Below are positions 1 through 27,246 of a stretch of 27,246 bases of DNA, piece by piece. This DNA comes from Patescibacteria group bacterium (lineage in GTDB: Bacteria > Patescibacteriota > Minisyncoccia > CAIUEV01 > JAHKAQ01). The translations under genes and the position numbers were made by a program. The DNA lies in contig JAHKAQ010000083.1 in assembly GCA_018825765.1 (NCBI GenBank), positions 1 to 27,246 of the forward strand, written 5' to 3'. The notes under the pieces were generated by a model that worked only from the letters and a program-made list of their open reading frames with translations, did no database searches and was not told the DNA's origin. How positions within the stretch are numbered: the stretch's first letter is position 1; the number at the start of each line of letters is the position of its first letter.

Positions 1-205
<205 letters not shown>

Positions 206-989
206 AAACAATTGCTACTTCCTACCGTAAGGTAGGATGACAATCCGACTAATAACGGTGAAGCCTTCATTATTTATCTGGCTTTATGAAAAAAGCTTTA
301 TTTACGGTCCATTATAGCTTTGATATATTCAACTCAGGCCAGAAAAATATTAAGGTAATACCGTGGGAAGTTGTTCTAAAATTGATTTAGCGTATATTGC
401 TGGTTTTTTAGATGGCGACGGGAGTTTAATGATACAAATCAAAAAAAGAAACGATAGTAAAAAATATCGTTTCATGCTAACTATTTGTATGTATCAAAAT
501 ACTCGTCACGAAAAACCTTTGTTTTGGATAAAAAATAAACTTGGAATCGGTTATATTAGTAAACGCAATGATAATATTACCGAATTAAGAATCAACGGGT
601 ATAATCAAGTCAAAAAAATATTGACACTACTGATACCTTTTATCAAGTTCAAAAAAATTCAAGCCAAAACATTAATAGAATCAGCAAAATTACTCGAAAA
701 GAAAGAGTTAAAAAAAGCTGACTATCTAAAATTAGTCAATTACATAACTCTAGTTCAATCGACAAATTACACGGCTCGAAAAAAACGAACCAAACAGGAA
801 TTATTTCAAATTTTAGAATTAACCCCGTAACGACTTTATTCCACAATAATATTGGAATAGGATAGTGATAGAAAGAGCAGTTAAGAATGAAAACAAAAAC
901 AATCACTATAATACGTCGGCTCCTGTTTTTTCAAATTTTTAACAGGATGAAGATATAGTCTATACTCCTAGAAATAGGGGACATACGTG
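206..989 (+). mobile_element. Group I self-splicing intron (subgroup IA-like, with P7.1/P7.2), 784 nt, inserted after U2656 of 23S rRNA
   Basis: Removing 206-989 restores CTAGT|ACGAGAGGACC. The 5' exon ends in U and the intron ends in G989. Helices found by eye: P1 UAGU(202-205)/GCUA(214-217) with the U.G pair; P2 ccuacc-GUAA-gguagg (221-236); P3 ccgac(245-249)/gucgg(915-919); P4 acggug(255-260)/uaccgu(359-364); P5 gccuu(263-267)/aaggu(352-356); P6 ggg(365-367)/ccc(824-826); P7 gacu(832-835)/aguc(957-960); P7.1 837-859; P7.2 862-909; P8 921-947; S element AAGAUAUAGUC (950-960); P9 cuccua-GAAA-uagggg (965-980). Confidence 0.96.
363..830 (+). CDS. Intron-encoded single-motif LAGLIDADG homing endonuclease (I-CreI-like, presumably homodimeric), in loop L6
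   Basis: LAYIAGFLDGDGSL motif, followed by I-CreI-like YQ, LGIGYI and LIPFIKFKKIQA segments; 155 aa. GTG 363 is the only canonical start between the in-frame TAA at 351-353 and the motif. Confidence 0.93.
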   Translation: MGSCSKIDLAYIAGFLDGDGSLMIQIKKRNDSKKYRFMLTICMYQNTRHEKPLFWIKNKLGIGYISKRNDNITELRINGYNQVKKILTLLIPFIKFKKIQAKTLIESAKLLEKKELKKADYLKLVNYITLVQSTNYTARKKRTKQELFQILELTP

Positions 990-1215
990 ACGAGAGGACC
1001 GGGGTGAACCGACCTCTGGTGTACCAGCTGTTCCTGCCAAGGGCAACGCTGGGTAGCTATAGTCGGGTGTGGATAAGCGCTGAAAGCATATAAGCGCGAA
1101 GCCCAACCCAAGATTAGGTTTAGATCTCCTCAAAGACTATGAGGTTGATAGGACGCAGGTGTAAGAACAGTAATGTTTTCTAGCCGAGCGTTACTAATAG
1201 ATCGTTACCGCTTTT
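990..1215 (+). rRNA. rrl: 23S rRNA, 3' exon (about E. coli 2657 to the 3' end; end approximate)
   Basis: ACGAGAGGACCGG (SRL 3' half), GGATAAGCGCTGAAAGCATATAAGCGCGAAGCC (H97), GTTGATAGG, GGTGTAAG...GTAAT (H101), TACTAATAGATCG. The mature 3' end is uncertain by a few nt. Confidence 0.95.
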
Positions 1216-1265
1216 TGAATGGTTTTTAGCTAATTTATGAAATTTAGCCCGATAATATAACTTTT

Positions 1266-1295
1266 ACAAAAAAGCCCGCGCGCGGGCTTTTTTGT
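1266..1295. terminator. Intrinsic (probably bidirectional) terminator ending the rRNA transcript
   Basis: ACAAAAAAGCCCGCG|CGCGGGCTTTTTTGT: GC stem flanked by A6 and T6 tracts, about 50 nt after the 23S 3' end. Confidence 0.85.
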
Positions 1296-1310
1296 TTTGT
1301 TTTTTCCTTT

Positions 1311-1339
1311 TTGCCTTAAATTTTTATTCGCACTATAAT
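1311..1339 (+). promoter_or_regulatory. Sigma70-type promoter for the htrA-antiporter-gltX-ileS-recO run
   Basis: TTGCCT (1311-1316), 17-bp spacer, TATAAT (1334-1339), just after the terminator. Confidence 0.7.
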
Positions 1340-1401
1340 AACTCATATGCTTTTTACCATTTTTTTCACCTGACAAAAATCAGCTTAATTCTCAAAAACC
1401 A

Positions 1402-2658
1402 ATGAAAAATATAGAAAAAAACAGCGATATTATTAAAAAAACCGTCATCTTGAGTCTTTTTACCTCCATGATCGTGGGCGGAACTTTTGGTTTCTTAGTC
1501 TCAACCGCCACTTTTAAGTTCTTTCGCGCCGACTCAGATCCAAATAATTCCGGAATCTTAAAAAAACTGGAACAGGCCGCTCAAAACAAATTTAATCCCA
1601 ATCAAAGCACAATCACCGATGTGGTAGAAAAAACCAATCCGGCCGTCGTGAGCATCATTATCTCCAAAGATATGCCTATAATCGAAAGATATTGGGGCAG
1701 TCCCTTTGGAACTTTCAAGGATTTCTTCCCCTCATTTGGATCCGGCGCCCAGGATCCAGAACAGGGCCAAACCCAGAAACAGGAAATTGGCGGCGGGAGC
1801 GGCTTTCTAATTTCTCCTGACGGTTATGTGGTTACTAATAGACATGTTATCTTTGATCCGCAGGCCGAATACACGATCTTAACCAATGACGAAAAAAAAT
1901 ACCCGGCCCGTATTCTGGATAGTGATTCATTAAACGATATCGCCGTGCTGAAAATAGATCCGCCTCAAAATTCTGAAAAATTTCCCTATCTTGAACTGGG
2001 GGATTCAGATCAGTTAAAAGTTGGCCAAACTGTTATCGCTATCGGCAACTCATTGGGAGAATTTAGAAATACAGTCTCTTTGGGTATTGTGTCCGGGCTG
2101 CACCGCAATATCACCACCGGCGGCGGGTTTGAACAGGCGGAAAATTTAAGCAAGCTCATCCAAACCGACGCGGCCATCAACCAGGGAAATTCCGGCGGCC
2201 CGCTGCTTGATATTAACGGACAGGTAATTGGCATTAACGTGGCTAAAGCTTCAGGCGCTGATAATATCGGCTTTGCTCTGCCAATAAATCCAATAAAAAC
2301 AATCATTGATACAATAAAAAACCAGGGTAGAATTATCCGGCCGTATATTGGCATCAGATATATCCTGAATAACAAAAACATCGCCCAACAAAACAATCTT
2401 CCTTATGATTACGGCGCTCTAATTTTAAGAGGAGAAACCATAAACGACCTGGCCGTCGTCCCGGGCTCGCCAGCCGACAAAGCGGGATTAAGGGAAAATG
2501 ACCTTATTCTTGAACTTGACGGCCAAAAAATCACTGACCAAAACACGCCCTCTGAAGTAATTTATGTTAAAAAACCCGGTGAACAAATGAAGGTCAAGGT
2601 CTGGAGCCAGGGAGAAATAAAAAACCTTAAAATAATTTTAGCGGAAAGCGGAAAATAA
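1402..2658 (+). CDS. htrA: HtrA/DegP-family trypsin-like serine protease with N-terminal membrane anchor and one PDZ domain
   Basis: Catalytic triad motifs TNRHV, DIAVLKI and GNSGGPL; GSGFLIS; QTDAAINQG; C-terminal PDZ (VVPGSPADKAGLRENDLILELDG). Confidence 0.93.
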   Translation: MKNIEKNSDIIKKTVILSLFTSMIVGGTFGFLVSTATFKFFRADSDPNNSGILKKLEQAAQNKFNPNQSTITDVVEKTNPAVVSIIISKDMPIIERYWGSPFGTFKDFFPSFGSGAQDPEQGQTQKQEIGGGSGFLISPDGYVVTNRHVIFDPQAEYTILTNDEKKYPARILDSDSLNDIAVLKIDPPQNSEKFPYLELGDSDQLKVGQTVIAIGNSLGEFRNTVSLGIVSGLHRNITTGGGFEQAENLSKLIQTDAAINQGNSGGPLLDINGQVIGINVAKASGADNIGFALPINPIKTIIDTIKNQGRIIRPYIGIRYILNNKNIAQQNNLPYDYGALILRGETINDLAVVPGSPADKAGLRENDLILELDGQKITDQNTPSEVIYVKKPGEQMKVKVWSQGEIKNLKIILAESGK

Positions 2659-2677
2659 ATAAAAAAATATATTATAA

Positions 2678-3631
2678 ATGCTCGTCTACCTCTTATTCTT
2701 CGTTGGTTTTGTTATTTTAATAAAAGGCGCGGATCTTTTAGTTGACGGCTCCTCGGCCATCGCCAAAAGATTAAAAATTTCCGACCTTATTATCGGACTC
2801 ACTATTGTTTCTTTCGGCACGTCAGCCCCGGAACTGATTGTTAATATTTTCGCTGGACTTTCAGGACACAATGACTTGGCTATCGGCAACATCTTCGGCT
2901 CTAATATTGCGAACGTATTTTTAATTCTTGGAATATCCGCCCTTATTTTCCCTCTGGACATTGACAGAAACACTTCATGGAGGCAAATTCCCTTTGCCCT
3001 TCTAGCCACCCTGCTTGTCGGTTTCCTGGCCAATGACTATATTTTATTTCATCACAATCTCTCTCAAATATCCAGAATAGACGGCTTAATTCTTCTGATT
3101 TCTTTCTTTATTTTTATCTCTTACACCTTTGGTATCGCCAAAATCCGCGGAAAAAACAAGCCGCTTATTAAAAAATTAGATCCTCCAAAAGCAATTATCT
3201 ATATTATCCTGGGGTTAATCGCTCTGGGACTGGGCGGCAGGTGGATTGTAAGCGGAGCCACCCATATCGCCCAGCATTTTGGTATGAGTCAATCCCTAAT
3301 CGGCCTTACAATAATAGCCATTGGAACCTCCTTGCCTGAATTAGCCACGTCAGCTTTCGCCGCCTACAAAAAAAATTCAGAAATAGCTGTGGGAAACATT
3401 GTAGGCTCCAACATCTTTAACCTTCTCTGGATTCTTGGTCTGGGCTCTATCCTAAGCCCCATTGTCTATAACCCGGCCTCTAATATTGATCTTTACATGG
3501 TAATTTTATCCAGTTTTGTGCTTTTTTGCTTTATTTTTATTGGAAAAAAGAATATTCTAGAAAGATGGCAGGGTGGCTTATTTATCTTAATTTACGCGAC
3601 CTACCTGATATTTTTAATATTCAAAGGATAA
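2678..3631 (+). CDS. Calcium/sodium antiporter (CaCA family, YrbG-like)
   Basis: Two alpha repeats GTSAPEL...GNIFGSNIAN and GTSLPEL...GNIVGSNIFN; about 10 hydrophobic segments. Confidence 0.92.
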   Translation: MLVYLLFFVGFVILIKGADLLVDGSSAIAKRLKISDLIIGLTIVSFGTSAPELIVNIFAGLSGHNDLAIGNIFGSNIANVFLILGISALIFPLDIDRNTSWRQIPFALLATLLVGFLANDYILFHHNLSQISRIDGLILLISFFIFISYTFGIAKIRGKNKPLIKKLDPPKAIIYIILGLIALGLGGRWIVSGATHIAQHFGMSQSLIGLTIIAIGTSLPELATSAFAAYKKNSEIAVGNIVGSNIFNLLWILGLGSILSPIVYNPASNIDLYMVILSSFVLFCFIFIGKKNILERWQGGLFILIYATYLIFLIFKG

Positions 3632-3635
3632 TCTT

Positions 3636-5093
3636 ATGTTAATTCGCACTCGCATCGCTCCTTCTCCTACGGGCTTTATGCACATCGGAACGCTTCGCAC
3701 CGCTCTTACGAATTACCTTTTTTCTAAAAAGCGCAAAGGCCGCTTTATAATCCGCCTGGAAGACACGGACAGAACCCGGCTTGTTCCTGAATCAGAACAA
3801 GACATAATCCGGTCGTTAAAATGGGCCAGGTTAACCTGGGATGAAGGAATTGACTTTAATCAAGAACAAAAAATAATAGAAAAGGGAAGCCATGGCCCCT
3901 ATGTCCAATCAAAAAGACTCAAAATCTACAATAAATACGCCCGGGAACTGCTCAAAAAAGACCACGCCTACTATTGCTTCTGCACCAAAAAATGCCTGGA
4001 AAAAATGAAAAACGAGCAACAAAAACTAAAACAACCTCCGCGCTATGATAAACGCTGTGCCAATCTTCCCCAAAGCGTAATCAGGGAAAAATTAAAAAGT
4101 AAGCAATCCTTCACTATTCGTCTCAAAATCCCCGCCCAAGGAACCACCCGGTGGCAAGACCTTGTCCGCGGCCCGATTTCTATAGAAAACAAACTAATAG
4201 ACGATCAGGTCCTCATGAAATCAGACGGTTTTCCCACTTATCATTTTGCCGTGGTAATAGACGATCATTTAATGGCCATAACTCACGTGTTGAGAGGCGA
4301 GGAATGGTTGAGTTCCACGCCCAAACACCTGCTCCTATACCAGGCTTTTGGCTGGCGGCCCCCTAAATTCGGACATCTTCCGCAGCTTCTTAACGTCAAC
4401 GGCAAAAAACTAAGCAAAAGAGACGGGGACGTGGCTGTGCGAGACTTCATAAAAAAAGGCTACCTGCCTCACGCCTTAATCAATTTCATCGCTCTTTTAG
4501 GCTGGAATCCTAAAACCACCCAGGAAATTTTCTCTTTAAAAGAACTGATAAAGCAATTTGACCTAAAAAAAATAAACAAGGCCGGCGCCAAATTCGATTA
4601 TAACCGTCTTAACTGGTTCAACGCTCGCTACATCAAAAGCCTGAAAACAAAGGAACTGTTAAAATTATCCCAACCTTTTATAAAAAACCTTAAGCTTCCA
4701 GCTAAAAAAATCGAAAAAATACTTTTTATTCAAAAAGAACGCCTAAGCCGGCTCAAAGATATCACAAAAGACATTCCTTTTCTGATTGAGAAACAAATTA
4801 GCTACCCCAAAGAACTGCTTGCCTGGAAAAATCAGTCTAACGAGCAGATCCAAGAAAATCTCCAAAAAGCCCGGATAATCATTTCATCTATTGACATTAA
4901 AAACTTTTCCTTGGATAATATTCAAAACAAATTATTAAAAGCCGGCGGCGAAAAAAGAGGGGAGCTTCTCTGGCCGCTCCGCGTCGCCCTAAGCGGCCAA
5001 AAACAAAGCCCCAGCCCATTCGAATGCGCCTGGGTGCTTGGGAAAAAGCAAACCCTAAAAAGGATCGAACAAGCCATAATATCGCTAAAATAA
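3636..5093 (+). CDS. gltX: Glutamate--tRNA ligase
   Basis: RTRIAPSPTGFMHIGT, RLEDTD, HVLRGEEW, KLSKR, LLGWNP motifs; C-terminal anticodon domain (LWPLRVALSG). Confidence 0.97.
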   Translation: MLIRTRIAPSPTGFMHIGTLRTALTNYLFSKKRKGRFIIRLEDTDRTRLVPESEQDIIRSLKWARLTWDEGIDFNQEQKIIEKGSHGPYVQSKRLKIYNKYARELLKKDHAYYCFCTKKCLEKMKNEQQKLKQPPRYDKRCANLPQSVIREKLKSKQSFTIRLKIPAQGTTRWQDLVRGPISIENKLIDDQVLMKSDGFPTYHFAVVIDDHLMAITHVLRGEEWLSSTPKHLLLYQAFGWRPPKFGHLPQLLNVNGKKLSKRDGDVAVRDFIKKGYLPHALINFIALLGWNPKTTQEIFSLKELIKQFDLKKINKAGAKFDYNRLNWFNARYIKSLKTKELLKLSQPFIKNLKLPAKKIEKILFIQKERLSRLKDITKDIPFLIEKQISYPKELLAWKNQSNEQIQENLQKARIIISSIDIKNFSLDNIQNKLLKAGGEKRGELLWPLRVALSGQKQSPSPFECAWVLGKKQTLKRIEQAIISLK

Positions 5094-5100
5094 CACCCTC

Positions 5101-8031
5101 ATGTTCAAACCCGTTGACCCTCGCCAGGACCTAAATCAGCTGGAAAAAGACATTCTAGAATCCTGGAAGGAAAACAAAACCTTTGAGCGCTCCATTCAAA
5201 ACCGCCGCGCCGCGCCGGTTTACAGTTTTTTCGACGGCCCTCCGTTCGCCACCGGCGTGCCTCACTTTGGCACTCTTCTCTCATCAGTGGCCAAAGACGT
5301 GATTCCCCGCTACTGGACCATGAAAGGCTTTCGCGTTGACCGCCGTTGGGGTTGGGATTGCCATGGCCTCCCGGCCGAACACCTGGTTGAAAAAAAACTC
5401 GGCATCAACTCCAAAAATGAAATCGAAAACAAAATCGGCATTGAAAAATTCAATAAAGAATGTTGCGAAACAGTAAACCAAATGGCCGACGAATGGGAAA
5501 TCCTAATCGACCGCGTCGGCCGCTGGGTTGATTACAAAAACGCTTACCGCACCATGGATAAAGAATACATGGAATCTGTCTGGTGGGCTTTCAAAGAGCT
5601 ATACCAAAAAGACCTGATCTATGAAGACGTGCGCATTTCTCTTTATTGCCCGCGCTGTGAAACGCCGCTGGCCAATTTCGAAATCGCCATGGACAACAGC
5701 TACCAGGAAGTAAGCGACCCTTCAGTTTTTGTTAAATTTAAAATAACCGACGGCTCTTTCAGGGAAAACACCTTGCTTGTCTGGACCACTACCCCCTGGA
5801 CCTTGCCGGCCAATACCGCTTTAGCCGTGGGCCAGGATATAACTTATGTTCGTATAAAAACCGACAAACGGGAAACCTTGATTATCGCCAAAGACAGACT
5901 CGATGAATTAAAAAGCAAACACGCGGTGTTAGAGGAAATAAAAGGCAGCGACCTAAAAGGCGCCTCTTACAGTCCTCCTTTCCCTGAATTTGCGGCCAAA
6001 GGAGGCAAAACCAAACATCTTCATAAAATCTGGACCGCGGATTTCGTCTCTACCCAGGAAGGTTCCGGTATTGTGCACATCGCTCCAGCTTTCGGCCAGG
6101 ACGATTTCAATCTTTCCCAGAAAAATGACATTCCAGTTATTGAAAATATCGATTCAACCGGCCGTTTTATTCAGGGAAAATGGCAGGGAAAACGCGTCTG
6201 GCAAGCTAATGCTAAAATTATTCACTACTTAAAAGAAAAAAAGATTTTATACAAAAAAAAGAATATTACTCACTCCTATCCTTTTTGCCACCGCTGTCAC
6301 ACTAAATTAATCTACAAAACCCAGCCAGCCTGGTATGTAAATATTGAAAAACTAAGAAAAAAACTTTTAGATAACAATGAGCAAATAAACTCGCAGCCTC
6401 CGCACTTAAAACACGGACGTTTTAAAAAAAGCGTTCAGGCCGCTCCTGACTGGAATATTTCCCGCGACCGCTATTGGGGCACGGCCATGCCGGTCTGGCG
6501 CTGTGATAAATGTAAAGAAATAAGGGTCATGGGTTCTTACCAGGAACTTTACGAACTAAGCGGCCAGAACCTGGAAGACTATCACCGCCCCTTTATCGAT
6601 CAAGTGGATTTTAAATGCCAGTGCGGCGGCGTCTTTAAGCGCGTCCCCCAGGTTATGGACTGCTGGTTTGAATCCGGATCCATGCCTTACGCCGAACGCC
6701 ATTATCCTTTTGAAAATCAAGAAGATTTTTCCCAAAAATTCCCCACTGACTTTATTTCCGAATACATCTCACAAACCCGCGCCTGGTTTTACGTGCTTCA
6801 CGTTTTAGCCACGGCCCTGTTTGACCAGCCCGCTTTTAAAAACGTCGTTACTACCGGAATAATCACCGGCCAGGACGGCCGTAAAATGTCAAAATCACTG
6901 GGCAACTACACTGATCCTAAAAAAATTCTGGATCAATACGGCGCCGACGCTCTGCGCTTCTATCTAATGAGTTCTCCAATCATGGAAGCCAAAAACATCA
7001 ATTTCAACGATAAGGATATCGCTGAAATCCGCCGCGGCCTTATTTCCACCTTCTGGAATTCATATTCATTTTTTGTGACTTACGCTCTGGTTGATAAATT
7101 CGACCCCAATGAACCTCAAAAAATAATCAATGAAAATTCCCAAAATATCCTGGATCGCTGGATTATTTCCGAGCTGAATTTTTTAATTAAAAAATTCCAG
7201 AAGAAAATGGATAGCTACCAAATCGCCCGGGCCGCCCGTTTAATTCCTGAATTTTGCGACAAATTATCCAACTGGTATATCCGGAGATCCCGCCGCCGCT
7301 TCTGGAAATCAAAAAATGACCAGAACAAAAAACACGCTTACGAAACTTTATGGCAAGTACTGGTAAAATTTTCCCAGGTTATGGCTCCCTTCTTACCTTT
7401 TATTTCAGAAAACGTGTATAAAAACCTGACCAGCGAAGAATCCGTGCACCTTTCTAAATTCCCCGAAGCTGACGAAAAACTTATCGACCAAAATCTGGCC
7501 AAAAACATGGAAAAAACACGAAAAACAGTAAAAATCGCCCTGGGATTAAGAGCCAGGCAGGGGATAAAAACCCGTCAACCCCTTTCCAGGCTCTGCATAA
7601 ACCAAAAAAATTTAGTGGAGGATCTGGATTTTAAGAAAATAATCCAGGACGAAGTAAACATTAAAGATCTCTATTATCTTGAAGATCAGGATTTTAAAAA
7701 GAAGGAAAATCTTATCACGGCCCAGGAGGATCAGATAATTGCCGGACTTAACCCCAAAATCACCCTGGCCTTAAAAAATGAAGGCTATGCCCGTGAAATC
7801 ATAAGAAACATCCAGGAGATGCGCCGAAAAGCTGATTTTTCAGTAGATGACCGAATAAAAATCGCCTACCAGGGCGGTAACTCCATCTTTAATGGCTTTG
7901 GCTATCTGATTGCCCGGGAAACCCTGGCCAAAGAATTAAAAATGGGTAAATTAAAAAAACCAAAAATAAAAAACAAAATAAAGCTGGAAAATAAAACCAT
8001 TATTATTGAACTGGAAAACATTAAAGCTTAA
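5101..8031 (+). CDS. ileS: Isoleucine--tRNA ligase, type 2 (eukaryote/archaea-like)
   Basis: FDGPPFATGVPHFGT, GWDCHGLP, WTTTPWTLP, WNISRDRYWG, WFESGSMPYA, KMSKS; type-2 C-terminus (EGYAREIIRNIQEMRRKADF). Confidence 0.97.
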   Translation: MFKPVDPRQDLNQLEKDILESWKENKTFERSIQNRRAAPVYSFFDGPPFATGVPHFGTLLSSVAKDVIPRYWTMKGFRVDRRWGWDCHGLPAEHLVEKKLGINSKNEIENKIGIEKFNKECCETVNQMADEWEILIDRVGRWVDYKNAYRTMDKEYMESVWWAFKELYQKDLIYEDVRISLYCPRCETPLANFEIAMDNSYQEVSDPSVFVKFKITDGSFRENTLLVWTTTPWTLPANTALAVGQDITYVRIKTDKRETLIIAKDRLDELKSKHAVLEEIKGSDLKGASYSPPFPEFAAKGGKTKHLHKIWTADFVSTQEGSGIVHIAPAFGQDDFNLSQKNDIPVIENIDSTGRFIQGKWQGKRVWQANAKIIHYLKEKKILYKKKNITHSYPFCHRCHTKLIYKTQPAWYVNIEKLRKKLLDNNEQINSQPPHLKHGRFKKSVQAAPDWNISRDRYWGTAMPVWRCDKCKEIRVMGSYQELYELSGQNLEDYHRPFIDQVDFKCQCGGVFKRVPQVMDCWFESGSMPYAERHYPFENQEDFSQKFPTDFISEYISQTRAWFYVLHVLATALFDQPAFKNVVTTGIITGQDGRKMSKSLGNYTDPKKILDQYGADALRFYLMSSPIMEAKNINFNDKDIAEIRRGLISTFWNSYSFFVTYALVDKFDPNEPQKIINENSQNILDRWIISELNFLIKKFQKKMDSYQIARAARLIPEFCDKLSNWYIRRSRRRFWKSKNDQNKKHAYETLWQVLVKFSQVMAPFLPFISENVYKNLTSEESVHLSKFPEADEKLIDQNLAKNMEKTRKTVKIALGLRARQGIKTRQPLSRLCINQKNLVEDLDFKKIIQDEVNIKDLYYLEDQDFKKKENLITAQEDQIIAGLNPKITLALKNEGYAREIIRNIQEMRRKADFSVDDRIKIAYQGGNSIFNGFGYLIARETLAKELKMGKLKKPKIKNKIKLENKTIIIELENIKA

Positions 8032-8042
8032 CCGTTCCTGTC

Positions 8043-8771
8043 ATGGCCCAGACTCTGCTTACCCGCTCAATTATTTTAGCTAAATTTAACGTTGGCGATT
8101 ATGACAACGCCTATCTTGCCCTTTCCCGAGACTACGGACGCCTGCGACTCTTCGCCAAAAGCTCAAGAAAGCCAAAAGCTAAATTAAGCGCTCATCTTGA
8201 ACCTGGAACATTTGTTTCTACCTGGTTTGTTCCTCGTTTTAACCGCGACAACTATTTAATTGTCGGCGCCAAAACAATTTTTAAACCCAACTTCCATAAA
8301 TTATCCAGCAATCAGAATAAAACAATTTCCAATACCCTTTTTCTAACCAGAAAACTAACTCAGGAAACAGAAATTGAACCAAACAATATTCAGGCCGGCT
8401 TTAAACTCCTAAAAAACTGCCTGGCGAATTATCTAAAACCTGGAATCTCCGCTAACGACCTTATTCTTTTTCAAACTGCCTATCTCTTAAAACTGCTTAA
8501 TTACGCCGGCTTTAAACCTGACTTCAAAAAATGCATCCACTGCCAGAAAAAAGTTTCCAATAATTCAAAAATCTATTATGATATAATAAATGGGGGAATT
8601 GCTTGTTGCGGCTTGGCGAATTCCCCGATAATCCCTCTTAACTGCTTAAAGCTGGCTAACTTTCTCCTCCTTAATCCCTTTTCGCGCGTCTCTAAATTAA
8701 AAGTCCACGCCCTGCTCGTAAAGAAAGTTTCAGCCATTGCCAAAAACCACTTACGATACTGCGTCGAATAG
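8043..8771 (+). CDS. recO: DNA repair protein RecO
   Basis: N-terminal OB-fold pattern (IILAKFNVGDYD...SRDYGRLRLFAKSSRK), helical middle, C-terminal PDFKKCIHC...GGIACC zinc-finger-like segment; 242 aa. Confidence 0.85.
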   Translation: MAQTLLTRSIILAKFNVGDYDNAYLALSRDYGRLRLFAKSSRKPKAKLSAHLEPGTFVSTWFVPRFNRDNYLIVGAKTIFKPNFHKLSSNQNKTISNTLFLTRKLTQETEIEPNNIQAGFKLLKNCLANYLKPGISANDLILFQTAYLLKLLNYAGFKPDFKKCIHCQKKVSNNSKIYYDIINGGIACCGLANSPIIPLNCLKLANFLLLNPFSRVSKLKVHALLVKKVSAIAKNHLRYCVE

Positions 8772-8793
8772 CCTGTTTTTCAATAAATACAAA

Positions 8794-10713
8794 ATGCCCC
8801 TAGACAAAACTCAACAAGACCTGTATTCAGGAACTAACAAAATCCAGTCCCGGCCAAAAAACCTGGACCAGCTGGATCCCAGAAGTATTGTCTCAAAGGA
8901 AAATAACGATCCCAATAAAAAACAATGGTCGCAAGGCGACGAGGTAACCAGTAAACAAAAAAAACTGCTTATTCGCGTCCTCGCCGGCTTTGGAATTTTT
9001 GTTCTTATTTTTAGCCTGGGATATATTCTCTATCTCTACCAAAAAAACGCCTTTTCCAAAGAAAATTTCAAACTAACTTTCGACGTTCCAGAAACCATCA
9101 ATGCCGGCGAGGAATTCTCCTTTAAACTTCTCTTTCATAACAATAACCGCAAAAACCTTATTAACTGCGCCCTTGCTGTCAATCACCCGGAAAAACTTAA
9201 GGTATCAAAAATAAACCCCGCGCCGCTTAACGCCGGAGATAACTATGTAAACTTTCAACTACCTGAAATTAAAGCTTATGAAAACGGCGTCATTGCCTTT
9301 TACGCTCAAATTCCGGAAAAAGAAGAAAACACCATAGATATTGAAGCTTCCCTCTCCTGTCAGTTAAAGCAGAATGAAGAACCCCAGGAAATCCAATACG
9401 CAAGACAAAGCACGGCCGTAAAATCGTCTAAAATTATTCTTCAGTTTGAATCAACCAGACAAGCCGCTTCCCAGGATGTAATTGAATACTTTCTTAAATT
9501 AAAAAACAACACCGATCAAAACATAAACAGCACGGAATTAAGAATTACCTATCCTCTGGGCTTTGAGTTCATATCCTCAACCGCGGCCGCGGCCGACACA
9601 GAAAACTCTGCTTTCAAATTCGCCACCATAACCCCGCGCCAGGAAATAGACCTTAAAATTTCAGGCACCATAAAAGGATCAGCCGGAGAGAAAAAACAGG
9701 CCAAAGCTCAAGCCGGCATTGTTCAAGGCGATGACTTTGTTGTTATAAGCGAAGAATTTACTGAAACCGAAATCACGACCTCTCCCTTGAGCATTGATCA
9801 AATAATATCCAGCCAAACCAAAGAAAACATTGAAGCCGTGGACCCGGGAGAGTCCCTGGACTTTATTATAAAATATAAAAACAACAGCGAACTCCCGCTA
9901 AGAGACGCTGTAGTTACCGCCAAAATTGAAGGCCGGGCCATTGATTATAATTCAATCCAGGCCCAATCCGGAAACTTTGACGGAAATCTCAAAACCATAA
10001 CCTGGCGCCCCGGTGAAGTCCCGGCGCTAGGCCTTCTTGATCCTCAGGAGCAGGGGGAAATCTCTTTTAAACTCAAAACCCTGTCTCATCTTCCTTCTGA
10101 CAGTCTTGACGATAAAAATTTTTCCGTCTCCTCCACCGCTCAAATTGACAGCCCGGATATTCCCACGCCCGTCGGCATGAATAAAACCATTTCCTCAAGC
10201 AAAAAAAGCGTTAAAATAAATACCAAAGTAATCTTTGAAGCTTTTGGAGTATATTCCGACAGCCTGCTGCCCGGAACCGGCCCCATCCCGCCGCGTATTG
10301 GCGAAGAAACCACCTATACTATCCACTACAAAATCACAAACATCAATAACGATATCTCAAACACAATAGTAAAAACCACCCTGCCTGATTATGTTTTATG
10401 GAAAAACAGTGTTTATCCAACCAGAACCGAACAATTAACTTTTGACGAAAGAAGCAAGGAACTAACCTGGAATATCTCCAGCGTCCCGGCTTTATCCGGC
10501 ACTCAACTTGGAGCGAAAGAAATAGCTTTTCAAATTAGCATAACCCCCCAGGAGCATCAATTCGATCAAGAACTTATCCTGATAAATCAGTCCAGTTTCA
10601 GCTGTCAGGATAAATTTACCGGCAAAAATTATCAATTAACCCAGAACCCGGTCTCGACCCTGTTACCCAATGACCCCAGTGTCGGCCAAAATCAAGCAAC
10701 AGTCTCCAGATGA
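8794..10713 (+). CDS. Large single-pass membrane protein with repeated Ig-like/DUF11-like beta domains, function unknown
   Basis: One TM segment (LLIRVLAGFGIFVLIFSLGYILYLY), then repeats such as IEYFLKLKNNT, LDFIIKYKNNS and TTYTIHYKITN. ATG 8794 is preferred over the track start 8737, which overlaps recO. Confidence 0.65.
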   Translation: MPLDKTQQDLYSGTNKIQSRPKNLDQLDPRSIVSKENNDPNKKQWSQGDEVTSKQKKLLIRVLAGFGIFVLIFSLGYILYLYQKNAFSKENFKLTFDVPETINAGEEFSFKLLFHNNNRKNLINCALAVNHPEKLKVSKINPAPLNAGDNYVNFQLPEIKAYENGVIAFYAQIPEKEENTIDIEASLSCQLKQNEEPQEIQYARQSTAVKSSKIILQFESTRQAASQDVIEYFLKLKNNTDQNINSTELRITYPLGFEFISSTAAAADTENSAFKFATITPRQEIDLKISGTIKGSAGEKKQAKAQAGIVQGDDFVVISEEFTETEITTSPLSIDQIISSQTKENIEAVDPGESLDFIIKYKNNSELPLRDAVVTAKIEGRAIDYNSIQAQSGNFDGNLKTITWRPGEVPALGLLDPQEQGEISFKLKTLSHLPSDSLDDKNFSVSSTAQIDSPDIPTPVGMNKTISSSKKSVKINTKVIFEAFGVYSDSLLPGTGPIPPRIGEETTYTIHYKITNINNDISNTIVKTTLPDYVLWKNSVYPTRTEQLTFDERSKELTWNISSVPALSGTQLGAKEIAFQISITPQEHQFDQELILINQSSFSCQDKFTGKNYQLTQNPVSTLLPNDPSVGQNQATVSR

Positions 10714-10955
10714 AATTCATTTTAAAAATTATTGTTCTTAGCCTCTTAATCGCGGGATTCCTGTCATCCTTTAACCTTGATCGCGTCCAGCCCTCAGCTG
10801 AAATTAAAAATAAAACAAAAACTATCCTGAAAAATTCCGCTAAAAAATTAAAACAACTCATTTACAAAAAAGCAGCCAAAACAAACCCTCCGGGCGATAT
10901 TTTGCCTGATGAAATAGATGACAAATTGATTCATAAAATAAAAGAAATAAAATAA
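10710..10955 (+). CDS. Small hypothetical exported/membrane-anchored protein
   Basis: ATGA overlap with the upstream stop; N-terminal signal-like stretch MKFILKIIVLSLLIAGFLSS, followed by a Lys-rich tail. Confidence 0.65.
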   Translation: MKFILKIIVLSLLIAGFLSSFNLDRVQPSAEIKNKTKTILKNSAKKLKQLIYKKAAKTNPPGDILPDEIDDKLIHKIKEIK

Positions 10956-10964
10956 TCTTAAGGC

Positions 10965-10993
10965 TTGTTCTTTAAAAAAAAACATGCTTTAAT
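10965..10993 (+). promoter_or_regulatory. Candidate sigma70 promoter (extended -10) for the Wzz-like/DUF4012 genes
   Basis: TTGTTC (10965-10970), 17 bp, TG-C-TTTAAT (10985-10993), 33 nt upstream of ATG 11027. Confidence 0.5.
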
Positions 10994-11026
10994 TACTAGC
11001 TTAATATTTCTTTTATTTTTTAAAAA

Positions 11027-11818
11027 ATGACAAACTTCAAGCTTAAAGCTAAGTTTCTAGTTTTTATCAGTCTCCTGGCCGGGCTTATTTTTATTTTAAA
11101 AGGAATTCTTGCCCCGCCTTTTTACCAGTCAAGTTTTAGCGTTGTTCTTCTTCCCCAAAACATAGACTCCCGAAACGCCTCAAAAATACAGGATCAATCC
11201 GCGTTTTTCTCGTCTTTAATAAAACAAACCGTTCCAGGCAGTATTTTTCTTGAAAAAATAAACACCGAACTAAAATCATCCAATAGTCAGCGCCCAATAG
11301 ATGTCACTGCCAGCCAGTGGGCTCGCTCCATAAGCGTCCACCAAAATCCAAAATCTCAAATCCTTACCATTACCGCTTTTCATAAAGACCCCAAGCAAGC
11401 GGTTTTTTTTGCCGCACTCACCAGCCAAACTTTAAAAAATAATATCGCTCTTTTCACCAACAGCAACAATCTGGAAGCTAAGCTCATCGACCAGCCGCTC
11501 AAAGCCTCTACACCTGGAATTCTCTATTTCGCCGGTATTTTTTTCAAAGGAATCTTACTGGGAGCTCTTATCTCCTTTTTACTCATCCTTACCTTCAAGG
11601 AAAAAACCCTTGGCTGGCTATTCATTAAAAAAAAATATAAAATAAAACCCGAAAGGAAAAAGATCACAAAAAAACAACCCGAGCCCATTATTTCGCCTAA
11701 TCTCTCGTCCCGATCAATCACTCCTTTATCCATAAGCAAAACCAAAAAAAACCTGCAAACTTCTTCAGACCAGGAAATAAAGGAACGGCTTAATCGTCTA
11801 ATAAGCGGGGATCTTTAA
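11027..11818 (+). CDS. Wzz/CpsC/YveK-like polysaccharide chain-length determinant domain protein
   Basis: TM, then YQSSFSVVL...ILTITAFHKDPKQA...AKLIDQP, then a second TM and a basic cytoplasmic tail, the typical polysaccharide co-polymerase topology. Confidence 0.65.
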   Translation: MTNFKLKAKFLVFISLLAGLIFILKGILAPPFYQSSFSVVLLPQNIDSRNASKIQDQSAFFSSLIKQTVPGSIFLEKINTELKSSNSQRPIDVTASQWARSISVHQNPKSQILTITAFHKDPKQAVFFAALTSQTLKNNIALFTNSNNLEAKLIDQPLKASTPGILYFAGIFFKGILLGALISFLLILTFKEKTLGWLFIKKKYKIKPERKKITKKQPEPIISPNLSSRSITPLSISKTKKNLQTSSDQEIKERLNRLISGDL

Positions 11819-11820
11819 AC

Positions 11821-13230
11821 ATGAAAACAAGCGTTAAAATTTTACTTTTCCTGCTTTTTCTTACCACCCTGGCCAGCGCCTCCTGGTATTATTTTAAAAA
11901 CAGTGATTTTGGTCTTCTCAAAAAACTAAAGCCAACCCCGGCTGATTTATATAATAAAGATCAGGCTGACGCTAATTTCACTAATTTAAACTTTGTTTCA
12001 TTTACCAAAGAAATATCCGGAATAAACGGGCCAAGAACCTATCTGATCCTCTTTCAAAACTCCATGGAACTAAGACCCACTGGCGGATTTATCGGGTCTT
12101 TCGCTAAAATAAAAGTAGAAAATGGAAAACTCATAGAAAAAAAAACTTTTGATTCAGCTATTTTTGACCAAACCCTTCAAAACGCGCCTGAACCGCCGTA
12201 TTTTATCAAAAAATATCTTCATACTGATCAATGGGGCGTGAGGGATTCTAACTGGTATTTTGATTTCTCCTCCAGCAGTCAAAACGCTCTAAAGCTTTAT
12301 CATCTTTCCCCGGATCATAAAGATGATAAAATTGACGGCGTAATCGGCGTAACAACCAACATCCTGCCCTATCTCATTGAAAAAACCGGCCCCATAGAGC
12401 TTCCTGATATACAAGGACAATTCACTAAAGAAAACTGTATTGAAAAACTGGAATATGAAGTAGAATTGGGGTTTAGTAAAAGAGGAGTTGCGCGTCACCA
12501 AAGAAAAGACATTCTTAAAGAGCTGCTTGACATTTTATCCTCCCGGCTTACCCAAATCGGGAAATTGGAACAACTTTCCCTCCTAAAGGACCTGCAAAAA
12601 CTGCTCCAAAAAAAAGATATTCAGTTCTATTTTGAAAACCAGGACATGCAAAATTACGCCCTAAAAAATAACTGGGCCGGCGCCATAATTGCCGGCGCTT
12701 CTTATAACGACTATCTCGCCCTGGTAGATTCTAATCTGGGCGCGCTAAAAACCAATCGCTGTCTAAGCCATAAAATCACCTATCAGGTTGATTTTTCCGA
12801 CCCCAAAAATCCAAAAGCCAAAACCACAATAGACTACGCTAATAATTGCCGGGAAAAAAACTTCATGACCGATAATTACCACGGTTACACAAGGCTTTAC
12901 GTGCCGCTTAATTCCACGCTTGAAAGCGCCCAGGGATTTGACCAGGGAGCTCTGAATGAAATCACAAGCCCCAATGACCCCGCGTTGATCGAAACCACTA
13001 AAGATAAAAAAATATTCAGTAATCTGGTTTACGTGACGCTCAACAGCCAAAGAGCCTACAGTTTTTCCTACAAACTTCCTTCAACCATCAATTCTTCCAA
13101 TTATCAGCTGTATTTCCAAAAACAAGCCGGCCTGAATAACCCTCATCTCAAAGTGATCCTGAAAGAACAAACAAAAGAACAAATAATCTTTGACCAGGCA
13201 GTAGAAAAAGACACTCTGATAAAAAAATAA
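11821..13230 (+). CDS. DUF4012 domain-containing membrane-anchored protein
   Basis: RTYLILFQNSMELRPTGGFIGS, RDSNWYFDF, IDGVIGV and YTRLYVP motifs as recalled for DUF4012; N-terminal TM. Confidence 0.8.
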   Translation: MKTSVKILLFLLFLTTLASASWYYFKNSDFGLLKKLKPTPADLYNKDQADANFTNLNFVSFTKEISGINGPRTYLILFQNSMELRPTGGFIGSFAKIKVENGKLIEKKTFDSAIFDQTLQNAPEPPYFIKKYLHTDQWGVRDSNWYFDFSSSSQNALKLYHLSPDHKDDKIDGVIGVTTNILPYLIEKTGPIELPDIQGQFTKENCIEKLEYEVELGFSKRGVARHQRKDILKELLDILSSRLTQIGKLEQLSLLKDLQKLLQKKDIQFYFENQDMQNYALKNNWAGAIIAGASYNDYLALVDSNLGALKTNRCLSHKITYQVDFSDPKNPKAKTTIDYANNCREKNFMTDNYHGYTRLYVPLNSTLESAQGFDQGALNEITSPNDPALIETTKDKKIFSNLVYVTLNSQRAYSFSYKLPSTINSSNYQLYFQKQAGLNNPHLKVILKEQTKEQIIFDQAVEKDTLIKK

Positions 13231-13242
13231 ATCTCAATCTCA

Positions 13243-13271
13243 TTCCCTAAAACTCTAATATCCTTTATAAT
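13243..13271 (+). promoter_or_regulatory. Candidate promoter for parAB
   Basis: Perfect TATAAT (13266-13271) with a weak -35 TTCCCT (13243-13248) at 17-bp spacing, in the 80-bp intergenic gap. Confidence 0.45.
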
Positions 13272-13310
13272 AAATCAACTCTTAGTTAACAGGGGATATT
13301 TAATGTTAAA

Positions 13311-14078
13311 ATGAGTCAAATAATTTCTTTGGTTAATCAAAAAGGCGGCGTAGGAAAAACAACTACCGCCATAAACATGGCTCAATATTTAGCTGAAGCC
13401 GGCCGTTTAGTGCTTCTTGTTGATCTTGATCCGCAAGCTAACGCCACCAGCGGAGTGGGTATAGACAAAAATAACATCCAATTTGGAATCTATGACTCCA
13501 TGATAAAACAAGTCCCCGTAGAGCGGGCGATTACCAAAATAAATTCCGTGGGCTATGACGTAATCCCGTCTTCTCCGGATCTTTCAGGCGCTTCCATAGA
13601 ACTTGCCCGCGCCAAACAAAGAGAATTCTGGCTCCATAGAATATTAAAAAACATAAAAAACAAATACGATTACATAATTATTGACAGCCCGCCCAGCCTT
13701 GATCTTTTAACCATAAACGGACTGGTCGCTTCAGACGGACTTCTGATCCCGGTTCAATGTGAATACTACGCGCTTGAAGGACTTAGCCGCCTGCTTGAAA
13801 CCATCACCCTTATAAGGAAAAATCTCAAGCCAAACCTTGATATAATCGGGGCTATTCTCACCATGTATGACAAAAGAAATAAGCTTGCCCGCCAGGTCGT
13901 AAAAGAAGTTCAGGATAATTTCCCGGGCCGCGTGTTTTCTTCAATTATTCCCAGAAACGTCAGGCTTTCTGAAGCTCCCAGCTTTGGCAAATCCATTCTT
14001 GGATTCGCCAGCCTCTCTAAAGGAGCCAAGGCCTATCACAACCTGGCCCGGGAACTTATCGAATTAGAAAAACAATAA
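13311..14078 (+). CDS. parA: Chromosome partitioning ATPase ParA/Soj
   Basis: NQKGGVGKTT deviant Walker A, DLDPQANAT, IIDSPPSL, PVQCEYYALEG, IPRNVRLSEAPSFG. Confidence 0.97.
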   Translation: MSQIISLVNQKGGVGKTTTAINMAQYLAEAGRLVLLVDLDPQANATSGVGIDKNNIQFGIYDSMIKQVPVERAITKINSVGYDVIPSSPDLSGASIELARAKQREFWLHRILKNIKNKYDYIIIDSPPSLDLLTINGLVASDGLLIPVQCEYYALEGLSRLLETITLIRKNLKPNLDIIGAILTMYDKRNKLARQVVKEVQDNFPGRVFSSIIPRNVRLSEAPSFGKSILGFASLSKGAKAYHNLARELIELEKQ

Positions 14079-14099
14079 TTTAGCATTTAAAACAAAAAA

Positions 14100-14993
14100 A
14101 TGGCGTCATCTAACGCGTTGGGCAGAGGCCTCTCCGCCCTGATTCCAGACAGTATAAAAAAAGACTTAAAACAAAAAAAACACCCTTCCAAACATCAGCC
14201 CGGGGAACAAAAAAGCGTCATTGAGCTGGAAATAAAAAAAATATCCCCTAACGCCAACCAGCCCAGAAGAAAATTCAACAAAGAAAATCTGGAATCCCTG
14301 GCTGAATCCATAAAAGAGTATGGCGTTCTTCAGCCTATCCTAGTCATAAAAAAAGGCCGGGAAGAATATGAAATTATCGCCGGCGAAAGAAGATACCGGG
14401 CCGCGAAAATTATCAACTTGGAAAGAATCCCCGCCATCATAAAACAAAGCGACCAGCAGAACCAGCTGGAATTAGCCATTATTGAAAATATTCAGCGGGA
14501 AAACTTAAACCCCATTGAAGAAGCGCGAGCCTATCAAAAACTCATGCAGGAATTCTCTCTAACCCAGGAAGAAATTTCAAGAAAAGTCAAAAAAGGCAGG
14601 TCTTCCATTGCCAATCTAATGAGATTTCTTACCCTGCCCCAGGAAATTCAAGACGGACTTATGGAAGGAAAAATAAACGAAGGCCACGCCAAAGTAATTG
14701 CCGCCCTGGATAATCCTCAGGCTCAACTGGCTCTATATAAGCAAACCTTAAAAGACAGTCTTACCGTGAGAAATATAGAAGAGATCGCCCAGGAAGTTTC
14801 GGTCCGGCCGCACAAAAGAAGAATCACTAATCAAACAAACAATCCGATTACCAGCCAGCGGGAAAAAATAATCTCCGACGCCGTTGGATTAAAGGTAAAA
14901 ATAAAGCCCAAAAAAAAGGGCGGGAAAATTATTATCGATTATTACGGAGAAAACGATCTCGATCGCTTTATCCAGCTGATAAACCAAAATTAA
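14100..14993 (+). CDS. parB: Chromosome partitioning protein ParB/Spo0J
   Basis: PNANQPRR, GVLQPILV, IAGERRYRA (CTP-binding), ENIQRENLNPIEEA, HTH segment. Confidence 0.96.
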   Translation: MASSNALGRGLSALIPDSIKKDLKQKKHPSKHQPGEQKSVIELEIKKISPNANQPRRKFNKENLESLAESIKEYGVLQPILVIKKGREEYEIIAGERRYRAAKIINLERIPAIIKQSDQQNQLELAIIENIQRENLNPIEEARAYQKLMQEFSLTQEEISRKVKKGRSSIANLMRFLTLPQEIQDGLMEGKINEGHAKVIAALDNPQAQLALYKQTLKDSLTVRNIEEIAQEVSVRPHKRRITNQTNNPITSQREKIISDAVGLKVKIKPKKKGGKIIIDYYGENDLDRFIQLINQN

Positions 14994-16486
14994 AAAATAA
15001 ATTTCTTCTCTTTTTTTAAAACGTCTTTTATTTTCATCCTGGCGTTGCTTGTCTTTATAAAATTAAGCCATTTAATATCCGGCGTTTTCTTGCCTTTTTG
15101 AACCACAATTTCTATAACTTCCCCGTTTTGAATCATATAATCTAGCGGCACCGGTGATCCGTCAGCCTTAGCGCCTATCGCCGAATGCCCTACTTCAGTA
15201 TGAACCTCATAAGCAAAATCAATAGGCGTCGCGCCTTCAGGCAAATCAATTACGTCACCCGCCGGGGTAAAGGCGAAAATCCTGTCGTTCAAAAAATCAA
15301 TCCGAAGACTCTTAAAAAATTCCTCTGAATCCGTGCCTGATATTTCCTGCCATTTTCGCAACTGGCGCACCCAGGTCAATTCTCTTTTCATTCTTTTCAA
15401 ATTATCACGCTCTTTTTTCCTTTTATTGGCGATCAGTTCGGCGAAAGTTTTCTTTTCTGAATAAAGCCAGTGAGCCGCGATACCATATTCTGCTTCCTCG
15501 TGCATTTGCGGAGTCCTAATCTGGACCTCTATCAGCTTACCGCCCAGAGCGAATACGGTTGTATGAAGCGACCGATAACCATTTGGCTTGGGCAGGGAAA
15601 TATAATCCTTAATTCTTTTTATCAACGGCAAATAATGCTTATGAATCACCCCTAAGGTCTCATAACAATTTCTTATCTCCGGCACTATAATCCTTACCGC
15701 CACCAGATCATATATCTCATCAATATTCATGCTGTGCCGCTTTAATTTAAGGTAAAGACGATACAAATGTTTGGCCCGGCCATGAATATCCAACACTTCT
15801 ATACCCTCATTTTTTAGAACTTTTTTTAATTCCTTAATAAACTTTTTTACCACTGCCATTCTTTCCTGATACTTTTCTTTGGTCATTTTATCCACCTCAT
15901 TATACATTTTTGGATAAACGTATTGAAACGACATATCTTCCAGGCCTCCTTTTATCCAACCAATCCCCAGACGGTTAGCTATGGGCGCGTAAATTTCCAT
16001 AGTCTCTTTTGAAATTCGATATTGTTTTTTGGGCGGCAAAACATCCAATGTTTCCATGTTGTGAAAACGATCTGATAGTTTAATAAGCACGGTCCGAATA
16101 TCCGCGGCCATGGCCAAAAACATCCGACGCAAATTTTCCAGGTAATATTCCTGTTTTCTGCCCCTTAACTTTATTTTCCCCAATTTTGTAATTCCAGAAA
16201 CAATAAACTCCACTTCTTTGCCAAATTCCCGACGAATATCTTTCAGGGTATATTTTGTGTCCTCTGGCACGTCATGCAATAAAGCGGCGATTAAAGTTTT
16301 TGATCCCATGCCGGTTTGCGCCAATCGGTAAGCGGTGATTAAAGGATGTTGAATATAATCCTCGCCGGTCTTTCTCTTTTGACCCTTATGCGCTAACAAA
16401 GCAAAGTTATAGGCTTTTACTATTTTTTCTTCGTCAATATTCGTGTTCTTGGCTTTTGCTGTCTCTATTAGCTCTTTTATAGTCAT
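14990..16486 (-). CDS. rel: RelA/SpoT-family (p)ppGpp synthetase/hydrolase, short form (HD-SYNTH-TGS)
   Basis: Hydrolase motifs AHKGQKRKTGEDYIQHP, LLHDVPED and KLSDRFHNM; synthetase motifs RIKDYISLPKPNGYRSLHT and EVQIRT; TGS domain FTPAGDVIDLPEGATPIDFAY; ends soon after TGS. Confidence 0.93.
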   Translation of the reverse strand: MTIKELIETAKAKNTNIDEEKIVKAYNFALLAHKGQKRKTGEDYIQHPLITAYRLAQTGMGSKTLIAALLHDVPEDTKYTLKDIRREFGKEVEFIVSGITKLGKIKLRGRKQEYYLENLRRMFLAMAADIRTVLIKLSDRFHNMETLDVLPPKKQYRISKETMEIYAPIANRLGIGWIKGGLEDMSFQYVYPKMYNEVDKMTKEKYQERMAVVKKFIKELKKVLKNEGIEVLDIHGRAKHLYRLYLKLKRHSMNIDEIYDLVAVRIIVPEIRNCYETLGVIHKHYLPLIKRIKDYISLPKPNGYRSLHTTVFALGGKLIEVQIRTPQMHEEAEYGIAAHWLYSEKKTFAELIANKRKKERDNLKRMKRELTWVRQLRKWQEISGTDSEEFFKSLRIDFLNDRIFAFTPAGDVIDLPEGATPIDFAYEVHTEVGHSAIGAKADGSPVPLDYMIQNGEVIEIVVQKGKKTPDIKWLNFIKTSNARMKIKDVLKKEKKFIF

Positions 16487-16495
16487 CTTTATTCT

Positions 16496-18454
16496 TTAAC
16501 CGGATATTTTTTTTAAAATCCCCAACTCGTCTCTGATCGCTATCGCCCGTTCAAATTCTAAATTATCCGCGGCTTTTTCCATTTCCTTTTCCATATCCTT
16601 TATCTGCCTTTGAATGTCAGTTATTTCTGTCATTTTCTGGTATTCACGGGGTAAATAATTTTTTTGTTTTTTCTTCTTCCCGGCAATGGAACGCACTCCT
16701 TTTTTTATAGTCTTGGGGGTAATTCCATACTTCTTGTTATACATCATTTGCTTTTTTCTTCTTCTACCTGTCTCTCTGGCCGCGGCTTCTATTGATCTGG
16801 TAATTTTTTCACAATAAAGAATCACTCTTCCTTTTACGTTTCTAGCCGCCCGGCCCATGGTTTGAATAAGAGACGTCTCATTTCTTAAAAATCCCTCGCT
16901 ATCTGCGTCAAGAATACCAACTAGCGTCACTTCGGGCAAATCCAAACCTTCTCGCAATAAATTAACCCCTACCAGTACCTGATATTTCCCGCGGCGTAAA
17001 TTATTAAGAATCCTGATTCTGTCCAAAGTCTCCACCCCTGAATGAAGATAACAAGCTTTTATTTTTTTTTCTTTCAAATAATCAGCCAGTTCTTCAGCCA
17101 TTTTCTTAGTCAACGTGGTTATTAAAACCCTTTCTTCTCTGGGCATTGTTTTTATTTCTTCCACTATGTTCTTTATCTGATTCTTACTCTTTCTTATTAT
17201 CAACTTCGGATCTAAAAGTCCGGTGGGACGGATTATCTGCTCTACTACCTTTACTGATTTTTTTCTTTCTGTCTGCCCTGGAGTAGCTGAAGTAAAGATG
17301 ATCTGACCTGTTTTTCTTGTAAATTCCTCGAATCTCAAAGGACGATTGTCAAAAGCCGACGGCAGGCGAAAACCATATTTCACTAAATTCTTCTTTCTTG
17401 AATAATCACCCTCGAACATTCCTCCAAGCTGGGGCAGGGTAACGTGTGATTCGTCAACAACAGTCAAAAAATTATCACCAAAATAATCCAACAGCGTGTA
17501 AGGAGCCTCTCCCGGCTCTCTGCCGGTCAAATAACGCGAATAATTCTCAATACCTGAAACATAACCCACTTCCCTTAGCATCACCATATCCTGCGTTACC
17601 CGACGTTCCAAACGTTCCGCTTCCAGATAAAGTTTCTTCCCTAAAAAATACTTTACCCGCCGCCGCATCTCTTTTAGGATTTGCGGAATAGAGCGCTCAA
17701 GCTCACCGGGAGAAACCACAAAGTGCCTGGCCGGAAAAATATCCAGATTTTCATGACAAACTCTTTTATCTCTTGATACTCCTGCAAATTCCTGAATTTT
17801 TTGAATTTTTTCATCCCTGAAATCAATCCTGTAAATCGCCTCGCCAAAAGGCGAGGCGATCTCAGCGCTTAAACCTCTTAGTCTAAAAGTTCCATTCTTC
17901 ATATCCTCACTTCTGGAATATCCAATGTCCACCAATCGACCCGCTAAATCATCCCTTTCCATAATCTGTCCCGCTCCTAATTTCAAAATATACTGCTTAT
18001 AGTTTATAGGATTTCCCAGGCCGTAAATACAGGAAACCGAACAAACAACAATCACGTCGCGCCTCGACACGAGAGAAGATGTAGCCGAGCCTCGCATCCT
18101 GTCAATTTCATCGTTTATTGAAGCGTCTTTTTCAATATAGGTATCAGAAGTCGGGATATAAGCTTCGGGCTGGTAATAATCATAATAACTGACAAAATAT
18201 TCTACCGCGTTTTTAGGGAAAAAATCACGAAATTCCTGCACTAGTTGAGCGGCTAGCGTTTTATTGTGAGCTATCACCAATACCGGCCGCTGTATCTTCG
18301 CGATTACATTGGCCACAGTGAAAGTCTTGCCTGACCCGGTTACCCCTAAAAGAGTCTGGTATTTTTTATTCTTATGAATAAGTCCGACCAGCTCTTTTAT
18401 CGCTCTTGGCTGATCTCCGGCCGGCTTAATCTTCGCTTGCAATTTAAACTTCAT
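16496..18454 (-). CDS. uvrB: Excinuclease ABC subunit B
   Basis: GDQPRAI, LLGVTGSGKT, FVSYYDYYQPEAY, VDESH, GVNLLREGLDLPEV, QTMGRAARN, C-terminal UVR domain. ATG 18454 (MKFKLQ) has AGGAG about 9 nt upstream and is preferred over 18520. Confidence 0.97.
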   Translation of the reverse strand: MKFKLQAKIKPAGDQPRAIKELVGLIHKNKKYQTLLGVTGSGKTFTVANVIAKIQRPVLVIAHNKTLAAQLVQEFRDFFPKNAVEYFVSYYDYYQPEAYIPTSDTYIEKDASINDEIDRMRGSATSSLVSRRDVIVVCSVSCIYGLGNPINYKQYILKLGAGQIMERDDLAGRLVDIGYSRSEDMKNGTFRLRGLSAEIASPFGEAIYRIDFRDEKIQKIQEFAGVSRDKRVCHENLDIFPARHFVVSPGELERSIPQILKEMRRRVKYFLGKKLYLEAERLERRVTQDMVMLREVGYVSGIENYSRYLTGREPGEAPYTLLDYFGDNFLTVVDESHVTLPQLGGMFEGDYSRKKNLVKYGFRLPSAFDNRPLRFEEFTRKTGQIIFTSATPGQTERKKSVKVVEQIIRPTGLLDPKLIIRKSKNQIKNIVEEIKTMPREERVLITTLTKKMAEELADYLKEKKIKACYLHSGVETLDRIRILNNLRRGKYQVLVGVNLLREGLDLPEVTLVGILDADSEGFLRNETSLIQTMGRAARNVKGRVILYCEKITRSIEAAARETGRRRKKQMMYNKKYGITPKTIKKGVRSIAGKKKKQKNYLPREYQKMTEITDIQRQIKDMEKEMEKAADNLEFERAIAIRDELGILKKISG

Positions 18455-18482
18455 GTATATTTTTCTCCTATTATCAAATAGC

Positions 18483-18491
18483 ATTCTAGCA
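18483..18491 (-). promoter_or_regulatory. Extended -10 promoter for uvrB-rel
   Basis: Minus strand TG-C-TAGAAT (18491-18483), 28 nt upstream of the uvrB ATG. Confidence 0.55.
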
Positions 18492-18529
18492 CTATTAAAA
18501 CGTTTTTTAAAACCATCCATCCAATAGAT

Positions 18530-18558
18530 TTGCCCGATCCAGGAATCTTCTTTAATAT
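18530..18558 (+). promoter_or_regulatory. Candidate sigma70 promoter for the isoprenoid operon
   Basis: TTGCCC (18530-18535), 17 bp, TAATAT (18553-18558), divergent from uvrB. Confidence 0.5.
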
Positions 18559-18583
18559 AAAATCATAAGCTTAACTATTTCTT

Positions 18584-19651
18584 ATGCCGGCTAAATCCAC
18601 CATGCAAAACCTTAAAAAACGCATTGACCAGCGGCTAAAGCTGTATTTCCAAAAAGAAATACAAAAAGCGGCCGAATTAGACCAAACATTCAGGGAGGCT
18701 ACCAAAATGGTGGCTGAATTTACTCTTAGCGGGGGCAAGCGGGTGCGAGCCGCCCTTATGTATTATGGCTATCTGGCCGGCGGCGGACGAAAAACAAACG
18801 CTATTCTTAACGCCTCTTTGTCAATGGAGCTGGTCCATAGCTTTTTAATTATCCACGATGATATCATCGACAACGACGAAGTAAGAAGAGGCAATCCCAC
18901 CCTTCACCGCCGATACCAAAAATTATTCCAACACTTAAAACTGCAAGAATCAGAAAATCTAGGCCGTTCCCTGGCCATGCTTTGCGGCGATACTGCCTAT
19001 ACCATGGCCAATCAAATCCTCTGTCAAAGCGACTTTGACGATAAACTAAAAATAAAAGCCATTGAATATTTCCAAAAAACCCTGGACCATACTTACGCCG
19101 GAGAAATTATGGAAATCATCAACCAGGCCTCGAAAAAAAACATCGACAGTAAAAAGGCTATTAAAATTTATAAATACAAAACAGCGAAATACACTATTGA
19201 AGGTCCGCTCACAATCGGCAGCATCCTGGCCGGCGCCAATCAAACGATTATTAACGCCCTTAAAGAATATTCGATATTACTTGGAGTCGCTTTTCAAATA
19301 AACGACGATCTTTTAGGAATCTACGGCAATCCCAATCAAATCGGCAAAGATATTGGCTCTGATCTAAGAGAAGGCAAGAAAACTTTATTACTAATAAAAA
19401 CACTTGAAAAAGCCAGTAATCCGGAAAAAAAACTAATAAAATCAATCCTGGGTAATAAAAAAATAACCGCGCGCAACATCAAGCGCTTTGGACAAATCGC
19501 CCAAAAAACCGGCGCTCTTTCTTACTGCGAAAGCCTGGCTAACAACTTATCAGTAAGAGCCAAGGAAATTATTCTTAATTCCGAAATATCCGGCCTGGCG
19601 CGCGACTTTTTCCTGGAAAGCGCCAACTACATTATTGAAAGTAAGCGATGA
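18584..19651 (+). CDS. Trans-polyprenyl diphosphate synthase (type I GGPP-synthase-like)
   Basis: GGKRVR, FARM HSFLIIHDDIIDNDEVRRG, YKTAKYT, SARM FQINDDLLG, GSDLREGKKT. Confidence 0.92.
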   Translation: MPAKSTMQNLKKRIDQRLKLYFQKEIQKAAELDQTFREATKMVAEFTLSGGKRVRAALMYYGYLAGGGRKTNAILNASLSMELVHSFLIIHDDIIDNDEVRRGNPTLHRRYQKLFQHLKLQESENLGRSLAMLCGDTAYTMANQILCQSDFDDKLKIKAIEYFQKTLDHTYAGEIMEIINQASKKNIDSKKAIKIYKYKTAKYTIEGPLTIGSILAGANQTIINALKEYSILLGVAFQINDDLLGIYGNPNQIGKDIGSDLREGKKTLLLIKTLEKASNPEKKLIKSILGNKKITARNIKRFGQIAQKTGALSYCESLANNLSVRAKEIILNSEISGLARDFFLESANYIIESKR

Positions 19652-20505
19652 AAATAATCCTCAGCCGACCCGCCGGCTTCTGCGCCGGCGTCCAAAGAGC
19701 CTATGATCTCATAAAAAACAATTACGCCCGAACCCAAAAACCCGTATACATCTTAGGCCGGCTGGTTCACAATACTCACATCATTCGCCGGCTCAAAAAA
19801 TGGGGGATAAAGACCATATCTAATCCTTATGGAATAAAAAAAGGCACTGTCATTATTCCAAGCCACGGATTTGACCCTAAAATTACCGCCCTTTTAAAAT
19901 CCAAAAAGATAAAGATCATCAACACGACCTGTCCCAAAGTTTCACAAGTCATGGCTAAGGCCCGTCTCTTAAAAAAACAATCAAAAACTATTCTCATTTT
20001 TGGGGATAAAAGCCACCCTGAAGTAAAAGCCATTAACCAGGCCGTCAACAATCAGGGTCTTGTCTTCTCAAATATAAAAGAATTACAAACTTTTCTAAAT
20101 ACAAAAATCGCCAAAAATCAGCGATTAAGCCTAATTTCCCAAACAACCCAGAACATTGATCACTTGAAAAGAATAAAAGAAATTCTTAGCGCTAAGACTC
20201 CCGGGGTTCAAGTTTTTAACACAATTTGTCCAGCCACCCACATTCGCCAGAATCAAGCCAAAAAATTAGCTAAAAAAGCTGACGTCATGCTTGTTATAGG
20301 CTCCCCAATCAGCGCCAATTCAAACCGGCTCTTCCAAATATGTAAAAAAAACAATTCCCGCGCCTTTTTTGTTGACAAAGCCGCCCAAATTAAGAAACAA
20401 TGGTTTAACGCTAAAGACGTTGTGGGAATAAGCACTGGCGCCTCCACGCCCCAAAATATAATAAAACAAATTATTAAAAAATTAAAAACATGCAAAAGCT
20501 CCTAA
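19648..20505 (+). CDS. ispH: 4-hydroxy-3-methylbut-2-enyl diphosphate reductase
   Basis: Three Fe-S cysteines (GFCAGV, TTCPKV, TICPAT) plus VHN, PSHG, HPEV, SQTT, SANSNRL and GASTP. Confidence 0.96.
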   Translation: MKIILSRPAGFCAGVQRAYDLIKNNYARTQKPVYILGRLVHNTHIIRRLKKWGIKTISNPYGIKKGTVIIPSHGFDPKITALLKSKKIKIINTTCPKVSQVMAKARLLKKQSKTILIFGDKSHPEVKAINQAVNNQGLVFSNIKELQTFLNTKIAKNQRLSLISQTTQNIDHLKRIKEILSAKTPGVQVFNTICPATHIRQNQAKKLAKKADVMLVIGSPISANSNRLFQICKKNNSRAFFVDKAAQIKKQWFNAKDVVGISTGASTPQNIIKQIIKKLKTCKSS

Positions 20506-21068
20506 ACTCTATTATTTTAAAAAATCAAAAATACGAAAAGCATAGAGAATCAGCCTTTATCCTGGCGCGATCCATTCAAAAGAACTCAAAAATGACTATC
20601 AGCCGCCTGCATTACGAAGATAACCAGCAAGCCGAAAAACTGCTCAAAGAAAACAAAAAAATGCTTAATCAACTTCTGGCCCTGCTCCCCAAAACCCCCA
20701 AGTTAAAATTTGAAGGTTTTATGCGCGAAGCCTTTGAAGAATTAACCGAGGCTTTATTATTTTTTAATTTTCAAACAAAAAATTCAGTCTCACTAGATCC
20801 CACTGATCTCAAGCAATTATCCCATGACTCTGATATTCTTATCGGCGGACTTTGCGATTTTACCGGAGAATTAACCAGAAAGGCAATCAGGCGCGCAAAA
20901 AAAAATAACAACCAGGAAATTAAAAAATATTCCCTTACTATCAACCAGATCGTAGAGCAATTACTAAAATTAAATCTTTCCGGCTATCTTCGCACCAAAT
21001 TCGACCAGGCCAAGAGAAACGCTCAAAAACTGGAACTTATCCTTTATGAGCAGAGAATAAGAAGTTAA
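20490..21068 (+). CDS. Translin/TRAX-family protein (C3PO-like), putative endoribonuclease
   Basis: RE..F.LARSI.KNSK..I..LH, AFEELTEA, GGLCDFTGELTR and LRTKFD...QKLE.ILYE match the helical pattern of the translin family. Confidence 0.85.
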   Translation: MQKLLNSIILKNQKYEKHRESAFILARSIQKNSKMTISRLHYEDNQQAEKLLKENKKMLNQLLALLPKTPKLKFEGFMREAFEELTEALLFFNFQTKNSVSLDPTDLKQLSHDSDILIGGLCDFTGELTRKAIRRAKKNNNQEIKKYSLTINQIVEQLLKLNLSGYLRTKFDQAKRNAQKLELILYEQRIRS

Positions 21069-21073
21069 TCCTT

Positions 21074-21784
21074 ATGAATATCGCTATTATTTGCGCGGCC
21101 GGAAGCGGCAAACGCCTAAAACGAAAAATTCCCAAAGCTTTGATTTCGCTTAATAAAAGGCCGATTTTTATTCATTGCCTTAAATCTTTTTTAAAACCCC
21201 AAAGTAGTATTGATCGAATTTTAATCATGGCGCCCAAATCTCACCTTAAAAAATTCTTCCAGCTGGTAAAAAAACAATTAACTAAAAAACAACAAGGAAA
21301 AATCATAGATATAATCCCCGGCGGCCAAGAACGGCAATTTTCAGTCAAAACCGGCCTGGAATACCTGAATAAAATAAAAACCAATCCTAATTCTCCGGTT
21401 CTGGTTCATAACGCGGCCAATATTTTCGTAAGCCCCGGAGACATTTTAGCCTGTCTTAAAGTTATAAAAAGAAACCAGGCCGCGGCCGTGGCTAAGCCCT
21501 GTCCTGACACTTTAAGGATAATCAACAAAAAATTAGAACCAATTAAAAAATTAAACCGCGAAATCATCTGGTGCATGCAAACTCCCCAGGGCGCCGCCTT
21601 TAAAATTTTAAAAAAGGCCCATAAAAAAGCAAAAAAAGAAAATTACCTGGGAACTGACGAATTAGAGCTCATTCAACGCATAAAATATCCGGCTAAAATC
21701 ATTCCTTCAAGCGGACCTAACTTTAAGATTACCTATCCCCAGGACCTTATCATCGCTCAAGCTCTGTTAAAATCTCACGCTTAA
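21074..21784 (+). CDS. ispD: 2-C-methyl-D-erythritol 4-phosphate cytidylyltransferase
   Basis: AAGSGKR...PK, GGQERQFSV, VLVHNAA, QTPQG, TDE, NFKITYPQDL; MEP operon context. Confidence 0.9.
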   Translation: MNIAIICAAGSGKRLKRKIPKALISLNKRPIFIHCLKSFLKPQSSIDRILIMAPKSHLKKFFQLVKKQLTKKQQGKIIDIIPGGQERQFSVKTGLEYLNKIKTNPNSPVLVHNAANIFVSPGDILACLKVIKRNQAAAVAKPCPDTLRIINKKLEPIKKLNREIIWCMQTPQGAAFKILKKAHKKAKKENYLGTDELELIQRIKYPAKIIPSSGPNFKITYPQDLIIAQALLKSHA

Positions 21785-21792
21785 AAACTGTC

Positions 21793-23613
21793 ATGCTCCA
21801 AAGAATAAAAACCCCAAAAGATTTAAAAAAAATCCCTGATTCCAAATTACCTGAACTTTGCCAGGAAATTCGTCGTTTTATTTTGAAAAATATTTCAAAA
21901 ACCGGCGGCCATCTAGCCTCAAATTTAGGCGTGGTAGAACTTACCATCGCTCTGCACAAACACCTGGACTGCCCTAAAGACCAGATTATCTGGGACGTGG
22001 GCCATCAAAGCTATGTGCACAAAATCCTTACCGGCCGTCAAAAAAAATTCCGCCAATTAAGACAACTTGGCGGTATTAGCGGATTTCCCAAAAGAGAGGA
22101 AAGTCCTTATGATGTTTTTGGCACTGGCCACGCCAGCACTTCAATTTCCGCGGCCATGGGCCTGGCTGAAGCCCGTAAAAAAAACAAACAAAAAACCCCG
22201 CGGATTGTAGCCGTGATAGGGGATGGAGCTTTTACCGGCGGCATCGCCCTGGAGGCCATAAACCAGATTGGCTATCTGCAAACTCCGGTAACCATAGTTT
22301 TAAACGACAATCGAATGTCTATCGCTCCCAATGTCGGAGCCCTGTCCCGCTACACTAAAAGAATCGAAGAAACCCAAGTCTACAAAAGAGCCAAGAAAGC
22401 TATTTACCTATTATCAAGAGATAAAACCTCAAAAACAAAAAAAAACCTGATAAACCTTCAAACCCTTAAGCGAGCCTTTAAAGAAGTGGGCACTCCCGGA
22501 CTTTTATTTGAAAAATTAGGCATAAATTATTTAGGACCGGTGGATGGGCACAATATTTCCCGAATCATTGAAGCTCTTAAAAGAGCGCGAAAGATTAACG
22601 GCCCGGTTCTGATTCATGTCCGCACTAAAAAAGGCATGGGCTATAAATTCGCCGAAAATCAAGCCGATAAATATCACGGGGTCCTGCCTTTTTCCTTAAA
22701 AACCGGCGCCTGCCTCTATTCTTCAGACCCGATTTCCTTTTCTCAAAGCTTTGGCCAAAAACTTCTCCAGTTAGGCCGAAAAAACAAAAAAATCATCGCC
22801 ATCACCTGCGCCATGCCTGACGGCACAGGCTTAAATCACTTTGCCAATGAACTGCCTGAACAATTTTATGACACGGGCATAACCGAACAGCACGCCGTAA
22901 CCTTCGCCGCCGGCCTGGCCGCGGCCGGAAAAAAACCCGTGGTAGCCATTTATTCCAGCTTCCTTCAACGCTCTTGCGATCAAATAATCCATGACGTCTG
23001 CCTGCAAAATTTACCAGTTATTTTCGCTATTGACCGCGCCGGCCTGGCCGGCGAAGATGGCCCCACCCATCATGGAGTATTTGACATAAGCCTGCTCCGC
23101 CCCATTCCCAATCTGATAATTATGGCGCCTAAAGACAATCCAGAACTTAAAGCCATGCTGGAACTGGCCCTGAAACTTAATCGACCGGTCGCTATCCGCT
23201 ATCCTCGCGGCTCCGGACAATCCTTAAAATTGCCAGTCTGGTGCGTTCCTCAAAAAACAGCCTTAAAAAAAGGAAAATCCCAAATAATAAACACCGGGAA
23301 AGACACAGTCATTATTTCAGTTGGCAATCAGCTCTGCCGGGCCATAACACTGGGCCGGCGCCGCAAAGTAAAACCCTCAATCATCAACGCCCGCTTCATA
23401 AAGCCCATTGATCCCGAAATCATCGCTTTCATTAAAAAAACCGGCCAGGCCACAATAATCGAGGAAAACGCGATCACCGGCGGTTTCGGCAGTGCTGTCC
23501 TGGAACAATTAGCTAAAAAAAATATCAACGCCCGGGTTAAACTCATGGGTATCGGCGACCAGTTCGTGGAACAAGGAACAGTCAATGAATTACAAAAAAA
23601 ATATCTCAAATGA
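21793..23613 (+). CDS. dxs: 1-deoxy-D-xylulose-5-phosphate synthase
   Basis: GGHLASNLGVVEL, DVGHQSYVHK, GHASTSIS, TPP motif GDGAFTGG...LNDN, GPVDGHN, DRAGLAGEDGPTHHG, IRYPRG. Confidence 0.97.
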   Translation: MLQRIKTPKDLKKIPDSKLPELCQEIRRFILKNISKTGGHLASNLGVVELTIALHKHLDCPKDQIIWDVGHQSYVHKILTGRQKKFRQLRQLGGISGFPKREESPYDVFGTGHASTSISAAMGLAEARKKNKQKTPRIVAVIGDGAFTGGIALEAINQIGYLQTPVTIVLNDNRMSIAPNVGALSRYTKRIEETQVYKRAKKAIYLLSRDKTSKTKKNLINLQTLKRAFKEVGTPGLLFEKLGINYLGPVDGHNISRIIEALKRARKINGPVLIHVRTKKGMGYKFAENQADKYHGVLPFSLKTGACLYSSDPISFSQSFGQKLLQLGRKNKKIIAITCAMPDGTGLNHFANELPEQFYDTGITEQHAVTFAAGLAAAGKKPVVAIYSSFLQRSCDQIIHDVCLQNLPVIFAIDRAGLAGEDGPTHHGVFDISLLRPIPNLIIMAPKDNPELKAMLELALKLNRPVAIRYPRGSGQSLKLPVWCVPQKTALKKGKSQIINTGKDTVIISVGNQLCRAITLGRRRKVKPSIINARFIKPIDPEIIAFIKKTGQATIIEENAITGGFGSAVLEQLAKKNINARVKLMGIGDQFVEQGTVNELQKKYLK

Positions 23614-24338
23614 AAATAACCCCTATAAAAACCAGAATCATCAATCCTCCCCGGGATAATATATATAAAATAATTGATCAATTCTGCCCCAAGCTTGTAA
23701 AAGGAGATGTTTTGGTTATTACCTCTAAAATAATTTCCATTCATCAGGGCCGCTGTTTGCCTGTTGATTCAGTAAAAAGCAAAGACAAGCTAATAAAAAG
23801 ACAGGCCGATCTGTTCATCTCCAGAAAAAAATCTCCAGGCCAACACGTAATTCTTACCCTCAAAAACAACACCTTAATTCCTTCAGCCGGCATCGACCAA
23901 AGCAACGCCCGCGGCCACTATATTCTCTGGCCTGAAAAACCCTACCAACAGGCCAAAAAAATCTGCCAGTATCTAAGAAAAAAATTTCACACCCCAAAGA
24001 TAGCCGTAATCATCACAGACAGCCACAGCACTCCTCTCCGTTACGGCGTGCTGGGAATATCCATCGGCTTTTTTGGCCTTTACCCCTTAAAAGACTATCG
24101 CGGGGAAAAAGACATCTTTAAAAAACCCCTGAAGTCCTCGCAAGCGAACATTATTGACGCCTTAGCCGCGGCCGCTACTCTGGTAATAGGCGAAAGCGAC
24201 CAGAAAACTCCCATGGCCCTGATTCAGGGAGCAAAATTTTTACGATTCACCAACAAAACAAACAAAAATGACCTGCTGGTTCCTCCCAAAAAAGACATTT
24301 TCTACCCCCTGCTTAAAACATTTTTTAAAAAACCCTAA
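23610..24338 (+). CDS. CofE-family gamma-glutamyl ligase (F420-0 ligase-like / chlamydial FolC2-type folylpolyglutamate synthase)
   Basis: ITSKIISIHQG, PSAGIDQSN, ITDSHSTPLRYG, DYRGEKDIF, NIIDALAAAATLVIGESDQKTP. Confidence 0.85.
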   Translation: MKITPIKTRIINPPRDNIYKIIDQFCPKLVKGDVLVITSKIISIHQGRCLPVDSVKSKDKLIKRQADLFISRKKSPGQHVILTLKNNTLIPSAGIDQSNARGHYILWPEKPYQQAKKICQYLRKKFHTPKIAVIITDSHSTPLRYGVLGISIGFFGLYPLKDYRGEKDIFKKPLKSSQANIIDALAAAATLVIGESDQKTPMALIQGAKFLRFTNKTNKNDLLVPPKKDIFYPLLKTFFKKP

Positions 24339-24342
24339 AATT

Positions 24343-24960
24343 ATGCCGCTTAATTTCTTATTATTTTCCGGCCAAAAAAAAAGACGCCCTGATAGACCGG
24401 AAAAACAAAAAAAAATAATCCTGATAAAAAATAAAAAAATTCCCTACACTTTAAAGCGCAGTTATCGGGCTCGCCATTTAAGTATCTCCATAAACAGCGC
24501 TGGAAAAATAAGCGCCACCTTGCCAAACTCTATCAGCCTCAGTAAACTTGAAGGCTTTATGCAAAGCCGGTCGAATTGGATTCAAAGAACCGTGTCCCGC
24601 GTCACCCGGACCCCTCCAAGCCTGCTGGAGCAGGGAACTCGCGATCAATTTCTAAAATCCAAATCCGTCGCCCGCCGCCTGGTTCTGGCAAAAATCCGCC
24701 ACTTTAATAAATATTATCAATTCCAGATAAACCGCGTCTTTATCCGCGATCAAAAAAGCCGTTGGGGCAGTTGTTCAGCCAAAAAAAATCTTAATTTTAA
24801 CTGGCGCGTTGTCTTTCTTGGCCAAAAACACCTTGATTATCTCATAGTCCATGAACTCTGCCATTTAGAACAACTGAATCATTCCCCAAAATTCTGGCAG
24901 TTAGTCGCCAAAACAATCCCTCAATTCAAACAAACAAGAAAAGAGATGCGTCAACTTTAA
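24343..24960 (+). CDS. YgjP/DUF45 (M48-like, zincin-motif) metal-dependent hydrolase
   Basis: RDQKSRWGSCS, LNFNWR, YLIVHELCHL (HExxH), NHSPKFW. ATG 24343 is preferred over the overlapping track start 24268. Confidence 0.88.
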   Translation: MPLNFLLFSGQKKRRPDRPEKQKKIILIKNKKIPYTLKRSYRARHLSISINSAGKISATLPNSISLSKLEGFMQSRSNWIQRTVSRVTRTPPSLLEQGTRDQFLKSKSVARRLVLAKIRHFNKYYQFQINRVFIRDQKSRWGSCSAKKNLNFNWRVVFLGQKHLDYLIVHELCHLEQLNHSPKFWQLVAKTIPQFKQTRKEMRQL

Positions 24961-24975
24961 TAATTTTTCACTAAT

Positions 24976-26169
24976 ATGAAAAAAATAGCCATTCTTGGCT
25001 CCACCGGATCAGTCGGCACCCAAGCGCTTCAAATAATAAAACAACATCCCAGTAAATTTAAGATTATCGGGCTTACGGCCAACACCAACACGCAAGCCAT
25101 GTTGGCTCAAATAAAAACTTTCCATCCCCAGGCCGTGGCCATGATGAATAAAGTTTCGGCCCGGGAATTAACCCGAAAAATAAAAACCCTGGACCGCCGA
25201 TACTCCAGAATAAAAATCTACACCGGCCTTCCCGGCCTTGTAAAAATCGCTACTCTCAACACAGCAGACATTATCCTGACTTCAGTTGTAGGCTCAATCG
25301 GCATTGTTCCTACCTTTGAAGCCATAAAAAAATCAAAAACCATCGCTCTCGCCAATAAAGAAACCCTGGTGGCCGCCGGTCAAATAATCATGCCGGCCGC
25401 GAAAAAATATAACGCAAAAATTATCCCGGTTGACTCGGAACATTCGGCTATTTTCCAGTGCCTTGTGGGAGAAAATCCCCAAAATATCAAAAACCTTATT
25501 CTAACCTGCAGTGGCGGGCCGTTTCGAAAAACACCGCCCAGCCGGCTAAAAAAAGTCACCCTAAAGCAGGCACTCAATCACCCCAGCTGGAAAATGGGCG
25601 GAAAAATTACCATTGACTCCGCGACTCTCATGAATAAAGGCCTGGAAGTGATTGAAGCCCACTGGCTTTTTGGCCTGCCGTATGAGAATATAAAAGTAGT
25701 GGTTCATCCTCAAAGCCTTGTCCATTCTATGGTTGAATTCAGGGATGGCTCCTTAAAGGCCCAAATCAGCCAGCCTTCCATGAGTATCCCTATTCAGCTC
25801 GCTTTTTCTTTTCCCCAAAGGCTTAAAAACAAAAAAATCCCGCGCCTGGACCTCTCAAGAAAAACCAGCGTCAATCAATTAAATCAGATGACTTTTGAAA
25901 AACCCGACTTTAAAAAATTCCCCTGCCTGAATCTGGCCTATAAAGCCGGCCGCCTGGGCGGAACTCTGCCGGCCGCCCTGAACGCGGCCAATGAAACAGC
26001 CGTTCAATACTTTTTACAGGGAAAAATAAAATATCTTGATATCGCGAACGTGATAAAAAAAATTATCAAAAAAAATAAACAAGTTAAAAACCCGAACTTA
26101 TCATGTATCCTGGAAACAGACAAAAAGGTAAAAGAGCAAACCAGGCAATTGCTTGATTCTCTCTGCTAA
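24976..26169 (+). CDS. dxr: 1-deoxy-D-xylulose-5-phosphate reductoisomerase (IspC)
   Basis: ILGSTGSVG, LANKETLV, PVDSEHSAIFQ, SGGPFR, HPSWKMGGKITIDSATLMNKGLEVIEA, NAANE. Confidence 0.98.
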   Translation: MKKIAILGSTGSVGTQALQIIKQHPSKFKIIGLTANTNTQAMLAQIKTFHPQAVAMMNKVSARELTRKIKTLDRRYSRIKIYTGLPGLVKIATLNTADIILTSVVGSIGIVPTFEAIKKSKTIALANKETLVAAGQIIMPAAKKYNAKIIPVDSEHSAIFQCLVGENPQNIKNLILTCSGGPFRKTPPSRLKKVTLKQALNHPSWKMGGKITIDSATLMNKGLEVIEAHWLFGLPYENIKVVVHPQSLVHSMVEFRDGSLKAQISQPSMSIPIQLAFSFPQRLKNKKIPRLDLSRKTSVNQLNQMTFEKPDFKKFPCLNLAYKAGRLGGTLPAALNAANETAVQYFLQGKIKYLDIANVIKKIIKKNKQVKNPNLSCILETDKKVKEQTRQLLDSLC

Positions 26170-26185
26170 TCATTTTTATTTTCTA

Positions 26186-26668
26186 ATGTTTAAAATCGGC
26201 CTTGGCCAAGATTCCCACGCCTTCACTGCTCAACCCAAACCGCTGGTATTGGGCGGGGTTATTATCAAAAACGCGCCCGGACTTAAAGGAAACAGCGACT
26301 GTGATGTAATTCTTCACGCCATTTGCAACGCCTTTGATATCGCGGCTCAAAAAGGATCAATCGCCGTCTATTCCGACCCTATGTGCCTAAAAAAAGGAAC
26401 AAACAACAGCGCCCAATACTTAAAACACGTCCAAAAAGCCGCGGCCAAAAAAAAATATAAAGCCATAAGCGCGAGCATCTCTATCGAAGCTAGGAAACCA
26501 AAACTCGAACCGGATTCAAAAGCCATTAAAGCCCGGCTGGCCCGGCTGCTTCAAATCCCCAAAGAAAACATAGGCTTAACCTTCACTTCAGGTGAAGGTC
26601 TTACCAGTTTTGGCCAAGGGCAGGGGATAATGGCCACGGCCCTTGTTGTTTTTTCTAAAATCACCTGA
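26186..26668 (+). CDS. ispF: 2-C-methyl-D-erythritol 2,4-cyclodiphosphate synthase
   Basis: IGLGQDSH, LVLGGV, GNSDCDVILHAICNA, TSGEGLTSFGQGQGI. ATG 26186 (MFKIG) is preferred over the track start 26153. Confidence 0.93.
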   Translation: MFKIGLGQDSHAFTAQPKPLVLGGVIIKNAPGLKGNSDCDVILHAICNAFDIAAQKGSIAVYSDPMCLKKGTNNSAQYLKHVQKAAAKKKYKAISASISIEARKPKLEPDSKAIKARLARLLQIPKENIGLTFTSGEGLTSFGQGQGIMATALVVFSKIT

Positions 26669-26672
26669 CTCT

Positions 26673-27246
26673 ATGCCCCAAATCATCTCTCAAAAACCAA
26701 ACCAGATTAGTCTCAAGGCCTGGGCCAAAATAAACCTTACCCTGGAAGTCCTTAAAAAAAGAAAAGACAGCTTTCATGAAATTCGCTCCATAATCACTCC
26801 TATTCCCTTATTCGATCTCATCAAAGTTAAACTTGTTTTCCCTAAAAAAAACACAACCACCGCTCCTCCTGAACCTAAGATCATTATAACCACAAACAAC
26901 AAACTGCTTGCCCGCGAGAAAAAAAATAACTGCTACAAAGCGGCTCAATTTATCACAAGCCGCCTGCCAAAAAATAAGATTCCCGCTTCCATAAAAATTC
27001 ACCTGGAAAAAAACATCCCGCTAGCCGGAGGCCTGGGTGGTTCAAGCGCTGACACCGCGGCCGTAATTATCGCTTTTGATAAACTATTTTCTCTTAAGCT
27101 TTCAAAACAAGAACAATTAAAAATTCTAGCTCGCTTTTCCAGTGAAGCCGCGTCTCTGCTTCCTGGCGTGATAATAACCCGGGGCAGGGGAGAAACAGCC
27201 CGAGAAATCACCCAAAAACCGCTTAAGCTTCCGCTCGTTTTAATAA
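26673..27246 (+). CDS. ispE: 4-diphosphocytidyl-2-C-methyl-D-erythritol kinase, 5' part (runs off the window; absent from the ORF track)
   Basis: Hand translation from ATG 26673 is open to the window end: MPQIISQKPNQISLKAWAKINLTLEVLKKRKDSFHEIRS...NNCYKAA...LEKNIPLAGGLGGSSADTAAV...TRGRGE. This has the GHMP-kinase loop and IspE N-terminal motifs. Confidence 0.92.
   Translation, partial: MPQIISQKPNQISLKAWAKINLTLEVLKKRKDSFHEIRSIITPIPLFDLIKVKLVFPKKNTTTAPPEPKIIITTNNKLLAREKKNNCYKAAQFITSRLPKNKIPASIKIHLEKNIPLAGGLGGSSADTAAVIIAFDKLFSLKLSKQEQLKILARFSSEAASLLPGVIITRGRGETAREITQKPLKLPLVLI

Follow-up and report, generated by a model that had tools for sequence, protein, structure and literature searches.

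The locus considered here raises the question of what kind of element interrupts the sarcin-ricin loop of a 23S rRNA gene in a groundwater CPR/Patescibacteria bacterium, and whether the interrupted position is a new insertion site. The window analysed was a whole contig of 27,246 bp from a MAG of 868 kb (124 contigs, 93% complete), and the features identified in it are listed in Table 1. The insert is very probably a group I intron of the mobile kind, with a core that is IA-like and an I-CreI-like LAGLIDADG gene, carried between U2656 and A2657 of the single 23S gene that could be detected.

[quoted passage not shown] When positions 1–205 were joined to 990–1215 and aligned to the 23S rRNA of E. 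coli, CCTAGTACGAGAGGACCGG was restored with no gap. The E. coli reference copy contained 2903 nt compared to the standard 2904 nt, and its T2655 corresponds to the canonical U2656; the numbering was anchored on the known positions A2660 (ricin) and G2661/A2662 (sarcin). By this alignment and numbering, the 784-nt insert lies within the sarcin-ricin loop, between U2656 and A2657. The junctions read ...CACCCCTAGT(205)|AAACAATTGCTAC...ACATACGTG(989)|ACGAGAGGACCGGGG(990-), where the end of the intron may also be written CATACGTG(989). An earlier note on this DNA had described an intron splitting the loop at L2656, and both the coordinates and the split were found to be exact from the Rfam flanks and the gapless E. 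coli join.

Table 1. Features of the interrupted 23S rRNA gene and of the intron within it (window coordinates; pairing and compensatory changes refer to 14 aligned introns).
Feature	Position	Strand	Description
23S rRNA 5' exon fragment	1–205	+	approximately E. coli 2451–2656; truncated by contig start; LSU_rRNA_bacteria match and E. coli alignment
5' half of sarcin-ricin loop	up to 205	+	end of 5' exon, ...CCCCUAGU
P1	202–217	+	exon UAGU 202–205 with internal guide GCUA 214–217; U205·G214 is the splice-site wobble; paired in 14/14
Group I intron	206–989	+	784 nt, between U2656 and A2657 (L2656; position 2657 / 23IS14 in the literature)
P2 hairpin	220–237	+	UCCUACC GUAA GGUAGGA; 97% paired; double-sided compensatory changes in 7/7 pairs
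P3	245–249 with 915–919	+	5' strand CCGAC, 3' strand GUCGG; 100% paired; compensatory changes in 4/5 pairs
P4	255–259 with 360–364	+	100% paired; compensatory changes in one pair
P5	264–267 with 352–355	+	100% paired; compensatory changes in two pairs; variable extension 268–351
LAGLIDADG homing endonuclease ORF	363–830	+	155 aa, GTG start, single motif LAYIAGFLDGDGS; I-CreI/I-MsoI-like; in P6 loop
P6	365–826	+	365–367 and 370–372 with 821–826; 100% paired
P7, 5' strand	832–835	+	GACU with AGUC 957–960; within UAACGACU element, invariant in 14/14
Two peripheral hairpins	837–859, 862–909	+	between P7 and P3'; read as P7.1 and P7.2
P8 hairpin	922–946	+	CCUGUU...AACAGG
J8/7 and P7 3' strand	947–960	+	AUGAAGAUAUAGUC; Rfam-matched conserved core, near-invariant in relatives
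P9 hairpin and 3' tail	965–989	+	CUCCUA GAAA UAGGGG at 965–980, then tail to terminal G989
23S rRNA 3' exon	990–1205	+	E. coli A2657 to 3' end; LSU match and E. coli alignment
3' half of sarcin-ricin loop	from 990	+	start of 3' exon, ACGAGAGGACC

Mis-assembly is common in conserved regions of rRNA, and the first position of the window is a contig end within the 23S gene, circumstances under which an rRNA fragment might have been joined artificially to an unrelated mobile element. However, the 5' junction was crossed by Logan contigs from three studies and the 3' junction by contigs from two of these (X1 and X3), in every case with 0 differences: the X1 contig covered 136–1099, the X3 contigs covered 136–313 and 639–1099, and the X5 contig covered 136–463. 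A homologous intron was also present at exactly the same site in 13 other sampled genomes. Both boundaries are thus confirmed by independent spanning sequence, and an assembly chimera is effectively refuted, with a probability that we consider negligible.

The window contig breaks within the 23S gene at approximately E. coli position 2451, and an X1 contig extends about 166 nt past the window start. Position 2449, near this break, is a known intron hot spot, and another intron or a repeat may lie directly upstream of the window. On the other side of the gene, 5S rRNA was absent from the region 3' of the 23S end (window 1205–1400). This region contains a strong terminator-like hairpin at about 1266–1295, AAAAAGCCCGCGCGCGGGCTTTTTT, followed by a gene at 1402–2658 that was recognised by eye as encoding an HtrA-like protease. 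In four relatives (L044, L049, L081 and L087) 5S is present downstream of the 23S gene.

Searches of the MAG with the Rfam LSU, SSU and 5S models gave no other 23S pieces, no 16S and no 5S, and blastn with E. coli 23S returned the window fragment only. The MAG contains only the 3' piece of the 23S gene. A second rRNA copy could have gone unassembled in a MAG with this completeness and contig number, in which 16S, 5S and most of the 23S are missing. The intron might then be a relic that has decayed and no longer splices, residing in a secondary or dead copy, with a functional intron-less copy elsewhere in the genome. Against such a relic, the ORF is intact, as is every core helix, and the depth of the intron in X1 (53.5) matches that of the downstream flanking single-copy DNA (44.9), consistent with a single intron-bearing copy. 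The DNA runs that contained the organism gave no contig with its exon flanks and an intact loop, and CPR genomes usually have one rRNA copy (Tsurumaki et al., 2024; PMC11270868). The copy in the window is plausibly the only operon, and a decayed relic is considered very unlikely.

Architecture of the ribozyme core

The structure of the intron was derived from 14 homologous introns, those of the 13 other genomes and that of the window, which were aligned after removal of the ORFs before the helices were named. RNAalifold alone missed P7, P9 and P7.1/P7.2, and these were placed by hand. The resulting fold bears out the group I intron proposed in the earlier note, with helices P1–P9 (P3–P8 in their canonical order), a U·G pair at the 5' splice site and a terminal G. 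Across the 14 introns, 93% of the cells for the 41 named pairs (P1–P7 and P9) were paired, compared to 33–46% in a control in which the 3' partner was slid by 1–3 columns, and to 84.7 ± 0.6% in column shuffles. Double-sided compensatory changes were observed in 19 of the 41 pairs, and P1 and P3–P6 were 100% paired.

The U·G pair of P1 was kept in every copy, and the guide pairing showed a compensatory change in one relative (L015, CAGU/GCUG). The changes in P6 were from GUC/GAC to GUU/AAC and to GAUA/UAUC. The P7 strands, which would form the pseudoknot with P3, were invariant, which is consistent with a catalytic core, although no covariation bears on their pairing. In the place of P7.1 and P7.2 the relatives carry hairpins of other sequence, as judged from the alignment with the pairs not formally counted. 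The names P7.1 and P7.2 follow the convention for subgroup IA, in which hairpins at this place are typical, and the core is accordingly read as IA-like. Between P3' and J8/7, each of the 14 introns formed an end-closed hairpin with a sequence of its own. For P9 the column count gave only 57% paired, a value that is low and unreliable because of alignment gaps and an insertion in one intron (L007); compensatory variants of this helix among the relatives included UCA/UGA, ACA/UGU and UUUA/UAAA. Every one of the 14 introns in the alignment, and each of the 17 pattern matches, has a terminal G before ACGAGAGG. No convincing P10 was found at these splice sites, at best a single base pair.

The Rfam model Intron_gpI (RF00028) matched positions 857–981, spanning P8, the J8/7-P7 element GAAGAUAUAGUC and P9, with 33.9 bits and an E-value of 1.2e-6 in a search of 1101 nt. 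This score is below the gathering score of 50 bits because the core is interrupted by the ORF. In five relatives that lack an ORF, Intron_gpI likewise did not reach the gathering score at the L2656 site, and the Rfam threshold therefore cannot certify this intron family.

Endonuclease gene and removal of the intron

The intron contains an intact LAGLIDADG gene at 363–830 that was not mentioned in the earlier note. The encoded protein matched Pfam LAGLIDADG_1 (PF00961) with an E-value of 1.4e-11, and aligned over its full length with I-CreI (residues 6–151 to 6–151, E ~1e-14); I-MsoI was also matched. The catalytic motif GFxDGDGS is kept, with GFLDGDGS aligned to GFVDGDGS in the comparison with I-CreI. 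A lysine of the protein aligns within the K98 region of I-CreI (PFLKLKQKQ), and Q47 of I-CreI is replaced by arginine. In a palindrome analysis the twofold symmetry of the intron-less homing site was weak, with 6 of 11 matches at both the 2656|2657 and the 2660|2661 centres, a result that is uninformative. The homologous ORF of one relative (L003, G232:C42) contains a single in-frame TGA, which may reflect a decaying gene or an alternative genetic code in that lineage.

The reading frame is built into the fold of the intron. The GUG start codon at 363–365 is shared between the 3' strand of P4 and the first P6 strand, and P6 itself is formed by pairing of the first codons of the ORF with the last, so that the ORF constitutes the loop of P6, with its start buried within the folded core. 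All 14 copies retain this embedding of the ORF start and end in P4 and P6, with compensatory changes, and the ends of the peptide (..NTVGS.. in the upstream frame; ..TP*) are apparently conserved due to the RNA structure. It is possible, though on balance unlikely, that folding of the core and translation of the endonuclease exclude one another and so form a built-in switch between splicing, with ribosome production, and homing. If true, such a switch would be a feature that has no description for the 2657 site in the 2024 catalogue. One may also speculate that ribosome assembly in the CPR has a late checkpoint in the form of a ribozyme step at the sarcin-ricin loop.

We infer that the intron is spliced from the conserved ribozyme core, from the need for an intact loop, and from the removal of CPR rRNA insertions from transcripts reported by Brown et al., as cited by Tsurumaki et al. 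(2024; PMC11270868). This agrees with the view of the earlier note that intron removal and exon ligation would be needed for a working ribosome. The transcribed intron would fold, use a guanosine cofactor and be cut at U205·G214, after which the exons would be ligated behind the terminal G989 to restore AGUACGAGAGGA. The LAGLIDADG protein of the P6 loop would act as a homodimer and cut intron-less copies of the same rDNA site, and repair of the cut rDNA would copy the intron into it. Homing of this kind would explain why distant CPR lineages share this intron at an identical site. Judged from its sequence, the L2656 intron is well formed and probably active as a mobile element; the activity and the target of its endonuclease are likewise predictions.

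The sequencing-run searches found DNA runs containing the organism, and no RNA run with its specific exon or intron sequence. One groundwater metatranscriptome mapped to the window gave zero coverage of the intron and of the variable exon parts. Joints from 165 to 1011 and loose ends reading '...GCCCCTAGT' before position 990 were considered as evidence of splicing and rejected, as they derive from the intron-less rRNA of other organisms.

The insert could alternatively be excised, for example by RNase III, with the exons left unligated and the 23S rRNA fragmented, as is the case at other 23S sites in bacteria. IVSs that fragment the rRNA are known from bacteria that have a single rRNA copy, and are probably present at the CPR sites 23IS2 and 23IS4 (PMC11270868), and ligated exons were not seen in the RNA data searched for this organism. 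The intron nonetheless keeps a complete covarying group I core together with conserved splice-site features, which nothing other than splicing would maintain. A break at this position would also lie beside the bulged-G motif of the sarcin-ricin loop, and should inactivate the ribosome just as the sarcin cut at G2661 does. Excision with fragmentation is accordingly regarded as highly improbable, and splicing of the insert as a group I intron is the preferred reading.

Distribution of the intron and comparison with known systems

Relatives were identified by a protein search in 400 evenly sampled genomes of the phylum, which gave 13 further genomes with intact homologues of the endonuclease at 42–64% identity. 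All 13 of these genes sit in inserts that end ...G|ACGAGAGGACC and are preceded by a 5' exon ending in YAGU. Weaker homologues (35–40% identity) were located at other 23S sites, in genes adjoining an intact loop. A signature scan with one genome per species, using the 3' pattern GATATAGTC-N20-50-GACGAGAGGACC, detected the L2656 intron in at least 120 species genomes (loci), and nearly all of the matches listed were titled as CPR taxa. Of 401 genomes sampled from the phylum, 17 (about 4%) contained this pattern. A 5' splice site could be recognised by pattern in 102 of the 120 listed loci, giving intron lengths of approximately 100–900 nt. Among these listed loci the lengths peaked at 700–890 nt (68 loci, ORF-bearing by length) and at about 300–460 nt (20 loci, ORF-less by length), a two-peak spread that resembles the usual cycle of gain and loss of homing endonuclease genes.

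Three of the loci with the signature (L048, L090 and L102) are titled as MAGs of Elusimicrobiota, Gammaproteobacteria and Bacillota, and could represent mis-binned contigs or a transfer to hosts outside the CPR. A large number of the other listed matches are titled 'uncultured Ca. Saccharibacteria'; almost no introns were recorded in Saccharibacteria in the 2024 catalogue (PMC11270868). One relative (L015:88-503, G032) has another group I-like insert, located after GAGACAG at about L2593 and closely packed with its L2656 intron, from which an exon of only about 60 nt separates it. In a Ca. Parcubacteria MAG (L087:4302-7819, JAKFXG010000015.1), two tRNA matches on the minus strand, at 6063–6136 and 6159–6269, fall within the full-length 23S span given by Rfam, which suggests tRNA genes inside an insertion of a 23S gene.

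The earlier note had suggested that the insertion site might be undescribed, and this suggestion does not stand. In a survey of 348 CPR 23S genes, Tsurumaki, Sato, Saito and Kanai (2024; J Bacteriol 206:e00074-24, PMC11270868) defined the frequent insertion sites 23IS1–14, and the L2656 site is already recorded there as a frequent CPR site under the name position 2657 or 23IS14. In that catalogue, which called group I introns by an E-value cut-off, LAGLIDADG_1 proteins were predominantly encoded at positions 1917, 1931, 1952, 2593, 2604 and 2657 (23IS6–8 and 23IS12–14), and for 23IS9, -10, -11, -13 and -14 there were no earlier reports of group I introns from other bacteria (PMC11270868). The intron of the window is a new copy of this catalogued CPR class and not a new insertion site. 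An unreported site in the sarcin-ricin loop would have mattered; the site is instead a published CPR hot spot. What remains useful is an annotated example with exact splice sites, a structure supported by covariation, an IA-like core, an ORF closed by P6 and an estimate of prevalence. The window copy would be a reasonable substrate for work on the 23IS14 class by in vitro self-splicing and by cleavage of sarcin-ricin-loop DNA.

When the intron was compared with those of other organisms, the introns of the chloroplast 23S gene of Chlamydomonas reinhardtii (Cr.LSU, L2593, which encodes I-CreI) and of I-MsoI were similar in being group I introns of LSU domain V/VI. Their endonucleases are homodimeric single-motif LAGLIDADG proteins of about 155–170 aa, and the protein of the window aligns end to end with I-CreI. 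The Cr.LSU and I-MsoI introns also resemble the window intron in having the ORF in a peripheral loop, and their IA-type core would be similar to the core read here as IA-like. Cr.LSU differs in its insertion site (2593 compared to 2656), and the target sequence must differ as well; it also differs in its host, which is an organelle instead of a CPR bacterium, and the similarity between the proteins is modest (E ~1e-14). The bacterial introns known outside the CPR, in Coxiella (L1917/L1951) and in Thermotoga and Simkania (L1931), likewise interrupt essential and often single-copy 23S genes, but occupy other sites, none of which is in the sarcin-ricin loop. For the intron of Simkania, the title of reference 28 in PMC11270868 reports that it remains unspliced.

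Among the CPR introns, that of I-ShaI from Ca. Shapirobacteria is also a group I-like intron in a 23S gene and encodes a single-domain LAGLIDADG_1 protein. I-ShaI cuts its own insertion site and dimerises, and is the only CPR rRNA-intron endonuclease that has been tested biochemically (PMC11270868). It differs in its site, 23IS7 compared to 23IS14, and in that the enzyme of the window is predicted from sequence. The 23IS14 class itself shares its host group, insertion point, intron type and single-domain LAGLIDADG_1 gene with the intron described here. The published description of this class (PMC11270868) contains no secondary structure, subgroup or ORF placement, whereas the present intron is read as having an IA-like core with P7.1 and P7.2, and has its ORF in L6, with the start in P4'/P6. 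The conserved embedding of the start and ends of the endonuclease gene in P4 and P6 is the only mildly novel angle of the locus, and may be worth keeping.

Follow-up and report, generated by a model that had tools for sequence, protein, structure and literature searches.

We analysed a 27,246-nt stretch of DNA (the window; contig JAHKAQ010000083.1, positions 1 to 27,246) from a bacterium of the Patescibacteria group (CPR); all features described below lie on its plus strand. The contig starts within a 23S rRNA gene. Rfam model RF02541 matches window positions 1–1204 (model positions 2479 to 2912, 233.9 bits) with a 794-nt insertion at the sarcin-ricin loop (SRL). The 5′ exon (1–205), which begins at model position 2479, ends in ...CCCCTAGT, its last base corresponding to E. 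coli U2656. The 3′ exon (990–1204), delimited by both the Rfam and the E. coli alignment, starts with ACGAGAGG, its first base being A2657, and carries the remainder of the SRL (ACGAGAGGACC). In the alignment with the annotated E. coli 23S gene (L056, a 2906-nt copy) the last base of the 5′ exon falls at gene position 2658; every landmark in this copy is shifted by +2 relative to the canonical 2904-nt numbering, and the intron therefore lies between canonical U2656 and A2657. These data confirm an insertion at E. coli 23S 2656/2657, within the SRL. [quoted passage not shown] No further part of a 23S gene, intact SRL copy or second LAGLIDADG gene was found in the rest of the assembly. In the DNA runs the intron-bearing allele is present at single-copy depth (53.5 versus 44.9 on the flank). 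The joints found in these runs belong to other organisms, and a co-existing empty allele of the same strain cannot be claimed from them. Matches in the RNA runs were limited to conserved rRNA words, and a groundwater RNA run had zero depth over the intron as well as over the unique flank, i.e. the organism was not covered by it.

The insert is a 784-nt group I intron (206–989), which follows exon base U205 and ends in G989 (omega-G), and its core helices are backed by covariation (P2, P3 and P9). An IA-like layout is suggested by additional hairpins that separate P7 from the 3′ strand of P3. The Rfam group I model RF00028 matches the 3′ half only (857–981, 33.9 bits, E-value 1.5e–6), remaining under the gathering score of 50 because the core is split by an ORF. 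Alifold analysis of 13 loci yielded a six-pair P1 (202–217), in which exon UAGU (202–205) and intron AA (206–207) pair with UUGCUA (212–217), with the wobble pair U205.G214 at the 5′ splice site. The compared SRL-site loci share the guide sequence TTGCTAC, and both the U.G pair at the splice site and the terminal intron G recur in related loci. P2 is a 6-bp hairpin with a GUAA tetraloop (221–236); all six pairs are retained in 22 of the 23 loci for which P1 was found, with many compensatory changes. The 5′ strand of P3 (CCGAC, 245–249) pairs across the ORF with GUCGG at 915–919, about 670 nt away. All five P3 pairs form in 20/22 loci and covary between them (CCGAC/GTCGG, TCGGC/GCCGA, GTGGC/GCCAC, CCAAC/GTTGG). 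Segment 352–365 holds a ribosome-binding-like AAGG (352–355) and ACCGU (360–364), the latter overlapping the GTG codon at 363–365 where the ORF starts. We propose that AAGG may form the 3′ strand of P5, and ACCGU that of P4: Alifold pairs GGUG...CCUU with AAGG...UACC, a pairing that is invariant across loci and hence predicted rather than backed by covariation. The 5′ strand of P7 (GACU, 832–835) pairs with AGUC at 957–960 inside the conserved AAGAUAUAGUC element; both strands and the element are conserved in all loci, in agreement with the RF00028 alignment. The P8 hairpin (921–947), also obtained by Alifold, keeps its stem despite sequence change across loci. P9 (965–980) is a hairpin with a GAAA loop supported by covariation: two-sided changes were seen in 8 of the 12 predicted pairs of the 3′ part, including five of the six P9 pairs. 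A loose 5′-end pattern for counting ORF-less introns was discarded, as control matches were as frequent as real ones.

The ORF (363–830, 155 aa), looped out after P4 in an L6-like position, has neither a frameshift nor an internal stop. GTG at 363 is its only usable start because of an in-frame stop at 351–353; GTG is also the start codon in 11 of 12 other loci of one set and in all 12 SRL-site loci of another. The protein has a single LAGLIDADG motif, LAYIAGFLDGDG (residues 9–20, window positions 387–422), which aligns with those of I-CreI-derived and I-MsoI chains and is invariant in homologues; D19 is predicted to be the metal-binding Asp. Pfam model LAGLIDADG_1 (PF00961) recognizes the protein well above its cut-off (45.6 versus 23.1 bits, E-value 1.4e–11). 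A phmmer search of PDB aligned residues 6–151 with I-CreI chains (E-values about 1e–15 to 1e–14) and also returned I-MsoI (4e–13), single-chain I-MsoI (5.6e–27) and I-CvuI (3e–14). The locus thus carries an intact-looking, single-motif homing endonuclease gene of the I-CreI/I-MsoI branch, confirming a preliminary description of this DNA on three points: one motif, an undisrupted reading frame, and membership in the I-CreI-like family. The gene looks functional, intactness by itself being weak evidence of this.

In an alignment of 39 family members (61–73% identity), the window protein keeps all 45 invariant columns. Its D19, Q45 and K97 align with I-CreI D20, Q47 and K98, respectively, and are invariant in the 39 homologues. 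An AF2 model built with these homologues (pLDDT 90.5) has the canonical secondary structure order alpha-beta-beta-alpha-beta-beta-alpha (helices 6–19, 51–60 and 80–93; strands 20–28, 35–46, 64–67 and 72–78). The residues equivalent to I-CreI R68, Q44 and R51 are Ser, Cys and His, respectively, and an invariant Arg occupies the position of R70. Indels occur in the beta1-beta2 hairpin, which is hypervariable; residue equivalences in it differ between alignments, and an inference about outer contacts (equivalents of N30 and Q38) was dropped for this reason.

More than 2000 homologues are present in the protein database. Identity to the window protein is 61–73% throughout the best 120, and the source names of the best homologues are those of CPR groups (Moranbacteria, Parcubacteria, Jorgensenbacteria and others). 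We found that the 3′ end of the intron falls at the identical site in 24/24 relatives where it is readable. Both junctions are identical in 21 related loci and the window; the count comprises 12 of 13 species-genome loci, where readable, and 10 of 12 further SRL-site loci from a sample of about 400 genomes of the phylum. Loci L037 and L038 of the phylum sample, which are outside the 10/12 count, have the same 3′ exon start as the rest. The next similarity tier (35–43% identity) resides at the I-CreI site, L2593, where the 3′ exon begins CGTGAGACAG. A phylogeny with CPR LAGLIDADG proteins, as the preliminary description had proposed, separates the proteins cleanly by insertion site. In the maximum-likelihood tree SRL proteins (24 rows, support 93/89) and L2593 proteins (15 rows, 100/100) are each set apart by one split, and clade matches site without exception (24/24 and 15/15).

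We also looked at how the element is distributed among hosts. None of the 13 other species in the order to which the window belongs has the gene, and the SRL is uninterrupted in 11 of them, which makes the element patchy and mobile-like. Across the phylum sample, the intact SRL 13-mer is found in 242/401 genomes and a gene at the SRL site in 12. The host of the closest endonuclease (L001) has rRNA flanks 80% identical to those of the window, and hosts with flanks 89–94% identical to the window's are without the intron. Of the SRL-site genes read, 23/24 are intact; the remaining one (L027) has a nonsense codon aligned with the invariant R29. Overall, a homing element would be expected to show such a patchy pattern.

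The intron class is not new. A survey of insertions in CPR rRNA genes (Tsurumaki, Sato, Saito & Kanai 2024, J Bacteriol, PMC11270868) reports LAGLIDADG_1 ORFs at 23S positions 1917, 1931, 1952, 2593, 2604 and 2657, the last being catalogued as 23IS14 ("position 2657") and counted among the intron sites called previously unreported in bacteria. The window element and 23IS14 are alike in insertion point, group I intron type, LAGLIDADG_1 ORF family and CPR host group. The only enzyme tested in that paper is I-ShaI, from 23IS7; the word 'sarcin' has no occurrences in it, and it proposes neither a target nor a cleavage model for the enzymes at 2657. Our literature search found no paper joining the sarcin-ricin loop, a group I intron and a homing endonuclease, and a search for L2656/L2657 insertions returned only unrelated work among the matches listed.

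Among characterized enzymes, the closest parallel is to I-CreI, I-MsoI and I-CvuI, homodimers encoded in chloroplast 23S introns at L2593. The window protein shares with them its size (155 aa versus 152–163 aa for I-CreI chains in PDB), the single motif, and conserved equivalents of D20, Q47, K98 and R70. As in those systems, its ORF is looped out of a 23S domain V/VI group I intron, and its predicted target corresponds to an rRNA hairpin with a C-GNRA-G loop. The protein differs from them in having its target in helix 95 rather than helix 93 and in its bacterial host, and from I-CreI in the Ser, Cys and His noted above and in the hypervariable beta1-beta2 hairpin. The nearest relatives found are the CPR enzymes at the L2593 site (L040–L055), which come from the same phylum and have the GYI..R.D strand in common with the window protein. 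These nevertheless keep both Arg residues (GYIRQRND), occupy the I-CreI site and form the separate 100/100 clade.

We consider it highly probable that the element is an I-CreI-family homing endonuclease gene within a group I intron at the SRL site, a judgement that leaves aside the position of the two-fold axis of the target. Beyond the gene, its fold class, the intron core, the insertion site, the site-specific clade and the patchy distribution observed above, we infer dimerization, cleavage, splicing and homing along the following lines. In its host, a small-genome groundwater CPR bacterium, the intron would be mobile. The protein would form a homodimer, as its single motif and the cross-linking of I-ShaI suggest, and would recognize a stretch of about 22 bp in the continuous SRL DNA of a 23S gene lacking the intron. 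Both strands would be cut across the four central base pairs, leaving 4-nt 3′ overhangs, and repair templated by the intron-bearing copy would copy the intron in. The intron RNA would then remove itself and so restore the SRL in mature rRNA; the intron-bearing allele would be immune, since its site is split by the insertion. By the logic of homing, the target of such an enzyme is the uninterrupted SRL DNA, which ranks among the most highly conserved sequences, and this bears out the earlier proposal of a highly conserved SRL target. It had also been suggested that the enzyme might act on the rDNA of a host cell; nothing points to secretion or to action in such a cell.

Two readings of the same locus would do without active homing into the SRL. 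The ORF may be intact and yet inactive, belonging to a decaying homing gene or encoding an RNA maturase that aids intron folding. Of the putative LAGLIDADG enzymes in a 2026 survey, some nine in ten proved inactive (PMC13619312), ancient acquisition followed by vertical retention has been suggested (Tsurumaki et al., PMC11270868), the R51 position of I-CreI is occupied by His, and one clade member has a nonsense codon at the codon of the invariant R29. Nevertheless, the metal-binding Asp, the equivalents of Q47 and K98 and the 45 invariant columns are maintained through 39 homologues, and 23 of the 24 SRL-site genes remain intact. The patchy distribution, with the gene in 0/13 species of its own order and the nearest gene in a host with flanks only 80% identical, fits recent transfer, which needs an active enzyme. 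We therefore regard an inactive product as unlikely. Still far less probable is that the enzyme targets another rDNA site, for instance the empty L2593-type site at 134–155, and resides in the SRL intron incidentally. That site is indeed intact here, and the nearest other clade (35–43% identity) is found at L2593. Against this, the strict correspondence of clade and insertion site (24/24 SRL, 15/15 L2593) and the differences between the clades at DNA-contact positions (e.g. R68 to Ser) make such a mismatch very improbable.

The position of the axis can be compared with that of I-CreI. Positions –9 to –3 of the I-CreI target correspond to n.2588–2594, with the central four in a hairpin loop (Li et al. 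2012, PMC3315327). By this mapping the L2593 insertion lies between –4 and –3, 3 bp upstream of the axis, and CPR L2593 loci agree with this placement, as the first base of their 3′ exons is the C at –3. The central four form the GUGA loop of helix 93, and ±3 is its closing pair C2594/G2599 (PMC3315327). On the protein side, the basic residues given as readers of guanines include R68 (at ±5), R70 and K28, and Q44 recognizes the adenine at ±4 (PMC1635285). The preliminary description had instead assumed that the I-CreI intron inserts mid-way through the central four, a premise contradicted by the above mapping (PMC3315327), and had placed the dyad of the SRL site at the insertion point, GT|AC. 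The rejoined intronless site does read as given there, and positions 1, 2, 4, 5, 7 and 8 are symmetric about GT|AC. The symmetry itself thus stands, but not its significance: when 21 candidate centres were scanned and scored out of 11 positions, GT|AC reached 6/11, and scores of at least 6/11 occur at 3.8% of the positions in the window. GA|GA, centred 4 bp further downstream, ties with it at 6/11, and over the protein-contacted positions (3–11) GA|GA is symmetric at 6/9 versus 4/9 for GTAC.

We tentatively favour, at rather less than even confidence, an axis 4 bp downstream of the insertion, between A2660 and G2661. In this +4 register the central four would be the GAGA tetraloop (G2659–A2662) and ±3 its closing pair C2658/G2663, mirroring I-CreI on the C-GUGA-G loop of helix 93. 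C/G stands at both ±3 positions in the +4 register only. Position ±3 is the one read by I-CreI R70. The SRL clade has the strand GYISKRND, in which the R70 equivalent is kept and the R68 equivalent is Ser, versus GYIRQRND in the CPR L2593 clade; AF2 strand boundaries back the ungapped equivalence of this strand. Furthermore, the I-CreI insertion point is likewise upstream of its central four, and conservation over 22 host sites is balanced between the two half-sites (19.1 and 17.4 bits). Against +4 speaks that it is one base off strict I-CreI geometry (+3), and another register, such as +3, is a possible, if doubtful, solution. The differing residue equivalences in the beta1-beta2 hairpin also count against it. 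Rules based on single residues are weak here, given that Val stands in place of Q44 in the L2593 clade although the bases at ±4 are unchanged. Summed conservation per 22-bp frame is nearly flat (35.6 to 36.9 bits), so that only the half-to-half balance differs between registers.

The register of the preliminary description, in which a homodimer centred on the insertion point has GTAC (G2655–C2658) as its central four and leaves a GTAC 3′ overhang, is in our view conceivable but also rather doubtful. In its favour, the four bases GTAC form a perfect palindrome. A palindromic version of the I-CreI site with a GTAC centre is cut by that enzyme, and in some LAGLIDADG enzymes, such as I-SceI, the insertion point lies inside the central four. 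The GT|AC frame also matches the genome's own L2593-type site at 10/22 positions (offset 0), T/A at ±4 included, versus 8/22 at +4, with 5/8 core positions in both; this site-to-site similarity did not discriminate between registers and was set aside as a test. Apart from the I-CreI precedent being wrong and the 6/11 symmetry being common (with contacted positions symmetric at only 4/9), the half-sites about GT|AC are conserved at 13.9 bits on the left, mostly in variable stem, versus 21.7 bits on the right over the 22 host sites. Such imbalance disfavours this register for a homodimer. Moreover, its –3 position is A, so that the invariant R70-equivalent Arg would have a guanine in one half-site only. 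Judged from these sequence comparisons, the +4 register appears to agree better than GT|AC with both the geometry of the family and the conserved Arg at the R70 position.

We offer the following scenario as a conjecture, the joint probability of its parts being low. The SRL clade might have arisen from L2593-type enzymes by a hop between analogous hairpins (C-GUGA-G in helix 93, C-GAGA-G in helix 95); the contacts of R68 and Q44 would have been lost, and the one of R70 type to the closing C:G pair retained. Enzymes of this origin would cut the DNA of the GAGA tetraloop, and with it the 23S/28S genes of most bacteria, perhaps also those of archaea and eukaryotes, a wide range predicted because 15 or more bp of the site are universal. 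Between –12 and +20, the homing site reconstructed for one natural host (L008) does not differ from E. coli 23S rDNA, and the window's own rejoined site matches E. coli from –6 to +13, which makes cutting of distant rDNAs plausible. I-CeuI, I-PpoI and I-CreI cut rDNA well beyond their own hosts. I-CeuI and I-PpoI resemble the window enzyme in having a site conserved far beyond the host; they differ in the rRNA sites concerned (L1923 and L1925), and I-PpoI belongs to another enzyme family. By comparison with such enzymes, broad cutting would be the expected behaviour of an rDNA homing endonuclease. Homing enzymes of rDNA generally sit in highly conserved sequences (PMC2602781), and targeting of conserved rDNA is not new as an idea.

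The element belongs to a CPR intron class already catalogued and is an ordinary case of it, so that it carries little weight as a discovery. Its interest lies in the site of the enzyme, which overlaps the most conserved stretch of rRNA. The position of the cut would tell whether I-CreI-type enzymes gain new targets by jumping from one rRNA hairpin loop to a similar one. A further prospect is a natural meganuclease that would have a single site in each rRNA operon of very many organisms and could serve, like I-CeuI, for genome mapping.

The group I intron in the sarcin-ricin loop (SRL) and its endonuclease gene are AT-rich: G+C content is 31% in the intron (206-989) and 29% in the ORF (363-830, plus strand), against values of 50-55% for the rRNA exons and 42% for the remaining window. 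The contig starts within the 23S gene, and the remaining part of that gene is absent from the assembly. Directly downstream of the 23S 3' end, within 1265-1300, a strong GC hairpin leads into a T-run (about 1268-1296); read on either strand, this element resembles a terminator. The window (1-27,246) contains no 5S rRNA gene after the 23S 3' end.

L039 (G045:C1:763884-766412) encodes a 171-aa relative (42% identity) within an rRNA insertion, where the upstream rRNA match stops near E. coli position 2602 and the downstream match begins near 2713; it may correspond to the catalogued 2604 site. L039 forms a long branch in the protein tree, adjoining the clade of related CPR endonucleases at the I-CreI site, L2593. 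Three same-family relatives (L021, L022 and L023, in genomes G008-G010) have an SRL without an intron, and 61 nt upstream of it, where the helix-93 motif CGTGAGACAG usually lies, that motif is missing. These loci may instead hold an insertion at L2593 or close by.

The intron is also present in L003, L004 and L005, of which two come from genomes titled 'uncultured Bdellovibrionales' and one from a 'Saccharibacteria' genome. Since the nearest match of the L004 rRNA flank is a Moranbacteria genome (83%), the Bdellovibrionales label may reflect wrong binning or naming and not spread of the intron beyond CPR. Saccharibacteria are reported to be nearly without such introns (Tsurumaki et al., PMC11270868). 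Another SRL-site endonuclease gene, L027 (G245:C42; 64% identity to that of the window), carries an in-frame TGA aligned with the invariant Arg29 of the window protein. The L027 copy may be decaying, unless TGA encodes an amino acid in the G245 genome.

The translation start of the endonuclease overlaps the proposed intron core. A ribosome-binding-like AAGG in the 352-365 region lies inside the proposed P5 3' strand (352-355), and the GT of the GTG start codon falls within the proposed P4 3' strand (360-364). Given these strands, endonuclease translation and folding of the intron core would be mutually exclusive. Nearly all SRL-site loci conserve GTG as the start in place of ATG, and the P4/P5 overlap may be the reason for this choice.

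Follow-up and report, generated by a model that had tools for sequence, protein, structure and literature searches.

The window analyzed here, a stretch of 27,246 nucleotides that constitutes an entire contig (C119), ends in a run of genes for the methylerythritol phosphate (MEP) route to isoprenoids. Their host is a small bacterium of the candidate phyla radiation (CPR). An initial annotation had proposed a horizontally mobile, self-contained cassette, possibly exchanged between CPR bacteria and DPANN archaea. Drawing on the observed gene identities, contiguity, completeness, distribution, common gene order, and gene trees, we consider it highly probable that the locus is a chromosomal operon for the complete MEP pathway, inherited vertically within its family and mosaic in its history.

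Contiguity and layout of the MEP array

The initial annotation listed ten genes on one strand between positions 18584 and 27246. The ORF list and profile searches bear out all ten ORFs, each on the + strand, as well as the families named for them. When the starts called on an identical contig (L061) are used, neighboring genes inside the window overlap by up to 17 nt or lie up to 15 nt apart. That only ispG was missing is true of the window but incomplete, as the adjoining contig C47 holds both ispG and the 3′ part of ispE. A simple search for contig-end overlaps of at least 15 nt found none; the true overlap is 4 nt, joins ispE in frame, and was seen only via a longer independent contig. This Logan contig, L061 (66,308 b), is 100% identical to positions 18176 to 27246 of the window and to C47, and this match of one independent 66-kb contig to both proves that the window and C47 are contiguous. 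The proposed extension of the contig toward ispG was thereby successful: downstream of the window, C47 and L061 carry the rest of ispE, a 45-amino-acid (aa) membrane ORF, ispG, and uppS. Across the window and the adjoining DNA, the gene order is idsA-ispH-(translin)-ispD-dxs-(cofE-like)-ygjP-dxr-ispF-ispE-orf45-ispG-uppS, an array of ∼11 kb that includes seven MEP genes and both prenyl synthases.

From idsA to ispG, the genes are codirectional, with junctions between a 52-nt overlap (19 nt with an alternative ispG start) and a 15-nt gap and with no above-chance internal terminator (terminator-like sites in a scan of the region did not exceed those in shuffled sequences). This layout suggests that idsA to ispG are cotranscribed as one operon. 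A 95-nt gap with a promoter-like site inside it precedes uppS, so that a separate transcript for uppS and the downstream genes may start there. Judging from position, the probable promoter region of the operon is the 63-nt divergent intergenic region between uvrB (− strand) and idsA (18521 to 18583, + strand). The one candidate promoter initially noted is a weak sigma-70-like match there (TTGCCC-17-TAATAT, 18530 to 18558; 8 of 12 positions). It is absent from the list returned by the promoter scan, and the promoter-like sites in the region (22, versus a shuffle mean of 16.1 [SD, 4.0]) were not clearly above shuffles.

Identities of the encoded proteins

Dxs, Dxr, IspF, IspG, and IspH all scored above the curated equivalog cutoffs over the full model length. 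The 285-aa product of ispH (HMBPP reductase; 19648 to 20505) matches TIGR00216 with 268 bits (cutoff, 188), the 606-aa product of dxs (DXP synthase; 21793 to 23613) matches TIGR00204 with 754 bits (cutoff, 466), the 397-aa product of dxr (DXP reductoisomerase; 24976 to 26169) matches TIGR00243 with 474 bits (cutoff, 316), and the 171-aa product of ispF (MEcPP synthase; 26153 to 26668) matches TIGR00151 with 141 bits (cutoff, 116). IspG, encoded downstream of the window, reaches 487 bits with NF001540 (cutoff, 345). For IspD and IspE, the assigned family is the best by far, with full-length matches that pass the Pfam cutoffs and fall just below the NCBIfam cutoffs, which marks both as divergent members. 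The 236-aa product of ispD (MEP cytidylyltransferase; 21074 to 21784) scores 157 bits with PF01128 and 174.4 bits with TIGR00453 (cutoff, 181.3). The 5′ part of ispE (26673 to 27246, with the longest ORF starting at 26643) has a GHMP_kinases_N match and continues on C47, which starts with a GHMP_kinases_C match; the complete 314-aa protein scores 130.3 bits with TIGR00154 (cutoff, 138.7).

The first gene, idsA (18584 to 19651), encodes a short-chain trans-prenyl diphosphate synthase of the IdsA type (355 aa; PF00348 polyprenyl_synt, 187 bits). Its best NCBIfam models are FPP/GPP, GGPP, and IdsA, at 170 to 200 bits and all far below their cutoffs. Its first Asp-rich motif reads DDIID, and a Phe occupies position −5 (the criteria for type I, archaeal-type GGPP synthases being DDxxD without an insertion, an aromatic residue at −5, and a C20 product); the protein is 62% identical to its orthologue at the matching operon position in G005, a separate genus of the family. 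At the other end of the array, UppS, also encoded downstream of the window, scores 186 bits with TIGR00055 (cutoff, 110).

Three further genes lie among these. The translin-family gene (20490 to 21068; 192 aa; PF01997, 57 bits) is missing from the otherwise collinear operons of G005 and of another clustered lineage, L094. The gene for a CofE-like gamma-glutamyl ligase homologue (F420_ligase; 23610 to 24338; 242 aa) has 133 bits with PF01996 and 214 bits with TIGR04132 (cutoff, 350); it is missing from the G005 operon, and L094 has different genes there. Both thus appear to be recent lineage-specific insertions. The gene with a YgjP-like metallohydrolase domain (24343 to 24960 with the start called in L061, the longest ORF beginning at 24268; 205 aa; PF01863, 135 bits) also precedes dxr in G005 (44% identity) and L094, and all three clustered lineages examined have the 45-aa membrane ORF between ispE and ispG. 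Both are conserved members of the family's operon.

Host genome

The host genome is a metagenome-assembled genome (MAG) of 868 kb that is 93% complete, and its 124 contigs and 3.3% estimated contamination might lead one to suspect a misbinned or chimeric contig with an operon from an ordinary, non-CPR bacterium. Against this, the operon's contig carries a 23S rRNA 3′ end with a LAGLIDADG ORF, as in CPR-type rRNA introns; identical DNA occurs in two independent assemblies, on contigs of 60 and 66 kb; and Dxr, Dxs, and IspG all have their closest relatives in Moranbacteria or Patescibacteria MAGs with matching flanks. Misbinning is effectively refuted by the independent contigs, and we give it almost no credence. 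The contig was therefore rightly placed in the CPR, where its nearest relatives and the small genome also belong. Two family genomes (G002 and G003) are named Candidatus Moranbacteria, and the names in the family as a whole are Candidatus Moranbacteria or Patescibacteria group; the host is a Moranbacteria-type CPR bacterium from groundwater with a genome of about 0.9 Mb.

Predicted pathway, sinks, and electron donors

Judging from enzyme families, the operon is predicted to encode the full MEP route from pyruvate and glyceraldehyde 3-phosphate to IPP and DMAPP. IdsA would then make a C15-C20 primer, and UppS, a cis-prenyl synthase, would produce undecaprenyl diphosphate. With all seven MEP enzymes and the trans- and cis-prenyl synthases, the cassette is indeed self-contained. 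Users of the carrier or of isoprenoids are encoded elsewhere in the genome, namely, BacA/UppP, two MraY/WecA-family transferases, and MiaA. Together with UppS, BacA/UppP and the MraY/WecA family would allow the cell to supply its own lipid carrier for wall and glycan synthesis, and with MiaA, the cell's own DMAPP could be used for tRNA modification. Because the cassette is self-contained and C55-carrier users are present, the lipid-carrier autonomy suggested in the initial annotation is a reasonable expectation. No match to UbiA (PF01040) or PcrB/GGGP synthase (PF01884) was found in the 93%-complete genome, which leaves quinone or archaeal-type lipid sinks unsupported.

The initial annotation had recommended looking for mevalonate genes and for a flavodoxin or ferredoxin. 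The search for a mevalonate route found no HMG-CoA reductase in the host genome at 93% completeness. The search for redox partners likewise found no flavodoxin (PF00258) in this genome but did find two 2×[4Fe-4S] ferredoxin-type proteins, and an [FeFe]-hydrogenase is encoded as well; ferredoxin, not flavodoxin, is the probable electron donor of IspG and IspH.

Distribution in the family and phylum

Hoshino and Gaucher (2018, PMC6107057) describe the MEP pathway as sparse in CPR, and our counts agree with this rarity, which the initial annotation had also assumed. In a phylum sample of 401 genomes, Dxr was found in 15 to 21 (about 4 to 5%) and HMG-CoA reductase in 23 (about 6%), and only about 10% had either C5 pathway. 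The Dxr-positive genomes are scattered over about 14 families, and none of the 33 sampled genomes of the host's class outside the family had Dxr. By its gene content, this one Moranbacteria-type family would belong to the small number of CPR lineages that can produce IPP and DMAPP and, with them, an undecaprenyl carrier of their own. UppS, on the other hand, is present in 249 of the 401 genomes (62%), and where the remaining CPR obtain their IPP is a question that these proportions raise.

Within the family, IspG is present in all seven genomes checked (five of five further family genomes among them). No Dxs turned up in three members whose genomes are 91 to 92% complete, and Dxr was missed in three, and some members may therefore have an incomplete pathway. 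A literature search on Moranbacteria and isoprenoids, or on natural single MEP operons, found nothing relevant.

Inheritance within the family

G005 and L094 share with the host not only a Dxr clade and the operon order, save for the insertions, but also the chromosomal flanks, with uvrB upstream and trx-trxB-yceG-gmk downstream. Dxr of the family forms a clade of 17 sequences with a support of 100, and so does Dxs, with 21 Moranbacteria-type sequences. Taken together, these clades, the presence of IspG throughout, and the common order and flanks in G005 and L094 indicate that the operon is chromosomal and has descended vertically within the family.

The notion of a horizontally mobile element did not hold up. 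No integrase, transposase, or relaxase was found in the window or in the 6.6 kb downstream, no tRNA was found at the locus, the only flanking repeats were A-rich chance matches, and the GC content of the operon (0.38 to 0.45) is like that of the remainder of the contig. The chromosomal position, too, is the same in the host, G005, and L094. We also considered whether CPR bacteria and DPANN archaea had recently exchanged the whole block in one piece. Woesearchaeota, too, have all seven MEP genes in one tight operon, one of their Dxs sequences is the best match outside the family (57% identity), and archaeal Dxr sequences rank directly behind those of the family. However, the Woesearchaeota gene orders differ and contain neither idsA nor uppS; IspD, IspE, IspF, IspG, and IspH are no nearer to their counterparts in the archaeal operons than to those of other CPR; and CPR and DPANN form separate clades once Dxs is left out. 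Since, in addition, the flanking genes are the same in both other clustered lineages examined and the locus has ordinary composition and no signs of mobility, we regard a recent exchange of the block as very improbable.

Gene histories and the relation to DPANN archaea

Vertical descent within the family leaves the deeper origin of the genes to be explained. The concatenated trees include only six reference bacteria. In the tree of Dxr, IspG, and IspH, the CPR sequences of three families form one clade (support, 82/86) that is sister to DPANN (92/96). For Dxs, the picture is different: the family's sequences group with a Woesearchaeota Dxs (100/99), and the AU test rejects one common CPR clade for this enzyme (P = 0.0025). 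A pattern-limited search with Dxs, which missed the family and the archaea, returned Syntrophaceae, Treponema, Eubacteriales, and Bacteroidota at 42 to 49% identity; these serve as reference bacteria and not as nearest relatives. The IspG identities outside the family are flat (54 to 60%), with no archaea named among the best 120 matches listed, and host IspF and IspH are 39% and 35% identical to their Woesearchaeota counterparts, compared with 50% and 40% to those of another CPR family. These comparisons argue for a mosaic operon, in which Dxr, IspG, and IspH appear to come from a CPR lineage sister to the DPANN MEP genes and dxs from a gene pool shared with Woesearchaeota, with a history unlike that of the rest. 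The mosaic dxs adds a datable case of gene sharing between CPR and DPANN. The suspected link between CPR and DPANN is thus partly supported: the Dxs grouping and the sister clades speak for it, but the cassette as a whole is not shared, and most of its enzymes are no closer to those of the archaea than to those of other CPR.

An alternative to this mosaic would place the MEP pathway in the ancestor of CPR, with vertical inheritance since then and loss in about 95% of lineages; clustering and DPANN sisterhood would go back to a single old transfer from CPR to DPANN. The ancestral question was left undecided by Hoshino and Gaucher (2018, PMC6107057). Both the clade of Dxr, IspG, and IspH and its DPANN sister fit this alternative, as does the survival of a CPR clade on four genes in the AU test (P = 0.061). 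Many CPR families also have a common core order, dxr-ispD-ispF-ispE, and MEP-positive CPR generally cluster their MEP genes; the initial annotation had named a gene order widespread in the clade as evidence against its proposal, and this is partly the case, clustering being the rule there. On the other hand, Dxr is patchy, Dxs is clearly not one CPR lineage, and in a 130-row Dxr tree with an unresolved backbone, the CPR lineages fail to form a single clade, with at least five changes forced by starred branches. We therefore treat ancestry in CPR as a tentative, minority reading next to the mosaic operon.

In a bolder version of the mosaic, a Woesearchaeota lineage would have been either the source of a replacement dxs or the recipient of the family's gene, with direct gene flow between co-occurring CPR and DPANN symbionts and with the YgjP-like protein and the 45-aa ORF as real accessories of the pathway. 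This combination strikes us as rather doubtful. If true, the operon would represent a natural minimal MEP module with further components, e.g., for nucleotide or diphosphate turnover or membrane tethering.

Comparison with known systems

The closest published parallels are the clustered MEP genes of Woesearchaeota (Castelle et al. 2021, PMC8204110; Huang et al. 2021, PMC8421398). As in the Moranbacteria-type family, seven MEP enzymes are colocated in a reduced genome whose relatives mostly lack any C5 pathway, and one such operon encodes the Dxs nearest to that of the family outside it. The orders differ, however, being ispG-dxs-dxr-ispD-ispF-ispE-ispH or dxs-ispG-dxr-ispDF-ispE-ispH; many have a fused ispDF, the clusters include neither a trans- nor a cis-prenyl synthase, the host is an archaeon, and five of the seven enzymes are no nearer to ours than those of other CPR. 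Only Dxs has its nearest match in these archaea.

Other CPR families have clustered MEP genes as well, often with uppS, as in G271 (ispH-dxr-ispD-ispF-ispE-ispG-uppS-dxs) and G285 (dxr-ispD-ispF-ispE-ispG-uppS-dxs), and share a clade with the Moranbacteria-type family for Dxr, IspG, and IspH. Compared with these, the Moranbacteria-type order is rearranged, with ispD apart from ispF, dxs in the middle of the array, and idsA first, and it has the internal YgjP-like gene, the 45-aa membrane ORF, and a Dxs of other origin.

In Escherichia coli and Bacillus, ispDF are paired, dxs lies with ispA, and dxr lies with uppS/cdsA. The seven enzyme families are the same as in such canonical bacteria, but the six reference bacteria have dxs, dxr, ispG, and ispH on different contigs or many kilobases apart. 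Prenyl synthase genes tend to adjoin MEP genes (PMC6107057), and Hoshino and Gaucher (2018, PMC6107057) describe mevalonate operons of CPR Microgenomates to which a prenyl synthase gene is linked. These operons resemble the Moranbacteria-type operon in clustering a complete C5 pathway and a trans-prenyl synthase in a CPR genome; their pathway is nonhomologous, and no HMG-CoA reductase was found in the Moranbacteria-type host.

Since earlier publications already describe both the sparse occurrence of MEP in CPR and its clustering in Woesearchaeota, the operon does not overturn current views. The ∼11-kb array nevertheless offers a compact natural template for pathway engineering, built of parts that are canonical and arranged in a kind of cluster that recurs in other CPR and in Woesearchaeota.

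Completeness of the MEP operon

From position 18584 to the end of the window, ten ORFs run in one direction. Their Pfam and NCBIfam identities are, in order, polyprenyl synthase, IspH, a translin-family protein, IspD, Dxs, a CofE-like protein (F420_ligase family), a YgjP-like protein, Dxr, IspF, and the N-terminal half of IspE. With gene starts called on the identical contig L061 (see below), adjacent genes in the window overlap by at most 17 nt or are at most 15 nt apart, in agreement with the tight one-strand packing described in the initial annotation. The single candidate promoter proposed there agrees with the consensus at just 8 of 12 positions; neither promoter-like nor terminator-like sites exceeded the level of shuffled controls in our scan. 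On the opposite strand 5′ of the operon lie uvrB and a relA/spoT homologue, followed by parB and parA.

The window is an entire contig of its genome (868 kb, 124 contigs, 93% complete). The initial annotation was correct that ispG lies outside it, but the gene is located on an adjoining contig of the same genome (C47; 2,071 b), and the pathway is complete. C47 opens with the C-terminal GHMP-kinase half, has a 45-aa ORF and ispG next, and ends within a uppS-type cis-prenyltransferase gene. The window ends in ...GTT TTA ATA A and C47 starts with ATA ACT..., and the 4-nt overlap restores the ispE frame. Positions 1 to 9071 of L061, a 66,308-b Logan contig, correspond to 18176-27246 of the window, and positions 9068 to 11138 correspond to C47, both at 100% identity. 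The NCBI contig L062 (GCA_043816685.1) is consistent with the join, and these independent assemblies settle the contiguity. The full array reads idsA-ispH-translin-ispD-dxs-cofE-like-ygjP-dxr-ispF-ispE (314 aa)-orf45-ispG-uppS (236 aa). Downstream, that strand continues with genes for thioredoxin and a TrxB-like reductase, yceG, two gmk genes, a GT2 glycosyltransferase gene, galT, and more. L062 (8139-8896) shows a single indel relative to C47 and the Logan contig; uppS is called as just 132 aa in GCA_043816685.1, while it is intact (236 aa) in the Logan contig.

Dxs, Dxr, IspF, and IspH exceeded their NCBIfam equivalog cutoffs over the full model length, and whole IspG and UppS were also above theirs. 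IspD (174 versus 181 bits) and whole IspE (130 versus 139 bits) scored just below.

The first 192 nt of the contig are the 3′ end of a bacterial 23S rRNA gene, a LAGLIDADG endonuclease ORF comes next (363-830), and the best Dxs and IspG matches are named Candidatus Moranbacteria bacterium or Patescibacteria group bacterium. Because of these features, the contig is assigned to CPR of the Moranbacteria type, as the suggestion of a probable CPR bacterium had it. Between recO and parA (8737-13230), the window also encodes a 658-aa DUF11-repeat protein, two ORFs (81 and 263 aa) with no Pfam match, and a DUF4012 protein.

Proposed function

In the MEP pathway, Dxs joins pyruvate and glyceraldehyde 3-phosphate; Dxr, IspD, IspE, and IspF carry the product to MEcPP, and reduction by IspG and IspH, both Fe-S enzymes, gives IPP and DMAPP. 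In the polyprenyl synthase IdsA, the Asp-rich motif nearest the N terminus reads DDIID and has a Phe at position −5; the best models for this protein are of the FPP/GGPP type, all below cutoffs. IdsA should supply a C15-C20 primer, which UppS would extend to C55. As the genome encodes BacA/UppP, two MraY/WecA-family proteins, and MiaA and has no UbiA or PcrB homologues, the visible isoprenoid sinks are the lipid carrier and tRNA prenylation.

Of the electron donors considered initially, no flavodoxin was found in the genome, but two small 2x[4Fe-4S] ferredoxin-type proteins were, together with an [FeFe]-hydrogenase whose large subunit (609 aa; contig C13, 968-2794, minus strand) has N-terminal ferredoxin-like domains. 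Ferredoxin is therefore the likely reductant of IspG and IspH.

Distribution in the family and phylum

Using the window Dxr as a query, we found matches in four of seven other genomes of the family and in 0 of 33 genomes sampled across the remaining families of its class. Each of five additional family genomes that we searched contained IspG, among them two that had given no Dxr match, which suggests that the MEP pathway is family-wide.

Among 401 genomes of the phylum, Dxr was matched in 21 (15 over the cutoff), so that the MEP pathway is indeed uncommon in CPR. HMG-CoA reductase was found in 23 of the 401 and was not detected in the window's own genome (93% complete). UppS was found in 249 of 401, a count that includes the unpublished genome G190 (248/400 without it). 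Roughly 9 of 10 sampled CPR genomes showed neither C5 route, while the majority retain UppS; in most CPR the carrier-lipid synthase is thus kept with no recognizable source of IPP. One complete, single-contig 1.2-Mb CPR genome has a Dxr match with three in-frame stops (TGA, TAG, and TAA; G235:C1, ∼54.5-55.6 kb), with ispH nearby and the other MEP genes absent within 10 kb; this locus looks like a decaying MEP pathway.

Gene order in the family and in other CPR

The backbone and its neighbors recur within the family's Dxr clade. A genome of another genus (G005; 99% complete) carries uvrB, idsA-ispH-ispD-dxs-ygjP-dxr-ispF-ispE-orf45-ispG-uppS, and then thioredoxin-, TrxB-, and YceG-sized ORFs. 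L094, a 1.2-Mb genome on a single contig that also belongs to this clade, shares the backbone and the downstream genes but has other genes between dxs and ygjP. As both share the backbone without them, the translin and CofE-like genes are insertions peculiar to the window's lineage. The YgjP-like gene and the small hydrophobic ORF are conserved operon members. The latter (45 aa, strongly hydrophobic; L061:9439-9576, C47 372-509) has no Pfam match and overlaps both the 3′ end of ispE and the 5′ end of ispG; it is kept at the same site in G005 (51% identity), and L094 has a 53-aa ORF there. In L094 (1-1375), ispH is called as pieces of 197 and 68 aa and ispD as pieces of 155 and 71 aa, reflecting either frameshifts or long-read assembly errors.

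Directly 3′ of uppS, the genes for thioredoxin and the TrxB-like reductase (TIGR01292, 304 bits, below the cutoff of 343; L061:11476-12783) are retained in L094, with ORFs of matching size in G005; nothing links this pair to the MEP pathway. A tandem pair of guanylate-kinase-family genes 3′ of yceG (L061:13845-14975) is also present in L094.

In two further family genomes, dxr, ispG, and dxs each have a contig to themselves among these three genes, so the family has both clustered and dispersed layouts. Since one order is common to the three clustered genomes, the clustered arrangement probably came first in the family. Dxr-bearing CPR outside the family also cluster their MEP genes, as ispH-dxr-ispD-ispF-ispE-ispG-uppS-dxs in G271, dxr-ispD-ispF-ispE-ispG-uppS-dxs in G285, and ispG-dxr-ispD-ispF-ispE in three others (G070, G183, and G388). 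On this comparison, clustering is the rule in MEP-positive CPR, and the exact order described here is peculiar to the family.

Phylogeny and relation to DPANN

The Dxr tree (130 rows) places the window in a 17-member clade (100% support) containing all family genomes; other CPR lineages lie outside it, several on long branches, and the backbone lacks resolution. In the Dxs tree (129 rows), the window belongs to a 21-member Moranbacteria-type clade (100% support). This clade falls together with two Woesearchaeota lineages and an Omnitrophota/Spirochaetota group, with no resolved branching among them; Dxs sequences of CPR families f87 and f140 fall beyond a starred branch (98).

We concatenated Dxs, Dxr, IspG, and IspH (1,628 columns) from 13 taxa (five CPR, two DPANN, and six named bacteria). 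The four-gene tree united the family with a Woesearchaeota operon (85/97). Splitting the data traced this grouping to Dxs: Dxs alone united the family with the Woesearchaeota sequence (100/99), whereas the concatenation without Dxs gave a CPR clade (82/86) and a DPANN clade (95/98) as sisters (92/96). This sister relation, based on six reference bacteria, should be taken as provisional. In AU tests, a single CPR clade was rejected for Dxs (P = 0.0025) and not for the four-gene set (P = 0.061); with Dxs left out, grouping the family with Woesearchaeota was disfavored yet not rejected (P = 0.0625). Because the split trees and AU tests differ between Dxs and the rest, the operon is a mosaic: its Dxs and that of a Woesearchaeota lineage have a common origin, and the remainder is of CPR type.

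The initial annotation had envisaged a horizontally mobile cassette, possibly exchanged between CPR and DPANN. The common origin of Dxs fits the exchange in part. Identities of the window's enzymes to the Woesearchaeota operon L075 versus those to the CPR genome G271 were 57% versus 50% for Dxs, 50% versus 49% for Dxr, 35% versus 38% for IspD, 28% versus 29% for IspE, 39% versus 50% for IspF, 54% versus 55% for IspG, and 35% versus 40% for IspH. Judging from these values, the cassette as a whole was not exchanged recently. Mobility is unsupported: the GC content of the operon (0.38 to 0.45) is like that of the remaining contig, no tRNA was found, no integrase or transposase was found in the window or downstream, a repeat search returned only A-rich chance repeats, and the chromosomal neighbors are the same in G005, L094, and the window's own lineage.

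Comparison with known MEP clusters

The operon is real and fuller than initially thought, and its kind is already known. Hoshino and Gaucher (2018, PMC6107057) describe a sparse distribution of MEP in CPR, a clade that unites DPANN MEP enzymes with those of CPR and FCB bacteria, and frequent synteny between prenyl synthase and MEP genes in bacteria. MEP genes are co-located in 52 Woesearchaeota (Castelle et al. 2021, PMC8204110), and Woesearchaeota ispDF is closest to that of Candidatus Nealsonbacteria (Huang et al. 2021, PMC8421398). Our literature search turned up no publication on Moranbacteria isoprenoid genes. Modestly new are the layout of the complete array, whose 13 genes include both prenyl synthases, the separately derived Dxs common with Woesearchaeota, and the measured gap in CPR between the frequency of UppS and the rarity of a C5 pathway.

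Two archaeal contigs, encoding archaeal ribosomal proteins and markers such as Spt4, eIF2-alpha, NMD3, or Cdc6, each carry all seven MEP genes, one as dxs-ispG-dxr-ispDF (fused)-ispE-ispH and the other (L075) as a tight operon, ispG-dxs-dxr-ispD-ispF-ispE-ispH. These Woesearchaeota clusters differ in order and contain no prenyl synthase, whereas the array described here has both idsA and uppS. The clusters of G271 and G285 include uppS, as does the window's operon, but in a different gene order.

Follow-up and report, generated by a model that had tools for sequence, protein, structure and literature searches.

The closest known single-subunit relatives of the protein analysed here are archaeal C3PO nucleases. 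NeC3PO of Nanoarchaeum equitans (NEQ131 or NeTrax; PDB 5JR9, 5JRC and 5JRE) is the product of a single gene and about 190 amino acids long, and its Glu82, Glu85, Asp117 and Glu121 hold two metal ions (Zhang et al., PMC5100593). Cleavage is greatly weakened in the E82Q, D117N and E121Q variants, substrate binding involves Ser26, Lys34 and Arg124, and the closed octamer contains the inter-subunit salt bridges Glu121-Arg163 and Arg124-Asp167 (PMC5100593). AfC3PO of Archaeoglobus fulgidus (AfTRAX; PDB 3ZC0 and 3ZC1) is a homo-octameric TRAX-like nuclease as well. Eukaryotic C3PO (PDB 3PJA, 3AXJ and 3RIU) has the same fold and the same TRAX tetrad, which in human TRAX is Glu123/Glu126/Asp193/Glu197 (quoted in PMC5100593), but it is a translin6:TRAX2 hetero-octamer: its two subunits differ, and catalysis is confined to TRAX.

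Prokaryotic genes of the translin superfamily have been surveyed (Gupta, Kale & Kumar 2012, J Mol Evol 75:155, as cited in PMC5424206 and PMC5100593), Chloroflexi have been named as a bacterial phylum that carries them (PMC5100593), and an archaeal TRAX-SepRS operon has been proposed in the literature. Our search of the searchable literature returned no paper on CPR translins, Chloroflexi being the only bacteria mentioned, and no assigned physiological role for any bacterial TRAX/C3PO-like protein. Here we describe a translin-family gene that sits between ispH and ispD in a 27,246-nucleotide stretch (the window) of the genome of an ultra-small groundwater bacterium belonging to the Patescibacteria. 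With a probability of roughly two in three, it encodes a single-subunit, archaeal-type C3PO/TRAX-like accessory nuclease that is an inherited passenger among the MEP genes.

Family, fold and active-site residues

The gene is an ATG-start ORF of 192 codons at 20490..21068 (+ strand), and its product was classified as TRAX-like and archaeal C3PO-type using Pfam, PDB sequences, AlphaFold2 and Foldseek. It matches Pfam PF01997 (Translin) at E 4.2e-15; the score of 56.7 bits exceeds the cut-off of 25.9, and the match spans profile positions 3-204 of 205. A Pfam scan of the whole host genome (868 kb, 124 contigs, 93% complete) returned the same single translin match, and hence one gene, where eukaryotic C3PO draws on two. 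A single-sequence search of PDB sequences retrieved NEQ131 (NeC3PO, 5jr9) at E 2.5e-6 and AfTRAX (3zc1) at E 3e-4. When a 12-sequence family profile was used, the values were 4.4e-18 for NeC3PO, 1.8e-17 for AfTRAX, 5e-13 for fly TRAX and 1.5e-11 for human TRAX, with translins reaching only about 1e-5. Because TRAX outscores translin here by many orders of magnitude, the protein belongs on the TRAX side of the superfamily, as a sequence-only reading of the same DNA had proposed. NCBIfam PRK14562 models ('haloacid dehalogenase superfamily protein') gave sub-threshold matches only and were set aside; in our reading, archaeal translin homologues have been misnamed in these models.

An AlphaFold2 model, for which 109 homologues were used, is all-helical (pLDDT 97.6, pTM 0.92), in keeping with the seven-helix-type subunit of the superfamily. 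Foldseek comparison with the PDB placed NeC3PO chains first (TM 0.85-0.88, rmsd 2.0 Å, 185 columns, 23% identity) and AfC3PO next (TM 0.83-0.87), followed by translin and TRAX chains; the best 50 matches listed were all C3PO, TRAX or translin chains (TM 0.74-0.88), which confirms the translin family at the level of predicted structure. Given the profile E of 4e-18 and the Foldseek scores to NeC3PO, family membership is far beyond chance. NeC3PO, the best match by both sequence and fold, differs from the window protein in its archaeal rather than bacterial host and in that its octamer and activity are known, whereas those of the window protein are predicted. AfC3PO is more distant (~20% identity), with a longer alpha5-alpha6 region and an archaeal genomic context.

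The residues that define the NeC3PO active site were located in the window protein by HMMER alignment (PDB chain numbering of NeC3PO is offset by 34, the chain residues being E116, E119, D151, E155, R158, K68, R197 and D201). The first half of the metal-binding tetrad, E84 (20739-20741) and E87 (20748-20750), lies in the E-L-T-E codons at 20739..20750 (+) and aligns with NeC3PO E82 and E85. The second half, D123 (20856-20858) and E127 (20868-20870), aligns with D117 and E121 and lies in the D-F-T-G-E-L-T-R codons at 20856..20879 (+), together with R130, the counterpart of the substrate-binding and salt-bridge residue R124. K34 (20589..20591, +) aligns with the RNA-binding Lys34, and the R168-T-K170-F-D172 codons (20991..21005, +) align with the inter-subunit salt-bridge partners R163 and D167. 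All four metal ligands, Lys34, Arg124 and R163/D167 of NeC3PO thus have identical counterparts, and Ser26 is replaced by A26 in a small A/S/G column. The catalytic Asp of AfC3PO also aligns with D123: this column holds the Asp-to-Ala difference between entries 3zc1 and 3zc0 (the RNA crystal), in agreement with the mutation of D114 in AfC3PO crystallised with RNA (PMC5100593).

The motifs E83-E84-L-T-E87-A (20736-20753) and C-D123-F-T-G-E127-L (20853-20873), which the sequence-only reading had given as EELTEA and CDFTGEL, are read directly from the DNA, and its claim of an intact acidic tetrad holds against the experimentally defined metal ligands of NeC3PO. Across the 109 homologues K34, E84, D123, G126, E127, R130, R168, K170 and D172 are invariant, while conservation is 90% or more at E83 and E87. 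Judged by alignment, the protein has kept the residues that two-metal catalysis, binding of the substrate and closure of the octamer require, and these are under constraint. The prediction of an active, homo-oligomeric, Mg-dependent C3PO-like nuclease is well supported by these alignments and the model. As the model is of a monomer, the closed octamer draws indirect support from the conserved interface residues. Internal Met35 was ruled out as an alternative start, as conservation extends over residues 1-34, among them the invariant K34; because K34 lies upstream of Met35, the start at 20490 is the one that retains it.

Gene order in the MEP operon and its host family

The translin gene is embedded in an operon that extends from 18584 to past the window end. 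A polyprenyl synthase gene (pps; 18584-19651, +; Pfam polyprenyl_synt E 4.5e-55) overlaps ispH (19648-20505, +; Pfam LYTB E 2.7e-85) by 4 nt. The translin gene starts 16 nt inside the end of ispH and leaves a 5-nt gap to the start of ispD at 21074 (Pfam IspD E 1e-45), so that the geometry first described for it is borne out by the ORF coordinates. Pfam assigns the genes downstream (21074..27245, +) as ispD, dxs, CofE-like, YgjP-like metallopeptidase, dxr, ispF and ispE, the last open at its 3' end. Spacers in the operon range from -71 to +15 nt, and tight co-directional packing is the norm across the whole window, unrelated genes included; the 16-nt overlap with ispH therefore carries little functional information. 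Upstream of the operon, uvrB is transcribed divergently. Promoter- and terminator-like sites inside the operon and around the translin gene did not exceed shuffled expectation in number. Near-identical DNA is present in groundwater and biofilm DNA metagenomes; no RNA-seq run with this DNA was found, the matching runs being DNA metagenomes.

Two further features of the window were recorded. An Rfam scan found nothing near the translin gene, its single match being the 3' part of a bacterial 23S rRNA gene at window 1-192 (185 bits), which closes an rRNA operon. The CofE-like gene (F420-0:gamma-glutamyl ligase family, PF01996; window 23610-24338) lies between dxs and the YgjP-like gene.

Translin was found in three of the eight genomes of the Moranbacteria-type family (G000, G002 and G003); 33 genomes of other families in the class yielded none. 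The order in G002 and G003 is folD, pps, ispH, translin, ispD, dxs. Two metagenomic contigs that carry the closest homologues (P0004 and P0002, 49-51% identical) share the order parA, parB, relA, uvrB, pps, ispH, translin, ispD, with different genes downstream of ispD. The pps-ispH-translin-ispD core is thus kept in five diverged lineages (translin identity 40-55%) despite rearranged flanks, and this retention could reflect some selection for co-expression.

The remaining five of the eight family genomes carry ispH without translin, in the orders pps-ispH-ispD-dxs (G005), ispH-dxs (G007) and pps-ispH-YgjP (G001, G004 and G006). In a tree of 113 translins, all MEP-linked copies fall in one clade (SH-aLRT 99), which also takes in four near relatives that are identical in sequence or come without a known gene context and is nested among other Patescibacteria translins. 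In the ispH tree, translin-positive and translin-negative genomes are interleaved and at least three label changes are needed. The simplest history is a single old placement followed by repeated loss.

The YgjP-like metallopeptidase gene (PF01863; window 24268-24960) was found beside MEP genes in 3/3 translin-positive and 3/5 translin-negative family genomes examined. It lies directly 3' of ispH in G001, G004 and G006; outside the window it was recorded at loci L087, L088 and L090 and at L004:4894-5448 and L005:2844-3440. Within the Moranbacteria-type family, the link between YgjP and the MEP genes is more recurrent than that between translin and the MEP genes.

Translin neighbourhoods across the Patescibacteria

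We confirmed 290 translin loci among GTDB species genomes. The best 80 of these are almost all from Patescibacteria and have MEP genes nearby only at G002 and G003, which gives MEP neighbours in 3/81 best-hit loci when the window is counted. In an even sample of 400 Patescibacteria genomes, translin was present in 27 (~7%) and ispH in 36; both occur together only in G285, on different contigs, and ispH is absent from the other 26 of the 27 translin-positive genomes. The translin ORF was recovered in 26 of the 27 sampled loci, and no MEP gene lies within five genes of any of these 26. Patescibacteria commonly carry the family, and its presence here is largely ordinary. The earlier description of bacterial members as sparse is only half right, given the share of about 7% of sampled genomes and the 290 loci confirmed.

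Neighbourhoods differ by lineage. About half of the sampled loci have the order (MurG ...) translin, Mur ligase, bPH_2, DivIC and PpiC-type isomerase. A second pattern is shared by five loci (L095, L104, L110, L112 and L113), and at L110 Pfam identifies it as Lon, QueH, translin, NUDIX. At L101:5466-9301 (G274) the gene is placed in a heat-shock operon (HrcA, translin, GrpE, DnaK), one family has Wzy_C, translin, UvrD, and the gene before translin in the larger locus set is often that for a P-type ATPase, YceG or a PilB-type ATPase. No consistent neighbour partner was found across the phylum sample. Other bacterial translin-superfamily proteins (Chloroflexi; Pfam-labelled CPR) are likewise orphan genes in lineage-specific neighbourhoods, from which the window copy differs in belonging to a Moranbacteria-family subclade placed inside a MEP operon.

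The sequence-only reading had suggested that recurrent linkage to MEP genes would define an undescribed module. The neighbourhood survey instead confines the linkage to a single clade of one family. What joins these genes is a gene order inherited within one lineage, and the evidence does not support the module. Had the gene been stably tied to one pathway, this would have offered a way into the physiological role of bacterial TRAX proteins, but the survey shows no such tie: the translin gene moves between unrelated housekeeping operons lineage by lineage and is repeatedly lost. The locus also cautions that, in streamlined genomes, a gene's close fit into an operon says little about shared function. 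Its main value lies in a clean annotation, by sequence and model, of what appears to be a C3PO nuclease of archaeal type, active site intact, in a CPR genome.

Two side observations come from the surveyed loci. The context of QueH (a tRNA queuosine enzyme) and NUDIX, which recurs in several Patescibacteria families, would fit an RNA-related role. Many contigs with Patescibacteria-type translins (L008, L028, L030, L033, L036 and others) are titled 'uncultured Gammaproteobacteria bacterium' and look like mislabelled MAG records.

Proposed function and alternatives

The family genomes carry other ribonucleases whether or not they have translin. PNPase is present in all eight, with or without translin, and RNase Y in seven (it was not found in G007, which is 88% complete), while the RNB family (RNase R/II) was not found in any of the eight (88-99% complete). 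A role for translin as a replacement RNase was dropped, there being no RNase difference between translin-positive and translin-negative family genomes; the protein is not the sole RNase, nor does it visibly stand in for one that is missing. A defence-system reading was rejected, because PADLOC defence-system models gave no family match at E <= 0.01.

By analogy with NeC3PO and AfC3PO, the window protein would assemble into a closed homo-octamer. Two-metal (Mg2+/Mn2+) centres formed by E84, E87, D123 and E127 inside this shell would cut single-stranded nucleic acid, with two subunits at a time presenting two-metal sites in the hollow particle, as in the NeC3PO/AfC3PO mechanism. Short RNA fragments are the most likely substrate, and tRNA leaders and imported nucleic acid are further candidates. 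We infer oligomeric state, metal dependence, substrate and cellular role from these likenesses. The protein would be an accessory nuclease with a housekeeping role in some of the Patescibacteria. Its position between ispH and ispD would go back to a placement made long ago, in the ancestor of one Moranbacteria-type family, leaving it co-transcribed with isoprenoid synthesis genes but functionally untied from them. Eukaryotic C3PO acts in RISC activation and in tRNA processing, roles for which the window host has no counterpart pathway, and processing of MEP mRNA, tRNA or excised intron RNA by the translin protein, as had been suggested, is speculation.

NeC3PO cleaves ssDNA, dsDNA, ssRNA and dsRNA in vitro (PMC5100593). 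Because it cuts DNA too, an RNA substrate is an assumption, and a role in salvage or repair stays a live rival. The octamer would then degrade imported or damaged ssDNA or ssRNA for nucleotide salvage or DNA repair in hosts that are unable to make nucleotides. In some lineages translin directly follows a PilB/T2SSE-type ATPase (seven loci) or precedes UvrD, and the divergent uvrB upstream of the window operon points the same way; such neighbourhoods are, however, also lineage-specific, and no partner is consistent across the phylum. The protein carries no export signal, is predicted to be fully helical and soluble, and is accompanied by no defence or competence family match (PADLOC without match). 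We regard this explanation as unlikely, although it deserves to be kept in view.

An accessory nuclease untied from its neighbours is also to be weighed against a functional coupling to the MEP pathway, in which the nuclease would act on the long polycistronic MEP mRNA, by processing or destabilising it, or would adjust isoprenoid and cell-envelope synthesis post-transcriptionally. The conserved four-gene core, held in five diverged lineages while both flanks vary, the start/stop overlap with ispH and the 5-nt gap to ispD would all fit such coupling, and envelope genes (MurG, Mur ligase, DivIC, Wzy_C) often adjoin translin elsewhere. However, all MEP-linked copies form the single clade expected of one placement event, the family has lost translin at least two or three times but retained its MEP genes, and 26 of the 27 sampled translin-positive Patescibacteria lack ispH altogether. 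Intergenic spaces of 5-16 nt are too short for obvious processing signals, and packing is equally tight among unrelated genes of the window. We therefore consider the coupling very unlikely. The stronger version, that selection maintains the ispH-ispD placement and that the nuclease acts on MEP or envelope transcripts to co-regulate RNA turnover and lipid-carrier supply, is less probable still; if true, it would represent a bacterial, pathway-dedicated use of a TRAX nuclease.

Least credible is a non-catalytic, translin-like chaperone or scaffold that binds RNA or ssDNA without cleavage: the fold is common to human and mouse translin (Foldseek TM 0.82-0.88) and six of the eight identical subunits in homo-octameric archaeal C3PO are translin-like and non-cutting (PMC5100593), but the full acidic tetrad is under strong constraint in the 109 homologues, the sequence scores far better against TRAX than against translin, and the loss of the tetrad from the N-terminal domains of tandem relatives (45/45) provides the contrast expected under relaxed selection.

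These tandem relatives were seen among the profile hits, where two-translin-domain proteins of 344-691 aa account for 48 of the best 150 (P0027, P0029, P0031, P0042, P0067, P0081 and others). Those with a named source belong to microbial eukaryotes (Chattonella, Coscinodiscus, Didymoeca and Cymbomonas); the names were taken from the protein clusters, P0027 itself lying only on contigs of 2-3 kb. In the tandem proteins with exactly two domain hits (n = 45), the E-E-D-E tetrad is found in the C-terminal domain of 45/45 and in the N-terminal domain of 0/45. They look like a covalent pair of an inactive translin-like half and an active TRAX-like half, the active half resembling the prokaryotic type (about 190 bits against the CPR profile, 30% identity to the window protein).
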